Source: Acidobacteriota bacterium (lineage in GTDB: Bacteria > Acidobacteriota > JAAYUB01). Taken from it: a DNA stretch of 64,000 nt. The notes below the pieces were generated by a model that worked only from the letters and a program-made list of their open reading frames with translations, was not told the origin of the DNA and searched no databases. Shown one piece after another: positions 1 to 64,000 of the stretch. Made by a program: the position numbers and the translations under genes. The DNA lies in the NCBI GenBank assembly GCA_029565065.1, contig JAKQOW010000131.1, forward strand, positions 6,901 to 70,900. The letters run 5' to 3'. Numbering within the stretch: position 1 is the first letter of the stretch; the number at the start of each line of letters is the position of its first letter.

Positions 1-528
1 GGCCTGCTTCACGGTGTCGTGCACCTGGGCGGCGATGCGGCGCAGGTCGAAATCGCCGTAGCGCTCGCTCCAGAGCGTCAGCGCCAGGATGGGTACGTCG
101 TCGATGGAGCGCGGCTTGATGAGCGGCTGGGAGGCGCCTGGCGGGATGAGGTCGAAATTGGCGTACATCTTCTGGTTGAGCTTGACGATGCTGTCTTCCT
201 CGTCTTCGCCGACGTAGAAGCGGACAATGGCCATGGCCATCCCCGAGCTGGAGGTGGAGTAGATGTACTCCACGCCCGGGATCTCCCAGATCAGCTTCTC
301 CATGGGCTTGGTGACCCGCTCCTCGACTTCCTTGGCGCTGGCGCCGGGCATGGCGACGAAGACGTCGAGCATGGGCACCTTGATCTACGGCTCCTCCTCG
401 CGCGGGAGGCGCCACACGGCGAACGCGCCGAGCGCCAGCGAGGCGGCGATGAACAGCGGCGTCAGCTTCGAGTTGATCCACGAGCGGGCGAAGCGGCCCG
501 CGATGCCGAGCGGTTGCGGCTCTTTCAC
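1..528 (-). pseudogene. RND efflux pump (AcrB/CzcA family) N-terminal part, extends beyond window start; reading frame interrupted by in-frame TAG at 385-387
   Basis: Minus-strand translation from GTG at 528-526 gives [47 protein letters not shown], then TAG, then [31 protein letters not shown]... This aligns to the RND N-terminus (TM1 followed by LPxxxYPxIxxPxVxVxxxYPGAsaxxVExxVTxPlE). The GTG start overlaps the TGA stop of the upstream MFP gene (GTGA), and GGAGG lies 7 nt upstream. The gene is partial at the window edge. Confidence 0.6.
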
Positions 529-1673
529 GACCGAACCTCCACCTTCGCCCCGTCGGACAGGTCGGCGGTGACGGGGTAGATGATCGACTCGCCGGCGGCG
601 AGCCCGGAGAGAATCTCGCGGCGGCCGTCGCGTTCGGCGCCGGTGGTGACCATGCGCAGGCGGGCCGTGCCCTGGTCGGCCACGAACACCCACTGCAGCT
701 GGCCGCGGGTCCGGATGGCGTCGGCGGGCACCGCCAGCACGCGGCGGCTGCCCACGGCGAACGCGGCCCGGCCGAACAGGCCGGAGCGCAGGTCCGGCGC
801 GGCCGGCAGGTCGATCTTGACCAGGAAGGCGCGGGCCGCTGGATCGATGGTCGGGACGACGTCGGTCACCCGGGCGTCGATCCGGCGGTTCAAGGCGTCC
901 AGCGTGACAGCGACCGGCGTGCCGGGCCGGATCGAAGCCAGCAGCGATTCATCCACCGACGCTTCCAGACGGTATTCGCCGCGCCGTTCCAGGGTCAGCA
1001 GCGGCACTCCCGGCGCGGCCAGGTTGCCCGGCTGCACGGTCTTGTCTATGACCATGCCGGCGAAGGGCGCGCGGATCTCGGCGTAGCCGGCCATGATCTC
1101 GGCCGATCGGACCCCTTCTTCCGCCTGCCGGATCCTGGCCTGTAGTTGGCTCCGCTTCGACAGAGCCATCTCGTGGTTGGCCTCGGCCATTTTGAGGCGG
1201 GTGACGACCTCGTCGAATTCCTGGCGGGAGATGGAGCTCTTCTCGAACAGGTCGCTCATCCGCCGATGGGTGGCCCGGGCCAGCTCGAGGTTGGCCTCGG
1301 CGGCCCGGATGGCGTTATCCACCTCGGTCATGGCGTCGCGCGCTTCGGCCAGGCCGGCCTGGGCGGCCCGCAGGGCCGCCTCCTGGTCCCGGGCGTCGAG
1401 CAGCACGAGCAGATCGCCCGCGCCCACGGCGTCGCCGGCCTGGACGCGCACCTCGCGCACGTGTCCCATCACCTTGCTCGCGATCGTGGCGCTGGTCCGG
1501 GCGCGCACGGTGCCCACGGCTTCCAGGGTCGCCGGCCATTCGATTGGCTGGACGACCAGAGTCCCGACGGCGACGGGCGTTCCCTGGGCCGGCACGGCGG
1601 CCTTCTCGGGTGCGCCGCCGCAACCCGCCAGCAGGACGACCAGCAGGGCGACAGGCAGAATATTCCGGAACAT
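525..1673 (-). CDS. RND efflux periplasmic adaptor (membrane fusion protein, HlyD family) lipoprotein
   Basis: ORF 525..1772. The likely true start is ATG at 1673, giving [20 protein letters not shown], a lipoprotein signal peptide. It has a coiled-coil centre and a beta-barrel C-terminus typical of MFPs. It sits between the OMF and RND pump genes with overlapping stop/starts. Confidence 0.85.
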
Positions 1674-1768
1674 AGGATTGAACCTCCCTGAATTGAATGC
1701 GGCGGAATGGAATCGACGGATCCCGGCGTTGTTTAGTTGCTGCGTCATGGCGCTGTTCCTCCAGACGT

Positions 1769-3160
1769 TCACTGGAAGAGGGGGCTGTCGAGGTTCAGCC
1801 GACCGGCCGCCAGCTCGAGGTTGGCGTGGGCCAGGTGGTACTGGTAGATCGCCTGGCTCAGGCTGGTGCGGGCGGCCGTCAGCGCCGTCTCGGCGTTCAG
1901 CAGATCGGTGAGGGTGGCCAGGTCCGCCTCGTAGCGGTCCTTCATGATCCGCAGGCTTTCGTCCGCCTGGGCCACCGCCTCCGCGGCGACCTGGTGCTGC
2001 TGGTGGGCGGTGCCCATGCGGAGGAAGGCATCCTTGACCTGCAGGCCGATGAGCTGAGTCAGGCGCCGGAGCTGCGACTCGCGGGCGCGAGTGTTGGCCT
2101 CGGCCTCGGCCACCTTGGCTCCCTTGTACATGCCGTCGAAGATGTTGTACGACAGCTGCACGCCGAGCAGGTAGTTGGTGCCGGAGGAACTGGACCGCGT
2201 GCCCTGGTCGTATTCGAACGTGGCGAAGGCGCCGACCTGCGGCCGGTTGTAGCCGCGGGCCTCGTTGACCTGCTCCCGGCCGATGGCGATGGCGCGCTCC
2301 AGTTCCGCGATCTCCGGTCGGTTGGCCAGGGCGGCGGCCAGCAGCGACGCCTCGTCGGGCAGTGCGTCGCCCCGCATCGCCAGCGGCGTGGCCGGTTCGA
2401 AGACCTCGCCGAGCTGACGGCCCGTGTCGATGTCCAGGGCGGTGACGCTCAGCCGGAGGTGGTTTTCCGCCTCGAGCAGTTGCCGTCTCACGTCGGCGAT
2501 GTGGACCTGCATGCGGAGCAGGTCCGACTTCACCACCAGCCCCGAGTCGAACATGTTCTGGATGCGGGCGAGGCTGGCTTCGGCGGACCGGCGGGCGGCC
2601 TGGACGGTCTCCAGGTTCTGCCGGGCGAGCTGGATGGCGTAGTAGTGGGTGACCACCTCCAGCAGGAGTTGCTGCTGGGTTTGGTCCAGCCGTTCGGCGG
2701 CGATCTCCTCGCCCAGCCGGGCCATGGCGCGCCGCGCCTGCGTCTGGCCGCCCTGCCAGATCGACTGGTACAGGGTGAGCTCGGTCTTGAAGTTGTTGAT
2801 GGGATCCGGATTGTTCAGCATCTCGATGTCGAAGTCGGAGGCGGCGAACTTCTCCTGGGTCAGCTTCGATCCGAAAACATAAATCGGGTTGTTGCCGTTG
2901 GTGAAGCTCTCTCTGAAGTCGAGGCGCGGCAACTGCTGCGATTTCGCCTGCCGGCTCACCTGACGCGCGGCCTCCTGCTGCTCCCGGACCGCCTGAACCG
3001 ACGGATTGTGGGCCAGAGCCAGCTCCGCGGCCTCGCGGAGCGTGAGGGGACGCGGTCCGGGCGCATCCGCGGCGGCCAGCCAGGCCCCGAGCATCGCCAG
3101 CACCAGCCAGGACGACGCCAGTCTGCGGGGTGTCATCGCCATCTTGAGCTCCTTGATCAT
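1769..3160 (-). CDS. Outer membrane efflux protein (TolC-like OMF)
   Basis: The 463-aa product has a signal peptide and two repeated helical/beta OMF halves. It begins ...LTLREAAELALAHNPSVQA... and ends ...YQYHLAHANLELAAGRLNL, the TolC-family pattern. Alternative ATG starts lie at 3142 and 3136. Its stop overlaps the MFP start. Confidence 0.85.
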   Translation of the reverse strand: MIKELKMAMTPRRLASSWLVLAMLGAWLAAADAPGPRPLTLREAAELALAHNPSVQAVREQQEAARQVSRQAKSQQLPRLDFRESFTNGNNPIYVFGSKLTQEKFAASDFDIEMLNNPDPINNFKTELTLYQSIWQGGQTQARRAMARLGEEIAAERLDQTQQQLLLEVVTHYYAIQLARQNLETVQAARRSAEASLARIQNMFDSGLVVKSDLLRMQVHIADVRRQLLEAENHLRLSVTALDIDTGRQLGEVFEPATPLAMRGDALPDEASLLAAALANRPEIAELERAIAIGREQVNEARGYNRPQVGAFATFEYDQGTRSSSSGTNYLLGVQLSYNIFDGMYKGAKVAEAEANTRARESQLRRLTQLIGLQVKDAFLRMGTAHQQHQVAAEAVAQADESLRIMKDRYEADLATLTDLLNAETALTAARTSLSQAIYQYHLAHANLELAAGRLNLDSPLFQ

Positions 3161-3190
3161 AAATATAGTGCGTGTTGCATCATGATTTTC

Positions 3191-3664
3191 TCAGCGAATG
3201 GTCCACGCGGGTTCCATCGCCCCGATCAGCCGGCGGCAGCGAGCCGCCTCCGTCTCGTCCTCCAGCAGCTCCGCCAACACCATCCGGGTGCAGACGGTGG
3301 CTCCGGGATCGGCGTGACGACACAAGTCGCCCAGCCGGACCCGAAGGCCGCCGATGAATTCTGCGGGAAAACGGCGGCCGTACTGGCGGATCCGGCCGGT
3401 GTCCAATGCCGGGCTCGCCGACAGGATCCGGTGGACGGTGTCGGAAACGTCCCGGCAGCGCAACTGCACGGCGTGGCAGACGAGCAGGGCATAGAGGGCC
3501 TGCTCCCGCTGGACTTCATCCGCGGCCAGCGCCTCGAATATGGGGACCGCACGATCCGTTTGGCCTTCCGCCAGGTATTTGTTGGCCAGCATCGCATTCA
3601 TGGTGTCGTCGGCAACCTCCTCAGCGCACTCGTGACCTCGAGTCCATTGCATTTCAAGTGCCAA
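3191..3664 (-). CDS. Hypothetical protein, possibly helical/TPR-like; start uncertain (TTG at 3664, or internal ATG about 63 nt downstream)
   Basis: The 157-aa ORF has high GC3 and consistent codon usage. I recognise no family by eye. The annotated TTG start is embedded in a sigma-54-like TTGGCAC-N5-ATGCA motif, so the real start may be internal. Confidence 0.4.
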   Translation of the reverse strand: MALEMQWTRGHECAEEVADDTMNAMLANKYLAEGQTDRAVPIFEALAADEVQREQALYALLVCHAVQLRCRDVSDTVHRILSASPALDTGRIRQYGRRFPAEFIGGLRVRLGDLCRHADPGATVCTRMVLAELLEDETEAARCRRLIGAMEPAWTIR

Positions 3665-3820
3665 TTGCGCATTAACTATGTAATATATTTTAAATCAAAT
3701 AATTAGATCGAATAGAGCACTAAATTGAATGTTGCGCGTGTGTTGCAATTAGAAACTTGTGTTGCGTTAAAATGCAACTATATGCAACTCCCGATTCGTT
3801 GTCTTCAGTCTGGTGGGGAT
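3665..3820. promoter_or_regulatory. AT-rich intergenic region with repeated TGTTGCG / TTGCAAT / ATGCAAC motifs and a perfect inverted repeat GTTGC-N8-GCAAC (about 3760-3777); a probable promoter/operator region
   Basis: This is a sharply low-GC island in a high-GC context. It lies between the kinase stop (3821) and the start of the upstream minus-strand gene. It contains several direct and inverted repeats visible by eye. Confidence 0.4.
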
Positions 3821-6355
3821 TTACAGTGATCGTGTCTTTCGGTAAACGATGTCCCGGAGAAATTCCTTGAGCTCTTCGCTGGCGGGGCTGAGCGGGATGA
3901 GCGAGTTGACGATGTCCAGCGCCTCGTCGATCCGTTGTTCCTTCAGAGCGATGCGCGCTTTCTCCATCTCCGCCTTGATGTGCTCCTCTTTTCGGTTTTC
4001 CATGTCCAGGTTGTCTTTCAGTTCCTGGAACACGGGCTCGTCTTTCATGAGCTTGAGGCTGAGGGTGCTGTCCAGAAGCGCGGCGGCCTCCTGGAAGGAG
4101 CCCGCGGCAATGGCTTTTTCGATCTTCTCCTGCTGTAGGCTGACCAGGCGTTTCTTGAGTGCCTGCGACAACGTGATCAGGGCGTCTTCGTTGGGGAATC
4201 GGTCCATCAGGGTCAGGGCGAGCTCCGCCGCCTGGTACAATTCGCCGTTTTTCTCGAGGCGGTCCAGTTCCTCGAGGCCGGTAAGCAGCTCCTCGCGATC
4301 GCGCGTCTCCTTGTCGGACTTGATCTTCAGGTAATTGGTGTACAGGAACGTGTGCTCCGGATTCTGCGCCATCAGCTCGCGGATGATCTCCAGCGCCTTG
4401 TCATAGGCGCCCTTCGAGGCCAGGTTCACGGCGCTGGCCAGCCGGGACTGGCTGCATTCGAGCAGATCTTCGTTCTGGAAGCTCAGCCGCAGGTTGTCCA
4501 GTTCATGCTTGAAGATCGACACCTGCTTTTCGTTCGGATACGCTTCGGTGACCAGCTTGTACAGCTCCTCCGCCTTGCCGAGTTCGCGCGCGTCCAGCGC
4601 GTCGCGGATTTCGCTGAATGACCGCTGGAGCTCGATCTGATTGGCCACCTCGATCATCTTCTCTTCGAACGGCGCCGTGCCGGGGAACTTGTCCAGCAGT
4701 TTCATGAGATAGATCTGCGCCTGTTCCGTCTGATCGGACTTGAGCAGGGTGTTGACGATCTTGATCTGGTCGCTGACGAAATGCTGCATCGATTCCTGAC
4801 GGTCCTGCTCCAGCTTGGTGGCCATCAGGGTGTTGTACTTCTCCACAAGCTCCCGGTTTTTGGAATACATGCGGAGCAGGGGCCGCAGCAGCGCCACGGC
4901 CTCCTCCAACCGGCCCGACTCCTCCAGCGGAACCAACTGTTCGAACAGGGAGTCGATGTCGCTCTTCTCGCGACGGTTCTCCAGGTGCTCGCGGCGGGCG
5001 ATGTAGTCCTTCACTTTGCCGAAGAGACGGTTCCCCGCCTCGATATGGGCGGCGAGTTCATCCCAGCTGCCGCGGTTGGCCAGTTTCTCGCCCTCTTCCG
5101 CCCACTCGTTGATCTGCCACGTTGACTCCCGCGTGGAGATCAACCGGTCCAGCTTGCTGATCTGGGGCGACGACGGATCGAGCTTGAGCAGCGTCTCCAG
5201 CTCCAGCCGGGCCAGTTGGAAGTTGTCCTCGTCGAGGAGCCGCAGCGCATCCTGGTAGTGCTTTTGGAACATGGCCCGCTTGTCGAAGGATTCTTTCTCC
5301 TGGCGCAGCTGGCGGTAATAGGTCTGGAATTCGGGATCGTGCTGGTAGGTCTTGTGATGCTCCTTGAGGAGTCCGATCGCCTCGGTCAACCGGCCGTCCG
5401 ACGCCAGCGCCCGGCTCTGGTTGAGCAGCTCGCTGAGCGTCAGCCAGGATTTGGTGTCGGACCCTTTCTTCTCTCCGGACCTGGGCGAGGCCGCCGGTTC
5501 CACCGTCACGGTCTGCTGGAGCTGGAGCGTGTCGTCGGCCGCGACCGTCGCATAGAGCTGGGACAGCACCCGGCCGAATTCGTCGAGGTTGGGATAGCGC
5601 TTCTCGCGGTCTTTCTGGAGGCTCCGCAGGACGGCGGTCTCCAGCGCCTCGGGACAGTCGTCGCGGATGGCCCGGATGGGGATGGGCGGCTTGTTGAGGA
5701 TGGCCTGGATCGTGGTGGGAATGTCTTTTTCCAGAAACGGCTTGTTGCCCGTGATCAGCTCGTACAGGATCACCCCGAGCGAATACTGGTCCACGCGGCC
5801 GTCCACCTTCTGACCGATGATCTGTTCGGGGGGCATGTAGCCGAGCGAGCCCAGCAGCATGCCGGCCTGGGTCATGGTGGACGTCAGGACGTGAGCCACG
5901 CCGAAATCCAGGATCTTCACCAGACCGTCGGAGCAGATGAAGATGTTCGCCGGCTTGATGTCGCGGTGGACGACCCCGTTCTGATGAGCGAAATGCAGTC
6001 CCTTGCTCGTCTGGATGGCGATGTTCAGGAGCTTCCGATAGGGCCAGCGCTGGTTGGACTGCATCATGGTCTTCAGGTCGGTCCCGTTGAGCAGCTCCAT
6101 GACGATGTAGGGCGTCTTCTGCTCCTCGCCCAGCTCGAAGATGGTGATGATGTTCGCGTGCCGCAGGCTGCCGGCCGCCTTGGCCTCGGTGTTGAAGCGC
6201 TTGCGGAGCTGCGGGTCCGTCATCAGCTCCGACGTCATGGTCTTGATGGCGACCTTGCGCTCAAGAGCGGTGTCGAAGGCGATGTAGATCACGCCCATCG
6301 ACCCCTTTCCGAGGGTTCCCTGGATCTGGTACTTGCCCAGTGATTTGTGCTGCAT
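3821..6355 (-). CDS. Ser/Thr protein kinase (Hanks type) with about 570-aa C-terminal TPR/coiled-coil repeat region
   Basis: The N-terminus carries the glycine loop LGKGSMGVIY, VAIK, the catalytic loop HRDIKPANIF, DFG (DFGVA) and APE-like GYMPPE. The C-terminus is a long helical repeat region. The stop is TAA. Confidence 0.9.
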   Translation of the reverse strand: MQHKSLGKYQIQGTLGKGSMGVIYIAFDTALERKVAIKTMTSELMTDPQLRKRFNTEAKAAGSLRHANIITIFELGEEQKTPYIVMELLNGTDLKTMMQSNQRWPYRKLLNIAIQTSKGLHFAHQNGVVHRDIKPANIFICSDGLVKILDFGVAHVLTSTMTQAGMLLGSLGYMPPEQIIGQKVDGRVDQYSLGVILYELITGNKPFLEKDIPTTIQAILNKPPIPIRAIRDDCPEALETAVLRSLQKDREKRYPNLDEFGRVLSQLYATVAADDTLQLQQTVTVEPAASPRSGEKKGSDTKSWLTLSELLNQSRALASDGRLTEAIGLLKEHHKTYQHDPEFQTYYRQLRQEKESFDKRAMFQKHYQDALRLLDEDNFQLARLELETLLKLDPSSPQISKLDRLISTRESTWQINEWAEEGEKLANRGSWDELAAHIEAGNRLFGKVKDYIARREHLENRREKSDIDSLFEQLVPLEESGRLEEAVALLRPLLRMYSKNRELVEKYNTLMATKLEQDRQESMQHFVSDQIKIVNTLLKSDQTEQAQIYLMKLLDKFPGTAPFEEKMIEVANQIELQRSFSEIRDALDARELGKAEELYKLVTEAYPNEKQVSIFKHELDNLRLSFQNEDLLECSQSRLASAVNLASKGAYDKALEIIRELMAQNPEHTFLYTNYLKIKSDKETRDREELLTGLEELDRLEKNGELYQAAELALTLMDRFPNEDALITLSQALKKRLVSLQQEKIEKAIAAGSFQEAAALLDSTLSLKLMKDEPVFQELKDNLDMENRKEEHIKAEMEKARIALKEQRIDEALDIVNSLIPLSPASEELKEFLRDIVYRKTRSL

Positions 6356-6401
6356 GCCGCCCGTTCCGATCTGCTGAGAAAGACAAAGTCATTATAGCAA
6401 A

Positions 6402-6430
6402 CGGACCACCTGTGACAATCGATTTCCGAA
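6402..6430 (+). promoter_or_regulatory. Candidate sigma-70 promoter GTGACA-N17-TAGAAT upstream of the MFS gene
   Basis: A manual hexamer match with 17-nt spacing, about 100 nt upstream of the ATG at 6528, in a moderately AT-rich divergent intergenic region. Confidence 0.3.
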
Positions 6431-6527
6431 TTGCTAGAATACATTCCGCCCGTAAGCAGTGGTTTTTAGGGCAATCCGGATTTTCCCGCTCGAGCGGGAC
6501 GAAAAACGCGGGGTGTAGGCCACCGGC

Positions 6528-7763
6528 ATGCTGCGACACGTGATCAGCCTGTATCGGGATGCGTTCGGGGGATTGGCCCGTGAGACCTGGGTGCTGGTGG
6601 CGGTGGCGCTCGTCAATCGCGCCGGAACCATGGTGCTGCCCTTCCTGACGCTGTATCTAACCCGGGAGCTTCGGTTCGACAAGAGCGAGGCGGGCTGGGT
6701 GATCTTCGCGTTCGGTCTCGGGTCGGTGATCGGCACCTTCGCCGGGGGCCGACTGAGCGACCGGGTGGGGGCGATCCCCGTCCAGCTCTTCAGCCTGATT
6801 GCCGGCGGGGCGGGCTTTTTGCTGCTGGGGCTGCTGCGCACGGTGCCCGCGCTCATGGCGGGTTTCGCCGCGCTGGGGATGCTGGGCGACGCGTTCCGGC
6901 CGGCCTGCATGACGGCGGTGGCCGAATCGGCGTCACCCGAGACGCGCACCCGCGCTCTGACGCTCCTCCGGATGGCCATCAATCTGGGCATTACGGTGGG
7001 GCCGCTTGTCGGGGGCATGCTGGCTCTCGTCGATTACTTCTGGCTGTTCGTGGTGGACGGGAGCACCTGCTGCCTGGCGGCCGCACTGCTCTGGGTGACG
7101 GTGGGGCGCCGGTACCGACGCCAGGGCGCCGCGGCGGCTCCGGCGGCACCGGTCTCACCCGGGCCGCCGGCGCGGAAGCGGGACTGGCCGTTCCTGGGGC
7201 TGCTGGCGGTGCTGTTCGGGCTGGCCATGGTGTTCTTCCAGACGATGGGGACGCTGCCGCTGTACTACCGGGAGCATTTCGGCCTGCTGGAAAACCGAAT
7301 TGGGATGTTGTTCGGGCTCAACGCCCTGATCATCGTGATCGTGGAGATGGTCCTCGTCCATCGGCTGCAGCAGTGCGATCATCTCCGGATGATGGGCTGG
7401 GGCTGCCTGCTGGTCTGCCTCGGCTTCGGCCTGATGCCGTGGGGCTCGGGCTGGCCGTACGCGGTTTTCACGGTGCTGGTCTGGACCGCCGGCGAGATGT
7501 TGGCGCTGCCGTTCGCCAACAGCCTGGTGGCGGCCCGCGCCGGCACGACCGACGTGGGGCGGTACATGGGGGCCTACACGGCGCTGTTCGCCGTGGCGCT
7601 GGTGATCGCACCGGCGACGGGGCTCTGGATCTACGCCCGGTTGGGCGGCACCGCCCTATGGTCCGCGGCCGGAGTGCTCGGGCTGGTCCTGTGGGCCGGG
7701 TGCGCAGCCCTGGCGCCGCGGTTCCGCGTGCACGGGCGCCCGGCCGGTCCGGCCGGGCGTTGA
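6528..7763 (+). CDS. MFS transporter
   Basis: The 411-aa product has 12 predicted TM segments. It carries MFS signatures (GxLaDRxGrr-like GGRLSDRVG after TM2) and a cytoplasmic loop between its two six-TM halves. Confidence 0.85.
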   Translation: MLRHVISLYRDAFGGLARETWVLVAVALVNRAGTMVLPFLTLYLTRELRFDKSEAGWVIFAFGLGSVIGTFAGGRLSDRVGAIPVQLFSLIAGGAGFLLLGLLRTVPALMAGFAALGMLGDAFRPACMTAVAESASPETRTRALTLLRMAINLGITVGPLVGGMLALVDYFWLFVVDGSTCCLAAALLWVTVGRRYRRQGAAAAPAAPVSPGPPARKRDWPFLGLLAVLFGLAMVFFQTMGTLPLYYREHFGLLENRIGMLFGLNALIIVIVEMVLVHRLQQCDHLRMMGWGCLLVCLGFGLMPWGSGWPYAVFTVLVWTAGEMLALPFANSLVAARAGTTDVGRYMGAYTALFAVALVIAPATGLWIYARLGGTALWSAAGVLGLVLWAGCAALAPRFRVHGRPAGPAGR

Positions 7764-7773
7764 GCGGCGCCGC

Positions 7774-10700
7774 TCACGGCGCGGTCGAGTCCTCCGGGGA
7801 CACGGCCGCCGTGTCCGTTTTCCCGAACCGGATGGTAAACCGCTCCTCCGCATGCGGTCCCTTCGCCTTCACCGCATCCCCCTTGAATACCGCCCAACCG
7901 CCCAGGTCGCGCTGGAACCGGCGGGTCATGGCGTGGAGCTGGAGTTGGGAATTGGCGGCGAACAGGTAGAGGACCCGTTTCGGGTTGAAGGGGTTGGGGA
8001 GCACGAGCACCAGCCCGTCATCCGGATCGGTGTAGACGCGATCTTGCCAGCGGAACCAGTTGCGGCCGAAGGCGGCCGGCAGACGGCCCGACTGGGCGAG
8101 ACTGGCGGCCAGCGCGTTGTCGCTGGGGCTGCCCATTACGATCAGGTCGTGCGCGGCCGTGTCCGGTGCCGAGAGCTCGCAGTCCTTATGAACCGGCGGC
8201 AGGATCTCGGCATACGCGTCGGCCAGCGTGAGGGCCCAGCGGTCGGCGGCGGAGTGGTTCGCCTCCACCTGTCGGGTGGTTCCGTAGATGATCCAGGTGT
8301 CGTGAAAGTCGTCGATGAAATTGGACCAGGTGTAATACTGTTCCCGGTTCACAGGGATGTCGAAGCCGGGGTTGAAGGTGATCGCGTCGGGTGGCTCCGC
8401 CAGCGTGAAGCGGAACTTCTGGTCCGGCGCGTCAACTTCCAGAATCTCATAGCGGATCTGCTGGCCCGTCCGGATGGCCAGGGCGGTGATGAAATGGTAC
8501 GGCGACCCGTTCTGGTGGACGCTCACGGTGAGCTCGACGCCCGAATCGGTGGGGGCGGAAACGGCCGCGGTGACTCGGGGATCCGGCAGGTCGTCCCGAT
8601 CGGTCCACTGGCGGACGAACGCCGTCAGCTCGCGATCGGCGGCCAGGCCGGCCGTCGCGATAAACTGGGCGGTGGTCATGGGTGTGTCGGCGTACTGGTC
8701 GTGCACCGCCGCCATGACGCGGGCGAACGCCGCGTTGCCCAGCAGGAGCCGGAGCTGGTGGAGCAGGTAGATGCCCTTGATGCGCGGCACCTGATACGGC
8801 GTGTAGCGGTCGTAGGCGCGGCGGGCCGCGGCAGGGGCCAGCGTGCCCTCCCGGGCGGTCAGGTACAGGTACCGGTCGTTGAGCTCGCCGAAGATCTGGC
8901 GCAACTGGGTCTCCACGTCCGCGGCCTTTTCCGGAAAATCCCGCAAGATCCGCCAGTAGGCGGCTGAGCCGGAGACGAACCAGTTCTCGGCGTCGGTGGC
9001 CGGCATCACGGTGTTGTGCCACAGCTGCTCGCGCGGGTAGGCCAGACAGCCGGCGATCGCCTGCCGATCCAGCTCCGGATCGACAGGCCGGGCCGGCGGC
9101 TCGGGTGCCAGGGCCCGGGCGGCGTGCAGCCGCTCGGTGATGACGACCGGGCTGAAGGCCGTCCAGCCCAGGGCCAGGTGCGGCTGCGCGCCCGGCAGGT
9201 CGGGGATCCAGCGACCGCCGACGGTTTTGTCCCGCAAGGTGGCCTTGCCGTGGTGCGCCAGGAAAACGAGCTGCTCGGCCATCTCGGCGGTGGTGACCTT
9301 GGCGTCGCAGGCATGGGCGCGGTTGATGGGTGAGGAGGCGGCGAGATTGGCTGCGGCGATGGAATCGATGCGGCCGTCGCCGAAGCGGCGATAGAATTCA
9401 TTGAAGGCGACGTCACGGTTCCAGGGGCCGAACGCGAGATCGTACGGGGCGTTTTCAGGGTGGGCAATATACTCCCGCGTCACCGCCGGGTCGCGGTTGT
9501 TGTTGTTGGCCCAGATGAAGTCGCGCAGGCCGCCCGGCGTGTCCGCGACGGCGGCGGCGGTGCCGGTGCGCCACAGCCGTGAGGCATGGGTGCCCAGCAG
9601 CAGGACGGCGCCCTCGTCGGTCTTGGCGTCGGCCATGGTCCAGTCGTTGGTGTACATCCCGTTGTTGTGCTCTCGCAGGATGGCGCAGGCCTCGTCGATG
9701 CTCGACGCGTACTGGGCGGCCTTGCGGATGCGGTTCGCCTGGGGTGTCCCCTCGGCGTTGAAAGGGGTCTGCCCCACGGTGGTCTCTCCGATGACGAGGC
9801 CGGCCGCGTTGATGTAAAAGTCGGCGCCGGAGTGAATGCCGCCGGGAAACGTCTGGTACACCAGCCGGTGGCCGGCGCTGGGCTGGACGTCGACGATGAT
9901 GTTCCAGTGGACGCCCGTGTAGCCGTTCCACATGAAGAGCTGGTTGAAGACGAACCGGCTGTCCGTGGTGGCCGTGCGGGTGGCCACCATGGAGGAGCAG
10001 CGGTTCCGATCGGCCGGGACGTCCATCTCCTCCTCGGGCTTCAGGAACTTCCGGCCGCTCAGCGCGTGGGGGGTGCGGTCCAGCGCGTCCTCCAGGCTGT
10101 CGAGATCGATGAAGGCGTTGATCGTCACGAGGTCCACCAGGTCCAGCGGCCGGCCGTCGTAGCGGGCACCCGCGGCGGCGGCCCCGTCGGCGATGCCGCG
10201 CATCTCCAGGAGGAACTCCTCGTCGAACCGGCGGAGGAAGAGGGCGTCCGCCATGAAGCGCAGCTGCTGCCAGCCGCGGGCCGGCTCCTGAGCGTGGCGC
10301 TGCACGGCCAGCTTGGACAGGTACTGGACGATCTCGTCGGCGACCAGCGAGCCGTACTGGAAGCCGCGGGCGTACGGTTCGCCCTCGATGTGGACGAAGG
10401 TCCAGCCCTGGTCGTCGTAGCGGTAGGCCGGCCCGTGCCAGCGGACCGTCTCCAGGGGGATGAACTCGGCGATATCCGTCACTTCCTCGAGACGCAGCTC
10501 GTCGAACCAGGCGCGGCCCGTGGCGGTGCCATTGCGGCCCAGGTGCAGCTGGACGCGGTCCACGCCCTTCGTGGCGATGAAGACCGTGCTCACCGCGGTC
10601 CAGTCGGAATCGGCGCCCACGGCCGGGGCGTGATTGGTGAAGGGGAAGGAGAGCATGCTCAGGGTGGCGGGCACGGCGGTGGGATACCGGCTGAGCGGGT

Positions 10701-11118
10701 CGGACAGTGCCCCCTCGGTCCGGATCCAGCCGCTGAGCCGGTAGATGCGCCCCACGGTCAGTCGGATCGGTTCGGAAACGACCGTGACGCGTTCCGGGCG
10801 GGGACAGTCGATGAGGAGACTGGCCGTGCCGGCGTGCCGCACGGCGGCGCTTCGGGTGACCACCGCTGCCCCGGGCGAAGCCGGCTCGGTGACCTGCCAG
10901 CCGGCGGGTGTCGCGCCTCTGCCGGCGGTCTCGAACCCGGCGTTCGTCAAGGCCGGCGGCTGGGCGGCGGCCGGCAGCGCCGGCGGCGGAGCCGCCCACA
11001 GACTGGCGGCCAGCGCAATCACGGCGGCTCCGAGAGCCGGCGATATCCGGCGTGCGCGTCTCGGGCTCGGGTGCCGTTGCAGGGGGGGAGGAACCAGGCG
11101 TCGGTCGGGTTGCATCAT
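7774..11118 (-). CDS. Large secreted multidomain protein: N-terminal CBM-like beta-sandwich (NAGFE...GWQ) and a putative C45-like Ntn-hydrolase/acyltransferase region (tentative)
   Basis: The 1114-aa product has a signal peptide and an N-terminal CBM4/9-like motif (TNAGFETAG...GWQV). A central region (...DRNRCSSMVA...NDWTMADAKTDEGAVLLLGTHAS...) is reminiscent of the C45 peptidase/acyl-CoA:6-APA acyltransferase Ntn fold. The remainder is unassigned. The domain calls were made by eye only. Confidence 0.6.
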   Translation of the reverse strand: MMQPDRRLVPPPLQRHPSPRRARRISPALGAAVIALAASLWAAPPPALPAAAQPPALTNAGFETAGRGATPAGWQVTEPASPGAAVVTRSAAVRHAGTASLLIDCPRPERVTVVSEPIRLTVGRIYRLSGWIRTEGALSDPLSRYPTAVPATLSMLSFPFTNHAPAVGADSDWTAVSTVFIATKGVDRVQLHLGRNGTATGRAWFDELRLEEVTDIAEFIPLETVRWHGPAYRYDDQGWTFVHIEGEPYARGFQYGSLVADEIVQYLSKLAVQRHAQEPARGWQQLRFMADALFLRRFDEEFLLEMRGIADGAAAAGARYDGRPLDLVDLVTINAFIDLDSLEDALDRTPHALSGRKFLKPEEEMDVPADRNRCSSMVATRTATTDSRFVFNQLFMWNGYTGVHWNIIVDVQPSAGHRLVYQTFPGGIHSGADFYINAAGLVIGETTVGQTPFNAEGTPQANRIRKAAQYASSIDEACAILREHNNGMYTNDWTMADAKTDEGAVLLLGTHASRLWRTGTAAAVADTPGGLRDFIWANNNNRDPAVTREYIAHPENAPYDLAFGPWNRDVAFNEFYRRFGDGRIDSIAAANLAASSPINRAHACDAKVTTAEMAEQLVFLAHHGKATLRDKTVGGRWIPDLPGAQPHLALGWTAFSPVVITERLHAARALAPEPPARPVDPELDRQAIAGCLAYPREQLWHNTVMPATDAENWFVSGSAAYWRILRDFPEKAADVETQLRQIFGELNDRYLYLTAREGTLAPAAARRAYDRYTPYQVPRIKGIYLLHQLRLLLGNAAFARVMAAVHDQYADTPMTTAQFIATAGLAADRELTAFVRQWTDRDDLPDPRVTAAVSAPTDSGVELTVSVHQNGSPYHFITALAIRTGQQIRYEILEVDAPDQKFRFTLAEPPDAITFNPGFDIPVNREQYYTWSNFIDDFHDTWIIYGTTRQVEANHSAADRWALTLADAYAEILPPVHKDCELSAPDTAAHDLIVMGSPSDNALAASLAQSGRLPAAFGRNWFRWQDRVYTDPDDGLVLVLPNPFNPKRVLYLFAANSQLQLHAMTRRFQRDLGGWAVFKGDAVKAKGPHAEERFTIRFGKTDTAAVSPEDSTAP

Positions 11119-11140
11119 GTCGCTCCTTCAGGAACTGGGG

Positions 11141-11734
11141 TCAGATCGTGGTGGTGGCGGCCAGCCGCCGGATTTCCGCGTGTCGGTAGCAGCTCACCAG
11201 GTGGTCGTTCACCATGCCGGTTGCCTGCATGTGGGAATAGACGACGACAGGACCCGCGAAGCGGAAGCCGAGCCGGCGCATCTCCCGGCTGATCGTCGCG
11301 GCCAACGGCGTCTGGGCGGGTACTTCCCGGAGCTCCCGCCATCGGTTGACGACGGGACGGCCGTCGGTGAACGACCAGATCCACCGGTCGAAGCTGCCGT
11401 GGGCCGCCTGCACCTCGAGGAACACCCGGGCGTTGACGATGGCCGCGTCCACCTTCAGCCGGTTGCGGACGATGCCGGCGTCCGCCAGCAGCCGCCGCCG
11501 GTCCCGTCCGTCGAAGCGAGCCACCCGCTTTGGATCGAAGCCGGCGAAAGCGCGCCGGAAATTGTCCCGCTTCTTCAGGATGGTCAACCAGCTCAGGCCG
11601 GCCTGAAAGGTCTCCAGGACAAGAAACTCGAACAGTCCGCGGTCATCATGCAGGGGGACGCCCCACTCCAGGTCGTGGTATGCTAGGTACAGCGGATCAC
11701 CCAGACACCAGGCGCAACGCGGTTTGTCGTTCAC
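11141..11734 (-). CDS. tag: DNA-3-methyladenine glycosylase I
   Basis: The product begins RCAWCLGDPLYLAYHDLEWGVPLHDDRGLFEFLVLETFQAGLSWLTILKKRDNFRRAF, the canonical Tag family pattern, including Zn-binding Cys/His near the N and C termini. The start codon is GTG. Confidence 0.9.
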   Translation of the reverse strand: MNDKPRCAWCLGDPLYLAYHDLEWGVPLHDDRGLFEFLVLETFQAGLSWLTILKKRDNFRRAFAGFDPKRVARFDGRDRRRLLADAGIVRNRLKVDAAIVNARVFLEVQAAHGSFDRWIWSFTDGRPVVNRWRELREVPAQTPLAATISREMRRLGFRFAGPVVVYSHMQATGMVNDHLVSCYRHAEIRRLAATTTI

Positions 11735-11883
11735 TGGCGCTCCTGCCGCCCGGATCCGTGCCGGCCGGGCGGGTCGTCTGGCAGTATACGATATCCGGAT
11801 GAAAAGTTCTGCCGCGGCCGTCTATTCCGGTCGGGAATCCGGGTGGCGGATCAGGATCTGTATTTCGAGTCAAAGGAGGCCAT

Positions 11884-13221
11884 ATGAAAACTGTGCGGGC
11901 TCTAGCCGTCTGTGTCGGGATGATCGCCCTGTTGGGGATGATGGCGCCGGTCCACGGCGGCGTGGACACGCTGCTGAACCCGGCTGGCGGCAAGGTCTGG
12001 TTCGTCTCGGCCAAGACCGGCAGCAACAGCAACCCGGGAACGCAGGCGCAGCCGTTCAAGGACATCGACAAGGCGATCAAGGTCGCCCAGACCGGCGACA
12101 CGGTGGCCGTCGCCGAGGGTGTCTACAGCGGCACTTTCAACATCGGCTACATGGAAATCGACAAGCCGCTCAAACTGTACGGCAGCTTCGCCCAGGATTT
12201 CTCGGCACGCGACATCCGGCGCACGCCCACCCTGTTCCAGCCCGACAACGCCAGCGCGGGGAATGCCCGGAAGGCCGTGCTCACCTTCACGCGCGAGATT
12301 GACGGCGCGGTGGTGGACGGATTCGTCTTCGACATGGGCCTCCGGAACGCCTACTCGCCGGTCGAGGGAAAACCGGCCGGGTGCGAGACGGGGATGCTGT
12401 TGCTACCGCCGGAAAAGGGGCCCGCGGCCAACGCCACGGTGACGGAGCCCATCCTGTCGGTGCCCAGCGCGGCCAACGGCGGCGAGCTGCTCATCCAGAA
12501 CAACGCGTTCATCAACGGCGCCAGTTTCGGCGTGCAGATCGGCCTGCGCAGCGGGACCTGCCGCATTCTCAACAACGTGTTCGTGGCCAACCGCATGGCG
12601 GCCATCGAGGTGTACGGCACCTGCCGGAGCACCGGCGGCCCCAAGACGCTGAGCTTGTGCGGCCAGGTGGAGATCGCCCACAACACCATCCTGTTCAGCT
12701 GGAGCCGGCTCAAGGATTTCAAGGACATGGGCTACGGCGTGCGGGTGATGACCAAGCTCGAGTACAACATCCACCACAACATCATCGGCGGGAACATCCA
12801 GGGCGGCGTGGACCACACCCGGTTCAACAAGAACGAGTGGGTGCGGATGGACGACAACGTGTTCTTCGTCAACAAGACGGCGGACCTGTCGTTCAGCCCG
12901 GCCAGCAACACCATGCTGGATCTCCGGGTTAACCAGTTCGGTGATCTGGAGTTCGCCAGCGCCCGCGGCAACCGGGAGGAAATCCCCAAGACGCTCCCGG
13001 TGGACAAGAGCTACCTGGAGGGTTATCTCAGTGCGCGGTATTCGGAGCAGGCGGACTTCGACCGGAATTCGCCTGCCAACCAGTGGCGCTCCATCCTGGG
13101 TCTCAACCTGCAAGGCAAGCTGACCACGAAGGTCTCGATGTTCGGGAACCGGTACGCCTGGCAGAAGGCGCTGGAGCTGTTCGGCGCGGTGCCCGGTGTG
13201 GGAGCCCAGTCATTCCGCTGA
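11884..13221 (+). CDS. Secreted right-handed parallel beta-helix repeat protein (pectin-lyase-fold)
   Basis: It has an AGGAGG RBS and a signal peptide. Repeated N-x-F/I-x-G-N / NN-x-F turns (IQNNAFINGA, ILNNVFVAN, HNTILFS, HHNIIGGN) are typical of PbH1 repeats. Confidence 0.7.
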   Translation: MKTVRALAVCVGMIALLGMMAPVHGGVDTLLNPAGGKVWFVSAKTGSNSNPGTQAQPFKDIDKAIKVAQTGDTVAVAEGVYSGTFNIGYMEIDKPLKLYGSFAQDFSARDIRRTPTLFQPDNASAGNARKAVLTFTREIDGAVVDGFVFDMGLRNAYSPVEGKPAGCETGMLLLPPEKGPAANATVTEPILSVPSAANGGELLIQNNAFINGASFGVQIGLRSGTCRILNNVFVANRMAAIEVYGTCRSTGGPKTLSLCGQVEIAHNTILFSWSRLKDFKDMGYGVRVMTKLEYNIHHNIIGGNIQGGVDHTRFNKNEWVRMDDNVFFVNKTADLSFSPASNTMLDLRVNQFGDLEFASARGNREEIPKTLPVDKSYLEGYLSARYSEQADFDRNSPANQWRSILGLNLQGKLTTKVSMFGNRYAWQKALELFGAVPGVGAQSFR

Positions 13222-13263
13222 TCGTGGCGGCCGGCCGGCGGACGGTCGGACAGGCCGTCCGCC

Positions 13264-14040
13264 TCAGGCCGGCGGCGATGGCTTTCGGGCCACCAGCAGG
13301 AGCTGGTCCGATTGGCCGGGATCGAAGGGGCGGCCGTCGTAGCCGTTCCAGCGCGCCGCCTCTTCGAACCCCGCGGCGGCCGCCATCCCGGCCAGGCTGT
13401 CGGGACCGAGGGGGCGCTGGGCGGCGGTGAGCACCTGGGTGTCCGCCCGGCCGTCATCGGCGCGGCTCACCGTGACCAGGTGCAGATCGATGACGGACTC
13501 GTGGTGGTGAAACACCCGGAGGGTGGTGACGGGGCGTCCGTCCAACTCCACGATAATCGCCGGCATGATCTTCAATCCCGCGGCGGCCACGCGGTCCCAG
13601 TTGAACACGTGCACCACCGCGATCCCGCCGGGGCGCAGCACGCGGTGCATGGCGCGCCATGCCGCCGCCACGTCGTCGTCGGTGGGCGCCAGGGTGAGGG
13701 AGTTGCCGATGCACAGGACGGCGTCGAAGGCCGCCGCCGGACCGAACGCCGCGTCCAGGCCGGTGAACGAGGCGGTTCGGAAATCGGCGGCAACGCCGGC
13801 GGCGCGGGCGTTGGTCCGGGCGGCCTCGATCATTCGCGGGGACAGGTCGGAGCCGCAGGCCTGGTATCCCCACTGGCTGAGGGCGATCACGTGCCGCCCG
13901 GTGCCGCAGGCGCAGTCGAGCACCGTCTGGACGCCCGCCCCTTCGAACAGGCGGCGCAGAAACGGCCCCTCCTTGGCCAGGCGGGTCTCCCAAGGGAACA
14001 TCCGGTCATAGATTGTCGAGAACTCGTTGAACACGGTCAT
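13264..14040 (-). CDS. Class I SAM-dependent methyltransferase
   Basis: Motif I VLDCACGTGRH is present, followed by acidic motif II and motif III (GGIAVVHVFNW). The true start is ATG at 14040 (MTVFNEF...) with a GGAG RBS. The track ORF extends upstream artefactually. Confidence 0.8.
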   Translation of the reverse strand: MTVFNEFSTIYDRMFPWETRLAKEGPFLRRLFEGAGVQTVLDCACGTGRHVIALSQWGYQACGSDLSPRMIEAARTNARAAGVAADFRTASFTGLDAAFGPAAAFDAVLCIGNSLTLAPTDDDVAAAWRAMHRVLRPGGIAVVHVFNWDRVAAAGLKIMPAIIVELDGRPVTTLRVFHHHESVIDLHLVTVSRADDGRADTQVLTAAQRPLGPDSLAGMAAAAGFEEAARWNGYDGRPFDPGQSDQLLLVARKPSPPA

Positions 14041-14131
14041 GGATTTCTCCTGACGGGGAAGCGTTCGCCAGCCGGTGTGAACGCCGGCCTGTCCCTCGTG
14101 GTTTGGGATAGGCAGAGTCGATGGCTCTGCA

Positions 14132-15346
14132 TCATGGTTGTCCGTTTCCGCCGGTTTTGATGTAGGCTTCATGACGGTTCCGGAAGATGACCTTGCAGCG
14201 GGCACAATCCCGATAGAAATGTCCGCTGAACAGACCGTCCCGATACCGCCAGGCCTCCTCGCTGTTCCAGATGGCGGGAAAGTCCTCCGCCAGCAGATTG
14301 CCGATCCGGGTCTCGCCCTCGCAGCAGAAGAACACGTCACCGTTCTCGAAAACCTGGACCTGCCGCCAGGGGTAATGGCAGGGCAGACTCATGTCGCGGC
14401 GGGGCGGCCGCCCGATGAACCGGCGGCCGTACGCCCCGATGAACCGGATCAGGCGCTCGCGGAAGAGCCGCGGATCGTCGCGGAGCATCCGCCCCGCCCG
14501 AACCACCAGCGGCGGCCGCCGCCGAAGCGGGCGCAGCTTCTGCGTCAGCCGGTGCGCGCCCCAATTGCCGCTGACGCGGGTGTTGAGCTCCGGCCACATC
14601 TCGCATTCAACGGGGATGCCGACGGTGTGGGCCGCCCGGACCTGCTCGCGCGCCAGACGGGTCAAGTCGGGATCCTGGAGGATCGATTCGGTCTGCAGTT
14701 CCCGGCTGAACACCCAGAGGCTCTTGTATTGGATCCGTGAAGCATCCAGTTCGCGGGCCAGGCGGGCCGCCGGGACGATGTCATCCAGGTTGCGCCGCAT
14801 GACGATGAATCCGATGACCAGCGTCTCCGGTTTGCCCATCTCCCGGCGCACTTCGCGGATGAAATCCAGATTGCGGCGGATCAGCGGGAACCGGCTGCCG
14901 GTCATGACCCGGTCGTAGCTGCCCACGCCGTTGAGCGAGATGTGTACCTCATTGAAAAACGGCAGCAGGCGGGCGGTGTGCTCCCGGCTGGAGAAACAGG
15001 TGCCGTTGGTGAACGTGAGGAGGTAGGCGTCGCGGTGCCACTCCCGGATTTGCGCCAGCCGGTCCAGGATCCGCCCGGCGAACAAGGGCTCGCCGCATCC
15101 GCCCAGGTTGATGATATCGGCCCGGGCGACGAGCGGCTGCAGCCAGTTGAACACCTCATCCGGCATGTCGGTGAAGGTGGCTGGATCGACTGTCGAACCC
15201 TCCATGTGGGCGTTGCACATGAAGCAGCGCAGGTTGCAGCGGCTGGTGAGATCGAGGATCAGCGAACGGGGATATTCCTCCGGCCTGGGGGTCTGGTGCC
15301 CGCCGGAGCCCGCCCGCTGCGCCTCGTGTCTGAAAGAGGGATTCAT
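14132..15346 (-). CDS. Radical SAM protein with C-terminal SPASM/twitch-type auxiliary cluster domain
   Basis: It has a CxxxCxxC radical-SAM motif (CNLRCFMC) near the N-terminus. It has a C-terminal Cys-rich segment (CHYPW...FFCCEGE...CARC) typical of SPASM domains. It is translationally coupled to the upstream B12-rSAM gene (4-nt overlap). Confidence 0.85.
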   Translation of the reverse strand: MNPSFRHEAQRAGSGGHQTPRPEEYPRSLILDLTSRCNLRCFMCNAHMEGSTVDPATFTDMPDEVFNWLQPLVARADIINLGGCGEPLFAGRILDRLAQIREWHRDAYLLTFTNGTCFSSREHTARLLPFFNEVHISLNGVGSYDRVMTGSRFPLIRRNLDFIREVRREMGKPETLVIGFIVMRRNLDDIVPAARLARELDASRIQYKSLWVFSRELQTESILQDPDLTRLAREQVRAAHTVGIPVECEMWPELNTRVSGNWGAHRLTQKLRPLRRRPPLVVRAGRMLRDDPRLFRERLIRFIGAYGRRFIGRPPRRDMSLPCHYPWRQVQVFENGDVFFCCEGETRIGNLLAEDFPAIWNSEEAWRYRDGLFSGHFYRDCARCKVIFRNRHEAYIKTGGNGQP

Positions 15347-16899
15347 CGCCGCAGGCTCTCCCGGGCGGCTTCAGACGGTCGCGCGAGCGCCGGCACGAAG
15401 AACGGCGCGTGGTTGGAAGTGAACTCGGGCGGCGTCCGGCGCAATATCTCCGCGATGGCCGGCTGCCGGTTGAACTCCCGATCCAGAAATCTCCGGACCG
15501 CCAGGCGGTCCCAGCCCAGCGGATGCCGATAATCTTCGTACAGCGACAGGTCGCCGTCGGAAAACGGCCGGGTGTCCAGCGCGGCCGCCTCATCGCACCC
15601 GCGCGGCAGGTTGAAGATGGACACGTTCAAGAAGCCGATCGCCGCCGCGTGCGCGGCCGCGAAATCCAGCGTGCGCCGGGCGGCCGGCTCCGCCTCCCAC
15701 GGCGTGCCGAACAGCAGGTAAACGTACGTCCCGATCCCCGCCTCGCGCAACCGGTGCAAGGTCAAGCCGGCCGCCGCCAGGTCGATGCCCTTGCGCATCC
15801 GGGCCAGGACGTCCGGGTCGCCGGACTCCAGCCCCAGTTGCAGCATCCGGCAACCCGACCGTCGCAGCGCGCGGCAGAAATCCGGCTCAGCCAGCTCGGG
15901 GGTGAAGCGCGCGAATCCGTACCACGGCGCACCCGGCGGATCGGCGATGAGGGCGCGGAGCGCCGCCGGGCTCAGCGCGTTGTCCAGCAGGTGGACGAGC
16001 GCCGGCCGGTATCGGGCGGCCGACTCGCGCAGGCGCGCCGCCGCGTCTGCAGGAGTCCAGGCGAGGTACCGCCGGTCCTCGGTGCGCTCGGAGCAGAAGG
16101 CGCAGCGGTTCCAGTAGCAGCCTTCCGAAAAGCTGATGCCCAGAATAAGGCCCGGCGCGAGGTATTCCTCCCCGCGGAACGGATTGAAATCCGGCACGGG
16201 AAAATCGTCCGGCTCGCCCGGCAGCTCCGCCGCCCGGAGCAGCGGGCGCTCGCCGGCGCCGGCGATCCATTCGTCAGCCAGGTCGCGGAACGGATCGGCC
16301 CACCCCGGCCTACCCAGCCATGAGCTCACCAGGCCGCCGCCCACGAGGATGCGCACACCGGGGTGGTCGCGGCGGAGAATCCCCAGCAGGGCGAACGCGC
16401 TCAGGGCCTGGTTTAGAAAATTGATGGAGAGGCCGACGATCCGCGGCGCGGTCCCGGACAGCGCGCGGTCGAGGCGCTCGCGGAAAAAGGCGCACAACGG
16501 GTGGTGCTCGGGCGCGGCGGCCTGGGCGATCAGATCGGCGCTTCGCAACGGCGACCGGGCCGGATCCGTGTAGTCGGCCAGGCGGATGCCTACGCCGGCG
16601 GCGTCGCCGTGGGCCTCCAGGAGCCGGCTCAAACCGCGGACCGCGGTGGTGTAGGTGTCCAGGCGCCGGTACGTCGTCGCGTCGCGGATCGCCGCCAGGT
16701 TGCGGTTCCGCTGCTTCACGGCCCGCCGCGTCCAGGTGTCGCCGGCCGGTGGATCCGCGCCGATGAGGTGCAGTTGCGCGTCCAGGTTGAGGTCCAGCAC
16801 CGCCGCGCGTCCGCCGGCGGCGGCGACCGCCCCGGCCAGGCGGGCGAGCCCGGCGGGCGGCTCGGACGCCTTGGTGAAGGGCGGATGAATGAGCAGCAT
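15343..16899 (-). CDS. B12-binding-domain radical SAM enzyme (class B rSAM, methyltransferase-like)
   Basis: An N-terminal cobalamin-binding Rossmann-like region is followed by the radical SAM core with CYWNRCAFC. The 518-aa length is typical of class B rSAMs. Confidence 0.85.
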   Translation of the reverse strand: MLLIHPPFTKASEPPAGLARLAGAVAAAGGRAAVLDLNLDAQLHLIGADPPAGDTWTRRAVKQRNRNLAAIRDATTYRRLDTYTTAVRGLSRLLEAHGDAAGVGIRLADYTDPARSPLRSADLIAQAAAPEHHPLCAFFRERLDRALSGTAPRIVGLSINFLNQALSAFALLGILRRDHPGVRILVGGGLVSSWLGRPGWADPFRDLADEWIAGAGERPLLRAAELPGEPDDFPVPDFNPFRGEEYLAPGLILGISFSEGCYWNRCAFCSERTEDRRYLAWTPADAAARLRESAARYRPALVHLLDNALSPAALRALIADPPGAPWYGFARFTPELAEPDFCRALRRSGCRMLQLGLESGDPDVLARMRKGIDLAAAGLTLHRLREAGIGTYVYLLFGTPWEAEPAARRTLDFAAAHAAAIGFLNVSIFNLPRGCDEAAALDTRPFSDGDLSLYEDYRHPLGWDRLAVRRFLDREFNRQPAIAEILRRTPPEFTSNHAPFFVPALARPSEAARESLRR

Positions 16900-17105
16900 G
16901 CGATGACCTCACGGCGCCGGACGGGGTCAGCGGGCGCCCGGACCGGGGATGACTACGGGGGCATTGTAGCAGAGTCGTTCGAGCCGGTGAAGCTCGCCGC
17001 GCCTCTCGGGTGTCGCCGGGATCATCCAGTGATGAGTTGACCGGCGCAGAGCCGGACTCTACAATCAGCACCATGACGGATCCAGCCAGTTTCACAGGAG
17101 GCGAC

Positions 17106-18650
17106 ATGCAGCGAGGGAGCCACCGCCGATTAGCCCGGTTCTATGTGATCGGAATCATCCTGATCCAGTTGGCGTGGGCGGCCGCGCGCTGTCCGGCCGC
17201 GCAGACAACCGGCGCCTCATCCGCCGCGGACCAGCTCGTCGCCCTGACGCACCGCATCGGAAGCGACGAGCTGATGGGAACCGTACGGGAGCTGTGCGAC
17301 CCGAAGTATGACGGCCGGCTCACGGGCACGCCCGGCTACGACGCGGCGGCCGAATGGGTGATCGACCGCTTGCGTACGTGGGGCTACCGGCCCGGCGGCG
17401 AGGACGGGCGGTGGACGCAGGATTTTCACAACCCATACACGCAGGTCATGGCGCACGGTGCGCTGGCGCTGCGGCTGCCCGCCGGCGCCGACGGTTGGAT
17501 CGAGAAAGCATACCGGTACGAGGACGAATACTACCCCGGGGCGACCTCCGGCACCGGCGAGGTCACCGCGGAGGTGATCTACGCGGGCTACGGCATCACC
17601 GCGCCGGAGCTCGGCTACGACGACTACGCCGGGGTGGACGTGCGGGGCAAGATTGTGCTCGTGGATGTTGAAGCGCCCGTGGCTCCGGACGCCGGCGCCG
17701 ACGCGTTCCTGAAGTGGCGGCCCTACAGCTTCCACCAGTACAAGGTGGCCAATGCGTGGAACCACGGCGCCGCGGGGATGCTCTACCACTATCACATCGT
17801 CAACCCAAACTGCGCCTATATTCCCGGGCTCGGCTTGACCTATGTGAGCCGCGCGGTGGTGGACGACCTGTTCGCTGGGACCGGCCGGGACTGGAAGGGC
17901 ACAGTGGCGGGCATCCGTAAAAACTTGCAGCCGGCTTCATTCGCAACAGGCAAGACGGTCCGAATGAGCAACCGCACCGAGCACCATTCGGCGGGCGTCG
18001 GCCGCACGGTGATCGGCTTTCTGGAGGGCGCCGACCCGGTGCGGCGTCATGAGACGATCGTGGTGGCGGCCCACCTGGATTTCCTGGGTCGCAACCCCGC
18101 GCTGCTGGTGGGCGCCAACGACAACGCCTCGGGCGTGGCGGTGGTGATGGCCGTGGCTCGGGCGCTGGCGCAGTCGCCGGTGCCGCCCGGCCGCTCGGTG
18201 GCGTTCGTCTTTTTCGGGGCGGAAGAGCAGGGCGTGCGGGGATCGGAATTCTACCTGGAGCAGCCGCTGTTCCCGCTGGCGCAGACCGTGGCGTGTTTGA
18301 ATTTCGACGGCGTGGGCGTCGGCGAGGAGATCCGCGTGCTCGCCGGTCTGAATTTTCCGAAACTGTGGGACTATTTCGACCGGGCCAACGGGCGCTGGGT
18401 GCACCGGACCTGCGAGCCCTCGCAGACGGCGAACCTGGGACGTCAGCGCCTGGATGCCGCGCACTTCCTGAAGGCGGGGATTCCCACGCTCTCCTTCAGC
18501 ACCGGCGGCGGGCCCGAAGGCGGCCCCCCCACCTACCACACCACCCGTGACCGGCCGGAGATTCTGAATCCGGAGATCATGGAAGACCTGGCGCGGATCG
18601 TTTTTCGCGGACTCGTGGAGCTGGCGGCGGACGACCGGCCGCTGCACTGA
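17106..18650 (+). CDS. M28 family metallopeptidase with PA (protease-associated) domain, secreted
   Basis: It has a GGAGG RBS before the ATG at 17106 and a signal peptide. The PA insert carries VRGKIVLVD. The M28 metal-binding pattern is HLDF...NDNASG...EEQG...H. The track ORF starts earlier at 17010. Confidence 0.85.
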   Translation: MQRGSHRRLARFYVIGIILIQLAWAAARCPAAQTTGASSAADQLVALTHRIGSDELMGTVRELCDPKYDGRLTGTPGYDAAAEWVIDRLRTWGYRPGGEDGRWTQDFHNPYTQVMAHGALALRLPAGADGWIEKAYRYEDEYYPGATSGTGEVTAEVIYAGYGITAPELGYDDYAGVDVRGKIVLVDVEAPVAPDAGADAFLKWRPYSFHQYKVANAWNHGAAGMLYHYHIVNPNCAYIPGLGLTYVSRAVVDDLFAGTGRDWKGTVAGIRKNLQPASFATGKTVRMSNRTEHHSAGVGRTVIGFLEGADPVRRHETIVVAAHLDFLGRNPALLVGANDNASGVAVVMAVARALAQSPVPPGRSVAFVFFGAEEQGVRGSEFYLEQPLFPLAQTVACLNFDGVGVGEEIRVLAGLNFPKLWDYFDRANGRWVHRTCEPSQTANLGRQRLDAAHFLKAGIPTLSFSTGGGPEGGPPTYHTTRDRPEILNPEIMEDLARIVFRGLVELAADDRPLH

Positions 18651-18695
18651 CCGGCGGCGTGAACGCCGGCAGGATCCGTTTGTGGTCAAGGCAAC

Positions 18696-19205
18696 ATGAC
18701 GAACTGGTTCACCTGGTATGACCTGGCGGTGCCCGTGGTTCTGGCGCTGGCGCTGGGCGGCGGCTTCGTCGCGGCCGAACGGTGGCCGCCTCTCCGGGCG
18801 GCGTACTATCGCTCCATCCGCTGGCTCCTGGCGCCCGTCGTGGCGATGTCGGGGCTCCTGACGCGTTGGGAACGGCGTCTCCGCCCGCCGCGGTGGAAGC
18901 TGTCCGGCGGATGCAACCGGTGCGGCGAATGCTGCGAACTGCTCGCGGTGAGCATCACCCCGTCACTGGCGCGGCATCCGGCCGCCGTCCGGTTCGTGCA
19001 GCGGTTCCATGAGGTGAACTACGAATTCGTCTATGAGGGGTACGAGGCGGGGAAGGGCCTGCTGTTCGGGTGTCCCCACCTCGGGCCCGACCGGCTCTGC
19101 CGGATCTACGATCGCCGGCCGCGGCTGTGCCGCGAATACCCGTCGGCGTACGCGGCCTTTCCGCCGGACCTGCCGTCTGCTTGCGGCTTCCGCTTGGAGG
19201 AATGA
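18696..19205 (+). CDS. YkgJ-family Cys-cluster (CxxCxxCC) zinc/iron-chelating domain protein
   Basis: The CNRCGECCE motif is present, plus downstream GCPHL...LCRIYDRRPRLCREYP, typical of the UPF0153/YkgJ family. Confidence 0.75.
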   Translation: MTNWFTWYDLAVPVVLALALGGGFVAAERWPPLRAAYYRSIRWLLAPVVAMSGLLTRWERRLRPPRWKLSGGCNRCGECCELLAVSITPSLARHPAAVRFVQRFHEVNYEFVYEGYEAGKGLLFGCPHLGPDRLCRIYDRRPRLCREYPSAYAAFPPDLPSACGFRLEE

Positions 19206-19309
19206 TCAATCCACCCGTCCGGGCGCACATCTAACAGCCTGCGGACCGGCTGTGGAAACATTGAGGGCCGGTCCTTCGTTTATAGTGGTGAGCGGCCGGG
19301 AGACGCCCC

Positions 19310-20614
19310 ATGACCATCGTCCGATTTCTGATTCCTCTGGCCATCTGCATCGGTCTGGACATCTACGCTTACCAGGCCGTTCGGGTGATCGCCAACCGCT
19401 GGCGGACACTTGGCTGGGCCCGCCGCGCCTACTGGTGGGTGCACGCGTTGTTCTACCTCTCCCTGGTTGTCACGCCGCTGGCGGCCATGGCGGGCCACCG
19501 CCTGCCGCCGCGCGGGTATTTCTACCTGATCACCGTGTTCGTCTTGCTGTACGTGCCCAAGCTGGCGGCCGCGGCGGTGCTCCTGCTCGAGGACGCCAGC
19601 CGGATGGTCCGCTGGATCTGGCAGCGGCTGGCCCGTTGGCTGAGGCCCGCCCCGTCGCCGGTGACGGCGTCGCAACCGGCGGCCGGCATCAACCGGAAGG
19701 AGTTTCTCAGCCTGACCGCGGTGGCGCTGGCGGGCATCCCGCTCGCCGGCATCGTGCACGGCGTGGTGCGCGAGCGATATGCCTTCACCGTCCGCCGGGA
19801 GCGCGTCACGCTGCCCGGTCTGCCACCGGCTTTCGACGGTTTCCGGATCCTCCAGTTGTCGGATATCCACGTCGGCAGCTTCGACGACCTGGCGGCGGTG
19901 CGCGACGGCATCACGCTGGCCAACGCCCAGGGCGCCGACCTGATTGTCTTCACCGGCGACCTGGTGAACGACGTGGTGGATGAAGTGGGCGCGTACGGCG
20001 AGGTGTTCGCGGCTCTGCGCGCGCCGCTGGGCGTGCTCTCCGTGCTCGGGAACCACGACTACGGCGATTACCATGCGTGGCCCAGTGACCGGGAGCATGC
20101 GGCCCACTTCCAGCGCATGCTGGACTGCCATGAAGCGCTGGGCTGGCGGCTGCTCCGGAACGAGCACGCGGTGTTCGCACGAGGGGATGATCGCCTCGCC
20201 GTGATCGGCGTTGAAAATTGGAGCAACCGCCACGGTTTTCACAAGCGGGGTGACCTGGAGCGGGCGACCCGGGGCTTGCCGGTTGGGGCGGCCCGGATCC
20301 TCCTCACCCACGATCCCTCCCACTGGGACAGCGAGGTGCGGCCGAATTTCGGCGGCATCGGACTGACTTTGTCCGGCCATACTCACGGCTTCCAGTTCGG
20401 GGTGGAGGTGCCGGGCTTCCGCTGGAGCCCCGTCCAGTACGTCTACCGCCAGTGGGCCGGACTCTACCGGGAGGGCGGGCAGTACCTCTACGTGAACCGC
20501 GGCTTCGGCCACATCGCCTTCATGGGCCGGGTGGGGATCCGGCCGGAAATCACCGTGTTCGAGCTGGCGCGCGAGGCGCCCGACCACCGCGATCCCGGAC
20601 CGGATCTGGCTTGA
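19310..20614 (+). CDS. Membrane-anchored metallophosphoesterase (calcineurin-like)
   Basis: Three N-terminal TM helices are followed by the phosphoesterase motifs DIHVG, GDLVN, GNHD and GHTH. Confidence 0.85.
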   Translation: MTIVRFLIPLAICIGLDIYAYQAVRVIANRWRTLGWARRAYWWVHALFYLSLVVTPLAAMAGHRLPPRGYFYLITVFVLLYVPKLAAAAVLLLEDASRMVRWIWQRLARWLRPAPSPVTASQPAAGINRKEFLSLTAVALAGIPLAGIVHGVVRERYAFTVRRERVTLPGLPPAFDGFRILQLSDIHVGSFDDLAAVRDGITLANAQGADLIVFTGDLVNDVVDEVGAYGEVFAALRAPLGVLSVLGNHDYGDYHAWPSDREHAAHFQRMLDCHEALGWRLLRNEHAVFARGDDRLAVIGVENWSNRHGFHKRGDLERATRGLPVGAARILLTHDPSHWDSEVRPNFGGIGLTLSGHTHGFQFGVEVPGFRWSPVQYVYRQWAGLYREGGQYLYVNRGFGHIAFMGRVGIRPEITVFELAREAPDHRDPGPDLA

Positions 20615-20659
20615 CAGCCCCGCCGTCGCTCCTTAGAATCAGATCGGGTGTTTGAGCGA

Positions 20660-20830
20660 AACCGTTGACCGGTGCCCTCGGGCGAATCGGGAAAGTGGTG
20701 CGAATCCACTGCGGGCCCGCCGCTGTGACCGGGGACGAAGGCCGCACATCGCCACTGTCCGGACGGATTCCGGATGGGAAGGCGCGGCCGGAGGACGATC
20801 CGGAAGCCAGAAGACCGGCCGGTCGATGTT
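20660..20830 (+). promoter_or_regulatory. Cobalamin (AdoCbl) riboswitch
   Basis: The sequence carries the conserved core GGTGCC..GGGAAagtGGTGcgAATCCactGCgGgCCCGCcgCTGTgAcCGG, plus GCCACTG...GGGAAGGC and the B12 box AGCCAGAAGACCGGCC (20805-20820). It is followed by a GC palindrome and a T-run, a possible attenuator. It lies directly upstream of the btuF-like gene. Confidence 0.85.
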
Positions 20831-20972
20831 TTCACTGGACTCCTCGCGGAGACAGGATACAGTGATGCCCCGCTGGCTTTCCATCCTCGCTGGCCGGCCC
20901 GATGCTTTCGGGCCGGCGCTCATTGCCGGTCAAGTCAACCGCCGTTCGGCGGGACTGCCCCTGCCACGTTCC

Positions 20973-21839
20973 ATGCGCAGCCGGTGGGCGCTGATCGCCC
21001 TGGCAGTCGCCATCTGGGCGGTGCTGCCGGCGGCGGCGCCGGCACCCGGCGCCCGCCGGGTGGTGTGTATGGCGCCCGCGTTCACCGAGATCTGCTTCGC
21101 GCTGGGCCATGGCGACGCCGTGGCCGGCGTGACCGACTACTGCGACTTTCCCGACGCCGCTCGGCGCTTGCCCCGTGTGGGCGGCTTCCTGAATCCCAAC
21201 CTCGAGGCGATCATCCGGCTTGCGCCCGATCTCGTGCTGCTGGTACCCGAGGAGGCGGAGCTGGCGCAGCGGCTGGGCGCGCTGGGGATCCGCGCCGAAG
21301 TTCTCTCCCTCTACACGCTGGCGGATATCGAGGACGCCATGCGCGTGATCGCCCGGCGGCTGGGCGACCCGGCGGCGGGCGCGGCGCTGGCGCGTTCGTG
21401 GCGTCGGGAGCTCCAGGCGGCGGCACGGGAGGGGCCGGCGGGCACGGCCCCGCGGGTGATGGTGGTCGTGGGGCGCAACCCATCCAGCCTGAACAACGTG
21501 TTCGTGGCCGGCCCGGAGACGTTTCTCGGCGAGTTGGTGCAGCTCGCGGGCGGCCGGAACGTCTACCAGGGGAAGATCCGCTATCCCAGCCTGTCCCTGG
21601 AGGGAATCGCCCACGCCGACCCCGAGGTGATCGTCGAGCTGTACCCGGGGATGAAGCTGGACGCCGCGCAGATGGCGGCGCTGGCGCGCGACTGGGACCG
21701 GCTGCCCGCACTGGCGGCCGTGCGGAGCCGGCGCGTGCATGTCCTGGCTGACGCGTATCTGGCCATCCCCGGCCCGCGGGCGGTGGCCATCGCCCGCGCC
21801 CTCCGCGAGTGCATGGCTGGGAAGGGGGATCCGCGATGA
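20973..21839 (+). CDS. btuF: Periplasmic cobalamin/siderophore-type ABC substrate-binding protein (BtuF-like)
   Basis: It has a signal peptide (MRSRWALIALAVAIWAVLPAAAP) and the class III PBP fold pattern. It is under the B12 riboswitch and is first of a btuF-D-C-like operon. An alternative start lies at 20865. Confidence 0.75.
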   Translation: MRSRWALIALAVAIWAVLPAAAPAPGARRVVCMAPAFTEICFALGHGDAVAGVTDYCDFPDAARRLPRVGGFLNPNLEAIIRLAPDLVLLVPEEAELAQRLGALGIRAEVLSLYTLADIEDAMRVIARRLGDPAAGAALARSWRRELQAAAREGPAGTAPRVMVVVGRNPSSLNNVFVAGPETFLGELVQLAGGRNVYQGKIRYPSLSLEGIAHADPEVIVELYPGMKLDAAQMAALARDWDRLPALAAVRSRRVHVLADAYLAIPGPRAVAIARALRECMAGKGDPR

Positions 21840-22633
21840 CCGGCGCGCTCCTCGATGTGATGGGCCTGGGTTACGCCCCCGAAGGGAAGCGGGTACTGGC
21901 CGACGTGTCGTTCGACGTGGGCGAGGGTGAGTTCGTCTCCGTGCTGGGGCCTAACGGGGCCGGCAAGTCGACGCTGCTCAAACACCTGAACCGCCTGCTG
22001 CCGGTCCGGGAAGGAGCGGTGCGCCTGCAGGGCCGGTCGGTGGCCGACTACGCGTTTCGCACTCTGGCCCGCCTCCAGTCGTACGTGCCGCAGGCCAAGG
22101 GCTACATCCCGCCGTACCGCGTGGCCGAGTTCCTGCTGATGAACCGGTTCCCCTACCTGCAGGCGCTGGGAGCGCCCGGACCGCGGGACCGGGCCGTCGT
22201 CGAGGACGCGCTGGCGCAGGTGGCCATGACCGAATTCCGCGACCGTTTCCTGGACACCCTGAGCGGCGGCGAGCGCCAGAAGGTGTTCATCGCCGCCGCC
22301 GTGGTCCAGGAGACGGACGTCATCCTGCTGGACGAGCCCACCACCTTCCTCGATCCGCTGCACGCGCAGGAGATTTATCAGCTCCTCGGACGGCTGCATG
22401 CGCCGGGCGGGAAAACGATTGTCATGGTCACCCACGACGTGAATGCCGCCCTGGCGCTTTCGAGCCGACTGCTCTGCCTCAAGGCAGGCCGGGCGGTGTT
22501 TTTCGGTCCGCCGGCGGATTTTCTGGCCGGCCGGATTCTCGACAGACTGTATGACACACCGTTCCGGCGCTACGAGTGCCCCGACGATCCGGCCGGGCCG
22601 CCCGCCTACCTGCCCGGGAGGTCCGCGCCATGA
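21836..22633 (+). CDS. btuD: ABC transporter ATP-binding protein (FecE/BtuD-like)
   Basis: Walker A GPNGAGKST, the ABC signature LSGGERQ, Walker B ILLDEPT and the H-loop are present. Its ATG overlaps the btuF stop (ATGA). Confidence 0.9.
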   Translation: MTGALLDVMGLGYAPEGKRVLADVSFDVGEGEFVSVLGPNGAGKSTLLKHLNRLLPVREGAVRLQGRSVADYAFRTLARLQSYVPQAKGYIPPYRVAEFLLMNRFPYLQALGAPGPRDRAVVEDALAQVAMTEFRDRFLDTLSGGERQKVFIAAAVVQETDVILLDEPTTFLDPLHAQEIYQLLGRLHAPGGKTIVMVTHDVNAALALSSRLLCLKAGRAVFFGPPADFLAGRILDRLYDTPFRRYECPDDPAGPPAYLPGRSAP

Positions 22634-23640
22634 AGCGCGCATCCCGCCGGCCGCTCTGGATCGCCGGACTCCTGGCAACGGCCCTGGTCGTGACGCTGAT
22701 CCTCGCGCTCGCGGGGACGCCGGCCATCTCGCCGGCCCGGCTGCTGGATCCCGCCTTCGCCGGGAGCGCGGACGGGCGGATCTTCTGGCAGCTTCGTCTG
22801 CCCCGCGTCCTGCTGGGCTTTCTGGCGGGTGCGGCGCTGGCCATCGGCGGAATGGTTTTTCAGGCGGTGTTCCGAAACCCGCTGGCTACGCCGTTCACGC
22901 TGGGCGTTTCCACCGGCGCCTCGTTCGGGGCCGCCGTGGCGGTGAAGCTGGGACTGGTGGCCGGGCTGCTCGGATTCTCGTCGGTCAGTCTGTTCGCGTT
23001 TCTCGGCGCCGCGCTGACCGTGGGCATCATCTATCTGCTTGCCACCGTGAAGCAGGAGTTCTCCACCGAGGTGATGCTGCTCGCGGGCGTGGCGCTGAGC
23101 TTCCTGTTCTCCTCAGCCATCCTGCTCGTCCAGTACCTGAGCGATTTCACCGGCTCCTACCAGATGGTGCGCTGGCTCATGGGCGACCTGAACGCGGTGG
23201 GGTTCCAGCGGCCGCTGCAGCTGGCGGCGGTGCTGCTGCCCGGCGCCCTGGTGGTGCGCTGGCTCTGCCTGGACCTGAACCTGATCCTGGTGGGGGATGA
23301 CTTCGCGCGCAGCCGCGGGGTGGACGTGCGGCGGGTCCGATTGGTGCTGTTCGGCGTGGTCTCGCTGCTCACGGGGGTGGTGGTCTCGTTCTGCGGGCCC
23401 ATCGGATTCATCGGGATGATGGTGCCCCACATCCTCCGGCTGCTGATCGGGGCGGAGCACCGGTGGCTCTTCTGGGGGAGCCTGCTCGGCGGCGGGATTT
23501 TTCTGGCGTGCTGCGACTGGGTGGCCCGCGGGCTCATCTTCCCGGCGGAGGTGCCGGTGGGGATCATCACGGCCCTGCTCGGGGGCCCCTTCTTCCTCTG
23601 GCTCCTCATCCGCGGCCGCTCCAGCCGGTACTTTATGTGA
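22630..23640 (+). CDS. btuC: ABC transporter permease, FecCD/BtuC family
   Basis: It has about 9-10 TM helices. The FecCD signature region is ...NPLATPFTLGVSTGASFGAA... Its ATG overlaps the ATPase stop. Confidence 0.9.
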   Translation: MKRASRRPLWIAGLLATALVVTLILALAGTPAISPARLLDPAFAGSADGRIFWQLRLPRVLLGFLAGAALAIGGMVFQAVFRNPLATPFTLGVSTGASFGAAVAVKLGLVAGLLGFSSVSLFAFLGAALTVGIIYLLATVKQEFSTEVMLLAGVALSFLFSSAILLVQYLSDFTGSYQMVRWLMGDLNAVGFQRPLQLAAVLLPGALVVRWLCLDLNLILVGDDFARSRGVDVRRVRLVLFGVVSLLTGVVVSFCGPIGFIGMMVPHILRLLIGAEHRWLFWGSLLGGGIFLACCDWVARGLIFPAEVPVGIITALLGGPFFLWLLIRGRSSRYFM

Positions 23641-23705
23641 CCGGCCGTCAAGCCGCGGCCGCGTCCGCCGGACGGGGCTGGGGAATACGGCCCTGTCTGG
23701 CGATT

Positions 23706-23728
23706 GGCCGCGCCCGCCGGGCGCGGCC
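23706..23728. terminator. Perfect GC-rich palindrome (GGCCGCGCC-cgcc-GGCGCGGCC) between the convergent btuC and Fe-S genes; a possible bidirectional terminator hairpin without a clear U-tract
   Basis: A 9-bp stem with a 4-nt loop abuts the TAG stop of the minus-strand gene. Confidence 0.3.
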
Positions 23729-25068
23729 TACTGCGCGGGGAGGACCAGGGCTTCGGCGACAAGTTCGCAGACGGTCTTGATGGCGACGCCCAGTTTGTAC
23801 TCCTTGTTCAACTCGGAGAGTTGGTCCATGCAGTTGTGGCACGGCGTGGCCACAACCTTTGCGGCGGTGGCGCCGATCTGGTCCGCCTTGATCCGGCCGG
23901 CTTGCAGACGACGCTGGGCGTAACGGGTCATGGCCAGCTGGCCGCCCCCGCCGCCGCAGCAAAAATTCTTCTCCCGGTTGGGTGTCATCTCGACAAACTG
24001 CTGAACGGCGTGTCGGAGAACGAAACGCTGCGCCTCCACCACGCCGCCGAGGCGCACCAGGTTGCACGGATCGTGGAGCGTCACCGGCTCAGTGTGCTTC
24101 GACGGATCCAGCGTGATCCGGCCGTCGCGGATGTACTCCGCCAGCAACTCCAGCACGCTCCGCACCCGGAAGGGGTAGCGCTTCGACAGCCATTCGGGCG
24201 CCGCCCAGCGGTTGGCGTTGAAGCCGTGGCCGCACTCACCCAGGATCAGCTCCTGGCAGCCGAGACGCTCCACGGTCCGCACCAGCCGGTCCGACAGCTC
24301 GCCGGCAACGGGCGCCTCGCCGCTGTACAATCCGTAATTGGTCACGTCGTAGTAGTCGGTGGCCAGCGTCCAGCTCTCGCCCGCGGCGTAGAACACCTTG
24401 CCGGCGGCCAGCAGCGACAGGGGGAAGAATTTCGGCTCGCGCGGGTTGACGGTGTAGAGCATCCGCGCGCCGTGGAGGTCGAGGGGCATCCGGGCGGTCG
24501 GGTCGCCGGTTTCGGCCTGCAGCTCCTCCTCCAGCCACTGCACCGTTTCCACCCAGTCGTTCTGGGCGATGCCCATGTTGTTGCCGGTGGTGTACGCGGT
24601 GGTGATGGTGGACTGCAGCTCGGGCGGAATGAGCCCGATGGCGGTGAGCGCGGCCCGGGCCGCGGTGATCAGCGCGGTGATGTTGAGCCCCACCGAGCAG
24701 TTCAGGTTGCAGCGGCCGCAGAGCGAGCAGCGGCCGAACAGCACGTCCACCCACTCACGGGTGAGCGTCTCGTCCAGCTCCCGGGCGCCCACCCAGCCGG
24801 GGACGGTCCGGCCCAGCCGGGTGAAGTAGCGCTTGAACACCGCCATCACCAGGTTGACCTTGTAGGCCGGCGGGTTCTCCGGCTCATCCGAGGTGAGCGC
24901 ATAGTGGCAGGTGTCGGCGCACAGCCCGCAGTGGACGCAGGCGTTCAGGTCGGCGGCGCCCTGGTGCCCCAGCGCGGCGCGAAAAGTCTCGACGGCTTTC
25001 CGGATGTCGGCGGGGGTGAGTCGCCCGAGACGCTCTTCCAGGATGTCTTTGGTGGGCTCGGCGGTCAT
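23728..25068 (-). CDS. Fe-S oxidoreductase with two [4Fe-4S] ferredoxin motifs and two CCG (Cys-rich) domains, HdrD/DsrK/GlcF-like
   Basis: Motifs CVHCGLCADTCHY and CSLCGRCNLNCSV are present, then CCG domains (...DPCNL..., ...FCCGGGGGQ...). The true start is ATG at 25068 (MTAEPTK...), overlapping the stop of the upstream membrane-protein gene. The stop is TAG. Confidence 0.8.
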   Translation of the reverse strand: MTAEPTKDILEERLGRLTPADIRKAVETFRAALGHQGAADLNACVHCGLCADTCHYALTSDEPENPPAYKVNLVMAVFKRYFTRLGRTVPGWVGARELDETLTREWVDVLFGRCSLCGRCNLNCSVGLNITALITAARAALTAIGLIPPELQSTITTAYTTGNNMGIAQNDWVETVQWLEEELQAETGDPTARMPLDLHGARMLYTVNPREPKFFPLSLLAAGKVFYAAGESWTLATDYYDVTNYGLYSGEAPVAGELSDRLVRTVERLGCQELILGECGHGFNANRWAAPEWLSKRYPFRVRSVLELLAEYIRDGRITLDPSKHTEPVTLHDPCNLVRLGGVVEAQRFVLRHAVQQFVEMTPNREKNFCCGGGGGQLAMTRYAQRRLQAGRIKADQIGATAAKVVATPCHNCMDQLSELNKEYKLGVAIKTVCELVAEALVLPAQ

Positions 25069-25706
25069 GGCTGCGACTCCCGCGGCCGCGGCGGCAGCAC
25101 GCCCCGCCGGCCGAAAAAGATGCCGAACAGGATCCGGCTGTAGAAAAAGAAGAAGCAATGGCGGATTTTTCCCAGCGGTATATATAGGAAGAGCAGGGCG
25201 GCCGTCGCCAGAAGGACGGTGTCCGCGCCCGGAATCCACAAGCTGGCGATGGCCGCAGCCAGCAGCAGGTCGACCAGCACGTTGGCGGCGAAATCGTCCG
25301 GGCAGCTGATGCTGCGGAGCACCGGCTTGACCGCGCGCTTGACCAGCAGGCCGATCCCGCCGGCGGCGCCCGCCGCGAAGACGGCGGTGAGCGGAATCCT
25401 CCATTCTGCGGGCAGGGCGACGCGGCTCATCACGGTGACGAGATAACCCAGGGCGGCGAACACCGCGCCGTGATACCCGATTCCGGTCAGGTAGGTGGGC
25501 AGGTGCCGGGCGGCGCTCTCTTTTCCCCACGGCATCATGCCGGGCCCGAATGCGTAGGCGATACCCTTCAGGGAAACGCCCGCCGCTGCCGAATGGATCT
25601 CATGGCGACCGAACCGGTACGCGCGGACGGTCTGGAAAACCAGCGCCGCCAGGCACCACGCGGCGGCGGCCAGCACGGCCAGACGGAGCGGATCGAGCCC
25701 GGCCAT
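25065..25706 (-). CDS. Integral membrane protein, possibly NarI/DsrM/HdrE-like heme-b subunit (tentative)
   Basis: The 213-aa product has about 5 TM helices with several His residues in TM regions. It is translationally coupled to the downstream CCG Fe-S gene. Confidence 0.55.
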   Translation of the reverse strand: MAGLDPLRLAVLAAAAWCLAALVFQTVRAYRFGRHEIHSAAAGVSLKGIAYAFGPGMMPWGKESAARHLPTYLTGIGYHGAVFAALGYLVTVMSRVALPAEWRIPLTAVFAAGAAGGIGLLVKRAVKPVLRSISCPDDFAANVLVDLLLAAAIASLWIPGADTVLLATAALLFLYIPLGKIRHCFFFFYSRILFGIFFGRRGVLPPRPRESQP

Positions 25707-25713
25707 CGGCGGT

Positions 25714-26040
25714 TCACACGCAGCCGTCGGGCTTCGGGAGCCCCGCCAACTTGCACGCGCCCTTGGCCGGACCAGACGGGAACATCTCGTAAATCTGGCG
25801 CAGCGGGAAGCCGGTGGTCTTGCAGATCGCCCGAACCATGGGCGCGAGCTGCTTTTCCAGGAAGTATGCCCGAATGAACTCGATCACCGCCCAGTGGGCC
25901 GGGGAGAGCTCCTGCAGGCCTTCTTCCTGACGAGCCAGCGCCGCGGCGATATCGCGGTCCCACTCCATGGGATTGACCATGAAGCCTTCCTCGTTGAGCT
26001 CGTGCTGTTTGCCGTTCACTTCAATTACGCCCATTCCCAA
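25714..26040 (-). CDS. DsrC/TusE-family sulfur carrier protein (two C-terminal Cys, DsrC-type)
   Basis: The C-terminus ...GACKLAGLPKPDGCV has the conserved penultimate Cys and a second Cys 11 residues upstream, as in DsrC. It carries the TusE/DsrC helix-turn-helix-like fold signature (...HWAVIEFIRAYFLEKQ...). Confidence 0.85.
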   Translation of the reverse strand: MGMGVIEVNGKQHELNEEGFMVNPMEWDRDIAAALARQEEGLQELSPAHWAVIEFIRAYFLEKQLAPMVRAICKTTGFPLRQIYEMFPSGPAKGACKLAGLPKPDGCV

Positions 26041-26124
26041 TCTCCTGTGTAGTTAATATGTAAAGATTTATCTTTATTGAAATTGAAATACTAAAACAGT
26101 CAACGTTCGGAAGCAAGCGGTTCT

Positions 26125-28152
26125 TTACGGGAGCAGGCGCCGGTCCTTCAGCATCAGGAGCAGGTGGGCGGCGGTCCAGCTGAAGTGGGATGCCCGCAGA
26201 CCGTGCCCGGTGACGGGATCGTAGTTTTCGCGAAGCGGCGCGGGGGAATCGGCGGCGCCCCGCAGGTTGGCCAGGAGCTGTTCGGCCAGCGCATCCGCTT
26301 CCTGTCGGAAGCCGCAGCGGCGCAGGCCGGCCAGACCGAAGAAGGCCTGATCCAGCCAGACGGGCCCCCGCCAGTAGCCGTCCAGGGCCGCGGCGGGATG
26401 GTCGGCGGACAGCGTGGGGAAGGGAAGATGGGTGCGGAACCGGGTCGGGTCCATCAGCGCGTCGCGAACCCGCTCGGCTTGGCGCCGGGTGGCGACGCCG
26501 GCCCACAGGGGGATCCAGGCCTCCGGGCCCGGCGCCCGGACGAACGCCCCGTCCGCGAGGCGGATGTCGGCGAACAGCCCGGCTGCCTCGTCGAACATCC
26601 GGCTGCGGATGAGCCGCCGGAGCCGTCCGGCTTCCCCCGCCAGCCGATCGGCATCGCCCCGCCGCCCGATGAGCCGGGCCAGCCGGGCCAGGCAGCGCTT
26701 CTCGGCGTACAGGTAGGCGTTCAGATCCGCCGACGCCTGGTCCAGCGTCCAGGCGCCGGGACCGTGGGCGACGAGCCGTGCGTCGTCGAAGCGGGCGGCG
26801 TTGTCCATGCCGCTCTCCCATTTGGCGGCGGTCAGGTCGTCGCAGGTGGAGCCGTACTCGCACAGTCCGTCGCGATCACGGTCCCGCTGCGCGTACCACC
26901 AACGGTGGTATCGCCAGAGCCGCGGATACACCTCGCGCACGAACTCCCGGTCGCCGGTGGCGGCGTACACCGCGGCCACGGCCCAGGCGGCGAGCGGCGG
27001 CTTGGTGTTGAGCCAGTTGTCCTGGGAACTGTCGGCGAACACGCAGTCGGCCACCATGCCCGCGTCGTTCTGCCGCTCCAGCATGGCCCGGACCTGCGAG
27101 CGGGCCAGCTCCGGTTCAAACTCGGCCAGCGCGGCGGCGTGCTTCCACGAGTCCCAGGCCCAGAATCCGTTGAAGTACCCCACCGCGCCGGAAGGGATGA
27201 CGCCGTCGTGGCGCAGTGCGCCCGCCGGGGCGCGCCAGTTGTTCACCAGCGTCATCACCGCCTTGACCGCCAGGCGGCGGCCGGAGTCGCGGCGCAGAAG
27301 CGGTGCATCGCCGCCGAGCGCCCGGTCCAGATAGCCCTGCCAGCGTTCCCGGTTGCGGGCGAACGCGGCGCCGGTGTCGGCCAGCGCCGCATCGGCCACG
27401 GCGAGTTCGGGATCTCCACCGGACGGCGACCGCACCAGAACCAGGGCGAGCGCGGTGGCGGCACTGCCGCCGGGCGCGATCACTGTGGGCGCCGGGAAGT
27501 CGGCACGGTAGCCGGTGGAACCGCCGCCGGTGACGCGCCACGCCGTCGCGTCCGGCGGCACCACGTGCAGCGCCCCGGCGCCGGCGCCCCAGACCGCGCG
27601 AATGCTCGCATCGCCTGTCTCCAGCCGGGCGGCCGCGTCGAGGAGTTCGCCTTCCCATCGCCAGAGGACGGCCAGCGGTGACGTCGACCGATTGGTCACT
27701 TCCGCCCGCACCAGGGCCGTCGCCGCCGACGCGAAGAACAGTTCCAGCCTAACCGTTGTGCGGTCCGTCTCCGTCGACAGCCGCAGCAGTCCCGGGTAGA
27801 CCGTGCGGATCATCACCGCCGGTTGCGGGGGCAGGAGCGGGGAGCCGGTGGCGGCGTCCACCGGCACGAACCGGGCGATCGAGCGGCTGAGCCACCGGCC
27901 CGGTTCCGTGAGATACGGACCGGCGAAACCGACGGCGGTTCCATCCGCCGGGATGGCGTAGCCGTGCCAGGCTCCGCAATCAAACAGGCAGCCGGGCGCC
28001 GGTTCATCGGCGCAGCACGGCGTCTGGCTCAGGTCGAGCACATCGGCGAAGTGGCTCCAGGTGGCGGTGGGGGCAGTCGCGGGACGTGGGGCCGCCGCGG
28101 CCATCGCTGCCAGGAGCAACCAGCCCATAACCATCGAACGGACACGAGCCAT
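26125..28152 (-). CDS. Secreted (alpha/alpha)6-barrel glycoside hydrolase, GH63 / GDE_C (amylo-alpha-1,6-glucosidase)-like
   Basis: It has a signal peptide and a catalytic-region motif WESGMDNAARFD (GMDNS-type). A Trp/Tyr-rich C-terminal barrel (YWRGPVWLDQAFF) is typical of GH63/GH37/GDE_C. Confidence 0.75.
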   Translation of the reverse strand: MARVRSMVMGWLLLAAMAAAAPRPATAPTATWSHFADVLDLSQTPCCADEPAPGCLFDCGAWHGYAIPADGTAVGFAGPYLTEPGRWLSRSIARFVPVDAATGSPLLPPQPAVMIRTVYPGLLRLSTETDRTTVRLELFFASAATALVRAEVTNRSTSPLAVLWRWEGELLDAAARLETGDASIRAVWGAGAGALHVVPPDATAWRVTGGGSTGYRADFPAPTVIAPGGSAATALALVLVRSPSGGDPELAVADAALADTGAAFARNRERWQGYLDRALGGDAPLLRRDSGRRLAVKAVMTLVNNWRAPAGALRHDGVIPSGAVGYFNGFWAWDSWKHAAALAEFEPELARSQVRAMLERQNDAGMVADCVFADSSQDNWLNTKPPLAAWAVAAVYAATGDREFVREVYPRLWRYHRWWYAQRDRDRDGLCEYGSTCDDLTAAKWESGMDNAARFDDARLVAHGPGAWTLDQASADLNAYLYAEKRCLARLARLIGRRGDADRLAGEAGRLRRLIRSRMFDEAAGLFADIRLADGAFVRAPGPEAWIPLWAGVATRRQAERVRDALMDPTRFRTHLPFPTLSADHPAAALDGYWRGPVWLDQAFFGLAGLRRCGFRQEADALAEQLLANLRGAADSPAPLRENYDPVTGHGLRASHFSWTAAHLLLMLKDRRLLP

Positions 28153-28289
28153 CGGGGACTCCGAACGGATGTCAGATCGTCATGGCATGTCATCATCCGG
28201 TAATCCCGTCCAAAAATCAAGTCGCCGACGGCACGATACTAGTCACGGATGAGACGCTCCTGTTTTATGCTTCCATTAAAGTTTTATGA

Positions 28290-28318
28290 TTGTACCTTCC
28301 ATGTAATTTTGTTAAAAT
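28290..28318 (+). promoter_or_regulatory. Candidate sigma-70 promoter TTGTAC-N17-TAAAAT upstream of the hydrogenase operon
   Basis: A manual hexamer match in the AT-rich intergenic region, about 70 nt upstream of the ATG at 28387. Confidence 0.3.
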
Positions 28319-28386
28319 GCCGACTCTGTTTTACAGATGGTCGGTACCACGCGGCATTTAGGAATACTCGCTCGGAGCAGTAGTAT

Positions 28387-29838
28387 ATGGATATGCAGAC
28401 GACGGTACTGTTGGTCATCGGCGTCCCGCTGCTCGGGTCGCTGCTGATCCCGCTGCTGGGCTGGTTCAAGCTGCCGAAGGTGACAGGCTACGTCTGCGTG
28501 GCGCTCATCGGCGCCGCCCACGTCCTGTCCTGGACGCTTCTCGGCCCCGCCCTGGGCGGGATCACCACCCACTGGAGCAAGCCGCTGTACGAATGGGCCA
28601 GCTTCAGCCTGACATTCGACGCGCTGGCCGCCTTCATGGCGTTCACCGCCTCCCTGATCGCCACGCTCATCGCCATCTACTCGCTGGGTTACATCGAGCA
28701 CGGCGAGGACGAGCCGGAGTACTATTTCGTCGTGACCCTCTTCCTGGGCGCGATGATGGGGCTGGTGTTCTCCTCCAACCTGTTGTTCCTCTACTTGTTC
28801 TGGGAGATCTCGGCGCTGGCCTGCTGGCGGTTGATCGGCTACTTCCGGGAGCCCGACTACATCTGGAAAGCCGACAAGGCGTTTCTGGTGACCTTCGGCG
28901 GCGCGGTGTTCATGCTGTTGGGATTCGCCCTGGTGTTCGCTCAGTACGGCACGTTCGAGCTCGCCGAGCTGCGCGGCCAGGAGATCGGACCGGTCGCCCT
29001 GCTCCTCATCCTGCTCGGCGTGTTCTCCAAGAGCGCCACGGTGCCGCTGCACACGTGGCTGCCCGATGCCGGCGTGGCGCCCTCCACCATCACCTCGCTG
29101 CTGCACGCCGCCATCCTCGTCAAGATCGGCCTGTACGGCTTTGCCCGCATGTTCGCCAACGGCATGGTGATCCCGCCGGCCTGGGAGACGGGCATCCTCA
29201 TCGCCGCCCTGGTCAGCGCGTTCGTGTCGGCCTGCGCAGCGCTGCGTGAAACCAACATCAAGCGCATGCTGGCCTACTCGACGGTGAGCCAGATCGGCTA
29301 CACGTTCCTGGGGCTGGCCGCGTTCACCCATTTCGGGTACATCGGCGCCCTGCTGTACATCATGGCCCACGGCCTCGCCAAGGGCGGCCTCTTCCTCTGC
29401 GCCGGCATCATCGAGCACGGCACTCACACCAAGGACATGACCAAGATGGGCGGGCTCATCCAGAAGATGCCCATCACGGCTTTCTGCTACATCGTCTGCG
29501 CCCTGAGCATCGCGGGCATCCCGCCCATGGCCGGGTTCTTCTCCAAGTACTTCGTCATCTCCGGCCTGGTCGAAGGCGGACACACCTACATTGCCGGCCT
29601 GGCGATCCTGACCGCGGTGGTCACGCTGCTGTACATGCTCAAGAGCTTCCACGTGATCTTCATGGGAGCGCCGCGCGGCGAGTCCCACCACGAGGGTTCG
29701 CCCGTGATGGTGGGCGTGGTGGCCGTGCTGGCGGTGCTCACCGTCATCGTGGGAGCCCTGATGCATCTGCCCTTCGAACTGGCCCGCGTGGCCGATGGGG
29801 AACGCCTGGTCCAGGTGTTCACCTTCCTGTGGAGGTAA
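28387..29838 (+). CDS. Hydrogenase membrane subunit, MrpD/NuoN/NuoM-like antiporter module (1 of 3)
   Basis: It has 14 TM helices and the conserved antiporter motifs (WLPDAG...; TxxxLLHAAxLVKxGxYG; AYSSxxQxGY). Confidence 0.85.
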   Translation: MDMQTTVLLVIGVPLLGSLLIPLLGWFKLPKVTGYVCVALIGAAHVLSWTLLGPALGGITTHWSKPLYEWASFSLTFDALAAFMAFTASLIATLIAIYSLGYIEHGEDEPEYYFVVTLFLGAMMGLVFSSNLLFLYLFWEISALACWRLIGYFREPDYIWKADKAFLVTFGGAVFMLLGFALVFAQYGTFELAELRGQEIGPVALLLILLGVFSKSATVPLHTWLPDAGVAPSTITSLLHAAILVKIGLYGFARMFANGMVIPPAWETGILIAALVSAFVSACAALRETNIKRMLAYSTVSQIGYTFLGLAAFTHFGYIGALLYIMAHGLAKGGLFLCAGIIEHGTHTKDMTKMGGLIQKMPITAFCYIVCALSIAGIPPMAGFFSKYFVISGLVEGGHTYIAGLAILTAVVTLLYMLKSFHVIFMGAPRGESHHEGSPVMVGVVAVLAVLTVIVGALMHLPFELARVADGERLVQVFTFLWR

Positions 29839-29841
29839 GCC

Positions 29842-31659
29842 ATGAACGCTGACGTCCTGTTGTTGCTACCCATCATCGTGCCCCTCGTCTGCGCCGGGCT
29901 GATCCTCCCCATCTTCCGCAAGCGGAGCGTGGCGATCGCCTGGCTCGCCCTGCTGGCCGTGGTGGTCTCCGCCGCGGCGTTCCTGCTGGTCGCCGGCGGA
30001 CCGGCGGTCCAGTTCGCCATCCCCTGGATGGAGCTGTTCCGGCTGGAGTTCAGCCTGACGGGCTGGAAGGCGTTTCTCCTCTTCTTCGTGTTCGCGTTCC
30101 AGTTGATGACCGCGGTGTACTGCCTGGGGGCGATCCGCCGGGTAGCCAAGCCGCTGCTGTTTCTCGCCTTCGTCCTGGTCGCCTTCGCCGCCGCCTGCGG
30201 CGTCATCCTGACCGACAACCTGCTGTTCCTGCTCATCGCCTGGGAGGTCTTCCTGGTGGCCCTCTACGCGGTGATCCACAGCTCCGGCGACGGGGCCGAG
30301 GGTGTGGCCATGAAGGCCCTGGTGATCGGCGGGAGCAGCGACTTCCTGATGATCCTCGGGCTGATGCTCTACTTCGCCGTCTCCGGCGGCATGGCCATGG
30401 ACGCCCACCTGCCGGTGGCGCAGAGCACCGCATCGTTCCTCTCCTTCCTGTTGCTGTTTCTCGGCGCCGGCGCCAAGGCGGGCATGTTCCCGTTCCATAC
30501 CTGGATCCCCGACGCGGCCGAGGTGATGCCCGCCGCCGGTTTCGCGGCCCTGCCGGCCTCGCTGGAAAAGGTGCTGGGGATCTACTTCCTGTTCATCGTG
30601 AGCTACCAGATGTTCGCGCTGAACGAGGCGGCCCGGATCGTGATGTACGCGTTCGGCCTGATCACGGTGTTCGTGTCCATCGTGCCGGCACTGGTGGAGG
30701 AGAACCTGCGCAAGGTGCTCGCCCTGACGGCGATCTCCCCCGTCGGCTTCATGGTCGCCGGGCTGGCCACGTCGGAAGTCGCCGGCATGGCCGGCGCCCT
30801 GCTGTACATGCTCACCCACGCCACCTACAAGTCCTGCATGTTCTTCGCCGTGGGCCAGTTTGAGGAGCACGCCGGCGGCGCCCGCCTGTCATCGCTGCAG
30901 GGGATCGCCCGGCTGCTGCCGTTGTCGGGCCTGGGCTTCCTGCTGGCGTTCACCGCCGCCGTCTCGCTGCCGCCCACCGGCGGCTTCATCGCCAAGGATT
31001 TGATCTTCGAAGGGGTGGTGGAGCGCGGCCATTACCTGGTGTTCCTCGCGCTGTGGATTGGAGCCATCCTGAACATGGCCGTATTCTGCAAGGTCATCGC
31101 CGTCCTGTGGGGACGCGGCGAGGACCGGCCGGTGCCCGCCGCGGCGACTCTGACGGCGCCGGTGCTGGTGCTGGGAATCGGCGCGGTGCTGACGGGCTGG
31201 ATCTTCACCCTGGCCGCGCCGGTGTTCGGGGCCGTCCTCCCCGTGGAGCACGCCGGCTGGATCGCCGCCGTGTGGCACCTCTCCCCGCTGACGGTGGCCT
31301 CCTACTCCATCTACCTGTTCGGCGCCCTGCTGTTCTTCGCCGCGCGCGCGCGCGCCGCGGAGCCCGCGGCGACCTTCGCCTCGCTCCGGCAGTCGCCGGT
31401 GCTGGGCCGCACACTGGAGCTGGCCCGCCAGAAGAAGTTCGACGGTTACGAGATCGGCGTGAAGGTGGTCAACTGGATCGCCGAGTTGGTCTTCCGTCGG
31501 TTCGAGCGGCTCATCGACGAGGTCGCCGACTGGATCATCCGGACCGGCCGCGCCTTCTCCGGCGCCCTGCTCAGCGCCCCGCACGACGGCACCTACAGCA
31601 CCTACCTGGGCTGGGTGATCGTGGGGTTGGCGATCGTAGCCGCTCTGATTTTTGTGTAA
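29842..31659 (+). CDS. Hydrogenase membrane subunit, NuoL/MrpA/MrpD-like antiporter module (2 of 3)
   Basis: The 605-aa polytopic protein has the TWIPDAAE motif and a C-terminal extension, resembling NuoL/HyfB-type subunits. Confidence 0.85.
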   Translation: MNADVLLLLPIIVPLVCAGLILPIFRKRSVAIAWLALLAVVVSAAAFLLVAGGPAVQFAIPWMELFRLEFSLTGWKAFLLFFVFAFQLMTAVYCLGAIRRVAKPLLFLAFVLVAFAAACGVILTDNLLFLLIAWEVFLVALYAVIHSSGDGAEGVAMKALVIGGSSDFLMILGLMLYFAVSGGMAMDAHLPVAQSTASFLSFLLLFLGAGAKAGMFPFHTWIPDAAEVMPAAGFAALPASLEKVLGIYFLFIVSYQMFALNEAARIVMYAFGLITVFVSIVPALVEENLRKVLALTAISPVGFMVAGLATSEVAGMAGALLYMLTHATYKSCMFFAVGQFEEHAGGARLSSLQGIARLLPLSGLGFLLAFTAAVSLPPTGGFIAKDLIFEGVVERGHYLVFLALWIGAILNMAVFCKVIAVLWGRGEDRPVPAAATLTAPVLVLGIGAVLTGWIFTLAAPVFGAVLPVEHAGWIAAVWHLSPLTVASYSIYLFGALLFFAARARAAEPAATFASLRQSPVLGRTLELARQKKFDGYEIGVKVVNWIAELVFRRFERLIDEVADWIIRTGRAFSGALLSAPHDGTYSTYLGWVIVGLAIVAALIFV

Positions 31660-31696
31660 GCCCGTCGACGGGAACGTAACGCCTCTGAGGTAGCTT

Positions 31697-33136
31697 ATGA
31701 TTACGAATATCGGATTGATGCTGCTGCTGCCGCTGGCCGCCGTCATCCTGATGCCGTGGGTGTCCCGGCTGCACCGGCGCGCCGCGGACGTCCTGGCCGC
31801 GCTGGCCGGCCTCGGCCTCGTCGGCCTGTGTTTGCGGTTCATCCCGCTGCGCGGGGAAACCCTGACGCTGCGGGTGCTGAACACGCAGTTCTCCGTGGAC
31901 GGCCTGAGCCTGCTGTTTCTCGTGGTGGTCAACGTCGTCGCGTTCTTCTGCATCCTCTACTCCATCGACTACATGAATCACTACGACGGCCGGGGCAAAT
32001 TCTACGCGCTGCTCCTGCTGATGGTGCTCGGCCTGAACGGCGTGCTGCTGGTGCGCGACCTGTTCAGCCTGTACGTGTACCTGGAGATCGTCTCCATCGC
32101 CTCCTACGTCCTGGTGGCGTTCGGCCTGAAGTGGGACGGCATCGAGTCGGCGCTCAAGTACCTGCTGCTGTCGGTAGTGGCCACGGGCCTGATCCTCGTC
32201 GGCCTGGGGATCATGTACCTGAACCTGGGCACGCTGGAATTCGCCGAGCTCAAGCTGCTGCTGGCCGCGGGGAGCGGGCCCAACACCGTCTTCCTGCTGG
32301 CGGCCGCGCTGTTCATCGCCGGCTTCGGGCTGAAGGCGGCGATCATGCCGTTCCACGCCTGGCTGCCCGACGCCCACCCGTCGGCGCCGGCGCCCATCTC
32401 GGCGATGCTGAGCGGCGTGGTGATCAAGGTGGCCGGCGTCTATGCCCTGACCCGGCTCTTCTTCGACATCTACCCGTCGCCGGCCCGGGTCCTGAACGTA
32501 TTCCTGATCCTGGGTGTCGCCTCGATGATCGGCGGCGCGCTGATCGCCTATTTCCAGAGCGACATCAAGCGGATGTTCGCCTACTCCAGCATCAGCCAGA
32601 TCGGCTACATCCTCATCGGCCTGGGCCTGGGCAACCCGCTGGGCCTGATCGGGGCGCTGTTCCATGTGCTCAATCACGCCCTGTTCAAGTCCCTGCTGTT
32701 CTTGAACAGCGGCGCCCTGCAGTACCGGACTCACACCCGCGATATGAACGAGATGGGCGGCCTGGAGCACCGGATGCGCGTCACCGGGATCACCAGCATC
32801 TTCGGAACGCTGTCGATCGCCGGAGTGCCACCGTTCAACGGGTTCTGGAGCAAGCTGTTCATCATCCTGGGCGCGCTGGCCGCCAAGCAGTACGTCGTGG
32901 CGGTGCTGGCCATTTTCCTGAGCGTCTTCACCCTGGGCTATTTCCTGCTCATGCAGCGACGGGTCTTCTTCGGCAAGCTCAACCTGAAGTGGCAGGATCT
33001 CAAAGAAGTGCCGCTGACCATGTCGCTGGCGATGATCTTCCTGGCGGCGCAGTGCCTGCTGGTGGGCATTTTCTTCAACGAGGTGCTCCGGTACCTGGTG
33101 GAACCCGCGGCTGCCATTCTGCTGGGAGGGAAGTGA
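31697..33136 (+). CDS. Hydrogenase membrane subunit, MrpD/NuoN-like antiporter module (3 of 3)
   Basis: It has 14 TM helices and the motifs AWLPDAHP, AMLSGVVIKVAGVY and AYSSISQIGY. Confidence 0.85.
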   Translation: MITNIGLMLLLPLAAVILMPWVSRLHRRAADVLAALAGLGLVGLCLRFIPLRGETLTLRVLNTQFSVDGLSLLFLVVVNVVAFFCILYSIDYMNHYDGRGKFYALLLLMVLGLNGVLLVRDLFSLYVYLEIVSIASYVLVAFGLKWDGIESALKYLLLSVVATGLILVGLGIMYLNLGTLEFAELKLLLAAGSGPNTVFLLAAALFIAGFGLKAAIMPFHAWLPDAHPSAPAPISAMLSGVVIKVAGVYALTRLFFDIYPSPARVLNVFLILGVASMIGGALIAYFQSDIKRMFAYSSISQIGYILIGLGLGNPLGLIGALFHVLNHALFKSLLFLNSGALQYRTHTRDMNEMGGLEHRMRVTGITSIFGTLSIAGVPPFNGFWSKLFIILGALAAKQYVVAVLAIFLSVFTLGYFLLMQRRVFFGKLNLKWQDLKEVPLTMSLAMIFLAAQCLLVGIFFNEVLRYLVEPAAAILLGGK

Positions 33137-33137
33137 C

Positions 33138-33632
33138 ATGCTGCTCTACGCTTCACTCGTCTTGCTGGTCATCTTTGCCATCCTGGTCTGCTTCTTCCGG
33201 GATCTGCTGTACGCGGCCGTGTCGCTGGCGCTGGCGAGCGTGATGCTGTCGGTGGTGCTGTTCCAGTACGGAGCCAACATCGCCGCGGTGTTCGAGCTCA
33301 GCGTCTGCGCCGGACTGATCACGGTGCTGTTCGTCTCCACGGTGAGCATGACGAAGGACTCGGACCAGGCGAACGAATCCCGACTGCCGGCCTACTTCCT
33401 TCCCTTCATCCTGGTGCTCTTCCTGGGCCTGGACTTTTTCCTGGTGAAGTGGCTGGCGGGCTCGACCCTCGTGGGCGCCGGCTTTCCGGCGACTCCCGGC
33501 CTGACCTTTCAGAACGCGTTCTGGGGACAGCGCATGACCGATATCGTCGGCCAGGTGAGCCTGATTCTGGTGGGCGTGTTCGGCATCCTAACCATCATGC
33601 GGGCGTTGTCCGAGAGGAGGAAACATGACTGA
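33138..33632 (+). CDS. Small polytopic membrane subunit, MrpB/MnhB-like
   Basis: The 164-aa product has 4-5 TM helices. It is translationally coupled within the operon, in the position typical of Mbh/Mrp B-like subunits. Confidence 0.6.
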   Translation: MLLYASLVLLVIFAILVCFFRDLLYAAVSLALASVMLSVVLFQYGANIAAVFELSVCAGLITVLFVSTVSMTKDSDQANESRLPAYFLPFILVLFLGLDFFLVKWLAGSTLVGAGFPATPGLTFQNAFWGQRMTDIVGQVSLILVGVFGILTIMRALSERRKHD

Positions 33633-33933
33633 GGACGTCATCCTGCTGCTGCTCAGCGGCCTGCTGCTGTTCATGGTGGGCGTATATTTGATGTTCGCCT
33701 ATCGCAATCTGCTCCGGATCATCCTCGGCGTCGAGGTCATGGCCAAGGGCGTCACGCTGGTCCTTCTGGCTGCGGGCGTCTTTCGGGGCAGCGTGGAATA
33801 CATCCAGGCCCTGATCGTGACCTTCATCATCGTCGAGACCATCCTGGCCGCGGTGGTGCTGGCGCTCACCTTTGTCGCCCAGCGGATTTACAACTCCCTC
33901 GACATCCGCAATCTGTCGAAGTTGAAGGGGTAA
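33625..33933 (+). CDS. NuoK/MrpC-like membrane subunit
   Basis: The 102-aa product has 3 TM helices and a conserved Glu in TM (GVEVMAKG...IIVETI), as in NuoK/MnhC. Confidence 0.7.
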   Translation: MTEDVILLLLSGLLLFMVGVYLMFAYRNLLRIILGVEVMAKGVTLVLLAAGVFRGSVEYIQALIVTFIIVETILAAVVLALTFVAQRIYNSLDIRNLSKLKG

Positions 33934-33937
33934 TGCC

Positions 33938-34270
33938 ATGGACCTGAACATTCTGCTCTCTCCGCCGGTCGCGTTTGTCACCTTCCTGGGACTCAGCGCC
34001 CTGCTGTACCTGGTGGGCCGGTTGATCGGCGCCCGGCCGAATCCGGAGCCGGGCAAGGCCGAAACCTACGCCTGCGGTGAGAATTTCCACCCCGACAAAT
34101 TCACCTTTGCGTACCGCCGCTTCTTCATTGCGGCGATCTTCTTCACCGTCATGCACGTGGCCGTGCTCACCATCGCCACGGTGCCGGGTGGCGCGCTGGC
34201 CTTCCGGGCGTTGGGCTACCTGGCGGTGATCGCGCTGTCGGTATCCATCCTGTTCGTGGATTTTGACTAG
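33938..34270 (+). CDS. NuoA-like membrane subunit
   Basis: The 110-aa product has 3 TM helices and the YACGE motif characteristic of NuoA-type subunits. Confidence 0.6.
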   Translation: MDLNILLSPPVAFVTFLGLSALLYLVGRLIGARPNPEPGKAETYACGENFHPDKFTFAYRRFFIAAIFFTVMHVAVLTIATVPGGALAFRALGYLAVIALSVSILFVDFD

Positions 34271-34291
34271 ACTTCTGCAAGGAGTGCTGCC

Positions 34292-34726
34292 GTGTTCAAG
34301 AAACTGGTGAAGTGGGCCCGGGTCAAGTCCCCGTGGATCCTGCATTTCAACTCCGGGGCGTGCAACGCCTGCGATATCGAAATTTTGGCGTCGCTGATGC
34401 CCCATTACGATCTGGAGCGGTTCGGCGTCATGCTCAAGGCGTCACCCCGCCACGCGGATGTGCTGATCTGCAGCGGCCCGGTCTCCAAGCAGATCGCCCC
34501 GCGGCTGCGGCGGATCTACGAGCAGATGCCGGATCCCAAGTTTGTCGTCGCGGTGGGTGCTTGCGCATGCAGTGGCGGCGCGTTCCGGGGATGTTATAAT
34601 GTAATGGGCGGTATAGATTCTGTAGTGCCGGTCGCCGCCTATGTTCCGGGTTGCCCGGTCAAGCCGGAAGCGCTCATCGACGGCGTGGCCAAACTGTTGG
34701 GCGAACTGAACAAAGAGTCGGCCTGA
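34292..34726 (+). CDS. [NiFe]-hydrogenase group 4 small subunit (NuoB-like, proximal 4Fe-4S)
   Basis: The four Cys ligands are in the conserved pattern NSGACNACD...CSGP...GACACSGG...VPGCP. Confidence 0.9.
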   Translation: MFKKLVKWARVKSPWILHFNSGACNACDIEILASLMPHYDLERFGVMLKASPRHADVLICSGPVSKQIAPRLRRIYEQMPDPKFVVAVGACACSGGAFRGCYNVMGGIDSVVPVAAYVPGCPVKPEALIDGVAKLLGELNKESA

Positions 34727-34741
34727 GGGCAGGAGGAAACC

Positions 34742-35206
34742 ATGAAATTCGATTATGAAAAGGAGCTGCAGACGCTCTTTCCCGCGGGTGAGGCGCGCAA
34801 GACCGCCGAGCGGCGGTACTGGGTCAACGTGCCCCCGGGGGAGCTGCACGACGCCGTCCGCACGTTGCGCGGCAAGCTGGGCATCGTGCATCTGTCCACC
34901 ATCGTGGGCGAGGATCTGCGCGACGCGTTCCTGAACAGCTATATTTTTTCCGGCGAAGTGGTGGTGACGATCTGCGTGCGCATTGACCGGGACAAGCCGG
35001 AAGTCCCCTCGCTGGCACCCGTTGTCGACGGCGCCATGGTCTACGAGCGGGAAATCCATGACCTGCTGGGGATCGTCCCCGTGGGGCACCCCGACCTCCG
35101 CCGGCAGATCCTGCCGGAGGACTGGCCGGAGGGCGTGTACCCGCTGCGCAAGGATTACGTCGTCGCCCAGGGACCGACCGAGACTGAAAAGAAGGAGGAG
35201 GCTTAA
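34742..35206 (+). CDS. Hydrogenase NuoC-like (30 kDa) subunit
   Basis: It has NuoC fold motifs (...VYEREIHDLLGI..., ...PLRKDY...). It sits between the small and large subunits. Confidence 0.85.
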   Translation: MKFDYEKELQTLFPAGEARKTAERRYWVNVPPGELHDAVRTLRGKLGIVHLSTIVGEDLRDAFLNSYIFSGEVVVTICVRIDRDKPEVPSLAPVVDGAMVYEREIHDLLGIVPVGHPDLRRQILPEDWPEGVYPLRKDYVVAQGPTETEKKEEA

Positions 35207-35207
35207 C

Positions 35208-36407
35208 ATGGCTGAAAGCACCATCAAGATCCCCGTCGGCCCTCAGCACCCGTTCCTCAAGGAGCCGTGCAAATTCGAATTCGAGATCAGCGGTGAGGAG
35301 ATCCGGGGCGCCAAGATCCGGATGGGCTACAACCACCGTGGCATGGAAAAGGCGTGCGAAGACCGCAACTATTACCAGTGTCTGTACCTGTTGGAGCGCA
35401 TCTGCGGCATCTGCTCCCATTCGCACACGACGGCCTACATCCAGGCGGTGGAGAGCCTCCTTGGACTCGAGCTCCCCAAGCGCGGCCTGTACCTGCGGAC
35501 GCTGGTCTGCGAACTGGAACGGCTCCACAGCCACCTGCTGTGGCTGGGGGTGGCGGCCCACGAGGTGGGCTTCGACACTCTGTTCATGTACACCTGGCGC
35601 GACCGCGAGCTGGTGATGAACATCCTCGAGGAGATCAGCGGCAACCGGGTCAACTACGCGATCAACACCGTCGGCGGCGTGCGGCGTGACATCACCGCGG
35701 AGCAGCGCAAGAAGATCCTCGACTTGACCAAGGTGGTGCGGGAGCGGGTGGCTTATTACGCGAACATCGGCACCAACGAGCCCAGCTTCATGGCCCGGAT
35801 CCAGGGCGTGGGCAAGATGAGCACGGAGCGGGCCATTGAAAAATGCGCCGTCGGCCCCTTCGCCCGGGCCAGCAATGTGGACCGGGACGTGCGGCGGGAC
35901 GATCCGTACGCCGCGTACGGGGACCTGGAGTTCAAGGTCATCACGTCGGACAGCTGCGACATTCTTGGCCGGGTGGTCGTCCGGGTGCTGGAGATGGTGG
36001 AATCCTGCAAGATGATCGACCAGTTGCTCGACAAGTTGCCGGAAGGCGAGATCGCCGTCCAGAAGGTGCCGCGGCGCGTGCCGGCCGGAGCCGCCGTCAG
36101 CCGCTACGAGGCGCCGCGCGGCGAGGACGTCCACTACGTCAGGTCCAACGGCACCGACAAGCCCGAGCGGGTCAAGGTGCGCGCGCCCACGCTGTGCAAC
36201 CTCGAGGCGGCGGCTGAATCGGTGGTGGGCTCCTATGTCGCCGACATCCCCATCGCCATCGCCTCCATTGATCCGTGCTTCTCCTGCACCGACCGCACGA
36301 CGGTCCTGCTGAACGACCGCCGGCGCGGCGTCCGGATGGCCACTTGGGAAGAGCTGCGGCGCCACGGCGTGGACTGGTACCGCCAGAACAAGGGAATTCG
36401 CTTCTAG
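35208..36407 (+). CDS. [NiFe]-hydrogenase group 4 large subunit (NuoD-like, Ni-Fe ligating Cys retained)
   Basis: The N-terminal L1 motif RICGICSHSH (CxxC) and the C-terminal L2 motif DPCFSCTDR are present. Both Cys pairs are retained, unlike true NuoD. It has an AGGAGG RBS. Confidence 0.9.
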   Translation: MAESTIKIPVGPQHPFLKEPCKFEFEISGEEIRGAKIRMGYNHRGMEKACEDRNYYQCLYLLERICGICSHSHTTAYIQAVESLLGLELPKRGLYLRTLVCELERLHSHLLWLGVAAHEVGFDTLFMYTWRDRELVMNILEEISGNRVNYAINTVGGVRRDITAEQRKKILDLTKVVRERVAYYANIGTNEPSFMARIQGVGKMSTERAIEKCAVGPFARASNVDRDVRRDDPYAAYGDLEFKVITSDSCDILGRVVVRVLEMVESCKMIDQLLDKLPEGEIAVQKVPRRVPAGAAVSRYEAPRGEDVHYVRSNGTDKPERVKVRAPTLCNLEAAAESVVGSYVADIPIAIASIDPCFSCTDRTTVLLNDRRRGVRMATWEELRRHGVDWYRQNKGIRF

Positions 36408-36419
36408 CAGAGGGAGTGT

Positions 36420-37388
36420 ATGGAAACCGTCAAGGTGATGCTGTATGTCCTGGTCTTTCCAGGATTCCTGTTCCAGATGATCTATTCAACCTATCTGGAA
36501 TGGGTGGACCGGAAGCTGTATGCCCGCATGCAGAACCGGCGCGGGCCCCTCTACACCGGCTGGAGCGGCGTGCTGCAGCCGGTGGCGGACATCGTCAAGC
36601 TGTTCGCCAAGGAGGATGTCACGCCGGCCGCTTCCGACAAGTTCATGTTCAACATCTTGCCGCTGGTGGCCCTGGCCTCGGCATGCACCGCAGGCCTCTA
36701 CCTGCCCGTATGGCACCTGACCGGGTACAATTCGTTCCAGGGCGACCTGATCGTGATGGTCTACCTGCTGGCCATGCCCTCGTTCGTGCTGTTCCTGGCC
36801 GGCTGGTTCTCCGTGAGCCCGTTCAGCCTCATTGGCGCCACCCGCGTGCTCACCCAGCTGTTCGCCTACGAGGTGCCGTTCTTCCTGGCCCTGCTGACCC
36901 CGGCGGTCGTGGCCGGCAGCTGGAAGATCGCCGATATCGCCAAGTACCCCTGGGCGAGCGGCAACTGGTGGGTGATCCCCCTGCAGGTGCTGGCGTTCAT
37001 CGTCGCCGTGCTGGCGCTGCAGGCCAAGCTGGAACGCGTGCCGTTCGACATCCCCGAGGCCGAGACCGAGGTGGTCGCCGGGCCGCTCACCGAGTACAGC
37101 GGCAAGAAACTGGCGGTGTTCCGGATCCAGAAAGACATTTCCATGTACGCCGGCTCCGCCCTGATCGCCGCGCTCTTTCTGGGCGGCTTCGGCGGCGGCC
37201 TGTACTTGGGCGCGCTCCAACTGGTGCTCAAAACCCTGCTGGTGGTGGCTCTGCTGAGCGTGATCCGGGGCGCCTGCGCCCGCATCCGCATCGACCAGAT
37301 CGTGTCCTTCAGCTGGCGTTACCTGGCGCCCATGAGCATCGTCCAATTCCTGATCGTGCTGCTGCTGAAGGGCGGAGGAGTGATCTAG
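36420..37388 (+). CDS. Hydrogenase membrane subunit NuoH-like (EchB/HyfC/MbhM-like)
   Basis: It has 8 TM helices and a conserved NuoH N-terminal pattern (...ERKLLARMQNRRGP..., here DRKLYARMQNRRGP). Confidence 0.9.
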   Translation: METVKVMLYVLVFPGFLFQMIYSTYLEWVDRKLYARMQNRRGPLYTGWSGVLQPVADIVKLFAKEDVTPAASDKFMFNILPLVALASACTAGLYLPVWHLTGYNSFQGDLIVMVYLLAMPSFVLFLAGWFSVSPFSLIGATRVLTQLFAYEVPFFLALLTPAVVAGSWKIADIAKYPWASGNWWVIPLQVLAFIVAVLALQAKLERVPFDIPEAETEVVAGPLTEYSGKKLAVFRIQKDISMYAGSALIAALFLGGFGGGLYLGALQLVLKTLLVVALLSVIRGACARIRIDQIVSFSWRYLAPMSIVQFLIVLLLKGGGVI

Positions 37389-37390
37389 CC

Positions 37391-37786
37391 ATGAAGAAAG
37401 TCGGACTGCTGTTGCCTGAAATGATGAGCCACCTGGCCCACAAGCCGGTTACCCGCCTCTATCCGTTCGAGAAGGTGACCGCGCCCGAGGGCTTTCGCGG
37501 CACGCCCCGGTTCAAGCCGAACAACTGCATCGGCTGCAAGGCCTGCGTTCGCGATTGCACCGCCGAAGCCATCGAGATCGACGTCCACAAAATTGATCCG
37601 CCCCCCGGCTCGCCCGAGGGGACCAAGCCGACGAAGAAGATGGTCTGCACCATCTACCTCGATCGCTGCGTGCACTGCGCCCGCTGCGTCGAAGTCTGCC
37701 CCAAGGACGCCCTGTACATGGACACGGAGTTCGAGGTGGCCAACTTCACCCGCGACGCGCTGAAAATCGTGCAGGAATCGGATTGA
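37391..37786 (+). CDS. 2x[4Fe-4S] ferredoxin subunit NuoI-like (EchF/MbhN-like)
   Basis: It has two CxxCxxCxxxCP motifs (CIGCKACVRDCTAEA ; CVHCARCVEVCP). Confidence 0.9.
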   Translation: MKKVGLLLPEMMSHLAHKPVTRLYPFEKVTAPEGFRGTPRFKPNNCIGCKACVRDCTAEAIEIDVHKIDPPPGSPEGTKPTKKMVCTIYLDRCVHCARCVEVCPKDALYMDTEFEVANFTRDALKIVQESD

Positions 37787-38313
37787 TGGACCGTCCGGCG
37801 GACCGCCTGCGCGCCCTGCTGGACGCGGCGCGCCGGGCAGACCGGAAAGTGGTTGTGTTGGGAATTGGGAACGAGCTCCTGGGCGACGACGCCGTCGGCG
37901 ATCGCGTCGCCCGGGAGCTCGCGCCGTTTAACGACCACCGTTTTGAGGCTATCCCCGCCGGCAACGCACCCGAGAACGGCGCCTACATGGTCAGTCGGGC
38001 CGCCCCCGATGTGCTGATCATCATCGACGCGGCCGGGCCGGCCGGCGGAGCAGGGGAAGGCTCCGACAGCGCCGCGCCGTGGGATTTCTATCCTGCCGAT
38101 TCACTCGACACGTTCTGCCATTCCACCCATTCGGTGCCCCTGAGCATGCTCGTGAGCGTCTGGCGGCAGGAGCGGCCGCATCTCGATGTGCGGTTCATTG
38201 GCATCGCCATCCGCGAGACTTCGTTCCTGGCGCCGCTGTCCTCGTCGGTGGACGCCATCCGCGCCGAGATCGTGGGAGTGTTCCGGTCGGCGGTGGGGGA
38301 TGGTAAACAGTGA
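37786..38313 (+). CDS. hycI: Hydrogenase maturation endopeptidase (HycI/HybD family)
   Basis: The motif VVLGIGNELLGDDAVG is present with a downstream conserved His (HSTHS). Its ATG overlaps the NuoI-like stop. It is the last gene of the hydrogenase operon. Confidence 0.85.
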   Translation: MDRPADRLRALLDAARRADRKVVVLGIGNELLGDDAVGDRVARELAPFNDHRFEAIPAGNAPENGAYMVSRAAPDVLIIIDAAGPAGGAGEGSDSAAPWDFYPADSLDTFCHSTHSVPLSMLVSVWRQERPHLDVRFIGIAIRETSFLAPLSSSVDAIRAEIVGVFRSAVGDGKQ

Positions 38314-38575
38314 ACGGTGAACGGTGAACAGTGAAGAGATAGGAGATAGGGGATAGGAGATTGGAGTGTCGAGTATAGGTGGGTTCGGGATTCGTAATCG
38401 TAATATGTAATCGTGATCGTAATCGAGGCTCAACCCTCGACCCTCAACCCTCAACCCTCGACCCTCAACCCTCAACCCTCGACCCTCAACCCTCAACCCT
38501 CGACCCTCGACCCTCGACCCTCAACCCTCGACCCTCAACCCTCAACCCTCAACCCTCAACCTCCACCCCCAATCC
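38305..38575. repeat. Heptanucleotide-periodic microsatellite tract of about 38 units, in successive blocks: (AACRGTG)x4, (AGGAGAT)x4, a CGTAAT/CGTGAT hexamer block, then about 19 copies of (R)ACCCTC
   Basis: Direct reading gives aacagtg aacggtg aacggtg aacagtg aagagat aggagat aggggat aggagat ... gtaatcgtgatcgtaatcg aggctc (aaccctc/gaccctc)x~19. It is intergenic between the hycI stop and the convergent NSS operon. Confidence 0.85.
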
Positions 38576-38778
38576 TTTTGTTCTCATCCGTGCGATCGGC
38601 GACTCGAGGCCTGGCCGCAGCGACTATCTTCAGTGGCGCGCGTTCGATGAACGCACGCCAGAAGTACCTCGGGCTAGAGGCCGCTAAGTACAGCGGGCCT
38701 CCGGTGAACGCTGCCAACTGGCGGGCAAATCTGTTGTGACGAAATATATCTGGGGCGAAGCGGGACAGGTGGCCGCGG

Positions 38779-39045
38779 TTATCGCACCACGGCGAAGATG
38801 ATGAAGAACACCAGCGCCAGGTTGATGGAGGCGATCCAGCTGTAGAAGAGGGGGCCCGTCCGGCCGGATTCGGCCCGGGTCACAGTGCGGTACCGATTGA
38901 GGTAGCTCGGGATCATCACCCGCAGCCAGATGAAGCTCACCCGCTCGCCGCGCCGGCGGAGCGCCTCGTAGAGGCACACGGCCGTCCCGACGGCCCACAG
39001 CGAGCACATCACACCCAAGCTCAGAAGAACTATTTGCGGGAACAT
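38779..39045 (-). CDS. Small membrane protein downstream of the NSS transporter (possible accessory/small subunit)
   Basis: The 88-aa product runs from ATG 39045 (MFPQIVLL...) with an AGGAGG RBS. It has two TM helices. It is co-oriented 108 nt downstream of the NSS gene. Confidence 0.5.
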   Translation of the reverse strand: MFPQIVLLSLGVMCSLWAVGTAVCLYEALRRRGERVSFIWLRVMIPSYLNRYRTVTRAESGRTGPLFYSWIASINLALVFFIIFAVVR

Positions 39046-39153
39046 GGCGGGCCTCCTGCACACCGTATCGTCGTCAAACCGATAGTTTGGCCAACCCGGC
39101 TCGGATAGCAGCGCTTGGGTCCAGTCGCCCGGCAAGACGGTGTGAGGGAGTCG

Positions 39154-40827
39154 TCAGGCGCCGTCGCTCTTGCGGCGCCAGGCCTTGTGGATCATCCAGA
39201 AGGTGATGCCGGCGAAGGCGGCCATGAGGATCCGGGCGCCCCAGAGGTACGGCTTGTCTGCCGCCGGCTTGCCGTCCATCAGCAGCTGGCCCACCGCTTC
39301 CTGCCACGTCCAGGTCGCGAGCAGCACCAGGATGTAGAGCGGGGTGATGTACTTGAGGATAAATTTGAAGATCCGCGGAACCCGCAGATCGGCCCCCTGA
39401 TGCATGTCCGCCCAGCTGCGCTCGATGCCGAAAATCCACGAAAAGATGACGATCTCGATGGCGGTGAGCACCACCAGGAAGAACGTGCCGGCCCAGAAGT
39501 CCAGCTCGTCCAAAAAGCCGTGGCGGAAGAACGCCACCACCAGCAGCGTGCTGAGGACGGCAATCCCCATGACCGTGTTGACGGCGCGCGGGCGGCGCCA
39601 GCCGAACTCGTCCTCGAGGAAGGCGACGGCCGGCTGGGCCAGCGCCACCGAGGTGGTGATGCCGGCGATGAAGAGCAGGCCGAACCACATCCCGCCGAAC
39701 AGCTCACCCATCGGGATTTGCTGGAAAATCACCGGCATGGTCTGGAAGCCCAGGTTGTAGGCGCCCTCGCCGGCGATGACCTGCGTCTCGGCCAGGCCGA
39801 AGAACGCCACGGCCACCGGGATGGCGATGGTGCCGCCCAGCACCACTTCGGCGCATTCGTTTGTCGAAGCCGTGCTCAGCCCGTTCAGGGTGACGTCATC
39901 CTGTTCCCGGAGGTACGACGCATACATGTTGATGGTGCCCTGGCCCAGGCTCAGGGTGAAGAAGATCTGTCCGGCGGCGGCCAGCCAGACCGACGCCTGG
40001 CCCAGCCGGCTCAGATCGGGGTTCCAGATGTAGGCCAGTCCCGTGGCAATACTCCAATCGGGCTGGGCCGGGTCGGGCGCGCCCAGGGTGAGCACCCGCA
40101 CCGCCAGGGCGATGCCGAACACGAAGAGCAGCGGCATGCCGATTTTTGCCAGCACCTCGATCCCCTTGGAAATGCCGCGGTAGAGGCAGAAGTAGTTGAT
40201 GGTCAGGGTCAGGGCCAGGAAGCCGAGCGCCGTCAGGATGGACGGGAAATCGGCGCTGGCCTCCACACCCTGGAAGCCGCGGAGGAACTCCCCCATGGCC
40301 GCGCGGTCGGTTTTGCCGGCGTAGCGGCCGGTCAGGGAGAACCAGGAGAACGCCATGCACCACGACTCGACGAACACGTAGTAGACCAGGATGGTGAACG
40401 GGGTCATGATCCCCAGAAAGCCGAGGTACTTGGCGGCCGGGTGCTTCCACATCGCGGCGAACATGCCGGGCGTGGTGCCGTGGCCGCGGACGCCGCCGTG
40501 GCGGCCGATGGTCCATTCCACCCACATCATCGGGATGCCCAGCAGCAGCAGGGCCAGAAAGTAGGGGATCATGAAGGCGCCGCCGCCGTTGTCAGCGGCC
40601 TGAACAGGAAAGCGCAGGAAATTGCCCAGGCCGATGGCGTTGCCCGCCATGGCCAGGATCAGTCCCACCCGGCTGGCCCACCGGTCACGGCCGGATTCGT
40701 CACCGGCGGCGAGCCCGCGCTTGCCCCCGAACAGGACGCGGGCGAAGCAGTACACCACCAGCGCGATGATCGCTCCCCACCCCAGGGTCAGGAACACCCA
40801 CCCGGCCGTGGTCAGTCCTTGGGCCAT
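39154..40827 (-). CDS. Neurotransmitter:sodium symporter (NSS/SNF, LeuT-like) family amino-acid transporter
   Basis: The N-terminus RVGLILAMAGNAIGLGNFLRFPVQAADNGGGAFMIPYFLALLLLGIPMMWVEWTIGRHGG matches LeuT TM1-TM2 nearly residue-for-residue. It has 12 TM helices. Confidence 0.9.
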   Translation of the reverse strand: MAQGLTTAGWVFLTLGWGAIIALVVYCFARVLFGGKRGLAAGDESGRDRWASRVGLILAMAGNAIGLGNFLRFPVQAADNGGGAFMIPYFLALLLLGIPMMWVEWTIGRHGGVRGHGTTPGMFAAMWKHPAAKYLGFLGIMTPFTILVYYVFVESWCMAFSWFSLTGRYAGKTDRAAMGEFLRGFQGVEASADFPSILTALGFLALTLTINYFCLYRGISKGIEVLAKIGMPLLFVFGIALAVRVLTLGAPDPAQPDWSIATGLAYIWNPDLSRLGQASVWLAAAGQIFFTLSLGQGTINMYASYLREQDDVTLNGLSTASTNECAEVVLGGTIAIPVAVAFFGLAETQVIAGEGAYNLGFQTMPVIFQQIPMGELFGGMWFGLLFIAGITTSVALAQPAVAFLEDEFGWRRPRAVNTVMGIAVLSTLLVVAFFRHGFLDELDFWAGTFFLVVLTAIEIVIFSWIFGIERSWADMHQGADLRVPRIFKFILKYITPLYILVLLATWTWQEAVGQLLMDGKPAADKPYLWGARILMAAFAGITFWMIHKAWRRKSDGA

Positions 40828-40867
40828 GATCCGTCGCCTCCGTGTGGGAATCGTGCGGCGCGGGCCG

Positions 40868-41473
40868 CTAGAAGTGGTAAATCAGCTTGTTGTTTTCTTC
40901 CGCCAGTTTGTTCTGGACGAACAGGGCGTCGATCAGCGTGTTGATCGTCGCTTCGGATTCCTTTTTCTGGAACAGGCCGTGGATGTGCTGATGCAAGGTC
41001 TTCCGGGTGCGGGGACGCCGGTTCTTGTGGATCTTCGACAGATTTTCCATCACTTTGTCCACCAACTCGTTGCTGAGGGTGAGCAACTCGCCCCGCTTGG
41101 ACAGCTCCAGGATGCTGTTGATGCGGCGGCAGGCGATGTGGTGCCGTTTCACGTAGCGGACCAGTGGATCGAATCCCGTGTCCTTCGACAGGATGATGAA
41201 GGACGCCGAGCGCTGGGCAGCGGCGCTGAGCCGGCCCAGGTAGAACGCGATGTGGAAGTCGAGGGCGTTCTTGCCGGTGCCGTCGATCTTCACCCATTCG
41301 ATGGAACCCCCGAATTCCTGGGCCGACCGGACCAGCTCGAAGGGGATCTTCTGCTGGCTTTCGCCCACGAAGATCTTGATCTCGACATCGCTGTCTTTCA
41401 GCGTCGGGAGATCGATGGTCTGGATGTTTTCGAAATCTATGAACAGAACGGTTTTTGCCATGCTCCGAATCAT
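40868..41473 (-). CDS. Hypothetical protein with N-terminal NYN/PIN-like nuclease-fold domain (tentative)
   Basis: An N-terminal TVLFIDFENIQ...IFVG...ILSKDTGFDPLV pattern resembles NYN/LabA-like domains. The gene has visibly lower GC than its neighbours and a TAG stop. The C-terminal helical region is unassigned. Confidence 0.45.
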   Translation of the reverse strand: MIRSMAKTVLFIDFENIQTIDLPTLKDSDVEIKIFVGESQQKIPFELVRSAQEFGGSIEWVKIDGTGKNALDFHIAFYLGRLSAAAQRSASFIILSKDTGFDPLVRYVKRHHIACRRINSILELSKRGELLTLSNELVDKVMENLSKIHKNRRPRTRKTLHQHIHGLFQKKESEATINTLIDALFVQNKLAEENNKLIYHF

Positions 41474-41557
41474 ACCATCATCACGGGAGATTGGCGAGAC
41501 GAGTCTGCGGGGTGCAGACGATCGCCCCGACGGTCGGCGCGACCAGCGGGACCGGGA

Positions 41558-41950
41558 TCATTTCTTGGTTTCGGCAAGCACCTGGCGGACGGTCGTGACC
41601 AGGACTTCCGGTGAGACCGGCTTTTCCAGAAAACGGCTCACGGGCAGCCACTTTTTGTCTTCCTCGCGGGAAAACTTCCATTTGTCGCTCATGTAGTCGC
41701 GCACGCACGTGAGCATGATCACCGGCACGTTGGGAAACTTGATGTCGATGTCGCGCGAAAGGTCGAAGCCGGAATCAAAATCCTCCATCATGCAGTCCAG
41801 CAGCATCACGTCCGGGGTGCCCTGATGCAGCACATCCCAGGCTTGCTTGGCGGAGAACGCCGGTGTGACCGTGAATCCCTCGGCTTCCAAGACCATGGTG
41901 ACGGCATCCACAAAATCACGATCATCATCGACCAGCAGGATGTTGGCCAT
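41558..41950 (-). CDS. Single-domain response regulator (CheY-like receiver)
   Basis: The ATG is at 41950 (MANILLVDDD...) with a GGAGGG RBS. The phospho-acceptor D (MLLDCMM), the conserved T (IMLTC) and K (LEKP) are present. The track ORF is over-extended upstream. Confidence 0.85.
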   Translation of the reverse strand: MANILLVDDDRDFVDAVTMVLEAEGFTVTPAFSAKQAWDVLHQGTPDVMLLDCMMEDFDSGFDLSRDIDIKFPNVPVIMLTCVRDYMSDKWKFSREEDKKWLPVSRFLEKPVSPEVLVTTVRQVLAETKK

Positions 41951-42081
41951 CAAGTCCCTCCAAATATCAGGTGTTGGCACACATTCTAGCAGAATGCATC
42001 GAGTCTGGCAATTCGGACGCATCGCCCGGCGGATCGGCGACAGCCCAAACCCGGCGGGCAGCCGCTGTCCGCCACCGGCGG

Positions 42082-42624
42082 TCAGACGGGCGGGCGGTCG
42101 AAAAAGGGATTCTTGGCCGTTGCCGAGAGCGGGATGCCGTAGATGACGGCTGCATCCGGCCCCAGCCAGCCCAGCTCCTTGACCGCCTGGCCGATGGTGT
42201 ACATGACCCGGGAGTCCATCCGATGGTCGGCGGCCACGCCCACGGCGGAACCCACCGCGATCCCGAGATCGCCGGTGTTGAACACGCACGGCACACCCGG
42301 ATGCTCCGCCTTGGACTCGCAGTCGGGGAATCCGCACATGCCGCAGATCTTCAGGCCGAATGGGGCGATCCGGGTGCCCAGCAGCACGACGGCGTCGGCG
42401 TGGGCGAGGTTGCCTGCGTCCCGTTCGAAAAAGGCCACGCCGCGGCGTCGGCCGAGGGCCCGCATCGTCTCGGCCAGCACGGCGATCTCGTCGCCGTCCA
42501 CCACCGCGGCGAGCAGGTTGTCGATGCCACGGCCCTTGGGAGCGGTTCGGGCGGCCACCAGCATGGCTCGTGCGGTCTCGAGCACGCGGGTTCGACGGAT
42601 CGAGTCATAGGTATACAGTGCCAT
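42082..42624 (-). CDS. Ferredoxin-domain protein (DUF2148-like; CGxCGFxxC motif)
   Basis: The 180-aa product has ICGMCGFPDC plus downstream VPCVFNTGDLGIAVGSAV, matching my recollection of the DUF2148 family. Confidence 0.55.
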   Translation of the reverse strand: MALYTYDSIRRTRVLETARAMLVAARTAPKGRGIDNLLAAVVDGDEIAVLAETMRALGRRRGVAFFERDAGNLAHADAVVLLGTRIAPFGLKICGMCGFPDCESKAEHPGVPCVFNTGDLGIAVGSAVGVAADHRMDSRVMYTIGQAVKELGWLGPDAAVIYGIPLSATAKNPFFDRPPV

Positions 42625-42678
42625 CAGTCCTCCTTGGGGTGTCCGGATCCGGATGTCACCGGCGCGGCGGCGGTTCCA

Positions 42679-43785
42679 TCACGGCAGCGGCGGTTTCGGG
42701 CGGGAGTAGTACGCCTGCCGCAGCGCCTCGACGAGGCGGCGGTCCACCAACCCGCGGGCGTTCCCTTCGTACTCCAGACCGCGGGCCTTGCGGAACGCGT
42801 CAACGGCCTCCATGGCTTCGTCGTCGTAGAGCGCGAAGGCGGTGTCGAACGCTTCGCGGCGGGCGCGGAAGGCCGCCAGCCGCTCCTCGTATGCCTTCGG
42901 GTCGCTGGTGCGAAGCGACTCGGGGATGTCGTACTGCGGCGGGTCGGGGAACGCGGCCAGCTCCTTGCGCCAGAACCCGAGCGCATGGAGCATCCGCTTG
43001 AGTTCGATGACGTCGCTGCCCCGGATTTCAGAAAACTCCCGCCAGCCGAGGCGGCCGGACGTCCGATAATAGATCCGCTTCAGCTCCTGGACCGGCTCGG
43101 GGTGTTCGCCCACCTCGATGGCCAGGCTGATGTGGTCGCCGCCCCGGCCGGGGTGGTTCGGGTCGGCCACCTTGACTGCGGCCGACTGGAACAGGCCCCA
43201 CCGCTTGTCGCCGCCTCGGGCCTGGCCGGCCTCCAGGGCCAGAATCAGGCGCTCTGCCAGCGGCATCCCGGTCCCCTCGGTCTGTTCGAAAAAGTCGGCT
43301 ACCGCGGCCACCACCTCGGGTCCCACCATGATGTTGGCCTGGACGGTGTAGTTCTTGCCCTGCCGGTCGCCGGCCCAGGCGCCGCACGCGGCGCCGGTGA
43401 ACGCGGCCGCTTCGCCCTTCATGTTGATGAGGCCGAGCTGCCGCCGGTCGGCGCCCACATCATCGGCCAGCAGCCGGCGGATCGCCTCGGCGGGCGGGAC
43501 GCCGTCTTTGAGCAGGTCCAGCCCGCGACGGCCGTACTCCACGACCGTCCACGACTGGGTGGCCGCGGCGCCGACTCCGGCCTCGACCCACGGCACCGCC
43601 CGGCCTACGAAAGCGACTCGGGTGGTGACGGCGGCGCCGCTCTCGCCGGTGGCCGGATCGATGGCGCAGATTGAGAAGGTGGCGAACAGGGTTTCATCCG
43701 TGGGATGAGCCGGCGCCGGCGTGGCGGCGCCCAGGCCGATCAGTGCGGCCCATGCGGCGCCCAGGATCAGGCTGCGTGGGATCAT
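42679..43785 (-). CDS. Secreted DUF1028 (Ntn-hydrolase-like) protein with C-terminal peptidoglycan-binding-like domain
   Basis: It has a signal peptide from ATG 43785 with a GGAGG RBS. The mature N-terminus ...FSICAIDPATGESGAAVTT resembles the DUF1028 start (TFSIVARDPETGE). The C-terminus has a PG_binding_1-like helix pair (VIELKRMLHALGF...). The track ORF is over-extended. Confidence 0.6.
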   Translation of the reverse strand: MIPRSLILGAAWAALIGLGAATPAPAHPTDETLFATFSICAIDPATGESGAAVTTRVAFVGRAVPWVEAGVGAAATQSWTVVEYGRRGLDLLKDGVPPAEAIRRLLADDVGADRRQLGLINMKGEAAAFTGAACGAWAGDRQGKNYTVQANIMVGPEVVAAVADFFEQTEGTGMPLAERLILALEAGQARGGDKRWGLFQSAAVKVADPNHPGRGGDHISLAIEVGEHPEPVQELKRIYYRTSGRLGWREFSEIRGSDVIELKRMLHALGFWRKELAAFPDPPQYDIPESLRTSDPKAYEERLAAFRARREAFDTAFALYDDEAMEAVDAFRKARGLEYEGNARGLVDRRLVEALRQAYYSRPKPPLP

Positions 43786-43930
43786 GCGGCCTCCTTGACG
43801 GATTTCGCCTCTACCATACCCCGGCGCCGGTTTCCCGGCAAGGGCAAACAGGTGGCGGTGTATGCGGCGGCGGGTTTCGCCGGCGAGCTCCTTGGGGTAC
43901 AATCGGCAGGACAGCCGCCGGTGAGCGGAC

Positions 43931-45637
43931 GTGCATCACCCGGAGGCCAAACCCCAAGGAGGTGCGACCGTGCGCATGTCGGAAATGTTGGCCCGGCCGG
44001 CCAAGGAGGCGCCCAAGGGAGCCACCCTGGCGTCGCACCGTCTGCTGGTCCAAGGCGGCTTTGTGCGCGAGACGGCGCCCGGGCTGTTCGCCGCACTGCC
44101 CCTGGGGCGGCAGGTGGCGGCACGGGCCGAAGCACTTGCCCGGGCGGCCGGGGCGGAACGCGGTCTGGTGGAGCTGGAGCTGCCGGCGTTGCAGGATGCG
44201 TCGGGCTCGGCGCCGGATCACGGGGGCTTCATCCTGAGAGACCGCCGGGGAGCCGAGCTGCGCCTGGGGGGAAATCCCGCGGCAGCCCTGCTCCGGCTCG
44301 CGGCTCGGGAAATCAATTCGTACAAACAGCTCCCCCGCCGCTTCAGCCAGATCGGCGTCCGGTTCCGGGACGGCTACCGCGCCCGGTCCGGCCTGTTTGA
44401 GGCGCGGGAGAGCCGCGAGTTTCGGGCTTGGGGGCTGGCGCTGGAACCGAACCACCTGGACGAGGTGACCCTTGCCTATCGATCCATCGTGGCGGACGTG
44501 GCGGTCGCCGCCGGCGTGGACGGCCGCTGGATCGATGACGGAACGGGGACGGCCGTCTGGGTCGTCAGTCTGGCTGAGGGTCCGGAGCGCATCCTGAGCT
44601 GTCCGGCTTGCGGCTACGCCGCGCGGGCCGAGACTGCCGAATCCCGGCTGTCGCACCCACCGCAGGACGCCGCGTGGCGCCCCATGGAAATGGTCTGCGG
44701 CCCGGGGCTGATCCAGCCGGCGCCGTTGGCCGAGTTTCTGGGCATCCCGGTCTGGCTGACGACCAAATTACTCCTGTTCCTGGCCGACGGCCGGCCGGTG
44801 GCGGTGATGGTGCGGGGCGACTGCGATGTGAGCGAGACGAAGGTCCGGCGCCGTCTGGGGGGCGGCCGGCTGGAATTGGCCCCTCCGGAGACGGTCCAGG
44901 CGCTCACCGGCGCCGAGGTGGGCTACGCCGGCCCCATCGGCCTAGCGGCCGACGTGCAGATCCTGGCGGACGCGCAGACCCGGGATCGTGTCAACTTCGA
45001 GTGCGGCGCCAATCGCACCGACCATCACCTCATCTGCGTCAATTTTGATCGCGACCTGCCCCGGCCGGAATTCGGCGACTATGCCGCCGCGGCGGCCGGG
45101 CACGGGTGCCCGCGCTGCGACGCGGGCCGGCTCGCCGACGGCGTCGCGGCGGTGATCGCCCGGGTGACGGGTTCGGGCGCGGCGCCGGCGGATCCGGACG
45201 GGCCGACGTGCCTGGATCAGGAGGGGAGATCCCGGTCCATCGGATGGGTTCAGCTGTCCCTGGATCTCACCGCGCTTGTCGCCGCCGCCGTGGAGCAACA
45301 TCACACTGCCGCCGGCATCGTCTGGCCCCGCGCTTTGGCACCGGCCGCGGTGCACCTGGTGGCACTCAACCTGGAGGACGTCGAGGTGGCGTATGCCGCG
45401 GCGGCGCTGTACACCGCGCTGCGGGCGGACGGAATCCCGGTGCTGTTCGACGACCGCGACGCCCGCGCCGGCGACAAGTTCGCCGGTGCCGACATGCTCG
45501 GCCTGCCGGTGGTCCTGACCCTGAGCCGGCGCACCCACCAGGCGGGCGAACTGGAGCTGCGGATCCGCGGCGGCGAGCGCGAGACGCTCCCCCGCGAGGA
45601 GGCGCTGGGCCGGCTGCGGATGCACCTCGGCGCCTGA
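43931..45637 (+). CDS. Prolyl-tRNA synthetase-like paralog: intact INS editing and anticodon-binding domains, degenerate class II motifs 1-3
   Basis: It aligns along its full length to bacterial ProRS (...SHRLLVQGGFVRE..., INSYKQLP, FRD..., the INS region MVRGDCDVSETK...GANRTDHHLICVNFDRDL, and a C-terminal ...IVWPRALAPAAVHLVAL...LFDDRDARAGDKFA...). But LGPTHEE becomes LGGNPAA, FRDEvRPRfGvmRsREFlMKDAYSF becomes FRDGYRARSGLFEARESREFRAWGLALE, and GCYGIGVSR is lost. The start may be GTG/ATG about 40 nt downstream, after GGAGG. Confidence 0.75.
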   Translation: MHHPEAKPQGGATVRMSEMLARPAKEAPKGATLASHRLLVQGGFVRETAPGLFAALPLGRQVAARAEALARAAGAERGLVELELPALQDASGSAPDHGGFILRDRRGAELRLGGNPAAALLRLAAREINSYKQLPRRFSQIGVRFRDGYRARSGLFEARESREFRAWGLALEPNHLDEVTLAYRSIVADVAVAAGVDGRWIDDGTGTAVWVVSLAEGPERILSCPACGYAARAETAESRLSHPPQDAAWRPMEMVCGPGLIQPAPLAEFLGIPVWLTTKLLLFLADGRPVAVMVRGDCDVSETKVRRRLGGGRLELAPPETVQALTGAEVGYAGPIGLAADVQILADAQTRDRVNFECGANRTDHHLICVNFDRDLPRPEFGDYAAAAAGHGCPRCDAGRLADGVAAVIARVTGSGAAPADPDGPTCLDQEGRSRSIGWVQLSLDLTALVAAAVEQHHTAAGIVWPRALAPAAVHLVALNLEDVEVAYAAAALYTALRADGIPVLFDDRDARAGDKFAGADMLGLPVVLTLSRRTHQAGELELRIRGGERETLPREEALGRLRMHLGA

Positions 45638-45747
45638 GAGGCGCTGGACGGCCGGCAAAGAAAATCACCAAAGGGGCTGGTGATTTTGAAACGTCTGACG
45701 GATAATTGACTCTATTTCTTGGACCGAATCTATCGGGAGGAACATCC

Positions 45748-46506
45748 ATGCGTGGAAAGTTGATCGTCGTCACCTGCCTGATCGCCGCTCTCACCCTGAC
45801 GCTGGCCGCTGCCGGTTTCTGGGAGAAGAAACCGTATACCCAGTGGTCGGAGAAGGATGCGCGCAAGATGCTGGAGAAGTCACCGTGGTGTTACGAGTTC
45901 AACTGGGGGCGGCAGAGCAATATCGGTTCGGACGTGACCGGACCGTCGATCGGTTCAGTGCCCAGCCCGACCAGCACCCCGGCCGATGACAGCCGGGGCG
46001 TCACCGACGCCGAACGGGAATTCATCACCATCGTGCGGGTCATGCTGTTCTCCTCCCGGCCCATCCGCCAGGCGTACGCCACCCTCATCGCCAAGGGTGA
46101 CAAGGCCCGGCTGGAAAAACTGAAGGATTTCGCCGAACGCGATTTCGGCGACGAGATCGTCATCGCCTGGGTGATCGATTCCAAGCCGAAGGGCGCGACC
46201 TCGGTCTTCGACCTGGACCGCCAGCTCCGCGCCCTGGCGGTGGGCGAATTGGCCAATGATACCTTCATCGCCAGCAGCAGCGGCAAAAAGGTGTACATCA
46301 AGGATTTCATCCCGCCGACGAGCGACGGCACCGGCGCCAAGTTCGTCTTTCCGCGGACGATGCCCGACGGCACGCCGTTCCTCACCGCCGCCGACAAGAG
46401 TTTCCGCTTCCAGACGCGGAAGTTCAAGATGAAGGATGACGCGGTTGCGGTGGACGCCACCTTCAAGGTGGAGGACCTCCAACTGGCCGGTCAGCTCGAG
46501 TATTAA
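45748..46506 (+). CDS. Secreted protein of unknown function, paralog A of a tandem pair
   Basis: It has a GGGAGG RBS and a signal peptide. Conserved blocks YWEKKPYTQWSEKDARKML, TIVRVMLFSSRP, KDFAERDFGDEIVIAWV and GTGAKFVFPR are present. It is about 65-70% identical to the next gene. Confidence 0.7.
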   Translation: MRGKLIVVTCLIAALTLTLAAAGFWEKKPYTQWSEKDARKMLEKSPWCYEFNWGRQSNIGSDVTGPSIGSVPSPTSTPADDSRGVTDAEREFITIVRVMLFSSRPIRQAYATLIAKGDKARLEKLKDFAERDFGDEIVIAWVIDSKPKGATSVFDLDRQLRALAVGELANDTFIASSSGKKVYIKDFIPPTSDGTGAKFVFPRTMPDGTPFLTAADKSFRFQTRKFKMKDDAVAVDATFKVEDLQLAGQLEY

Positions 46507-46731
46507 GCCTTCGGTACGCATCCGCAGATCGCATTCGAGCATTCAACGCCATCGGTGTCGGGCGAGTGTCCCGGCGCCGGTGGCGCTTTGGTCTGCCGAC
46601 CGGCTACGACGCCTTCGGCGACAACCTGAGGTTTCTTGAATCCGCGCGTCACCGGGAGACGTATAATGCATCTTGACCATTGGTGGGAACCGCGCCGAGC
46701 GGTTCAATTGCCCAAAGGAGGAACAAGCGTC

Positions 46732-47499
46732 ATGCGCCTGAGACTATTTATGGGGCTGATCGGACTCATCGCTCTGGCCGCCGCAACGCTGTCGGCCGCG
46801 GATTACTGGGAGAAGAAACCGTACGCGAAGTGGTCCGAGAAAGAAGCCCGTAAGATGATCATGCAATCGCCGTGGTGCGTCGAGTTCAGCTGGAGCAGCA
46901 CCGGCTCGAGCGGCGACAGCCTCACCCAGGATGCGACGGCCTATGAGCCGTCTTCGCCGGTGGGAACGGCGACGAGCCGGGGCGCCACCGACACCGTGGG
47001 CAGCGAGCGGGAAATTCTCACCATCGTCCGGGTCATGCTGTTCTCGTCGCGGCCCGTCCGCTCGGCGGTCGCCGTGCTCGCCGCGAAGGGGGATGCCGGC
47101 CGGATCGAGCGGCTGAAGGATTTCGCCGAGCGCGACTTCGGCGACGAGATCGTTGTCGCCTGGGTGCTGGATTCCAAGCCCAAGGGCGCCACGTCGGTCG
47201 CCGACCTGGACCGCCAGCTCCGCGCCCTGGCGGTGGGCGAGCTGGCCAACGAGACCTTCCTGGCCACCAGCAGCGGGAAAAAGGTGTTCCTCAAGGACTA
47301 CATCCCGCCCACGCCGGACGGCACGGGTGCCAAGTTTGTCTTCCCGCGCTTCCTGCCGGACGGCACGCCCCTGATCACCGCCGCGGACAAGACTCTGCGC
47401 TTCCAGACGAAAAAGTTCCAGATGCGCGATGACGACATCTCCGTGGATGCCACGTTCAAACTGGACAAGATGATCTTCAACGGCCAGTTGGACTACTAA
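46732..47499 (+). CDS. Secreted protein of unknown function, paralog B of a tandem pair
   Basis: It has an AAAGGAGG RBS and a signal peptide. The blocks are colinear with paralog A (YWEKKPYAKWSEKEARKMI ... GTGAKFVFPR...). Confidence 0.7.
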   Translation: MRLRLFMGLIGLIALAAATLSAADYWEKKPYAKWSEKEARKMIMQSPWCVEFSWSSTGSSGDSLTQDATAYEPSSPVGTATSRGATDTVGSEREILTIVRVMLFSSRPVRSAVAVLAAKGDAGRIERLKDFAERDFGDEIVVAWVLDSKPKGATSVADLDRQLRALAVGELANETFLATSSGKKVFLKDYIPPTPDGTGAKFVFPRFLPDGTPLITAADKTLRFQTKKFQMRDDDISVDATFKLDKMIFNGQLDY

Positions 47500-47526
47500 G
47501 CCGATCACGCAGACTGCTGATCATTG

Positions 47527-47568
47527 TCGGAAATCCGGCGGCCGGCTGAGACCCTACAGCCGGCCGCC
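47527..47568 (+). terminator. Rho-independent terminator
   Basis: The inverted repeat CCGGCGGCCGGCTG-loop-CAGCCGGCCGCCGG is followed by TTGTTTG. It lies 28 nt after the paralog B stop, between convergent genes. Confidence 0.55.
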
Positions 47569-47584
47569 GGTTGTTTGTGGACCG

Positions 47585-49303
47585 CTACATTTTCTCCAAC
47601 AGCCGTTCCACTTCTTTGAACACGGCGGAACCCGCCTGTTCCAATTCCGGCCTCAGGACCGCTCGGGCGTATTGAACGGCGCGCGCCGCGTCGTCGGACA
47701 GCACACCAAGCAGGTAGGCGATTTTTCCTTTCAGCCCGTGGATCGTGTTGAAGACGACCTCGCTGTGGAAGAGCAGGGGACGCGCGCACAGGATGTCCAC
47801 CTCGTTGGACCGCAGGAGCATGTCCGCCCGCAGGCGCTCCACCGCGTCGGCCGGGGGATTTCGCTGGGCGATGACGGGTTGCAGCACCACCCGGACGGCC
47901 TGCAGCACCTCCTGAGTCCGGCGGAGATGCCGCAGGCATTCCGCCCGGTGCAGGCTGAATTCCCGCTCGTCGGCCGGCGGCGGCTCCTTGGCTTCCTGCT
48001 GACCGTCCAGCTTGAAGATGGCGCGCAGGTGCTGGGTGGTCAGCGGACGATCACCGAACATGGCGTGCAGGCTGGACAGCACCATCAGGAGTTCACGCGC
48101 GTTGCCCGGCCAGGCATAGCCCCGCAGCTCGTTCAGGATGTCGTCCGGCAGCGCGCCCGTCGGATTGCGGGTGATGCGCTGCCAGAAATGCTGGGCCAGT
48201 CGGGGGACGTCGTCGAGATGACGCCGCAGAGCGGGCGTGCGGATGAGCATGCCCCGGAGGCGGTAGTACAGGTCTTCCCGGAACTCGCCGCGCTGGACCA
48301 TGCCGAACAGGTCGCGGTTCGTCGCCGCCAGCACGCGGACATCCAACTGGACGGGCTCCCGGGCGCCCAGGGGCAGAATGGCCTTGTCGTCCAGCACCCG
48401 CAGGATCTTGGCCTGTTGCGGCAGGGGGAGTTCGGCGACCTCGTCCAGAAAGATGGTGCCGTGATTGGCCGCCTCCCAGAGGCCGATCCGGTCAGCCTGG
48501 GCGTCGGTGAACGCGCCCTTCTTGTACCCGAAAAACTCGGACTCCAGCAAATTCAGCGGAATGGCGCCGCAGTTGACGGGCACGAAGCGGCTTTTTCCGC
48601 GCCGGCTCAGGCTGTGAATCTCCTGGGCGACGATGTTCTTGCCGGTGCCGGTGTCGCCGACGATGAGCACGGCGCATTCGGCCCGGGCCGCCTGGATGAT
48701 GAGCTGCCGGACCAGCTCGGCCTCCATGGATTGCCCGACGAATTTGGAGTCGAGCACCCTGGCCTCGGCATGGTAGCCGATGAGTTGGATCAGGGATCCG
48801 TCGCCGGCCGTCTCGGACTCTGTCTCCGGAGCGGTCGGAGCCGGAACGGCGGCTCCCGCGGCGCCCGCCGCGGGGGCGGCGGTCTCGCCGCCCGCTGGGT
48901 CGGGCCTGGCCATCGTCCACAAGCTGTCGAACAAATCCGGCGGGATGCCCACGATGGCGCGCAAGTGCGTGCTGCCGGAGCCGGTGTGTTTAAGGAAATC
49001 GCAGACGCTGCGCTGCAACTGACCGGTTGAACGGTAAACGCCTTCGACAAGCGGAATCTTGCCGGCCGGGCCGCCCGTGAGGTAGGTCTTCAATCCCTTA
49101 TGGACGTTCTTGATGCCCCGATCCACCACCAGATCGACCATGGTGCGGAAACCGGCCAGATCCGCGTTGTCGACCAGGTAGATCGCAGCCTGGGGCGGTT
49201 TGGGGACTTTTTCCAAATCCTGTGTCCGGTTACGTGGCAGCGCGCACCGGAATGGGCCTTCAGGCGGTTTGCCCGTCAGGTACTTCAACGCACGAGCAGT
49301 CAT
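47585..49303 (-). CDS. Sigma-54-dependent transcriptional activator (bEBP AAA+ core) with unassigned N-terminal domain and no recognisable C-terminal Fis-type HTH
   Basis: The central domain has Walker A GDTGTGKN, GAFTGA-type KGAFTDA, Walker B IFLDEV, the arginine fingers and sensor II. The 150-aa N-terminus and 170-aa C-terminus are not recognisable by eye. It is divergent from the sigma-54 promoter operon. Confidence 0.85.
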   Translation of the reverse strand: MTARALKYLTGKPPEGPFRCALPRNRTQDLEKVPKPPQAAIYLVDNADLAGFRTMVDLVVDRGIKNVHKGLKTYLTGGPAGKIPLVEGVYRSTGQLQRSVCDFLKHTGSGSTHLRAIVGIPPDLFDSLWTMARPDPAGGETAAPAAGAAGAAVPAPTAPETESETAGDGSLIQLIGYHAEARVLDSKFVGQSMEAELVRQLIIQAARAECAVLIVGDTGTGKNIVAQEIHSLSRRGKSRFVPVNCGAIPLNLLESEFFGYKKGAFTDAQADRIGLWEAANHGTIFLDEVAELPLPQQAKILRVLDDKAILPLGAREPVQLDVRVLAATNRDLFGMVQRGEFREDLYYRLRGMLIRTPALRRHLDDVPRLAQHFWQRITRNPTGALPDDILNELRGYAWPGNARELLMVLSSLHAMFGDRPLTTQHLRAIFKLDGQQEAKEPPPADEREFSLHRAECLRHLRRTQEVLQAVRVVLQPVIAQRNPPADAVERLRADMLLRSNEVDILCARPLLFHSEVVFNTIHGLKGKIAYLLGVLSDDAARAVQYARAVLRPELEQAGSAVFKEVERLLEKM

Positions 49304-49590
49304 GGGGCACCTCGTTGAGTTGATGATCGATTGTACCTGCGATGTTTGTCCAACTCAACATAATATTGCAAATTAATCGGTGAGTTGACTAACGGTTGAG
49401 TAGTATGGAAATCATAATGCAAATATTATAAATAACATGCGTTTGTAATCGGAAGAGAAGCCAATGAATTTTGAGTAAAAAATTGAGTTATGGGTCTGTT
49501 TCTCAACCATTCGGGCCAATTGAATGCCTAAATATCAATCTGTTCGGTTGAGAACTTTGTAACAAAAACAAAAATAAGAATTTAGTAATT

Positions 49591-49606
49591 TGGCATGCTC
49601 TGTGCA
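49591..49606 (+). promoter_or_regulatory. Sigma-54 (-24/-12) promoter TGGCATG-N4-GTGCAT
   Basis: GG and GC are spaced exactly as in the consensus TGGCACG-N4-TTGCA. It lies about 65 nt upstream of the ATG at 49670, in a 365-nt AT-rich intergenic region carrying multiple GAGTTGA/TCAACTC inverted repeats (candidate UAS). Confidence 0.55.
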
Positions 49607-49669
49607 TTCCCCAGGTTCAAAGCCGGCGATAAATGAAACAGGAACCGGCCGAACGCGAGGTGCACGAAC

Positions 49670-51916
49670 ATGGCCAAACTCAATCTCAATGGCGTGGAAT
49701 TCTGGAGCGGCAGCACAGTCCATGACACCGTGCGCCAGTTGGCCGGTCTCTGCGAGCAGGTGGTCCATGCGCCCATCCCCATCGCGCCGGGCGGCGACAG
49801 TTTCACGATGCCGTGCGATCCGGCGATGAAACGCCGGGGCATCCTGGGCATTGAGGGAAGATACAAGCCCGATGACGACATCGTGGAAATCGTCATTCTT
49901 CTGGTCGAGGGGCCGGCCCAGGCCCGAAGCGGCGTGTCGGCGGTGTTTCAGAAACTGGCCGCGCTGTCGGATCGGGTGCACTGTCTGGAGCCCGAGATCG
50001 ACAACGACCGCGTCGCACTGCGGATGCTGCTCAGCGTCAAGGCCTCGATGTTGTCGTTGAGTCGGCAGGAGAAGTTCATTGACGAGTTGACGAAGCTGGA
50101 CGACCTGGCCCGCTTGCTCCAGGAGGAGATCCCGTCTGACAAGACGGACCAGGAGCTGGAGGCGGCCTACCGGAAGGTGCGCGAGGTCGTCGAGCCGGTG
50201 CGGCCGCTGGCACAGGGCGAGGCGGATCTGGAACCGGCTCACGTGGCGTGGGCCCGCGAGATTCTGGATTACCTGGGTGGCGCCGCGCCCGTCGCCGTCG
50301 CGGCGCCGTCGCTGGCGCTCACGGATTACGCGCAGGCGTTGCTGGCCCGGGTGGCGATGGGCACGGGGGGAAGTCTCGGGCGGCTGGCGGTGCCTTCCGT
50401 CAACACGCAGGGTCTGGTGGAGTTGGTGCGCCGCGCGCCGGGCTTCGTGGTGGTGCCGGTGGAGAGCATCAGTCTCGGCGCCAGCCGCTACGAACTGGGG
50501 AATGAGGTCCGCGCCCTGCTGGCGACCCTGGTGGCAGGGGGGAGGTCCCCGATCTTTACGGGGACCTATGAGGAGCTCCAGGGGGTGTTCCACGGGGGGC
50601 AGGGCGCGGCCTCGGACCCGTTGATGCCGGTGGTGCGGCACATCCCGAATGTGGCGCTGCCGGCGCTGGCCGAGGTGGCGGTCCAGGTGGCCAGCCGCCC
50701 GCACGGCGGCCTGCCGCCGGCCCGACGGAAGGAGCTGACCCGATGGGTGTTGGCGGCCCTCGACGGGCGGAGCGACTCCCAGCAGCAGCGGATCCTGCCG
50801 CTGGTGGCGCGCAAGGTGGTCACCGATTATTTCGCCGGGCGCTACCTCGGCCCCGATGCAGCCAACGGGTTCGCCGACCGCTCCGCCGCATTGAGTGAGA
50901 CGTTTGCCGGTCTATGCGTCCGCCCGCGGGCGATGCGGACGGCGGAAGTCCAGGCGGCGTGGGTGCGGACGCTTGCGTCGCCGGAGCTGCTGGCCACCTT
51001 CCGCGAACACCTGCTGGCTCAGGACCGGGCGCTCGAGGCGCTCAGCCGGCGGCTGACCATGGAAGTGCTGACGCGGCCGCTGCATCAGCCCCTCCGCTAT
51101 TGCGCCCAGGGAACGCCCGGCACGGGCAAGTCGGAGAGCGCCCAGCTCCTGGCCCAGGTGCTGGACGTGCCGTTCGTGGTCATCGACGCGGCGAGCATGT
51201 CCGACGCCTACACCGTCACCAGCCAGCTGCTGGGGTCCAGCCGGGGGATCGTGAACTCCTACCAACCCGGCCGGCTGGAACAGGTGGCCAAGCACCACCG
51301 TGGCGCCGTGGTGGAGATCTGCGACATCGACCATGCGCCGCCGCCGGTGCAGTCGGCCCTGGCGGCGCTCTGCTTCCAGGTGCTGGAAAACGGCGAGGCG
51401 CAGAGCTCGGCCGGCGGGATGTTCTCCTGCGCCAACCTCATCTTCGCCTTCACGATGAACCTGCCGGGGGGCATGGATGAGGCGGTCCGCCGCGACGGCA
51501 TCGGCTACAACAACGCGCCCACGGCCCGGACGGTGAAGAACAAGATCGTGAACGAGATCAAGGGCATGCTCAGCGGCGCCTTCCTGAGCCGGATCGGCAC
51601 GCCCATCCTGTTCGAACCGCTCGACGGCGATGCGCTGGCGGCGATCGTGGAGCGCGCCGTGGCCGAGGCGGTGCGCGCCGCCGCCGAGCGCCTGGGCCGA
51701 CCGGTACCGGCGGTGGCCGTCGGTGCGGGGGTGGGCCGGGCGGTGCTGGCCACGCTCGAGGCCAGCGTCATCGCCTTCGGCGCCCGCGCCATCCTGGAGC
51801 ACGGCCGCGCCCTGGCGGCGGAAGCGGTGCTCCGCTGGGAAGGCGGGGCCGCCGCGGACCAGCCGGTGCGCGTCGAGGCGCGCGGCACCGGCGAGCTGGA
51901 CATTCTGACCGATTGA
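49670..51916 (+). CDS. Diverged ClpA/ClpB-family AAA+ protein: degenerate D1-like region plus C-terminal AAA_2 (ClpB D2-like) module with atypical Walker B
   Basis: The C-terminus has Walker A GTPGTGKSE. The segment ...LGSSRGIVNSYQPGRLEQVAKHHRGAVVEICDIDHAPPPVQSALAALCFQVLENGEAQSSAGGMFSCANLIFAFTMN is colinear with ClpB D2 (...[68 protein letters not shown]), but DE becomes CD/DI. A central region resembles ClpB D1 without Walker A. Confidence 0.8.
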   Translation: MAKLNLNGVEFWSGSTVHDTVRQLAGLCEQVVHAPIPIAPGGDSFTMPCDPAMKRRGILGIEGRYKPDDDIVEIVILLVEGPAQARSGVSAVFQKLAALSDRVHCLEPEIDNDRVALRMLLSVKASMLSLSRQEKFIDELTKLDDLARLLQEEIPSDKTDQELEAAYRKVREVVEPVRPLAQGEADLEPAHVAWAREILDYLGGAAPVAVAAPSLALTDYAQALLARVAMGTGGSLGRLAVPSVNTQGLVELVRRAPGFVVVPVESISLGASRYELGNEVRALLATLVAGGRSPIFTGTYEELQGVFHGGQGAASDPLMPVVRHIPNVALPALAEVAVQVASRPHGGLPPARRKELTRWVLAALDGRSDSQQQRILPLVARKVVTDYFAGRYLGPDAANGFADRSAALSETFAGLCVRPRAMRTAEVQAAWVRTLASPELLATFREHLLAQDRALEALSRRLTMEVLTRPLHQPLRYCAQGTPGTGKSESAQLLAQVLDVPFVVIDAASMSDAYTVTSQLLGSSRGIVNSYQPGRLEQVAKHHRGAVVEICDIDHAPPPVQSALAALCFQVLENGEAQSSAGGMFSCANLIFAFTMNLPGGMDEAVRRDGIGYNNAPTARTVKNKIVNEIKGMLSGAFLSRIGTPILFEPLDGDALAAIVERAVAEAVRAAAERLGRPVPAVAVGAGVGRAVLATLEASVIAFGARAILEHGRALAAEAVLRWEGGAAADQPVRVEARGTGELDILTD

Positions 51917-51925
51917 GGAGGAATC

Positions 51926-52939
51926 ATGGCTGGCAACGTTTACAGCGTCTGCGATCCGGAGCAGTACCGGAAGGCGGGGCCCACCGATCTGGTGGAGCTG
52001 CTGCCGCCGCCGGGGGGCAATCCGCTGTACCTGCAGAAATGGCTGGTGGAGACTCTCGTGTTCGCCATCGTCCACCATGAATTCGTGCACCTGTCGGGGC
52101 CCACCGGGAGCGCCAAGAGCTCGCTCCTGGAGGCGCTCTACACAGTTCCGGAGAACTTCCGGGGGGTGTGCGACGGCCTGGGTTGCGCGTCGCGGCCCCT
52201 GAAGCTGTTCCCCATCGAGATGGCGACCTTCGAGGCGCCGGGCGAGCTGTACCAGCGCCGGGCGCTGAAAGACGGCACGACCTACGACGAGCCGAGCCGG
52301 CTGGTGGCCGCTCTGGCGGCAGCCGCCCGGTGCGCCGGTTCGGCGTACCCGCTGATCTGGCTGCGCGAGATCGGACGAGTGCACTCGTCCAGCGTCCAGG
52401 GCGGCTTGCTCAATCTGATGACGCGGGCCGAGATCGTGCTGCCGGACGGGACGCACTTTCCGGGGCAGGGCATCGCCTGGGTGGCCGACAGCAACTATCA
52501 GGCCGAGCAGAGCGCCACCCATACCCTGGTCACCCTGGACGACGCGCTGAAGCGGCGGTTCACCATCAATCTGACGCTGGACTACCTCACGGCCGAGCAG
52601 GAGGTCCAGGTGCTGGAGCACATTTTCAACGGCAACGGCGGCGCCCCGGTGCCCGCCGAGCTCATCGTGAAGGTGGTGCAGCTGGGCAACGTCGTCCGGC
52701 GCCACCGCAGCGAGGGGAACCTGCAGACGCTGACGCCGCCCACCATCTACGGCTACATGGCCTTCCTCCGGACGGCCCGGGCGCTGCCGCATCTGAGCTT
52801 GCAGCAGGTGGCGCTGGCCACGCTGCTCGGCAACGCCGGCTCCGAGGACCGCAAGCACGTGGCCGGTGTGTTCAATGAGGTGTTCGGCCTGCAGACCGAG
52901 GAGGAGGAAGACCCGACGATGGTGGGGAACCTGTTCTGA
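51926..52939 (+). CDS. MoxR/CbbQ/NorQ-like AAA+ ATPase (AAA_5) with variant Walker B
   Basis: Walker A is GPTGSAKSS. The sensor/Walker B region LIWLREIGRVHSSSVQGGLLNLMTRAEIVLPDG parallels MoxR's [27 protein letters not shown], but DE is replaced by RE. It is 337 aa. Confidence 0.8.
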   Translation: MAGNVYSVCDPEQYRKAGPTDLVELLPPPGGNPLYLQKWLVETLVFAIVHHEFVHLSGPTGSAKSSLLEALYTVPENFRGVCDGLGCASRPLKLFPIEMATFEAPGELYQRRALKDGTTYDEPSRLVAALAAAARCAGSAYPLIWLREIGRVHSSSVQGGLLNLMTRAEIVLPDGTHFPGQGIAWVADSNYQAEQSATHTLVTLDDALKRRFTINLTLDYLTAEQEVQVLEHIFNGNGGAPVPAELIVKVVQLGNVVRRHRSEGNLQTLTPPTIYGYMAFLRTARALPHLSLQQVALATLLGNAGSEDRKHVAGVFNEVFGLQTEEEEDPTMVGNLF

Positions 52940-52972
52940 TTGTCCGGGAGTGCACGGGATTGGGGAGGATCC

Positions 52973-55093
52973 ATGAAACCGAAACGAAAGACGGCCAGGA
53001 CGGCGACGGAACGGACGGGTTATTCGTTCGCGCTTCGCTCGCGCCGGAACAAGTCCGATTGGGCCGGCATCGGCATCGCTGACGCGTTCAAGCAGAACAT
53101 CGACTACTTCCACCGGTCCCAGGCCCAGCGGCTCTTCTACCGCCAGCTCAAGAAGACGGTCCGCGCGGTGGCCAAGCTGGACGGCACCGAGGCCCCGCAC
53201 CTGTTGCAACCGCGGGTCAAACCGCAGCTCTCGCCCTGCTACTCCAGCTATCCGGCGGGGCTGGCGGTGTACGCGGCCATCGGCCTGACGGCGTTTCTGG
53301 AATTCAAGGCCCGGATCTCGGACAGCCGGTTCCTGTCGTATCTGAACACCCAGCTCGGCGTGCAGATGGCGGACAGCGACGTCCGGGCCGATCCCGAGCT
53401 GGCCGAGCTCACTGCCCACAGCGTGGCCAACTGGATGCACAGCCGGCTGCTCATCGAGGACCTGGCCCGGCGGGCGGCGCTGTCCGCCATCGAGGTGTAC
53501 CGCCTGTTCGCCGCGGCCCAGGAAGACCTCCGTTTTGCCACCGTGGACGACATCATCCGCGCGGTGATCCTCTACGGCGACGTCCTGTGCGAGCCGTGGC
53601 ATCTGAACCTGCATCCGCTGACCGCCCGGATCCTCCGGGATCTCATTGTGGCCAGCGCGCCGTTCTACGAACGCCTGCCCGAGGTGCCGGACCGGGACTT
53701 GCTGGAGATGGGCGCCGCCTGGTCCTGGCGGCTGATGGCCGTTCTGCTGCGCTACCTGCCGCCGCCCGGCCAGCCAGAGGAGAAACAGCCCAAGGAGGCG
53801 CGGAAAGGGCGGAATCGGCTGATGGAACTGCTGGGCGCCTCCATGCCCGCCGACGAAAGCATCCGCGGCGACAGCGAGTTGGCCCCGTTCGACGGTCCCG
53901 TGCCGCCGGTCGTCAACCGGCCGGAGAATCCCCTCGACTGGCTCATGAACCAGTTGTCGGGCGGGACGGGACGCGACCGCATCCGCGACGCCGATAAGCT
54001 GGCGACGGTCGAGGATGGGATCTATAAAACCCTGGAGGAATTTCAAGCGGCGCTGGGCGGCGCGGCGGGCCAGTCCGGCAACTGGGAGGACATGCGGTCC
54101 GATCTGCTGGAGAACTCGCTTCGCGCGATCCCGTTCGCGGCCGGACCCATCGAGGGGAACCCGGCCGACGGGCATGAGGTCAAGGTGTCGATGTACGGCG
54201 ACGAGCGCGCGATGGGGGAGCTGTTCGACCGCCCCGTGGCGCCGTCGGACGACGTGGCGGCATGTCACAGCCTGGTGGAGGATGCGGCGCCCCTGACCGC
54301 AACCCTGCGCCAGAACCTCTATCCGAACATCGAGCAGCGGCCGGAGATCCAGCGCCTGCGCTGCAGCGGCGGGCTGGACGGCGCGCGCCTGCCGCTGGCG
54401 GAGTTTTCCGAGACGGTCTTCCGGCGCTACCGGATCCGCGAGGTGGCCGATCCGCGGGGATCGCCGGTGCTGGTGATCGCCTGCGACGGCTCCGGCTCAC
54501 TCAACGAGAAGCAGATGCGGATGGTCAAGCTGTTGTCGGCTGCCTATCTGCAGTCCACCGCCCGGAGCAGTATCCAGGTGCTCGCCGCCCTCTACCACAG
54601 CGGCGACATCCGGCCGGGCGTTTCGGGGCCGCTGGTCCAGTGGATGTACCATCCGCGCAAGTCCATCGCCCGGAGCCGCCAGGACGCCGTGCGGAGCGTC
54701 GTCACGTTGCCCGACACCGGTACCGGCGTGCAGAGCGATGCGCTGTCCATCGCGTTCATCATGGACGAGGCTCGCCGGATTGCACGCGGCCACATGATCT
54801 ACCTGGTGCTCATCACCGACACCAGCTGGAACCGCAGTTTCAACCGGTCCGAAACCGGCGCCGAGGAGGTTCGCGGCTATTTCGAGGACCTCTATGAACG
54901 CTTCCCGGGCCAGGTGCACACGACTCTGGTGGCGTTGGGCGTGGCGGCGCCGACGGGCTTCGAGGACCTGCTCAACGCGGTCATCGGAGTCACCCACGAG
55001 GAATTGTCCGACAGCGCCGCGGTGGCCGAGAAAGTCGGCGTATACGTCGCCCGCTGCATTCGCGAACGCACCCGGCTCATCGCCCGGGCCTGA
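52973..55093 (+). CDS. Large VWA-domain protein (CbbO/NorD-like partner of the MoxR-type ATPase); N-terminal about 480 aa unassigned
   Basis: The C-terminal VWA domain has the MIDAS motif VLVIACDGSGS and downstream T/D ligand positions. It has a GGAGGA RBS before the ATG at 52973. It lies directly downstream of the AAA_5 ATPase, as in CbbQO/NorQD pairs. Confidence 0.75.
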   Translation: MKPKRKTARTATERTGYSFALRSRRNKSDWAGIGIADAFKQNIDYFHRSQAQRLFYRQLKKTVRAVAKLDGTEAPHLLQPRVKPQLSPCYSSYPAGLAVYAAIGLTAFLEFKARISDSRFLSYLNTQLGVQMADSDVRADPELAELTAHSVANWMHSRLLIEDLARRAALSAIEVYRLFAAAQEDLRFATVDDIIRAVILYGDVLCEPWHLNLHPLTARILRDLIVASAPFYERLPEVPDRDLLEMGAAWSWRLMAVLLRYLPPPGQPEEKQPKEARKGRNRLMELLGASMPADESIRGDSELAPFDGPVPPVVNRPENPLDWLMNQLSGGTGRDRIRDADKLATVEDGIYKTLEEFQAALGGAAGQSGNWEDMRSDLLENSLRAIPFAAGPIEGNPADGHEVKVSMYGDERAMGELFDRPVAPSDDVAACHSLVEDAAPLTATLRQNLYPNIEQRPEIQRLRCSGGLDGARLPLAEFSETVFRRYRIREVADPRGSPVLVIACDGSGSLNEKQMRMVKLLSAAYLQSTARSSIQVLAALYHSGDIRPGVSGPLVQWMYHPRKSIARSRQDAVRSVVTLPDTGTGVQSDALSIAFIMDEARRIARGHMIYLVLITDTSWNRSFNRSETGAEEVRGYFEDLYERFPGQVHTTLVALGVAAPTGFEDLLNAVIGVTHEELSDSAAVAEKVGVYVARCIRERTRLIARA

Positions 55094-55105
55094 CAGGAGG
55101 AAGCC

Positions 55106-56221
55106 ATGGGCAACCGCACCACGACCACCGACACGCTGACGCTGCCGAAACCGGCAGGCGGCTGGTCATCGACGTTCGACTATGGCACCGGCGACTGGTG
55201 GAGCCGCCGGCCGGAGGTGGATCGCCGCAAGGCATTGGCGCCCGTTCTGAATCAGCTCCAGCGGCTGGACGCCCAGCGCCTCCGGCTGGAGCGGGAAGGG
55301 GGGACGGTGAAGGATCTGGCCGTCCTGACCCGCATCCTGAGCGAGCCGCTGCGCGTCGAGGGCCACTACGGCCCCGCGACCTGCTCATTGCGGGATCCGC
55401 GCGCGCTGCGCACGGCGCTGCTGGATGTCGACTACGATCTGCACCACGATGTGCGGCAGCTGCCCGACCTGCTGCCGGTGTACTACGTGAGCCGGACGCG
55501 CCGGGACTACTGGGGCGAGTACAGCCTGGTGGTGGAGGATTTTCACCTGAGCCCCGGCTACCCGCTTCAGGACGAGCGGTTCGTGCGCCTGATGGACGTC
55601 GGCCACGAGGTATACTTTCTGCGGCTGGCGCACCTGCGGGACGCCGCACGGGCCATGCTGGGGGGCGCCGGCTCCGGCGACGGGGCGGTGGACGCCCTGT
55701 TGTACGACCTGGGGCGGCACGTTTTCCAGGCCGCCTGGCATGAGGACCAGCGGCTGGGCATTCTGGTGGCTGATCATTTCCGCCTGACGGCGTTCCGGCA
55801 GGCCATCGAGCTGCTTTACCTGTGCCTGAGCGGCGAGCTGTGCGAACTGCGGCACGCCATCACGCCGGATATGCTGCGGTTTTTCGTCGAGGCCTACGAG
55901 CAGCCCGCGATCCGCCGCTTCCTGGAACGGCTGCACGACCTGGATGGCGCCATGATCACCGATCTGCCCCGGCAGGGCCGGGTGCTCTACAAGCGACTGG
56001 GACACGCGTTCAGCCGGTGCCTCGGCACCGAGGTGCTGTGGGGGTTCGGCCGGCGGATGATCCCGCTCTGGAAGGTGGTCTATGGCAACCTGACCCGGTT
56101 GGAGGCGGTCGGCCGGCAGTTGCGGGCCGATCCGCGGGTGATCACCGCGTGCGGCCGGCTGGAGAAAGAAGCCGAAGCAGTCATTGATGAACTGGCGGGA
56201 GGCGGAACGTCAGCGCGGTGA
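55106..56221 (+). CDS. Hypothetical protein, last gene of the sigma-54 AAA+/VWA operon
   Basis: The 371-aa ORF has an AGGAGG-like RBS (CAGGAGGAAGCC ATG) and coding-like GC3. No family is recognisable. Confidence 0.6.
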   Translation: MGNRTTTTDTLTLPKPAGGWSSTFDYGTGDWWSRRPEVDRRKALAPVLNQLQRLDAQRLRLEREGGTVKDLAVLTRILSEPLRVEGHYGPATCSLRDPRALRTALLDVDYDLHHDVRQLPDLLPVYYVSRTRRDYWGEYSLVVEDFHLSPGYPLQDERFVRLMDVGHEVYFLRLAHLRDAARAMLGGAGSGDGAVDALLYDLGRHVFQAAWHEDQRLGILVADHFRLTAFRQAIELLYLCLSGELCELRHAITPDMLRFFVEAYEQPAIRRFLERLHDLDGAMITDLPRQGRVLYKRLGHAFSRCLGTEVLWGFGRRMIPLWKVVYGNLTRLEAVGRQLRADPRVITACGRLEKEAEAVIDELAGGGTSAR

Positions 56222-56319
56222 GCGGGCTCGCCAACGCACTCAGAGCACGAAGCCCAGTTGAGCAATGGGAGCTAACGACAAGTAACCATACGATGTAGCA
56301 GGCGAAATCGAAAAGTATC

Positions 56320-58137
56320 TCAATCGGCCGATGGCCGGTTGAGGCGGATGATTTTGAAACCGGCGCCGGCGAGAAAACGGGGGAGCTGCCGCACCGGCTC
56401 CCGATCCTGGTCGCGCACCGGTTCGGTGAGCGCCTCCCACGGCACCAGGTAGGGTGAGATCTTCCGGTCCACGTCCTTGGCGGGACCCGGGCGCCAGCCG
56501 GCGCGGCGGCGCTCGTCCACCCACCGGTCATGCTCCAGGCGGGCCAGACGCTCCACCTCGTCGGCGGTGAACGCGAAGAGCGATTCGTCCCAGTCCGTGA
56601 GCGGCGCCAGCGCGCAGCCCAGCTCGCGCAGCTTGACGCCGATGTGGGCGGCCTGGTCGCGGTTGGAGTCGCGCAAATGTTCCGGCAGCTCGTCCCAGGG
56701 CACCATGGCCGGGTTGGTCGCCGGCGTCTCGCCGCGCTCCCGCTGATGCCGGCAGTAGTCGGCATGGATGGCCCGGGCCAGGGCCTCGTGGGTGCCGGCC
56801 AGGATCTGCTCGGGGCGGCAAGCCTGGTCCAGCAGGCTGAAGGCCTGGATGGCCGGCGGGGCGCCGGGCGCGGCCTCGTCGCCGCGCAACAGCGTGGCCA
56901 GCCCCGCGTCCCCCGTCATCCGGACCACCACGGGTATGCCCAGGGTTCGCGTGCGGGGCTGGATGGCCAGTGCCGCCGCCAGGCCCAGGGCGTCGTTGTC
57001 GAGACAGATGAACACCGCAGTCGCGCCATCCTGCGCCGGAAGATAATCGCCGCGGTGGAATTCGGGCGACTCCACGTCTATGTCCAGGGCGGTGAGACGG
57101 CAGGCCTGGGCCAGGCGGGGATAGCGGTGGCAGAGCGACGCCACCTTGGCGGCGGCGATCCGGTCGATCACGGTCACATGGAATTCGCCGTCGGCACCCG
57201 CGTCGCGCCATCCGCGCGCCGCCTGGACGAGCAGGCTCTCGCCCATGCGCCCCAGGCCCACCAGCGTGAGGTGCGGGGCCGGGAGCGGGCGGCCCTCCGG
57301 CCCGGTAGTGGCCGGATGGAGCGACAGCCACGAGCGGGCGCCGATGTCGAAGACGTTGAAGAATTCCAGGCGGTACGGGTCCCGGTGCCGGCGCTCCAGC
57401 TCCTGTTCCACGAGGAGGCGGCAGAGCTGCGGGTCCGTGATGTGGACCACCGCCTGCAGCGGCTGGCCCCGCCTCCATCGGGCGAGTTCCCGGGCGTGCA
57501 CCGCCACCTCGGCGTTGGCCCCGTCGTCGCCGCAGACGGCGACGACACAGGCGGCCTCGCCCAGCCGCGCCTTGCGCAGCATCTCGACATCGGTGGCGTC
57601 GCCCGGCAGCACGACGACTCCCAGGTCGCGGCACTGGGCGATGTGGTCGTTCCCCTCGTCGCGTTCGATGGCGACCACCCGCCGGCCCCCGGCGCGCAGT
57701 TCCCGCGCCAGGCGCAGGCCCTTCCGGCCCAGCCCGCAGATGACCACGTGGCTGCGCACGAAGCGCATCCGGAACAACTGCAGCTGCTCGCGGAACACCA
57801 GGGCGAAGGCTTTCACCGCGGCGATGGCGGCGATGCCGGGCGCGAGCAGTCGGGCCACCTCCAGTTCCCAGCCCACCGCCGGGCCGTAGACCGAGCCTGA
57901 CTCCAGGGTGAAGAGCTGCAGGGCCAGGTACAGGATGTCCCAAAACGAACGCGACTGGCCCGTGGCGGCACAGTAGTTCCGGAAACCGACGATGCCGAGC
58001 CCGATGGACGCGAGTGCCAGCGCGCCGATGATCAGCCACTGGTGGTCCTGCAGCGCGCGCAGGGCCCGTTTCCCGATGCTCTGCCCGTTTCCGCTCCGCG
58101 AAACGCCGTGGCCGGATGCCGTGTGGTCCATGGACAT
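56320..58137 (-). CDS. Membrane-anchored protein with tandem TrkA-N/RCK (NAD-binding) domains and a C-terminal RyR (ryanodine-receptor-like) domain
   Basis: It has two N-terminal TM helices and Rossmann motifs VVICGLGRKGLRLAREL and LTLVGLGRMGESLL. The C-terminal block NPAMVPWDELPEHLRDSNRDQAAHIGVKLRELGCAL resembles the bacterial RyR-domain signature (W..LPE...SNRDQA.HI..KL). Confidence 0.65.
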   Translation of the reverse strand: MSMDHTASGHGVSRSGNGQSIGKRALRALQDHQWLIIGALALASIGLGIVGFRNYCAATGQSRSFWDILYLALQLFTLESGSVYGPAVGWELEVARLLAPGIAAIAAVKAFALVFREQLQLFRMRFVRSHVVICGLGRKGLRLARELRAGGRRVVAIERDEGNDHIAQCRDLGVVVLPGDATDVEMLRKARLGEAACVVAVCGDDGANAEVAVHARELARWRRGQPLQAVVHITDPQLCRLLVEQELERRHRDPYRLEFFNVFDIGARSWLSLHPATTGPEGRPLPAPHLTLVGLGRMGESLLVQAARGWRDAGADGEFHVTVIDRIAAAKVASLCHRYPRLAQACRLTALDIDVESPEFHRGDYLPAQDGATAVFICLDNDALGLAAALAIQPRTRTLGIPVVVRMTGDAGLATLLRGDEAAPGAPPAIQAFSLLDQACRPEQILAGTHEALARAIHADYCRHQRERGETPATNPAMVPWDELPEHLRDSNRDQAAHIGVKLRELGCALAPLTDWDESLFAFTADEVERLARLEHDRWVDERRRAGWRPGPAKDVDRKISPYLVPWEALTEPVRDQDREPVRQLPRFLAGAGFKIIRLNRPSAD

Positions 58138-58407
58138 TCCCCGACAGTCTGATTGATCCTGGGCACCGTCAATCTAATCCACCGGCCGTTCAAAGTCAAA
58201 CCGGCGCTTCTGATTTTCCGTGAGTGTCGTCAATCGGTCCAAATCACACCAGACTTGCCGGCGGCCCGATTGCCTGCGGACACACACCGCGCAACATTGG
58301 CGCGTCACAACCGATAAGAATCGGTAGAACGGATGGACCGACGATGTTCGGCAGACCCTTGGCATCGGCCGGCCGGTGCTGGTACAATCCGAAGCACGGA
58401 GTGATCC

Positions 58408-59073
58408 ATGCCATCGAAATTCACCGAAAGCCTGGAACTGGCCCGTGAGCTGCTCAAGATCTACCATCTGCAGGGCGCGGACTCGTTTGTCGAATGTCTC
58501 CAGCGCTATGCCCGGCTCATCGTCGAGGACTGCCAGCAGGACACGCGCCGCCTCAACACCCGCTTCAGCACCGTGGTGTTCGGGATGTTGTCCATCCTGT
58601 TCGTCAACGACGCCGAGCGGATCATGCGGCAGGAAGTGGCGGTCACCGAGGGCTTCATCAACGAGGCGGGCGCGGCGCGCAAGGCCGAGCTGTTTGTCCG
58701 GGACGTCGCCCGGTTTCTGCGCGAGTACGAGGCCGAGCGCCATGAGCAGGTCTTCTCGGAGCGCCTGCTCATGCACCTGGCCTCCTGCCCGCTGACGGAA
58801 CTCAAGGAGATGACCCTCTCCGTGCTGGCTGAACGGTTCGATTACCATCCGAACTATCTATCCAACAAGTTCAAGAAGGAGAAGCGGTTCACCGTCCAGG
58901 AGGCGATCCTCAACGAGAAGCTGAATCGGGCGCTGTTCATTCTCCGCGATGAAACGGAACGCACCACCATCAAGGAGCTTTCATGGCGCCTTGGCTTCTC
59001 CGATCCCGCCTACTTCAGCCAGCTCTTCAAGAAGCGATTCGGCATGCTGCCCAAACAAATCCAGGCCACGTAG
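58408..59073 (+). CDS. AraC-family transcriptional regulator
   Basis: The C-terminus has a double HTH: ...LSNKFKKEKRFTVQEAILNEKLNRALFILRDETERTTIKELSWRLGFSDPAYFSQLFKKRFGMLP. Confidence 0.85.
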   Translation: MPSKFTESLELARELLKIYHLQGADSFVECLQRYARLIVEDCQQDTRRLNTRFSTVVFGMLSILFVNDAERIMRQEVAVTEGFINEAGAARKAELFVRDVARFLREYEAERHEQVFSERLLMHLASCPLTELKEMTLSVLAERFDYHPNYLSNKFKKEKRFTVQEAILNEKLNRALFILRDETERTTIKELSWRLGFSDPAYFSQLFKKRFGMLPKQIQAT

Positions 59074-59236
59074 GCCGCAACTACCGTACGCCGCATTCGA
59101 CGAATGCGGCCCGGCGGCAAACGGAAACAGGTAACGGCAGCTGAGGTCAGCGCCGTGACACCTCGTCGGGCTCCGGGCGCGCGTTCATCGAACGCGCGGT
59201 AAGGATGTCCAGTACGAGACAGCTGATGAAAACCGC

Positions 59237-59881
59237 TCAGGCGTTTTCCACCTTGAATTTCTTCTCGAACACGAGCCGGAAGACCATCACGATGGCGATG
59301 ATGAGCAACTCGGCGCTCAGGATCTCGCTCAGGATGGGCAGGAAGGGGAGGTACGGCGGGCAACCGATCAGGATCATCAGGATCCCGAGCACCACCCCGA
59401 TGGCGCCGGCCCGGCTGTAGCGCCAGAAGCCCCAGCGGTTGTCCTGCCGCAGCAGGTAATGGTGGTACCAGTTGATGAACACCGTCGCCCCCACGAACAA
59501 GACCAGATATTTGATGAGAACCGGCACCAGCGCCTCGGCATACTGGCTCCAGTTCTCCAGCAGGGGGTCGTAGATGTTCGCCCAGGCGGCCGCAGCGGCG
59601 GCGAGCGGTGTGGCGACGACCAGGCCTTTCCAGTACGCGTACTCCTGATGCTGGGCTCGACGAGTCTCCGCCACGTGGGTGGCCACCACGGGCACCAGCT
59701 CGGGGAAGTCCAGGACCTTCCGCCACGCCCCGCCCGCAGCACGGATCATGCTGTCGGCCGCCAGCCGGTTGGACCGGATCATTCCCATGACCGCCGCCGT
59801 GTCCAGACCCTGGTGAATCTTGCCGTCCACCAGCACGTCCCATCTCGCTGATGCGGTCATACCGCCGGTCGATCCGTTCAC
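59237..59881 (-). CDS. Membrane protein with N-terminal DUF4339 (GYF-like) domain (tentative)
   Basis: It likely starts at GTG 59881 after GGAGG. The N-terminal segment W.VLVDGKIHQGLDTAAVMGMIRSNRLAADSMIRAAGGAWRKVLDFPEL resembles DUF4339. It is followed by 4-5 TM helices. Confidence 0.5.
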   Translation of the reverse strand: MNGSTGGMTASARWDVLVDGKIHQGLDTAAVMGMIRSNRLAADSMIRAAGGAWRKVLDFPELVPVVATHVAETRRAQHQEYAYWKGLVVATPLAAAAAAWANIYDPLLENWSQYAEALVPVLIKYLVLFVGATVFINWYHHYLLRQDNRWGFWRYSRAGAIGVVLGILMILIGCPPYLPFLPILSEILSAELLIIAIVMVFRLVFEKKFKVENA

Positions 59882-60102
59882 GGGCAACCTCCAGGCAGGC
59901 AGGATGTTCGAATGCGTCTCCGAAATCATACTGGAATCGAACTGAAAACGGAATGTTTGGGTGAGGCACCGAACCATAACAGTGCGGCACAGGTTCGGTC
60001 GGATTCCGACTGTTCCCGCTGGCGCCCTGCAGTCGAGGCGATTACAATGACTGTGATTACAACCATGGAGAGGCTGCCGCAGGACATGCACCGGAGGGAT
60101 GT

Positions 60103-62787
60103 ATGGGTATCCGCATGCGGTTGGGATGTGCCTTGCTGCTGCTGACGGTGATCGGCGGAGTGTGCGTTCAGGCGGCGAGCGAATACTCCGAGGAAGACGA
60201 TGTCGAGCCCGCTGGTACCCTCATCCTGAGGACCGACGAATCGGGTGATGCTGAGGTGGATGCCTGGCTGCGGCTGGATTCGCCGGGTGGGCCGGCGCGG
60301 GTCTCGCCCGAACGGCTGCTGGGGCTCGTCCAACTAGCGGTGGGACAGCCACTGGCCGACTCCCGGGTCGTGGAGAACGACGGATTTCTTGCGGTGAGGG
60401 GGAAGCTCCGGCGGTGGGCGGTGCGCGACGGCCTCGTCGTGACGGCCACGGTGCGGATCAGCCCGCTGCAGGCCCTGCTGCGGGACGCGCATCAGCCGCG
60501 GCTGGAGCTGCGCCTTGGGCATCCCCGGCTGGGCTGGGCGGAGTACACGGGCTTCGAGCCGTCCCGCCGGTCCGCCGGCGCTCAGACGGAGCTGCGCCTT
60601 ATCGTCCGGGCGGGCACCCCGGCGGTGGCTACGGCGACCGTCCGCTGGGGCTATGACCGCTGGGGGCTGTGGTGGCGTCTGGCGCTGGCGGTGCTGGCCG
60701 TGCTGGCGCCCCTCAGCCTCATTCTGATCGCACGGCGCCGGTCGCTGCGGCTGGCGGCCGCCGATCCCATCGCCGCCTGGTTCGGATTCTGGCGGACGTA
60801 CCAGTGGGTGCTCGCGGGGGGTTGGCTGGCCTGGCTCTGGCTGGTTTTCGCCGGCCGGTGGGGGACTCTGGTTCAATTTCTCGCTGGTCCGGACCGTCCG
60901 GTCTGGCTGCTGGCGCTGGCCCTGCCGCCGGCGCTGGCGGGCGTCGCGTGCTTCCTGCCGGCGCGCGCGGTTTTCCGGCGGGTGCGCGGCATCCACCTCA
61001 CCCCGGCCGAGATGGTGCGTCAGGAGTTCTGGCGGCAGTTGGCGTTTCTCGCGCCCGCGACGTTGGGGCTGGTGGGCCTGGTCTGTCTGTTTGACGAGAC
61101 GCCCGTTGCCTGGCTGTGCTTCGGCCTGGCGCTGCTGAGCGCCTTGGTGGGGCTCACCGGCTACGCGTGGGCCACGGGCATGACCCCGCACCAGCTCATG
61201 TCCGGCGAGCTACGGGACCGCATGGAGGTGTTGGCCCGGCAGGCGGGCGTGACGCTCCGGCGGATCTTCGTCATGCCCGCCGGCCGTCTGCAGATCGGCA
61301 ACGCCTACGCCCTGCGCGGCAGCGACGTGATCCTGACCGACTACCTGCTGGAGCGCCTCAACCGGGCCGAGACCGACGCCGTGATCGCCCACGAGCTGGG
61401 TCATCTCAAGCGGGGCCACCATCGGTTGGTGGGGTGGGTGTTCGCGATCATCTTCGTGCTCCTGTTTTTCGTGGGTGGCACCGTGTTCGCGGTCATCGCC
61501 ATCCTGTGGCGCATGGCGGCGGAGGCGGCCGGGTGGGGCGGGGTGGACCGGCTGCCCGACCTGCTGGACGCAATGATCCTCATCCTGGCGCCCCTCGGTT
61601 TCGGGGCGGCGTTGTGGGGGCAACTGTTCGTCCGGCGGCGCTGCGAGCGCTCCGCCGACCGCGCGGCGGTGGCTCTCACCGGCGATCCGGAGAGCGCCAT
61701 CACGGCGCTGGTGAAGCTGTCGCGCATGAATCTCGTTCCCATCCGCTGGGGGTTCTGGGACGAGCAACTGGGCACCCACCCGGCGACGCTGCGGCGTGCG
61801 CAGACCATCGCCGCCGACCACGCCATCCCGGCCGAGCGGTTGGACGCGCTGCTGTTGACGCCGTCCGCGCCGGTAGCCGACGGCTACCCGGTCCCGGAGG
61901 AGATGCGCAACCCGCAGCGCCTCTTCACCGCGGAGTTCAAATCGCGTCAGGTGATGCTGAATCTGCTGGTCATGCTCGGCCTGTTCGCACTAGCGCCGGC
62001 GCTCTGGTTCCTGCGGCTGGAAACAGTCGGCTGGACCGGCACCGCCCGGTGGCTGGCCCTGGGGGCGGGGCCGCTGGTTGTGCTCGCGGTGTACCTGCTG
62101 ACAGCCAATTTTACCCAACTGTCGGGTTACGGCGCGGTGCGGCGGCAGTTGGCCGGCCGGCTGCGGCGACAGGGGGTGCTCACTGCCGAAGCGGACGGCG
62201 AGTTCGTCGGCCTGGCCCCCGAACCGCATCACCGTCTCTACGAGGGGCATTCGGTCTGGGACGTGGGATTTCTTGCCTGGAGCGATGCCGGGTTGGCCTA
62301 TGCCGGCGACCAGTGCCGGTTTCTCATTCCCCGCGATGAAGTGGCCGCGGTGGCGGCAGGCGCCGGTCCGCCCGGACTGCTGCGGACTGAGGAGATCCGC
62401 CTACACTGGCGCGGTCCGGACGGGCGGGAGCGGACGTGGCGGCTGACGGCGCTGGGCGGTGCCTCGCGGCTCGGGAACTCGGCACGGAGTCGAAGGCTGC
62501 GACAGCGGCTGGCGGCGTGGTTGGCCGGCCAACAATCCTCAGGTGGCGGCCTGCTCACGGCGAGCGAGCCGCCCCCGTCGGAACTGGACGAAGTGCGCGG
62601 CGACCACCCCCGCCGGCACGTGCAGGCGGGCGGCGTCATCTTCAGCCTGGTGGTCATCGGCTGCCTCGCGGCGGGCGCGGCCACAGCGCTTGGCATCGAC
62701 GGATGGGCTGTGCTCTACACACCGCTGGTCGCGGCGTTCGCGTTTGTCCTGGCCATCCTGCCCATGGCGCTGTATCGCGATCGCTGA
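60103..62787 (+). CDS. Large polytopic membrane M48-family zinc metalloprotease (HtpX-like core embedded)
   Basis: The HExxH motif IAHELGHLKRGHH is flanked by TM helices, with a downstream conserved E region (RRCERSADRAAV). The 894-aa protein has a signal peptide and more than 12 TM segments. Confidence 0.8.
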   Translation: MGIRMRLGCALLLLTVIGGVCVQAASEYSEEDDVEPAGTLILRTDESGDAEVDAWLRLDSPGGPARVSPERLLGLVQLAVGQPLADSRVVENDGFLAVRGKLRRWAVRDGLVVTATVRISPLQALLRDAHQPRLELRLGHPRLGWAEYTGFEPSRRSAGAQTELRLIVRAGTPAVATATVRWGYDRWGLWWRLALAVLAVLAPLSLILIARRRSLRLAAADPIAAWFGFWRTYQWVLAGGWLAWLWLVFAGRWGTLVQFLAGPDRPVWLLALALPPALAGVACFLPARAVFRRVRGIHLTPAEMVRQEFWRQLAFLAPATLGLVGLVCLFDETPVAWLCFGLALLSALVGLTGYAWATGMTPHQLMSGELRDRMEVLARQAGVTLRRIFVMPAGRLQIGNAYALRGSDVILTDYLLERLNRAETDAVIAHELGHLKRGHHRLVGWVFAIIFVLLFFVGGTVFAVIAILWRMAAEAAGWGGVDRLPDLLDAMILILAPLGFGAALWGQLFVRRRCERSADRAAVALTGDPESAITALVKLSRMNLVPIRWGFWDEQLGTHPATLRRAQTIAADHAIPAERLDALLLTPSAPVADGYPVPEEMRNPQRLFTAEFKSRQVMLNLLVMLGLFALAPALWFLRLETVGWTGTARWLALGAGPLVVLAVYLLTANFTQLSGYGAVRRQLAGRLRRQGVLTAEADGEFVGLAPEPHHRLYEGHSVWDVGFLAWSDAGLAYAGDQCRFLIPRDEVAAVAAGAGPPGLLRTEEIRLHWRGPDGRERTWRLTALGGASRLGNSARSRRLRQRLAAWLAGQQSSGGGLLTASEPPPSELDEVRGDHPRRHVQAGGVIFSLVVIGCLAAGAATALGIDGWAVLYTPLVAAFAFVLAILPMALYRDR

Positions 62788-62844
62788 GTTGTGTCCGGGG
62801 CGCACCTGCCGCAAACTCCATCGATGCCGGAGGCTCGTTCCTGC

Positions 62845-63005
62845 TCGTAAGTCGTAATCGTGATCGTAATCGTAATCGAGGCTCGGGACTCGGAGCTTGT
62901 TCCCGAACATCGGACAGCGGACCACGGACTTTCCAACCTCCCAACCTTCCAACCTTTCAACCTTCCAACCTTTCAACCTTTCAACCTTCCAACCTTCCAA
63001 CCATT
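62845..63005. repeat. Composite microsatellite: (CGTAAT/CGTGAT) hexamer block sharing a about 30-nt core with the 38.4-kb locus, then about 9 copies of an octamer (TTCCAACC / TTTCAACC)
   Basis: Direct reading gives gtcgtaatcgtgatcgtaatcgtaatcgaggctcgggactcgga... ttccaacc tcccaacc ttccaacc tttcaacc ttccaacc tttcaacc tttcaacc ttccaacc ttccaacc. It is intergenic between the M48 gene and the protease-like gene. Confidence 0.85.
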
Positions 63006-63373
63006 GAACAATCCTCAGAACAATAGCTGAAAAGTCCACTCGGTCGCGCAGGCAGTCTGTCCGAAGATGAGGGTTCCTGCAGACGGCTCGCGCTCGACGA
63101 GTCATGTTATTCCACGACAGGTCATCCCCCGTCAACGAACACTCGTCCCGTCCTGATCTCCTCTGGGAACCTCCCCTTGAGATGTTTCCGCCGGTTCTCG
63201 TACTAAATGCCAGCAGTCGATCCCACCCACGCCCCGGACGGCCTGGAAATGGAAAGCCGCCGCGGGGCCCAAAGGCCGGATCCGCACCCGGCCGGGAGGA
63301 AGCCGTGGAGATAACGGTGATAGGGGAGCGAACGATCGGTGCCCGGGTATGGCGACGGTGCTTCATCGGGGGG

Positions 63374-64000
63374 ATGCTGATGGCGGGAATCCTGATGGCA
63401 TCTCCATTGACGGCCCAGGTCGCCGAGCCCGTAGCGACCCTGATCGGATGGCAGGTGGAGCAGCTGGAACAGGCGTTCATCAATCGGGACCTGTCGGCCA
63501 TTCAGCCCCTGCTGGACAAAGAATTTGAAATCGCCGGCCAGCAGGGCGACAACGCCCGGCTGGTGCTGCAGGCTGCGATGGACCAGCTCAACCAGCTCGA
63601 GGCCATCCGGGTCACGGACATTCAGCCGCTCCCGGCGGGATACCGGGTGACGGTGGATGTACAGATGTATGGGCTCGCCATGGAGCGGGACCTGGTGCTC
63701 TCGCCGTCGTTCCGAATCCTCGAACTGAACCTCTTTCAGGTGGAGTTCCGGATCCTGGTCAGTTGGGAACCCCTGACGGCGGCACCGCCTCCGGTCATCG
63801 CCGACCGTTTCCGGCTGGCCGCCAACCTGGTGCTCGTCGACAACGTGCGCCTCAACGGGGTGAGCGGTAGCATGATCCTGGACACCGGGACCAGCACGAT
63901 GCTGTTGAACCTCCCGCGGCTCGATGGAGGGAGTGTCCGGCCGGCGGCCGATCACGGCGTCCTGGGCGGCGCCGGGGGGACCACCCGGGCGGTGAAACGC
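63374..64000 (+). CDS. Secreted protein with C-terminal retropepsin-like aspartic protease motif (partial, runs off window end)
   Basis: Manual translation from ATG 63374 gives MLMAGILMASPLTAQVAEP... (a signal peptide) and then ...LVLVDNVRLNGVSGSMILDTGTSTMLLN, a D-T/S-G-A/T-type aspartic protease motif. It is not in the ORF track because it has no stop within the window. Confidence 0.5.
   Translation, partial: MLMAGILMASPLTAQVAEPVATLIGWQVEQLEQAFINRDLSAIQPLLDKEFEIAGQQGDNARLVLQAAMDQLNQLEAIRVTDIQPLPAGYRVTVDVQMYGLAMERDLVLSPSFRILELNLFQVEFRILVSWEPLTAAPPPVIADRFRLAANLVLVDNVRLNGVSGSMILDTGTSTMLLNLPRLDGGSVRPAADHGVLGGAGGTTRAVKR

What the first reader, a model, noticed from the sequence alone, without database searches (positions are those of the whole stretch)
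13264..16899. Three-gene tailoring cassette: B12-binding radical SAM, SPASM-domain radical SAM and class I SAM methyltransferase, with no precursor peptide
The three genes are translationally coupled on the minus strand (stop/start overlaps at 15343-15346). They encode a class B (cobalamin-dependent) rSAM (CYWNRCAFC), a rSAM with a C-terminal SPASM-type Cys cluster (CNLRCFMC ... CHYPW..FFCCEGE..CARC) and a conventional SAM methyltransferase. This combination is typical of RiPP or natural-product tailoring (for example proteusin-type C-methylation/epimerisation plus N-methylation) or of lipid/cofactor modification. I find no convincing leader/core peptide gene or other scaffold gene within about 3 kb; the neighbours are an M28 peptidase and a beta-helix protein. 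The substrate is therefore unknown and may be encoded in trans.
Basis: partly seen in the sequence, partly recalled or inferred. Interest (0 to 1): 0.7.

Follow-up and report, generated by a model that had tools for sequence, protein, structure and literature searches.

The report
Patchwork radical-SAM operon, not a RiPP cluster
Three real enzyme genes (two radical-SAM enzymes and a methyltransferase) sit together in one narrow Acidobacteriota lineage, but elsewhere they occur apart, so they are a recently assembled operon of unknown substrate and not a conserved peptide-tailoring cassette.

Summary
The three minus-strand genes are real, Pfam-supported and under purifying selection (dN/dS about 0.25 each). 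Two details need correcting. Only the first junction (ATGA, 15343-15346) is an overlap. The methyltransferase most likely starts at 14040, behind a 91-nt spacer with its own GGAGAA ribosome-binding site. The 'SPASM' enzyme keeps only five auxiliary cysteines, which makes it twitch-like.

The cassette is not conserved. In that family it is a free-standing gene with no recurrent neighbour. The methyltransferase is adjacent only in the window's own Acidobacteriota lineage. The twitch gene is present in only one sub-branch. Three related loci have the radical-SAM gene directly coupled to the methyltransferase, which makes the twitch gene a roughly 1.3-kb insertion.

I found no precursor peptide, no room for a peptide-recognition domain, and no curated family that reaches its cutoff. 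The RiPP reading is not supported, and no characterised pathway was found either.

My best guess, weakly supported, is stepwise modification of a non-peptide metabolite, possibly sugar-like or a glycoconjugate. Cobalamin dependence is untested. The finding is ordinary radical-SAM 'dark matter' of modest interest.

The parts
16963..16991 (-). Sigma-70-like promoter (TTCACC-17 nt-TACAAT, TG-extended), about 64 nt upstream of the first gene. It lies in the roughly 206-nt divergent intergenic region shared with the M28 peptidase gene.
   Evidence: Consensus scan found 2 sites against 0.3 expected. Both hexamers are conserved in L085, L003, L005 and L097, while the surrounding sequence and the 32-aa ORF at 16927..17025 are not. 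The function of this promoter is inferred.
15343..16899 (-). Gene 1: radical-SAM enzyme (518 aa, CYWNRCAFC) with an N-terminal Rossmann/B12-binding-like domain. It belongs to a large, unannotated family that is free-standing in other genomes.
   Evidence: Pfam Radical_SAM 3e-9; B12-binding 19.9 bits, below the 32.1-bit cutoff. No NCBIfam model comes near its cutoff. There are 4837 homologues, with the top hits 51-57% identical over 97% of the length. The AF2 model has pLDDT 89. The best PDB folds are AprD4, TsrM, MgmA, OxsB and CysS, with TM 0.4-0.65. dN/dS is 0.19-0.26.
14132..15346 (-). Gene 2: radical-SAM enzyme (404 aa, CNLRCFMC at residues 37-44) with a twitch-like C-terminal domain carrying five conserved Cys. 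Its ATG overlaps the stop codon of gene 1 (ATGA). The gene is a lineage-specific insertion.
   Evidence: Pfam SPASM 38.6 bits. The best NCBIfam hit, TIGR04311, scores 87.9 bits against a cutoff of 400. The conserved Cys pattern is shown. The word-indexed search found only 21 homologues. The exhaustive search of 1.84 billion representatives found 36 at E<=1e-30. The gene is absent from the syntenic loci L003, L005 and L097. dN/dS is 0.24.
14041..15396 (-). Approximate extent of the lineage-specific segment. It covers the last ~14 codons of gene 1, all of gene 2 and the 91-nt spacer. In SPASM-less relatives a 46-nt stretch takes its place.
   Evidence: Junction comparison of the window with L003, L005 and L097. 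Homology stops after ...NHAPFF(V/I)P and resumes exactly at the methyltransferase ATG.
14041..14131 (-). The 91-nt spacer between gene 2 and gene 3, with a GGAGAA ribosome-binding site at 14050..14045. No promoter-like or convincing terminator-like site was found in it.
   Evidence: Sequence read; scan. The same spacer is present in L085.
13264..14040 (-). Gene 3: class I SAM-dependent methyltransferase, 258 aa from the ATG at 14040.
   Evidence: Pfam Methyltransf_25 74 bits. The best NCBIfam hits are glycine/sarcosine N-MT (70.8 bits against 350) and daptide MT (55.5 against 175), both below cutoff. Orthologues are 258 aa. dN/dS is 0.23-0.33.

Best explanation
This is a recently assembled ('accreted') three-gene operon in an uncultured Acidobacteriota lineage. 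It is not a conserved biosynthetic cassette.

**How the operon was built**
- A sigma-70-like promoter drives gene 1.
- Gene 1 is a radical-SAM enzyme with a B12-binding-like N-terminal domain. It belongs to a very large, functionally unannotated family that is a free-standing gene in Desulfobacterota, Nitrospirota, Acidobacteriota and others.
- In this Acidobacteriota lineage a class I methyltransferase became directly coupled to gene 1.
- In one sub-branch, which includes the window, a rare twitch-type radical-SAM gene was inserted between the two.

**Proposed mechanism (inferred, not shown)**
- The three enzymes act in sequence on a non-ribosomal cellular metabolite, not on a peptide.
- Gene 1 does the core radical step. 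That would be C-methylation if it really binds cobalamin, or an AprD4-like dehydration or rearrangement if it does not.
- The twitch enzyme does a BtrN/DesII-type two-electron oxidation, using its single auxiliary cluster as the electron sink.
- The methyltransferase caps a heteroatom.
- The substrate class most compatible with the scattered clues is a sugar-like small molecule or a glycoconjugate.

**What is shown and what is inferred**
- Shown: gene structure, family membership at superfamily level, distribution, the insertion, and purifying selection.
- Inferred: co-transcription, a shared substrate, the chemistry, and cobalamin use.
For: **Structure**
- ORFs and domains.
- ATGA overlap between genes 1 and 2.
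- Spacer and ribosome-binding site before gene 3.
- Conserved promoter.

**Accretion**
- Syntenic loci L003/L005 (86% identity) have the gene 1 stop overlapping the methyltransferase start. In L097 (72% identity) the methyltransferase starts 5 nt after that stop. None of the three has a twitch gene.
- P0004 and P0144 appear to share one 3302-bp contig, which is too short to hold all three genes (inference).
- The three-gene form is seen only in L085-L088, the P0001/P0123 contig and the window.

**Independence of the three families**
- Eighty genome loci carrying gene 1 orthologues show no recurrent neighbour. The commonest coupled neighbours are an HI0933-like flavoprotein (3 loci), an APH kinase (3), MatE (2) and HhH-GPD (2).
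- Methyltransferase orthologues at 57-59% identity in G. pickeringii and another Acidobacterium are not near any rSAM.
- Twitch homologues are found alone (L093, L094) or in other contexts.

**All three genes are maintained**
- dN/dS is about 0.25 for each.

**Clues to a non-peptide, possibly sugar-related substrate**
- The best solved relative of gene 1 is the aminoglycoside diol-dehydratase AprD4.
- Twitch-fold neighbours include DesII, BlsE and BtrN.
- Twitch homologues sit next to a GT2 glycosyltransferase plus another B12-rSAM (L091), and next to a polytopic membrane protein with weak GT87 similarity (L089).
- Gene 1 orthologues in some Geobacter are translationally coupled to an APH-family small-molecule kinase.

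**Cobalamin supply**
- A cobalamin riboswitch plus a BtuFCD-like importer lies 3.7 kb away, and this synteny is conserved.
Against: - No substrate, product or pathway has been identified.
- The sugar/glycoconjugate clues are individually weak. The Foldseek lists also contain RiPP maturases (SuiB, SkfB, CteB) at equal scores. The GT87 hit has E = 0.002 and is below its cutoff. The APH pairing occurs in only 7-8 of about 80 loci.
- Because each gene occurs alone elsewhere, the three products may not share a substrate at all.
- The B12-binding Pfam hit of the window protein is sub-threshold, and the top structural match, AprD4, does not use cobalamin (my knowledge of the AprD4 literature). Methylation chemistry is therefore not established.
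- Co-transcription was not measured.
Confidence: 0.5

Rival explanations
1. RiPP or proteusin-like tailoring cassette whose precursor peptide is encoded in trans. The B12-rSAM would C-methylate the peptide, the SPASM-type rSAM would cross-link or epimerise it, and the methyltransferase would N- or O-methylate it.
For: - The best (sub-threshold) NCBIfam hit of gene 1 is TIGR03975, a RiPP C-methyltransferase family (57.7 bits). The methyltransferase weakly resembles the daptide MTase.
- Foldseek neighbours of gene 2 include SuiB, SkfB and CteB.
- An M28 peptidase gene is transcribed divergently from the operon.
Against: - Every RiPP model is far below its cutoff (57.7 bits against 281.85; 55.5 against 175).
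- There is no conserved small ORF in the promoter region or the spacer.
- The twitch enzyme has only 36 residues before its CX3CX2C motif, so it has no RRE/PqqD-like domain.
- Gene 1 orthologues are single free-standing genes in hundreds of species, with no RiPP-type neighbours.
- The M28 peptidase has an N-terminal hydrophobic segment consistent with a signal peptide or membrane anchor, and it is adjacent only in this lineage.
- The rest of the window is housekeeping: efflux, a kinase, a Btu-like importer, DsrC, and a complex-I/Mrp-like operon.
Confidence: 0.07
2. Three functionally unrelated genes that merely share a transcript. Gene 1 does its widespread housekeeping job. The methyltransferase and the inserted twitch rSAM act on other substrates.
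For: - Each family occurs independently elsewhere.
- The twitch gene arrived by insertion.
- The methyltransferase of L097 is 92% identical to the window's, while its gene 1 is only 72% identical. This suggests the two genes have separate histories.
Against: - The 4-bp overlaps (gene 1/MT in L003; gene 1/twitch in the window) indicate tight expression coupling.
- The gene 1/methyltransferase pairing persists across at least three diverged sub-lineages (72-92% identity).
- An independent pairing of a twitch homologue with a B12-rSAM exists in L091.
Confidence: 0.25
3. Membrane-lipid modification, for example methylation or cross-linking of hopanoids, branched tetraethers or fatty-acyl chains, as with HpnP/HpnR, Gmm/Grs or Tes/Mss.
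For: - There are weak NCBIfam hits to HpnR, HpnJ and the 'ladderane' lipid B12-rSAM for gene 1, and to Tes for gene 2.
- The taxa carrying gene 1 (Acidobacteriota, Desulfobacterota, Nitrospirota) overlap with proposed producers of unusual bacterial lipids (PMC13159169).
- A GDGT-MAS structure appears among the fold hits of gene 2.
Against: - The scores are tiny against the cutoffs: HpnR 27 bits against 650, TIGR04072 22 against 360, Tes 16 against 450.
- No lipid-synthesis gene was seen among the annotated or recurrent neighbours, either in the window or in the sampled loci.
Confidence: 0.12
4. Post-translational modification of a housekeeping protein by gene 1, by analogy with Mmp10 or MgmA/QCMT acting on methyl-coenzyme M reductase. 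This would explain why gene 1 is usually alone.
For: - MgmA (9ccb) is among the top structural matches.
- Free-standing, widely conserved genes with no fixed neighbour are typical of protein- or RNA-modifying enzymes (inference).
Against: - No candidate target has been identified.
- The similarity to MgmA is no better than to the small-molecule enzymes AprD4, OxsB and CysS.
- The APH-kinase and methyltransferase partners fit small molecules better.
Confidence: 0.06

Closest known systems
AprD4 (PDB 6fd2), radical-SAM 1,2-diol dehydratase of apramycin biosynthesis
   Same: It is the best sequence and fold match to gene 1: profile E = 1.7e-15 over the rSAM core, and Foldseek TM 0.56-0.65 over both domains. 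Both have an N-terminal Rossmann-like domain followed by a partial TIM-barrel rSAM core.
   Different: Identity is only about 16%. The NCBIfam AprD4 model scores 34 bits against a cutoff of 500. AprD4 sits in an aminoglycoside gene cluster next to its reductase partner, whereas gene 1 has no such context. AprD4 does not use cobalamin (my knowledge), so the resemblance argues neither for nor against methylation.
Cobalamin-dependent (class B) radical-SAM enzymes: TsrM, OxsB, CysS, MgmA/QCMT, PhpK, PoyB/C-type RiPP C-methyltransferases
   Same: The domain order and fold are the same. There are weak HMM hits to TIGR03975 and to the PhpK family. About one fifth of the listed family members carry a precomputed PF02310 hit.
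   Different: All scores are far below the family cutoffs. Gene 1 has a roughly 100-residue helical insertion (residues ~37-150) inside the N-terminal domain. There is no biosynthetic-cluster context. Cobalamin binding is untested.
Twitch-domain radical-SAM enzymes (BtrN, DesII, BlsE, SkfB, MoaA)
   Same: Gene 2 has a short N-terminus, a CX3CX2C core and a C-terminal beta-hairpin domain whose Cys set is enough for one auxiliary cluster.
   Different: Identity is 13-19%. Gene 2 has an extra adjacent Cys (CC) and a roughly 65-residue Arg-rich, poorly predicted linker (residues ~255-320) between the core and the twitch domain. No curated family matches: TIGR04311 scores 88 bits against 400.
Full SPASM maturases (anSME, PqqE, SuiB, CteB)
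   Same: The Pfam SPASM model matches at 38.6 bits, and the fold is similar, with TM about 0.5.
   Different: The CX2CX5CX3C...C half of the seven-Cys motif is reduced to CX2C. There is no RRE domain and no adjacent peptide or sulfatase substrate gene.
Glycine/sarcosine N-methyltransferase and daptide methyltransferase (class I SAM MTs)
   Same: These are the best NCBIfam hits for gene 3. The Rossmann-fold SAM-binding core is clearly present.
   Different: The scores are 70.8 bits against 350 and 55.5 against 175, so gene 3 is not a member of either family. Its 50-60% identical orthologues in Geobacter and another Acidobacterium are unannotated stand-alone genes.

Membership tests
Radical SAM superfamily (genes 1 and 2) | CX3CX2C cluster motif within a Radical_SAM (PF04055) core | tested here: met
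   Gene 1 has CYWNRCAFC and scores 37.7 bits, above the 29.5-bit cutoff. Gene 2 has CNLRCFMC and scores 26.7 bits (E = 7e-6), slightly below the cutoff. In gene 2 the motif is invariant in homologues and the fold is confirmed.
Class B (cobalamin-dependent) radical SAM | N-terminal Rossmann-type B12-binding domain | tested here: inconclusive
   PF02310 scores 19.9 bits against a 32.1-bit cutoff for the window protein. Some homologues carry a precomputed PF02310 hit. The fold resembles TsrM, OxsB and CysS, but resembles AprD4 best.
Class B (cobalamin-dependent) radical SAM | Actually binds cobalamin and uses it in catalysis | not testable with these tools
   No sequence motif is diagnostic, because known members bind the cofactor base-off without a His ligand and use varied residues (PMC13331322). 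The nearby cobalamin riboswitch and Btu-like importer are only circumstantial.
RiPP maturation radical-SAM C-methyltransferase (TIGR03975, proteusin type) | HMM score at or above the curated cutoff | tested here: not met
   57.7 bits against a cutoff of 281.85.
RiPP maturation radical-SAM C-methyltransferase (TIGR03975, proteusin type) | Adjacent precursor peptide (NHLP/Nif11 or other) and RiPP-type neighbours conserved across orthologues | tested here: not met
   There is no conserved small ORF. Eighty orthologous loci show no recurrent neighbour. Only the window was searched, not the whole genome.
SPASM domain (two auxiliary clusters) | Seven-Cys motif CX9-15GX4C ... CX2CX5CX3C ... C | tested here: not met
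   Only C323, C341, C342, C381 and C384 are conserved, that is CX12GX4CC ... CX2C. The Pfam SPASM model still matches, as it does for twitch domains.
Twitch-domain radical SAM | Truncated SPASM domain with ligands for one auxiliary cluster | tested here: met
   The Cys count and spacing fit. A beta-hairpin plus helix is predicted at residues 325-395. BtrN, SkfB, BlsE and DesII are among the fold hits. The definition comes from PMC9012708. Cluster content itself was not measured.
RiPP rSAM-SPASM maturases | N-terminal RiPP recognition element (PqqD-like) or a separate RRE partner | tested here: not met
   The rSAM motif starts at residue 37, and residues 1-19 are predicted disordered. No PqqD or RRE Pfam hit was found in any of the nine local proteins.
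TIGR04311 rSAM_Geo_metal (putative metalloenzyme maturase) | HMM score at or above the curated cutoff | tested here: not met
   87.9 bits against a cutoff of 400. Only the N-terminal half aligns.
Lipid-modifying rSAMs (HpnR, HpnJ, TIGR04072, Tes) | HMM score at or above the curated cutoff, and lipid-gene context | tested here: not met
   Scores are 27.4 bits against 650, 30.7 against 577.6, 22.4 against 360, and 16.3 against 450. No lipid genes were seen nearby.
Class I SAM-dependent methyltransferase | Methyltransf_25/11 Rossmann SAM-binding domain | tested here: met
   74.4 and 62.2 bits, above the cutoffs of 27 and 21.2.
Glycine/sarcosine N-methyltransferase (NF051855) | HMM score at or above the curated cutoff | tested here: not met
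   70.8 bits against a cutoff of 350.
Anti-phage defence systems (PADLOC) | Specific match to a defence-system protein model | tested here: not met
   Only generic domain-level hits were found: pVip 26.7 bits on the rSAM core, and mad2 64 bits on the methyltransferase domain.

The most novel reading that the evidence does not exclude
The free-standing B12-domain radical-SAM family to which gene 1 belongs gave 598 matching stretches in a species-representative genome scan (Desulfobacterota, Nitrospirota, Acidobacteriota, Rokubacteria). It has about 50% identity across phyla and more than 100 invariant residues. It could be an unrecognised housekeeping enzyme that makes a still-undescribed modification of a common metabolite, lipid, cofactor or protein in anaerobes. 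On that reading, the Acidobacteriota operon (plus methyltransferase, plus twitch rSAM) and the Geobacter pairing with an APH-type kinase are natural experiments showing that its product is further derivatised. They would give a handle for finding the substrate.
Probability: 0.25. Interest if true: 0.55.

Novelty: new member of a known kind. Interest (0 to 1): 0.3.

Why it matters
The finding has little importance as a 'cassette'. It is a lineage-specific juxtaposition of enzymes from well-known superfamilies, and nothing points to a new kind of system.

What may be useful is the by-product. Gene 1 represents a very large, strongly conserved, completely unannotated radical-SAM family. Some members are in cultured Geobacter relatives, which could allow a knockout. 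The two alternative coupled partners, a methyltransferase in this lineage and an APH-like kinase in Geobacter, narrow the search for its substrate.

The case also shows that an adjacent B12-rSAM, SPASM-type rSAM and methyltransferase should not be read as a RiPP cluster unless conservation of the arrangement has been checked.

Tried and rejected
**Curated family assignment.** No NCBIfam model reached its cutoff for any of the three proteins. PADLOC gave only generic domain hits.

**Conserved-neighbour analysis of gene 1.**
- tblastn of nine window proteins against 84 loci.
- All-against-all clustering of flanking ORFs.
- Pfam scans of tightly coupled upstream and downstream ORFs.
- No partner occurred in more than about 10% of loci. 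The top ORF 'clusters' were antisense ORFs inside gene 1 itself.

**Precursor search.** The only small ORF in the promoter region (16927..17025, 32 aa) is not conserved. The 91-nt spacer holds none. There is no riboswitch or other RNA family within 11-20 kb.

**Literature.** Searches on bacterial lipid rSAMs (Mss/Ger, brGDGT, archaeal GDGT methylases) and on B12-rSAMs in Geobacter found no characterised member of this family.

**Structure-based assignment.** Both models gave only superfamily-level matches (TM <= 0.65) that mix peptide and small-molecule enzymes.

**A methyltransferase neighbour in other lineages.** The ORF downstream of gene 1 in L039 is unrelated to the window methyltransferase. 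L038 has a 706-aa downstream protein with only marginal similarity to it (E = 0.011), and L098 has a non-orthologous methyltransferase on the opposite strand. I treated these as chance, given how common class I methyltransferases are.

**Mobile-element origin of the insertion.** I saw no repeats or mobility genes at the junctions, and the codon composition (third-position GC 0.85) matches the neighbours. The source of the twitch gene remains unknown.

Full report
**1. What is in the sequence**

On the minus strand there are three consecutive ORFs: 15343..16899 (518 aa), 14132..15346 (404 aa) and 13264..14340.
- Their third-codon-position GC is 0.82-0.88, the same as the neighbouring genes.
  - Gene 1: Radical_SAM (E = 3e-9), plus a sub-threshold B12-binding hit (19.9 bits against a cutoff of 32.1).
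  - Gene 2: SPASM (E = 1.3e-9) and Radical_SAM (E = 7e-6).
  - Gene 3: Methyltransf_25 (E = 1.2e-20).
- The ATGA stop/start overlap at 15343-15346 is real.
- The 14340 GTG start of gene 3 would overlap gene 2 by 209 nt. Orthologues are 258 aa, and an ATG at 14040 is preceded by GGAGAA. Gene 3 is therefore 13264..14040, and a 91-nt spacer separates it from gene 2.
- A sigma-70-like promoter (TTCACC-17-TACAAT, 16991..16963) lies about 64 nt upstream of gene 1. Its hexamers are conserved in four related loci, while the surrounding sequence is not.
- Against the orthologues in L085, dN/dS is 0.25, 0.24 and 0.23 for the three genes. All three are functional genes.

**2. The 'SPASM' enzyme is twitch-like**

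- Across ten homologues the only conserved C-terminal cysteines are C323, C341, C342, C381 and C384, that is CX12GX4CC ... CX2C. The CX5CX3C...C part of the seven-Cys SPASM motif is missing.
- A twitch domain is defined as a truncated SPASM domain that binds one auxiliary cluster (PMC9012708).
- The CX3CX2C motif begins at residue 37, and residues 1-19 are predicted disordered. That leaves no room for a RiPP recognition element.
- Foldseek gives only superfamily-level matches (TM about 0.5-0.6). They mix peptide maturases (SuiB, SkfB, CteB, anSME) with sugar or small-molecule enzymes (DesII, BlsE, BtrN, MoaA, viperin).

**3. Gene 1 belongs to a very large, unannotated, free-standing family**

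- The word-indexed protein search returned 4837 homologues. The best 120 are 51-57% identical over about 97% of the length, apart from a few closer Acidobacteriota sequences. The only names given are 'radical SAM protein' or 'B12-binding domain-containing radical SAM protein'.
- An alignment of 26 members has more than 100 invariant positions.
The loci come from Geobacterales, Desulfuromonadales, Syntrophales, Desulfobulbales, Nitrospirota, Acidobacteriota and Rokubacteria.
- No NCBIfam model approaches its cutoff. The best are TIGR03975 (57.7 bits against 281.85) and the PhpK family (56.2 against 600).
- The closest solved structure, by sequence profile and by fold, is AprD4. TsrM, MgmA, OxsB and CysS follow, all at about 16-20% identity.
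- Class B architecture is therefore plausible. Cobalamin use cannot be decided from sequence (PMC13331322).

**4. The cassette is not conserved**

- *Gene 1 orthologues elsewhere.* I searched the flanks of 80 orthologous loci with all nine local window proteins. I also clustered every flanking ORF, and I ran Pfam on the ORFs that are tightly coupled upstream or downstream. Nothing recurs. The commonest coupled neighbours are an HI0933-like flavoprotein (3 loci), an APH-family kinase (3 by Pfam, 7-8 within 5 kb by tblastn), MatE (2) and HhH-GPD (2).
- *Where the window's neighbours are found.* The methyltransferase and the M28 peptidase are adjacent to gene 1 only in the window's own Acidobacteriota lineage.
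- *Methyltransferase orthologues.* Those in Geobacter pickeringii (57% identity) and in another Acidobacterium (59%) are not near any radical-SAM gene.
- *The twitch family is small.* The word-indexed search found 21 hits. An exhaustive HMMER search of 1.84 billion representatives found 36 at E<=1e-30.
- *Twitch family contexts differ*:
  - L093 and L094: the gene stands alone.
  - L095: it is next to a cNMP-binding protein and a second SPASM enzyme.
  - L089: it is next to a polytopic membrane protein with weak GT87 similarity, near M16 peptidases and another SPASM enzyme.
  - L091 (33% identity): it is next to a different B12-rSAM and a GT2 glycosyltransferase.

**5. The twitch gene is a recent insertion**

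- The syntenic loci L003/L005 (gene 1 86% identical) and L097 (72%) share the same flanking genes as the window where their contigs extend far enough: L003/L005 on both sides, L097 (a 4.4-kb contig) only the upstream M28 gene. In L003/L005 the gene 1 stop overlaps the methyltransferase start. In L097 the methyltransferase starts 5 nt after that stop. None has a twitch gene.
- A third such lineage is likely. P0004 and P0144 appear to share a 3302-bp contig that is too short to hold three genes (inference).
- The three-gene form occurs only in the window, in L085-L088 and in the P0001/P0123 contig.
- Homology between the two forms stops after ...NHAPFF(V/I)P and resumes exactly at the methyltransferase ATG. 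About 1356 nt (14041..15396) replace 46 nt.
- A single gain is more parsimonious than two or three losses. A formal phylogeny was not built.

**6. Tests of the RiPP reading**

- There is no conserved small ORF in the promoter region or the spacer.
- There is no RRE domain.
- RiPP HMMs are far below their cutoffs.
- There are no RiPP-type neighbours, either in the window or around orthologues.
- The rest of the window is ordinary chromosome: an efflux pump, a Ser/Thr kinase, an MFS transporter, a C45 hydrolase, Tag glycosylase, a Btu-like importer, a DsrC/HdrD-like pair, a glycoside hydrolase, and a complex-I/Mrp-like operon.
- The M28 peptidase has an N-terminal hydrophobic segment consistent with a signal peptide or membrane anchor, plus a PA domain. 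That is consistent with a secreted aminopeptidase.
- A precursor encoded elsewhere in the genome cannot be excluded from a 64-kb window. Even so, the distribution data make this reading unlikely (about 0.07).

**7. Most likely function**

What is shown is an operon-like arrangement built by accretion around a widely conserved orphan radical-SAM enzyme. What follows is inference.
- The enzymes probably act in sequence on a non-peptide metabolite.
- The clues toward a sugar-like molecule or glycoconjugate are these:
  - AprD4 is the best relative of gene 1.
  - BtrN, DesII and BlsE are among the relatives of gene 2.
  - Glycosyltransferases sit next to two twitch homologues.
  - An APH-type small-molecule kinase is coupled to gene 1 in some Geobacter.
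- Each clue is weak on its own. A serious rival (about 0.25) is that the three genes share only a transcript. Lipid modification (about 0.12) and protein modification (about 0.06) are not excluded.
- A cobalamin riboswitch (20653..20837, 120 bits) followed by a BtuFCD-like importer lies 3.7 kb from gene 1, and this arrangement is conserved in relatives. That shows the organism imports cobalamin. It does not show that gene 1 uses it.

**8. Novelty and verdict**

- Nothing here is a new kind of system. The genes are new, uncharacterised members of known superfamilies in a lineage-specific arrangement.
The premise of a conserved tailoring cassette is not supported.
- Interest is modest (0.3). It rests mainly on the size and conservation of the orphan family of gene 1, and on the fact that cultured Geobacter relatives carry it.

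Noticed in passing
window 20653..20837 (+) and 20900..23640 (+): A cobalamin riboswitch (RF00174, 120 bits, E = 1.4e-29) sits directly upstream of a BtuF/BtuD/BtuC-like ABC importer (Peripla_BP_2, ABC_tran, FecCD). The mechanical ORF start at 20652 overlaps the riboswitch, so the binding-protein gene must start later. The unit lies 3.7 kb from the B12-domain rSAM, and this synteny is kept in L003 and L085.
   Followed up: partly
window 16900..17106: The roughly 206-nt divergent intergenic region holds two sigma-70-like promoters: minus strand 16991..16963 and plus strand 17037..17065. The M28 peptidase probably starts at ATG 17106 (relatives are 514 aa) and not at the GTG at 17010.
   Followed up: partly
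L001, L011, L019, L031, L034, L038, L098 (downstream of the gene 1 orthologue): A 328-aa APH-family (PF01636) kinase, 71-93% identical among these loci, is coupled to or lies near the gene 1 orthologue in a Geobacter-type subgroup. In L098 the two genes overlap by 4 bp. In L001 a MazE/PIN pair is inserted between them. In L038 a 706-aa protein with only marginal similarity to the window methyltransferase (E = 0.011) lies between them.
   Followed up: partly
L097 3824..4393, compared with L003 11551..12327: Divergence is discordant. The L097 methyltransferase fragment is 92% identical to the window's, while its gene 1 is only 72% identical. L003 is 85% and 86% identical for the same two genes. 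This suggests recombination or separate histories of the two genes.
   Followed up: no
L089 5590..17188: A 57%-identical twitch homologue sits in a different cluster. That cluster holds an FGE-sulfatase-domain protein, a 570-aa polytopic membrane protein (weak GT87 hit, E = 0.002), two M16 peptidases, a 931-aa protein with no Pfam hit, and a second rSAM-SPASM enzyme.
   Followed up: partly
L091 8001..11557: A 33%-identical twitch homologue is followed at a 3-nt gap by a different B12-binding rSAM (477 aa) and then an overlapping GT2 glycosyltransferase. This is an independent pairing of a twitch rSAM with a B12-rSAM.
   Followed up: partly
L016, L025, L033, L041, L057, L058, L069, L077 (about 5.6 kb upstream of the gene 1 orthologue, opposite strand): A second, canonical B12-binding rSAM (about 513 aa) recurs near the gene 1 orthologue in a Geobacteraceae subgroup. 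It is 26-29% identical to the B12-rSAM of L091.
   Followed up: no
window 7774..11118 (-), compared with L003 14480..18520: The C45/phospholipase-B-like protein is 1114 aa in the window and 1346 aa in L003, where it has an extra C-terminal FGE-sulfatase domain. L085 also has an MFS gene in this region that L003 lacks.
   Followed up: no
window 23728..26040 (-) and 28387..37388 (+): An HdrD/DsrK-like CCG/4Fe-4S protein, a 213-aa protein with no Pfam hit and a DsrC gene form a small cluster. Downstream is a multi-gene complex-I/Mrp-like operon (three Proton_antipo_M subunits, plus homologues of the NuoJ, K, A, B and C subunits).
   Followed up: no
window 14390..14580 (gene 2, residues ~255-320): An Arg-rich linker of about 65 residues lies between the rSAM core and the twitch domain. 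It is poorly predicted (pLDDT below 50 for residues 266-277 and 307-319). It is present in the close homologues and variable in the distant ones, and its role is unknown.
   Followed up: no

What the first reader, a model, noticed from the sequence alone, without database searches (positions are those of the whole stretch)
23728..26124. Stand-alone DsrC-like carrier + HdrD/DsrK-like CCG protein + small membrane subunit module, without dsrAB
A 108-aa protein ends in the bona fide DsrC C-terminal arm (ACKLAGLPKPDGCV, two Cys 11 residues apart). It is translationally coupled to a 213-aa membrane protein (His-rich TM helices) and a 446-aa protein with two ferredoxin motifs and two CCG domains. This resembles a minimal DsrMK-DsrC or HdrDE-like thiol/disulfide respiratory module. 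No dissimilatory sulfite reductase genes are nearby. The operon has its own sharply AT-rich promoter region (26041-26124), so it may serve a different disulfide/persulfide redox role, for example in TusE-like sulfur trafficking.
Basis: partly seen in the sequence, partly recalled or inferred. Interest (0 to 1): 0.55.

Follow-up and report, generated by a model that had tools for sequence, protein, structure and literature searches.

The report
DsrC carrier plus membrane reductase
A three-gene operon encodes a DsrC-type sulfur-carrier protein and its own two-subunit membrane reductase. The same module recurs in hundreds of uncultured anaerobes, usually beside a cysteine desulfurase gene and never beside sulfite reductase genes, which hints at a DsrC cycle that runs without the classical sulfite reductase.

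Summary
Three minus-strand genes sit behind an 84-nt AT-rich leader (32% GC against 67% for the window). They are a DsrC-type protein (106 aa from the ATG; both arm cysteines), a 213-aa membrane protein, and a 446-aa Fe-S/CCG protein whose start overlaps the preceding stop (ATGA).

Corrections:
- The CCG protein has one intact CCG motif plus the GECGH remnant. This is the DsrK/HmcF/TmcB signature, not that of HdrD or GlcF.
- The membrane protein is a divergent NarI-fold relative of HmcE/TmcC with only three conserved histidines.

The trio is conserved in 64 of about 74 assessable loci from Aminicenantes, Holophagaceae, Zixibacteria, Eisenbacteria and Ignavibacteria. A TIGR01977 cysteine desulfurase gene lies within 400 nt in 41 of 68 assessable loci, in two orientations, though not in this window. 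I found no dsrAB-like gene in the window or in any flank.

Most likely this is a quinol-linked DsrC persulfide/trisulfide/disulfide reductase that works independently of DsrAB. I could not test whether dsrAB lies elsewhere in these genomes. I rate it a new variant of a known kind, of moderate interest.

The parts
26035..26124 (-). AT-rich leader and promoter region of the operon, with Shine-Dalgarno AGGAG 7 nt before the ATG
   Evidence: GC is 0.32-0.33 against a window mean of 0.666. The sequence contains TTGACT and AGGAG. The strict sigma-70 scan found nothing. The same position in many related loci carries an extended -10, TATGCTATAAT. No Rfam element was found.
25714..26034 (-). DsrC-type sulfur-carrier protein, 106 aa, with C-terminal arm GACKLAGLPKPDGCV (CysB and CysA)
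   Evidence: Pfam PF04358 121 bits and TIGR03342 104 bits. Matches solved DsrC chains 2xsj_C, 1ji8_A and 2v4j_C at E 1e-30 to 1e-32. The arm is conserved in 64 related loci.
25065..25706 (-). Five-helix membrane subunit, 213 aa: a divergent NarI-fold relative of HmcE/TmcC with conserved H68, H79 and H183. Presumed cytochrome b and quinone-interacting anchor
   Evidence: No Pfam hit. HmcE is matched by 28 of 28 family members, TmcC by 24, DsrM by 8. AF2 model pLDDT 87.6. Best folds are NarI and EtfD. A natural fusion with the CCG protein exists (P0384).
23728..25068 (-). Cytoplasmic catalytic subunit, 446 aa: two [4Fe-4S] ferredoxin motifs, the GECGH cysteine (C279/H281), and one complete CCG motif (C335, C370, C371, C410, C413) with D415
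   Evidence: NCBIfam TmcB 286, HmcF 283, DsrK 234 and GlcF 35 bits. Pfam CCG 329-417. All these sites are kept in 80 loci, with one exception at one ferredoxin Cys. Fold matches EtfD, LutA and HdrB.
23706..23728 (.). GC-rich 10-bp hairpin that starts in the stop codon, lying between the convergent CCG and FecCD genes. Possible two-way terminator, but with no U tract
   Evidence: Sequence. Fold energy -58.9 kcal/mol for the 106-nt region, z -2.87. Not picked up by the terminator scan.

Best explanation
The operon encodes a self-contained redox cycle built around a DsrC-type carrier.

- Shown by sequence: the 106-aa protein is a DsrC with the flexible C-terminal arm and both redox cysteines. The 446-aa protein has the full cofactor signature of the DsrK/HmcF/TmcB catalytic subunits: two ferredoxin-type [4Fe-4S] motifs, one complete CCG motif for a non-cubane [4Fe-4S] cluster, and the non-ligating GECGH cysteine.
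- Shown by profile and fold: the 213-aa protein is a NarI-fold membrane anchor related to HmcE/TmcC.
- Partnership of the two subunits: it is shown by the overlapping stop/start, by conserved adjacency, and by a natural fusion protein.
- Inferred mechanism: the membrane subunit takes electrons from the quinol pool, through at least one heme b. It passes them through the two cubane clusters to the non-cubane cluster. There the oxidised arm of DsrC (persulfide, trisulfide or CysA-CysB disulfide) is reduced, which releases sulfide and regenerates DsrC.
- Inferred from gene neighbourhood in relatives: the sulfur is loaded onto DsrC by a TIGR01977-family cysteine desulfurase, not by the sulfite reductase DsrAB. 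The module would then dispose of, or deliver, cysteine-derived sulfane sulfur, and could serve fermentative anaerobes as a quinone-linked electron sink.
For: - Family assignments.
- GECGH plus a single CCG motif matches the published DsrK/HmcF/TmcB signature (PMC10861901; bioRxiv 10.64898/2026.08.25.746951).
- Every cluster ligand and GECGH is kept in 80 loci, with one exception at one ferredoxin Cys.
- The membrane protein model matches NarI (Foldseek probability 1.0) and EtfD. The CCG protein model matches EtfD at 8.6e-11 and also HdrB.
- The dsrC-membrane-CCG order is kept in 64 loci from several phyla. Only about 10 loci with enough upstream DNA lack dsrC.
- A 670-aa natural fusion of membrane and CCG parts exists, 40% identical over the whole CCG protein.
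- The cysteine desulfurase family gene scores 446 bits against a cutoff of 377. It lies within 400 nt of the CCG gene in 41 of 68 assessable loci (33 convergent, 8 co-directional), and within 2.3 kb in 5 more.
- No dsrAB-like ORF appears in any flank (motif screen) or in the 64-kb window.
- Published Aminicenantes genomes are reported with a two-Cys dsrC but no dsrAB (PMC6081815), or with no dsr genes at all (PMC4897734).
Against: - Absence of dsrAB from the whole genome was not tested. Some phyla that carry the module (Zixibacteria, some Acidobacteriota) do contain dsrAB-bearing members.
- The desulfurase gene is not adjacent in this window or in its closest relative L007. In most loci it is convergent, so it is not co-transcribed.
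- The membrane subunit keeps three, not four, conserved histidines. Its heme content and quinone site are therefore uncertain.
- Quinol-driven reduction of a simple persulfide is thermodynamically uphill (general knowledge).
- Whether these organisms make menaquinone is unknown.
- There is no expression or biochemical evidence.
Confidence: 0.55

Rival explanations
1. It is the ordinary Dsr pathway. This dsrC and a minimal DsrMK-type complex serve a dissimilatory sulfite reductase (DsrAB) encoded elsewhere in the genome. DsrAB makes the DsrC trisulfide and this complex reduces it.
For: - The carrier is a bona fide two-cysteine DsrC. Its best matches are the DsrC chains of sulfate/sulfite reducers.
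- DsrMK complexes without JOP are known, and dsrC need not sit beside dsrAB (PMC10504309).
- One wetland Aminicenantes MAG carried dsrD as well as dsrC (PMC6081815).
- The NCBIfam DsrK score is the highest relative to its cutoff (234 of 400).
Against: - All equivalog cutoffs are missed: DsrK 234 against 400. The membrane subunit matches HmcE/TmcC better than DsrM and lacks the fourth heme histidine.
- No dsrAB-like ORF lies within 10 kb in 80 loci, although dsr genes commonly cluster.
- The recurrent neighbour is a cysteine desulfurase gene instead.
- Aminicenantes-PK28 is reported to lack dsr (PMC4897734).
- The arm motif is PKPDGCV in every locus. The five DsrC chains whose alignments were printed all read PKPTGCV.
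Confidence: 0.2
2. It is a biosynthetic sulfur relay of the TusE kind. DsrC accepts a persulfide from a cysteine desulfurase and hands it to a thiolation or cofactor-synthesis enzyme. The membrane complex only resets the carrier.
For: - A cysteine desulfurase family gene adjoins the module in most related loci.
- CysA is invariant, whereas CysB is replaced by Ala in 4 of 64 loci, as expected if only the persulfide-carrying Cys is essential.
Against: - The TusE equivalog model scores 68 bits against a cutoff of 191.
- No tusBCD, mnmA, thiI or moaD-type genes are in the window, and none appeared among the recurrent neighbour families examined in related loci.
- Known relays need no membrane quinone-linked Fe-S reductase (general knowledge).
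- CysB is kept in 60 of 64 loci.
Confidence: 0.12
3. The module runs in the oxidative direction. Reduced or persulfurated DsrC is oxidised by the CCG subunit, and the electrons enter the quinone pool, as proposed for DsrMK in sulfur oxidisers.
For: The same protein families work in reverse in sulfur oxidisers (PMC8477390). Nothing in the sequence fixes the direction.
Against: - The carrier matches reductive-type DsrC better (108-115 bits) than the Allochromatium oxidative type (89 bits).
- No DsrEFH, DsrL, sHdr, Sox or rhodanese genes lie nearby.
- The hosts come from anaerobic digesters, and this one encodes an Mbh-type hydrogenase next door.
- Without DsrAB there is no outlet for an oxidised product.
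Confidence: 0.08
4. The CCG and membrane pair oxidises a small organic substrate or an electron-transfer protein, like GlcF, LutA or EtfD, and the dsrC gene is an unrelated passenger.
For: The best solved-structure match for both proteins is mycobacterial EtfD. LutA is the second fold match for the CCG protein.
Against: - GlcF scores only 35 bits, over the ferredoxin part alone.
- No GlcDE, LutBC or ETF genes lie nearby.
- dsrC is kept directly upstream in 64 loci across phyla.
- The GECGH motif is specific to the DsrK/HmcF/TmcB group (PMC10861901).
Confidence: 0.03

Closest known systems
DsrC with the DsrMK complex (the minimal form of DsrMKJOP in sulfite and sulfate reducers)
   Same: - A two-cysteine DsrC carrier.
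- A cytoplasmic subunit with two cubane-cluster motifs, a single CCG motif and the GECGH cysteine.
- A NarI-fold membrane partner.
- No periplasmic subunits.
   Different: - Both subunits miss the DsrK and DsrM equivalog cutoffs.
- The membrane subunit has three conserved histidines, not four.
- The last Cys of the CCG motif is retained, whereas many DsrK proteins carry Asp there.
- The arm reads PKPDGCV, not PKPTGCV.
- The recurrent neighbour is a cysteine desulfurase gene, not dsrAB.
HmcE-HmcF and TmcC-TmcB, the cytoplasm-facing modules of the Hmc and Tmc complexes of Desulfovibrio
   Same: These are the best-scoring curated families for both subunits: TmcB 286 and HmcF 283 bits, and HmcE matched by 28 of 28 family members. 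They share the single CCG motif and the T/GECGH motif.
   Different: - Scores are about 40% of the equivalog cutoffs.
- No cytochrome c, HmcBCD or TmcD subunits are encoded.
- Here dsrC is part of the gene cluster. To my knowledge that is not so for hmc or tmc, where DsrC is only a proposed substrate.
HdrDE heterodisulfide reductase of Methanosarcina
   Same: A membrane cytochrome b anchor plus a cytoplasmic Fe-S/CCG subunit that reduces a disulfide with electrons from a membrane carrier.
   Different: HdrD has two complete CCG motifs and two non-cubane clusters, and its substrate is CoM-S-S-CoB. Here there is one cluster and a protein-bound substrate.
Mycobacterial EtfD (PDB 9ojn)
   Same: It is the closest solved structure for both proteins. 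It has a NarI-like membrane domain fused to an HdrD-like Fe-S/CCG domain. One relative of this module (P0384) has the same fused layout.
   Different: EtfD takes electrons from the electron-transfer flavoprotein into menaquinone. No ETF genes are found here, identity in the fold alignments is only 11-18%, and a dsrC gene is attached.
TusE of the IscS-TusA-TusBCD-TusE tRNA thiolation relay
   Same: The same protein family (TIGR03342), a persulfide-carrying penultimate Cys, and a link to a cysteine desulfurase.
   Different: TusE-type proteins are scored far lower (68 of 191 bits). There are no TusBCD or MnmA genes, the second Cys is present, and a membrane reductase is attached.

Membership tests
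DsrC (bona fide, as opposed to TusE/RspA) | DsrC/TusE fold family | tested here: met
   PF04358 121 bits against a cutoff of 24.9, and TIGR03342 104 bits against 53.5. Matches solved DsrC chains at E 1e-30 to 1e-32.
DsrC (bona fide, as opposed to TusE/RspA) | Two conserved cysteines in the C-terminal arm (penultimate CysA, and CysB upstream of it) | tested here: met
   The arm is ACKLAGLPKPDGCV. CysA is present in 64 of 64 related loci and CysB in 60 of 64.
DsrC (bona fide, as opposed to TusE/RspA) | DiSCo arm motif AGLPKPTG(not N)C[A/V], one difference allowed (PMC8477390) | tested here: met
   AGLPKPDGCV has one difference, T to D. The D is invariant in this clade. The five DsrC chains whose alignments were printed all have T.
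DsrC (bona fide, as opposed to TusE/RspA) | Occurs in a genome that encodes DsrAB | not testable with these tools
   None is in the 64-kb window or in the flanks of 80 loci (motif screen).
TusE | Reaches the NCBIfam TusE equivalog score | tested here: not met
   NF008562 scores 68.3 bits against a cutoff of 191.
TusE | Works with TusBCD and MnmA | tested here: not met
   No such genes are among the ORFs called in the window. The rest of the genome was not seen.
DsrK/HmcF/TmcB group (single non-cubane cluster CCG proteins) | Two ferredoxin-type [4Fe-4S] motifs | tested here: met
   C44/47/50/54 and C114/117/120/124 are invariant. They are kept in 79 of 80 loci.
DsrK/HmcF/TmcB group (single non-cubane cluster CCG proteins) | Exactly one complete CCG motif, CXnCCGXnCX2C | tested here: met
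   There is one Pfam CCG hit, 329-417. C335, C370, C371, G372, C410 and C413 are invariant. The first CCG domain has lost its cysteines except C279.
DsrK/HmcF/TmcB group (single non-cubane cluster CCG proteins) | Conserved non-ligating Cys in a T/GECGH motif (Cys329/His331 of A. fulgidus DsrK) | tested here: met
   GECGH at 277-281. It is [A/G/T]ECGH in all 80 loci. The motif definition comes from PMC10861901 and the 2026 preprint.
DsrK (equivalog) | Reaches the NCBIfam DsrK score | tested here: not met
   NF045796 scores 233.8 bits against a cutoff of 400.
HmcF / TmcB (equivalogs) | Reaches the NCBIfam HmcF or TmcB score, and is encoded with cytochrome c subunits (HmcA or TmcA) | tested here: not met
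   HmcF scores 282.8 against 750 and TmcB 286.2 against 735. No cytochrome c genes lie in the operon.
HdrD | Two complete CCG motifs (two non-cubane clusters) | tested here: not met
   Only one complete motif is present.
GlcF (glycolate oxidase Fe-S subunit) | Reaches the GlcF score, with GlcD/E partners | tested here: not met
   NF008434 scores 34.6 bits against a cutoff of 333, matching residues 35-66 only. No GlcDE genes lie nearby.
NarI / DsrM / HmcE-type dihaem cytochrome b | Five-helix NarI fold | tested here: met
   AF2 model pLDDT 87.6. The top eight Foldseek matches are NarI chains (probability 1.0, E about 0.01, TM 0.41-0.44). HmcE is matched by 28 of 28 family members, best E 2.7e-10. 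No Pfam hit.
NarI / DsrM / HmcE-type dihaem cytochrome b | Four conserved histidines that ligate two hemes b | tested here: not met
   Only H68 (90%), H79 (99%) and H183 (97%) are conserved in 121 family representatives. No fourth His column exists.
NarI / DsrM / HmcE-type dihaem cytochrome b | Binds heme and oxidises quinol | not testable with these tools
   This needs purified protein.

The most novel reading that the evidence does not exclude
A DsrAB-independent DsrC cycle. A type II cysteine desulfurase loads cysteine sulfur onto DsrC, and a dedicated HmcEF-like membrane complex reduces it to sulfide with quinol. This would give widespread uncultured fermenters (Aminicenantes, Holophagae, Zixibacteria and others) a previously unrecognised quinone-linked way of using cysteine or sulfane sulfur as an electron sink. 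It would also provide the first natural gene-cluster link between HmcF/TmcB-type proteins and DsrC.
Probability: 0.3. Interest if true: 0.8.

Novelty: new variant of a known kind. Interest (0 to 1): 0.55.

Why it matters
- dsrC is used as a marker of dissimilatory sulfur metabolism in metagenomes. A two-cysteine dsrC with its own reductase, present in at least 485 genome stretches from GTDB species representatives that are mostly described as fermenters, would mean such calls are often wrong. The DiSCo authors counted DsrC in DsrAB-less genomes as false positives.
- It puts a DsrC gene in the same operon as an HmcF/TmcB-like protein. That supports the long-standing but unproven idea that DsrC is the cytoplasmic substrate of those complexes.
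- The recurrent cysteine desulfurase neighbour gives a directly testable hypothesis for where the sulfur comes from.
- The module is only three small genes, so it is a tractable system for studying how a single non-cubane cluster reduces protein-bound sulfur.

Tried and rejected
- GlcF, HdrD and TusE membership: tested and not met.
- Link to the neighbouring Mbh-type hydrogenase, GH63-like glycosidase or FecCD transporter: rejected, because these neighbours are shared only with the closest relative L007.
- Riboswitch or other known RNA in the leader: none.
- Strict sigma-70 promoter: none found by the scan.
- Profile search of the membrane family against PDB sequences: only chance-level hits. 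Only the fold search and the NCBIfam HmcE/TmcC models connect it to NarI-type proteins.
- Screen of 1,127 crude ORFs from the flanks for the siroheme motif CX5C...CX3C: two hits. One belongs to the aldo-keto reductase-like Fe-S cluster 18. The other is an HdrA-like flavoprotein in L049. Neither is DsrAB. This screen is crude and is no substitute for a profile search.
- Correlated change between the four CysB-to-Ala DsrC variants and the CCG active site: none.
- P0385, an apparent second fusion: it looks like a frameshifted gene call, not a real fusion.
- Literature searches for this gene trio or for a DsrC-desulfurase link: nothing found.
- The 2014 DsrC review (PMID 24662917): not held in the library.
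Full report
**What is there**

On the minus strand, three genes follow an 84-nt stretch of 32% GC in a window of 66.6% GC.

- The first gene runs from 26034 to 25714. It starts at an ATG preceded by AGGAG, not at the upstream TTG, and encodes 106 aa ending in GACKLAGLPKPDGCV.
- The second runs from 25706 to 25065, starts 7 nt after the first stop, and encodes 213 aa.
- The third runs from 25068 to 23728. Its ATG overlaps the preceding TGA (ATGA), and it encodes 446 aa.
- A 10-bp GC hairpin begins in the last stop codon, and a convergent FecCD gene follows.
- Identical gene calls (106, 213 and 446 aa) are on record on contigs from anaerobic digester metagenomes.
- The closest genome is an Acidobacteriota MAG from an anaerobic membrane bioreactor, 93% identical for the CCG protein.

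**The carrier**

- It matches Pfam DsrC at 121 bits and TIGR03342 at 104 bits. The TusE equivalog reaches only 68 of 191 bits.
- Against solved structures it matches the DsrC chains of Desulfomicrobium, Pyrobaculum and Desulfovibrio at E 1e-30 to 1e-32. Allochromatium DsrC matches at 2e-24. The 7syb sulfurtransferase chain, the only non-DsrC-labelled match, scores 26.6 bits.
- Both arm cysteines are present.
- The one departure is PKPDGCV, where the five DsrC chains whose alignments were printed read PKPTGCV.

**The catalytic subunit**

- Its best curated families are TmcB (286 bits), HmcF (283) and DsrK (234). All are below their equivalog cutoffs of 735, 750 and 400. GlcF scores 35 bits, on the ferredoxin part only.
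- An alignment with 15 relatives shows two CxxCxxCxxxC motifs and one complete CCG motif (C335, C370-C371-G372, C410, C413).
- In place of the first CCG motif there is an invariant E-C279-G-H281.
- Barbosa et al. 2024 and Yin et al. [quoted passage not shown] HdrB and HdrD have two clusters.
- All these residues are kept in 80 related loci, with one exception at one ferredoxin Cys.
- The AF2 model (pLDDT 72.8) matches mycobacterial EtfD at 8.6e-11, then LutA and HdrB.

**The membrane subunit**

- It has no Pfam hit. Sources name its relatives 'hypothetical protein' or, occasionally, 'nitrate reductase gamma subunit'.
- All 28 family members scanned match NCBIfam HmcE (best E 2.7e-10), 24 match TmcC and 8 match DsrM.
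- The AF2 model (pLDDT 87.6) has five membrane helices. Its eight best PDB matches are NarI chains, and EtfD gives the highest TM-score.
- Charge distribution puts the N-terminus outside and the conserved loops and C-terminus inside, as in NarI. This is my reading of the sequence.
- Only three histidines are conserved across 121 representatives: H68 90%, H79 99%, H183 97%. There is no fourth. The canonical dihaem arrangement is therefore not supported. One bis-His heme is plausible, and the role of the third histidine is open.
- The family comprises 432 clusters at 50% identity with E up to 1e-3, and 143 with E up to 1e-30.
- One member, P0384 (670 aa), is a natural fusion of this protein with a full-length CCG protein at 40% identity. 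This supports the two acting as one complex and mirrors the EtfD layout. Its locus shows no dsrC.

**Conservation**

- The best 80 come from Aminicenantes, Holophagaceae, other Acidobacteriota, Zixibacteria, Eisenbacteria and MAGs labelled Ignavibacteria.
- In 79 of the 80 loci the membrane gene lies directly upstream. The exception is L069, where the locus starts 60 nt before the CCG match.
- In 64 loci dsrC lies upstream of the membrane gene. About 10 loci with enough upstream DNA lack dsrC.
- The arm GAC-K[LVI]AGLPKPDGCV is nearly invariant. CysA is present in 64 of 64 loci, and CysB in 60 of 64, replaced by Ala in four.
- Many loci carry an extended -10 (TATGCTATAAT) about 35 nt before dsrC, so the trio has its own promoter.
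- The window's other neighbours are shared only with the closest relative and are not part of the module.

**The recurrent neighbour**

- Clustering of flank ORFs gave one family that recurs far beyond lineage-level synteny. It is a 400-aa PLP enzyme scoring 446 bits on TIGR01977 (cysteine desulfurase family protein, cutoff 377). It has the HK lysine motif and an RTGLHCAP cysteine motif, as read from the sequence.
- By tblastn it lies within 400 nt of the CCG gene's end in 41 of 68 loci with enough downstream DNA. It is convergent in 33 and co-directional in 8, the latter mostly Holophagaceae. It lies within 2.3 kb in 5 more.
- In a Holophaga chromosome (L048) the co-directional run is followed by para-aminobenzoate synthesis-type genes (GATase, chorismate-binding enzyme, class IV aminotransferase), which bounds the unit there to dsrC, the membrane gene, the CCG gene and the desulfurase gene.
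- Adjacency kept in two orientations across phyla argues for a functional link.
- It is absent at this position in the window and in L007.

**Sulfite reductase**

- No dsrAB, apr, sat, asr or tus gene is among the ORFs called in the 64-kb window.
- A motif screen of the flanks of 80 loci found none either.
- I could not scan whole genomes.
- The literature gives partial support:
  - A wetland Aminicenantes MAG had a two-cysteine dsrC and dsrD but no dsrAB (PMC6081815).
  - Aminicenantes-PK28 lacks dsr genes (PMC4897734).
  - DiSCo counts DsrC in DsrAB-less genomes as false positives (PMC8477390).
- None of the papers I found describes this trio or its desulfurase neighbour.

**Mechanism**

- Shown by sequence, profile and fold evidence: a DsrC-type carrier, a DsrK/HmcF/TmcB-type catalytic subunit with intact cofactor ligands, and a NarI-fold anchor. 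Genetic coupling ties them together, and for the two subunits so does a natural fusion.
- Inferred by analogy with DsrMK(JOP), for which menadiol-driven DsrC-trisulfide reduction was demonstrated (PMC10861901): electrons pass from quinol through heme b and two cubane clusters to the non-cubane cluster, where the oxidised DsrC arm is reduced with help from C279.
- Inferred from neighbourhood: the sulfur comes from a cysteine desulfurase rather than from DsrAB.
- The main rival is that dsrAB lies elsewhere and this is simply the organism's DsrC and DsrMK. I give that 0.2.
- A TusE-like biosynthetic relay, reverse operation, and a non-sulfur substrate are less likely.

**Verdict**

The module is a distinct, widely distributed variant of the DsrC/DsrMK and HmcEF theme. 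As far as the searchable literature shows, its gene linkage to dsrC and to a cysteine desulfurase has not been described. Interest is moderate. It would be high if genome-wide absence of dsrAB and sulfur transfer from the desulfurase were confirmed.

Noticed in passing
window 28387-38313 (+): Divergent from the glycosidase gene lies a complete membrane-bound group 4 [NiFe] hydrogenase cluster of the Mbh/Mrp type. It has three antiporter-like subunits; NuoJ-, K-, A-, B- and H-like subunits; a large subunit with both Ni-binding motifs (RICGICSHSH and DPCFSC); a two-cluster ferredoxin subunit (about 37388-37786); and a HycI-like maturation protease (37783-38313).
   Followed up: partly
window 38429-38576: Tandem array of 21 copies of the 7-nt unit CTCAACC (88% matches), just after the hydrogenase cluster. 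Purpose unknown.
   Followed up: no
window 26125-28152 (-): A 675-aa GH63/MGH1-like glycoside hydrolase with a YgjK-like N-domain lies directly upstream on the same strand. It is shared only with the closest relative, so it is not part of the module.
   Followed up: partly
window 14132-16899 (-), and 11884-13221 (+): Two adjacent radical SAM genes, one with a SPASM domain, lie near a DUF1565 protein. This may be a peptide-modification or cofactor-maturation pair.
   Followed up: no
L049 3358-11311: In one Aminicenantales genome the membrane-CCG pair has no dsrC. Instead it is preceded on the same strand by two HdrA/QmoA-like flavoproteins and two related Fe-S proteins, which suggests an alternative electron input for the same pair.
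   Followed up: partly
L087 6001-8013 (protein P0384): A 670-aa natural fusion of the membrane subunit and the CCG subunit, with SPCGH in place of GECGH and no dsrC next to it. It has the same architecture as mycobacterial EtfD.
   Followed up: partly
Upstream of dsrC in L060, L062, L070, L079; and in L048, L085, L086: Holophagaceae loci share conserved palindromic elements before dsrC: ATTGTCATGCACACAAT in one group and GAATATTATTCTGCATATGCAAAT in the other. They look like binding sites for an unknown regulator.
   Followed up: no
L009, L014, L022, L029 (dsrC arm): In four loci the upstream arm cysteine (CysB) is replaced by alanine, while the CCG active-site residues are unchanged. This recalls the one-cysteine DsrC reported for Desulfurella.
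   Followed up: partly
window 49670-55093 (+): A run of large genes with AAA+ domains (AAA_2, weak AAA_5) and two proteins with no family match. It was not examined further.
   Followed up: no

What the first reader, a model, noticed from the sequence alone, without database searches (positions are those of the whole stretch)
28387..38313. Twelve-gene group 4 energy-converting [NiFe]-hydrogenase with three Mrp/NuoL-type antiporter modules
The operon order is antiporter-like x3, MrpB-like, NuoK-like, NuoA-like, small subunit, NuoC-like, large subunit, NuoH-like, NuoI-like, HycI protease. The large subunit retains both Ni-Fe ligating Cys pairs (RICGICSHSH ... DPCFSCTDR). This is therefore a true hydrogenase, not a complex I fragment. 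Three antiporter modules resemble Hyf/Mbh-Mbx-type respiratory complexes, but no formate dehydrogenase, hyp maturation genes or electron-donor (ferredoxin/NADH module) genes are present in the window. The physiological partner is not evident locally.
Basis: partly seen in the sequence, partly recalled or inferred. Interest (0 to 1): 0.6.

Follow-up and report, generated by a model that had tools for sequence, protein, structure and literature searches.

The report
Complex-I-shaped membrane [NiFe] hydrogenase operon
This is a real twelve-gene operon in an uncultured acidobacterium for a hydrogen-making or hydrogen-using membrane enzyme that has the full eleven-subunit build of respiratory complex I but keeps the nickel-iron site; the type is common in genome surveys but has never been studied biochemically.

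Summary
Twelve tightly packed genes on the + strand (28387-38313) encode three antiporter-like subunits; NuoJ/MbhD-, NuoK- and NuoA-like subunits; a hydrogenase small subunit; NuoC; a [NiFe] large subunit with all four Cys ligands and a cleavable C-terminal tail; NuoH; NuoI; and a HycI-type protease.

The large subunit is group 4. Its closest solved relative is Pyrococcus MbhL (46% identity). HydDB could not be run.

The second antiporter-like subunit is a NuoL with a lateral helix (AlphaFold pLDDT 89; best fold matches are full-length NuoL chains). The NuoH and NuoA homologues are nearer to complex I than to Mbh or FHL. There is no Mrp E/F/G sodium module, FdhF or HycB.

The same gene order recurs in 54 of 59 suitable related loci from many bacterial phyla, and all catalytic and proton-channel residues are invariant. 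Neighbours there are hyp genes, H+-pyrophosphatase and ATP synthase, never a dedicated donor module.

Most likely function: a ferredoxin:H+ oxidoreductase coupled to ion translocation, direction unresolved. It is the bacterial counterpart of the archaeal 'Hfo' and Asgard complex-I-like hydrogenases. Verdict: a new member of a known but uncharacterised kind.

The parts
28387..29838 (+). g1: antiporter-like subunit, NuoL/MrpA-type core (483 aa, TM1-14 only, no lateral helix)
   Evidence: Pfam Proton_antipo_M 2e-67 and Proton_antipo_N. Best PDB hit is Nqo12 at 2.4e-57, followed by MrpA. E140, K215, H240, H328, K332 and K387 are invariant in 63 sequences.
29842..31659 (+). g2: NuoL-type antiporter-like subunit with C-terminal lateral amphipathic helix and anchoring TM helix (605 aa)
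   Evidence: The NCBIfam NuoL profile is matched over positions 5-610 of 615. The AF2 model has pLDDT 89.3, a helix at 535-577 and a TM helix at 585-604. The top Foldseek matches are full-length NuoL chains, TM about 0.8. The NuoL-specific Asp positions are present: D167, and D386 (E in most relatives). The lateral-helix residues D534, Y536, H581, G583 and Y588 are invariant.
31697..33136 (+). g3: MbhH/MrpD/NuoM-type antiporter-like subunit (479 aa)
   Evidence: Best PDB hit is MbhH (6cfw_H) at 3e-81 and 277 bits; the next hit scores 189 bits. E130, K213, K244, H327, K331 and K386 are conserved.
33138..33632 (+). g4: NuoJ/MbhD-like small membrane subunit (164 aa)
   Evidence: Pfam Oxidored_q3 2e-9 (above its cut-off) and a weak MbhD hit. 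PDB hits are MbsD 5e-5 and MbhD 5e-4. E53 aligns with E. coli NuoJ E55 and is invariant in 70/70 sequences.
33625..33933 (+). g5: NuoK/MrpC-like subunit (102 aa)
   Evidence: Pfam Oxidored_q2 9.5e-15. E37 (= NuoK E36) and E71 are conserved in 61-62 of 62 sequences.
33938..34270 (+). g6: NuoA-like subunit (110 aa)
   Evidence: Pfam Oxidored_q4 1.9e-6. The only PDB hits are complex I NuoA chains, e.g. 8qby_A at 2e-5.
34292..34726 (+). g7: hydrogenase small subunit, NuoB-like, one [4Fe-4S] cluster (144 aa)
   Evidence: Pfam Oxidored_q6 4e-31. C24, C27, C91 and C121 are invariant in 77 sequences. The CxxC motif aligns with HyfI, not with the tandem CC of NuoB.
34742..35206 (+). g8: NuoC-like subunit (154 aa), not fused to the large subunit
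   Evidence: Pfam Complex1_30kDa 1.4e-27.
35208..36407 (+). g9: [NiFe] large subunit (399 aa) with L1 motif RICGICSHSH, L2 motif DPCFSCTDR and a 36-residue C-terminal extension
   Evidence: Pfam Complex1_49kDa plus NiFeSe_Hases. PDB hits: MbhL 1.3e-95, HycE 1.4e-83, Nqo4 3e-58. C66, C69, C357 and C360 are invariant in 81 sequences. The extension aligns with the cleaved HycE tail.
36420..37388 (+). g10: NuoH-like membrane subunit (322 aa)
   Evidence: Pfam NADHdh 3e-85. PDB hits: E. coli NuoH 2.7e-44 and Nqo8 1.3e-43, against HycD and MbhM at about 1e-25. The acidic loop and channel residues are conserved, corresponding to NuoH E157, D213, E218, E220 and E228.
37391..37786 (+). g11: NuoI-like 2x[4Fe-4S] ferredoxin-type subunit (131 aa), the probable electron entry or exit point
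   Evidence: Pfam Fer4 families. Eight Cys in two CxxCxxCxxxC motifs are conserved in 73-74 of 74 sequences.
37786..38313 (+). g12: HycI-type large-subunit maturation endopeptidase (175 aa)
   Evidence: PDB hits: E. coli HycI 2e85/2i8l at 1.1e-9 and T. kodakarensis HycI 5zby at 1.8e-7. D35/D36, D82 and H116 are invariant in 45 sequences. A homologous gene lies directly downstream in 58 of 66 loci.

Best explanation
The operon encodes an energy-converting group 4 [NiFe] hydrogenase built on the complete 11-subunit core of respiratory complex I, plus its own maturation protease.

Proposed mechanism:
1. Reduced ferredoxin (or a similar low-potential carrier) docks on the NuoI-like subunit.
2. Electrons pass through that subunit's two [4Fe-4S] clusters to the single cluster of the NuoB-like small subunit.
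3. From there they reach the Ni-Fe site in the NuoD-like large subunit, which sits where complex I has its quinone pocket. Protons are reduced to H2 there.
4. The redox and protonation changes are passed through the NuoH/NuoA/NuoJ/NuoK 'E-channel' to three antiporter-like subunits clamped by the lateral helix of the NuoL-type subunit.
5. Ions are thereby moved across the membrane. These are probably protons, because the Mrp E/F/G sodium module is absent.

The reaction should be reversible, so the same machine could use the membrane potential to reduce ferredoxin with H2.

The HycI-type protease cuts off the 36-residue tail of the large subunit after metal insertion by Hyp proteins encoded elsewhere in the genome.

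Shown here: subunit identities, ligand and channel residues, the NuoL-type fold, conserved synteny, and the absence of donor modules. Inferred: ferredoxin as partner, the ion species, the stoichiometry and the physiological direction.
For: - All twelve genes were identified by Pfam, NCBIfam and PDB searches.
- The four Ni-Fe Cys, the four small-subunit Cys and the eight NuoI-like Cys are invariant or nearly so across 74-81 homologues from many phyla.
- The small subunit carries a hydrogenase-type CxxC, not the NuoB tandem CC.
- The large subunit is closest to MbhL (46% identity) and HycE/HyfG (38-40%) and far from NuoD (29%). The family is monophyletic in 91/100 NJ bootstraps.
- The C-terminal tail is homologous to the cleaved HycE tail. 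The HycI homologue has its D/D/H ligands.
- All three antiporter-like subunits keep the TM5 Glu, TM7 Lys, TM8 His/Lys, TM11 His/Lys and TM12 Lys.
- NuoK E37 and E71, NuoJ E53 and the acidic residues of NuoH are conserved.
- g2 has a NuoL fold with a lateral helix.
- Gene order is conserved in 54/59 loci.
- Recurrent neighbours in relatives are hypA/B/C/D/E/F, membrane pyrophosphatase and F-type ATPase genes. There is no Fdh, CODH, NuoEFG or HycB.
- The literature proposes ferredoxin coupling for HydDB 4g and 4d enzymes and for the archaeal 11-subunit Hfo (PMC5037454, PMC7886697).
Against: - There is no biochemical evidence for any member of this family in the literature I could search (PMC7886697 says subgroup 4g is uncharacterised).
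- Ferredoxin as partner is inferred only from the absence of another module.
- Thermodynamics (my estimate from standard potentials): ferredoxin to H+ yields at most about 20-40 kJ per H2, enough for roughly 1-2 H+. The membrane arm offers four putative pathways. Forward pumping through all of them, as in complex I, is therefore unlikely.
- hyp genes are not in the ~79 kb examined (the 64-kb window plus ~6 and ~9 kb beyond its ends), so maturation capacity in this organism is unverified.
- HydDB classification was not possible.
Confidence: 0.75

Rival explanations
1. The complex is the same, but its physiological job is the reverse reaction. It uses the proton-motive force, through up to four inward proton paths, to drive the uphill reduction of ferredoxin by H2. 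This would supply low-potential electrons for biosynthesis or reductive pathways, as proposed for Eha/Ehb, Ech in methanogens and the archaeal Hfo.
For: - Loh et al. propose exactly this for the 11-subunit Hfo (PMC7886697).
- A complex-I-size membrane arm (three intact antiporter-like subunits plus an E-channel) is oversized for the small free energy of ferredoxin-dependent H2 evolution. It fits a pmf-consuming reductase.
- Some relatives have ATP synthase or H+-pyrophosphatase genes next to the operon; these could generate the needed gradient.
Against: - Hyf and the Mrp-linked group 4b/4d enzymes also carry several antiporter-like subunits although they evolve H2.
- The family occurs in many fermentative lineages (Omnitrophota, Elusimicrobiota, Bacillota, Planctomycetota), where authors infer H2 evolution (PMC8542988, 10.1101/765248).
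- Nothing in the window indicates an H2-dependent autotrophic pathway.
Confidence: 0.3
2. It is the hydrogenase half of a formate hydrogenlyase-like or CO-oxidising respiratory complex (HydDB 4a/4b/4c type). The formate dehydrogenase or CODH and the connecting ferredoxin-like subunits would be encoded elsewhere in the genome.
For: Three antiporter-like subunits recall Hyf. The large-subunit tail and the protease are HycE/HycI-like.
Against: - No FdhF, HycB/HyfA, CooF or CooS homologue was found in the window, or in the ~6 kb (upstream) and ~9 kb (downstream) examined beyond it.
- None of these is conserved beside the operon in 80 loci.
- NuoC and NuoD are separate genes, unlike the fused HycE/HyfG.
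- The large subunit is nearer to MbhL than to HycE/HyfG.
- The conserved unit always ends with the protease.
Confidence: 0.07
3. It is not a hydrogenase but an 11-subunit complex-I-like, Ehr- or Mbx/Mbs-type oxidoreductase that reduces quinone, polysulfide or another acceptor.
For: - All 11 complex I core subunits are present.
- NuoH and NuoA are closest to complex I.
- Public annotation names several subunits 'NADH-quinone oxidoreductase'.
Against: - All four Ni-Fe Cys ligands and the flanking L1/L2 residues are invariant. E. coli NuoD has E, G, V and D at those positions.
- The small subunit has the hydrogenase-type CxxC.
- A dedicated HycI protease and a cleavable tail are present.
- hyp genes are adjacent in about 10 related loci.
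- The Ni-Fe site occupies the position of the quinone pocket (PMC3144371).
Confidence: 0.02

Closest known systems
Hfo, the 'Fpo-like' 11-subunit [NiFe] hydrogenase of Bathyarchaeia (HydDB subgroup 4g; Loh et al. 2021, PMC7886697), and the Asgard 'complex I-like' group 4 hydrogenase (Valentin-Alvarado et al. 2024, PMC11291895)
   Same: - A Ni-Fe large subunit with intact L1/L2 motifs sits inside the same 11 core subunits as Nuo/Fpo.
- There is no NuoEFG/FpoF input module and no Mrp sodium module.
- The L-type subunit has a full lateral helix.
- Ferredoxin coupling is presumed, and no biochemistry exists.
   Different: - This one is bacterial and belongs to a family spread over many bacterial phyla.
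- The gene order is permuted: three antiporter-like genes, then J and K, precede A-B-C-D-H-I, instead of A-B-C-D-H-I-J-K-L-M-N.
- A HycI protease gene is part of the unit.
- Orthology with the archaeal clades could not be tested because no reference sequences were available to me.
Pyrococcus furiosus membrane-bound hydrogenase Mbh (HydDB 4d; PDB 6CFW)
   Same: - It has the closest solved large subunit (46% identity, 324 bits).
- It has the closest solved homologue of the third antiporter-like subunit (MbhH, 277 bits).
- It is ferredoxin-dependent and needs no extra donor module. It also has an MbhD-like small membrane subunit.
   Different: - Mbh has one antiporter-like subunit plus the MrpE/F/G-like MbhA-C sodium module. 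This operon has three antiporter-like subunits and none of those.
- This operon has a NuoL-type lateral helix and a recognisable NuoA.
- Its NuoH is much closer to complex I NuoH than to MbhM (155 vs 94 bits).
E. coli hydrogenase 4 / formate hydrogenlyase-2 (Hyf) and FHL-1 (Hyc; PDB 7Z0S), HydDB 4a
   Same: - Hyf also has three antiporter-like subunits.
- The large subunit has a homologous cleavable C-terminal tail and a HycI-type protease.
- The small subunit has the same CxxC motif.
   Different: - There is no FdhF or HycB/HyfA electron-input module.
- NuoC and NuoD are not fused.
- Separate NuoJ, NuoK and NuoA homologues replace HyfE.
- Large-subunit identity is only 38-40%.
Respiratory complex I and its 11-subunit forms (Nuo without EFG, NDH-1, Fpo-like)
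   Same: - The same 11 core subunit families are present.
- The A-B-C-D-H-I gene block is retained.
- A NuoL-type lateral helix is present.
- The Glu/Lys proton-channel residues and E-channel residues are conserved.
   Different: - The Ni-Fe site is retained in place of the quinone pocket.
- The small subunit has the hydrogenase-type cluster motif.
- A maturation protease is present.
- The J-K-L-M-N part is rearranged. One antiporter-like subunit is MbhH-like and another is a truncated NuoL/MrpA-type core.

Membership tests
Group 4 (energy-converting) [NiFe] hydrogenases | Large subunit with L1 (RxCGxCxxxH) and L2 (DPCxxCxxR) motifs supplying four Cys ligands | tested here: met
   RICGICSHSH at residue 64 and DPCFSCTDR at residue 355. 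The four Cys are invariant in 81 sequences.
Group 4 (energy-converting) [NiFe] hydrogenases | Large subunit closer to group 4 large subunits than to NuoD or to groups 1-3 | tested here: met
   Bit scores: MbhL 324, HycE 284, Nqo4 201, MbsL 185, FrhA 66, group 1 below 50. In the NJ tree the family groups with MbhL and HycE/HyfG, away from NuoD.
Group 4 (energy-converting) [NiFe] hydrogenases | NuoB-like small subunit with one [4Fe-4S] cluster, plus NuoH-like and antiporter-like membrane subunits in one operon | tested here: met
Group 4 (energy-converting) [NiFe] hydrogenases | HydDB classifier assignment and subgroup (4a-4i) | not testable with these tools
   HydDB and its reference set are not available here. 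Related Omnitrophota and Bathyarchaeia enzymes are reported as 4g, a polyphyletic bin (PMC8542988, PMC7886697, PMC13582414).
Group 4 (energy-converting) [NiFe] hydrogenases | H2 evolution or uptake activity | not testable with these tools
   This needs enzymology.
Mbh-type, Mrp-linked hydrogenase (HydDB 4d) | MbhL-like large subunit and MbhH-like antiporter subunit | tested here: met
   6cfw_L at 1.3e-95 and 6cfw_H at 3e-81 for g3.
Mbh-type, Mrp-linked hydrogenase (HydDB 4d) | Mrp sodium module (MbhA/B/C = MrpE/F/G homologues) in the operon | tested here: not met
   All 12 genes are accounted for by other families. No MrpE/F/G hit appears in Pfam or NCBIfam.
Formate hydrogenlyase / Hyf (HydDB 4a) | FdhF plus a HycB/HyfA-type ferredoxin subunit, and a fused NuoC-NuoD large subunit | tested here: not met
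   No FdhF or HyfA homologue is present in the window or beside related operons. NuoC and NuoD are separate genes.
Respiratory complex I, 11-subunit core | Homologues of NuoA, B, C, D, H, I, J, K and three L/M/N-type subunits, one with a lateral helix | tested here: met
Respiratory complex I, 11-subunit core | Ni-Fe ligands lost, quinone pocket present, NuoB tandem-Cys N2 motif | tested here: not met
   The four Cys are retained where E. coli NuoD has E, G, V and D. The small subunit has CxxC like HyfI.
Hfo-type 11-subunit hydrogenase (Loh et al. 2021) | Ni-Fe large subunit within the 11 Nuo/Fpo core subunits, without an input module or Mrp module | tested here: met
   The definition is taken from PMC7886697.
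Hfo-type 11-subunit hydrogenase (Loh et al. 2021) | Fpo/Nuo gene order A-B-C-D-H-I-J-K-L-M-N | tested here: not met
   The order here is L'-L-M-J-K-A-B-C-D-H-I-protease. Relatives L042 and L041 have the rotated order J-K-L-M-(N)-A-B-C-D-H-I.
Hfo-type 11-subunit hydrogenase (Loh et al. 2021) | Large subunit inside the archaeal 4g-6 clade | not tested
Ehr / Mbx / Mbs (hydrogenase-related, no Ni-Fe site) | Absence of the Ni-Fe Cys ligands | tested here: not met
   The ligands are present and invariant. This family is excluded.

The most novel reading that the evidence does not exclude
This widespread bacterial family may be a living example of the enzyme postulated by Moparthi and Hagerhall (2011): an 11-subunit complex-I-type machine that still carries the Ni-Fe site. 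It would be a closer link between hydrogenases and complex I than Mbh.

It has a complex-I-like NuoH/NuoA/NuoL membrane arm joined to an Mbh-like catalytic head. Because ferredoxin-to-proton electron transfer cannot pay for four pumped protons, it would have to work with a different stoichiometry or direction from complex I. For example, it could act as a pmf-driven H2:ferredoxin reductase, or some antiporter-like subunits could let ions back in.

A structure and H+/2e- measurements would then bear directly on how long-range coupling in complex I arose.
Probability: 0.3. Interest if true: 0.7.

Novelty: new member of a known kind. Interest (0 to 1): 0.42.

Why it matters
How complex I evolved from membrane hydrogenases, and how its long membrane arm is coupled to chemistry at the former Ni-Fe/quinone site, are long-standing questions.

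This operon type combines an intact hydrogenase head with a full complex-I-style arm: three intact antiporter-like subunits, a lateral helix, and NuoA/H/J/K channel residues. It is conserved in gene order across many bacterial phyla.

It is therefore a natural experimental system for measuring what such an arm does when driven by a very small redox span. The carriers are abundant anaerobes in digesters, sediments, peat and guts, so the enzyme probably also contributes to environmental H2 turnover.

For this particular window, however, the result is an already annotated member of a family seen in many metagenome studies. It is not a new kind of system.

Tried and rejected
- HydDB could not be run. 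As a proxy I used PDB sequence searches and an NJ tree with MbhL, HycE, HyfG and NuoD. The first tree script timed out.
- One paper look-up failed because the search terms were too short.
- I looked for a dedicated electron-donor module, hyp genes or fdh. I used precomputed Pfam on the source contig, tblastn with Hyp, HppA and E. coli Hyf/Nuo proteins, and about 6 kb (upstream) and 9 kb (downstream) of extra sequence beyond the window ends. None was found.
- I considered an Mbh/Mrp sodium-pumping design. Rejected: there are no MrpE/F/G homologues.
- I considered FHL/Hyf. Rejected: there is no FdhF or HycB, NuoC and NuoD are unfused, and large-subunit similarity is lower.
- I considered an Ehr or complex I-like quinone reductase. 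Rejected on the invariant Cys ligands, the protease and the CxxC small subunit.
- Promoter and terminator scans around the operon gave fewer hits than shuffled controls. Rfam found nothing in or next to the operon.
- The lower GC of the operon was considered as a sign of transfer. GC3 stays high and the AT skew is typical of membrane proteins, so it is not evidence of transfer.
- Literature searches for biochemical or cryo-EM work on this type returned nothing.

Full report
**What is there.** The window is high-GC DNA (about 67%). From 28387 to 38313 the + strand carries twelve ORFs separated by -8 to +37 nt, each with a plausible ribosome-binding site. The gene calls on the public source contig are identical. 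That contig is JGI metagenome 3300009669, Ga0116148_1000023, 160 kb. The same sequence is in NCBI MAG GCA_035348115.1, where the proteins are labelled Acidobacteriota bacterium.

Pfam and NCBIfam assign the genes as follows:
- three Proton_antipo_M proteins (483, 605 and 479 aa);
- Oxidored_q3 (NuoJ), with a weak MbhD hit;
- Oxidored_q2 (NuoK);
- Oxidored_q4 (NuoA);
- Oxidored_q6 (NuoB);
- Complex1_30kDa (NuoC);
- Complex1_49kDa plus NiFeSe_Hases (NuoD-like large subunit);
- NADHdh (NuoH);
- a 2x[4Fe-4S] NuoI-like protein;
- a last protein with no Pfam hit.

That last protein matches E. coli HycI (2e85/2i8l, E=1e-9) and T. kodakarensis HycI, with the Asp/Asp/His ligands aligned. One label needs changing: gene 4 is NuoJ/MbhD-like rather than MrpB-like. 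A few start codons also need adjusting.

**It is a true hydrogenase.**
- The large subunit carries RICGICSHSH and DPCFSCTDR.
- The four Cys, the flanking Arg/His/Asp/Pro/Arg, the four Cys of the small subunit and the eight Cys of the NuoI-like subunit are invariant or nearly so in 74-81 homologues from related loci.
- At the four ligand positions E. coli NuoD has E, G, V and D. The small subunit has the CxxC of HyfI, not the tandem CC of NuoB.
- After the L2 motif comes a 36-residue tail that aligns with the tail HycI removes from HycE. The protease gene follows in 58 of 66 loci with enough sequence.
- Against solved structures the large subunit scores 324 bits with MbhL, 284 with HycE, 201 with Nqo4, 185 with MbsL and under 70 with group 1 and 3 enzymes.
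- In an NJ tree the family is monophyletic (91/100) and weakly sister to MbhL (60/100). Identities are 46% to MbhL, 38-40% to HycE/HyfG and 29% to NuoD.
- HydDB could not be run. Published HydDB calls for similar enzymes of Omnitrophota and Bathyarchaeia are '4g', a bin described as loosely clustered and polyphyletic (PMC5037454, PMC8542988, PMC7886697, PMC13582414).

- Gene 2 matches the NuoL profile end to end. It has the NuoL-specific Asp positions.
- Its C-terminus looks like TM15, then an amphipathic stretch, then a last TM helix. An AlphaFold model built on 58 homologues (pLDDT 89.3) shows a 43-residue helix (535-577) followed by a terminal TM helix.
- The best Foldseek matches of that model are full-length NuoL/NdhF/ND5 chains, with TM-score about 0.8 over about 635 columns. 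Several lateral-helix residues are invariant.
- Gene 1 is a NuoL/MrpA-type core without this extension.
- Gene 3 is the MbhH orthologue (277 bits, next hit 189).
- Gene 6 hits only complex I NuoA chains.
- Gene 10 is much closer to E. coli and T. thermophilus NuoH (155 and 153 bits) than to HycD or MbhM (about 95 bits).
- There are no MrpE/F/G homologues, no HycB/HyfA and no FdhF. NuoC is not fused to NuoD.

The enzyme thus joins an Mbh-like catalytic head and proximal antiporter subunit to a complex-I-like NuoH/NuoA/NuoL frame.

**The membrane arm looks functional.** All three antiporter-like subunits keep the TM5 Glu, TM7 Lys, TM8 His or Lys, TM11 His/Lys and TM12 Lys. These are essentially invariant across 59-67 sequences each. 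The NuoK-like subunit keeps both membrane Glu residues. The NuoJ-like subunit keeps the Glu that aligns with NuoJ E55. The NuoH-like subunit keeps the residues that align with NuoH E157, D213, E218, E220, E228, K274, R291 and R293.

**Distribution and context.**
- The closest genomes are Acidobacteriota MAGs, including Holophaga and Mesoterricola (73-77% identity). At 55-62% identity the family is found in Planctomycetota, Omnitrophota, Elusimicrobiota, Bacillota, Spirochaetota, Myxococcota, Actinomycetota, Margulisiibacteriota, Verrucomicrobiota, NC10 and others.
- In 54 of 59 loci with room for the whole operon, the genes detected are in the same order as here. All eleven structural genes are detected in 42 of them.
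- Informative variants exist. L042 (Syntrophomonadaceae) has J-K-L-M-N-A-B-C-D-H-I, which is the nuo order rotated. L041 (an archaeal MAG) has the same order with one fewer antiporter-like gene. Both have an L subunit 39% identical to E. coli NuoL. L065 has only B-C-D-I-protease.
- Clustering the flanking ORFs of the 80 loci shows the recurrent neighbours: membrane pyrophosphatase (13 loci), hypA and hypF (9 each), hypB (7), hypD/E (6), hypC (4) and F-type ATPase genes (4-6). There is no formate dehydrogenase, CODH, NuoEFG or HycB-type gene.
- In this window the neighbours are unrelated to any of these: a GH63-like hydrolase, DsrC and an SNF transporter. They are not conserved beside the operon elsewhere.
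- No hyp, fdh or PFOR genes occur in the window, nor within about 6 kb beyond its start or about 9 kb beyond its end.

**How it most likely works.**
1. Electrons from reduced ferredoxin enter at the NuoI-like subunit.
2. They pass through its two clusters and the small-subunit cluster to the Ni-Fe site, where H2 is formed.
3. The reaction is coupled through the NuoH/A/J/K channel and the three antiporter-like subunits to ion translocation.

Ferredoxin is inferred because Mbh-type enzymes need no further donor subunit and none is conserved here. Protons rather than sodium are inferred from the missing Mrp E/F/G module.

From standard potentials (my estimate, not a tool result), ferredoxin to H+ gives at most about 20-40 kJ per H2. 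That is enough for one or two protons, not the four of complex I. Either the stoichiometry is lower, or some subunits return ions, or the enzyme runs in reverse. Running in reverse would mean using the membrane potential to reduce ferredoxin with H2, as Loh et al. proposed for Hfo (PMC7886697). I cannot decide the direction from sequence.

**Comparison with what is known.**
- Moparthi and Hagerhall (2011, PMC3144371) stated that NuoA and NuoJ seemed absent from hydrogenases, and that all 11-subunit complex I forms lack the C-terminal Cys pair. They postulated an 11-subunit ancestor that may still have had the Ni-Fe site.
- Loh et al. (2021) described the archaeal Hfo as the first hydrogenase with the same 11 subunits as Fpo/Nuo.
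- Valentin-Alvarado et al. (2024, PMC11291895) called an Asgard group 4 enzyme with a full lateral helix novel.
- Bacterial members have been reported in MAG studies only as 'Mbh-Mrp type' or '4g, Mrp-linked' (10.1101/765248, PMC8542988, PMC6349859).

The present operon is thus a bacterial member of a recognised but biochemically uncharacterised kind. NCBI already annotates its large subunit as a nickel-dependent hydrogenase. My searches found no enzymology or structure for this type.

**Verdict.** Interest is moderate. The family is a good target for structural and bioenergetic work on the hydrogenase-to-complex-I transition. This instance is an ordinary, already annotated member.

Noticed in passing
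window 20653-20837 (+): A cobalamin riboswitch (Rfam RF00174, 120 bits, full length) lies directly upstream of a BtuF/FecCD-type ABC transporter operon at about 20865-23640. My mechanical ORF call at 20652 overlaps the riboswitch and is probably too long.
   Followed up: partly
window 23728-26040 (-): A DsrC with both C-terminal cysteines (...CKLAGLPKPDGCV) sits next to a 213-aa Pfam-less hydrophobic protein and an HdrD/DsrK-like Fe-S/CCG protein. This is a DsrMK-DsrC-like trio 2.3 kb upstream of the hydrogenase operon. It hints at sulfur-based energy metabolism in this acidobacterium. The trio is not found beside the operon in related loci.
   Followed up: partly
L042 2951-12494; L041 4693-12978: Close relatives of the large subunit (58-60% identity) sit in operons ordered J-K-L-M-(N)-A-B-C-D-H-I, which is the nuo order rotated. 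The L subunit there is 39% identical to E. coli NuoL. This arrangement is even more complex-I-like than the one in the window.
   Followed up: partly
L065 9051-12074; L037 3613-4815: A Dehalococcoidales MAG has a 58%-identical large subunit with only small subunit, NuoC, NuoI-like subunit and protease, and no membrane subunits nearby. A Fibrobacterota MAG has an orphan large-subunit copy. These may be soluble or differently anchored derivatives.
   Followed up: no
L014, L015, L018, L023, L024, L028, L039, L041, L049, L050, L053, L068, L073 (flanks of the operon): A membrane-bound H+/Na+-pyrophosphatase gene lies immediately beside the hydrogenase operon in 13 loci. F-type ATP synthase genes follow it in 4-6 loci. 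This suggests a conserved ion-gradient gene neighbourhood.
   Followed up: partly
window 47585-56221: A sigma-54 activator (-) is divergent from an AAA_2 ATPase (748 aa). The ATPase is followed by three sizeable proteins (337, 706 and 371 aa) with no Pfam hit on record. Their function is unknown.
   Followed up: no
window 13264-16899 (-): Two radical SAM proteins (one with a SPASM domain) sit next to a methyltransferase. This could be a peptide-modification cluster. No precursor peptide was looked for.
   Followed up: no
window 28001-42000: GC is 0.62-0.67 here against 0.68-0.71 in the flanks, with strongly negative AT skew over the operon. GC3 stays at 0.77-0.95. This looks like the composition of membrane proteins rather than clear evidence of recent transfer.
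   Followed up: partly
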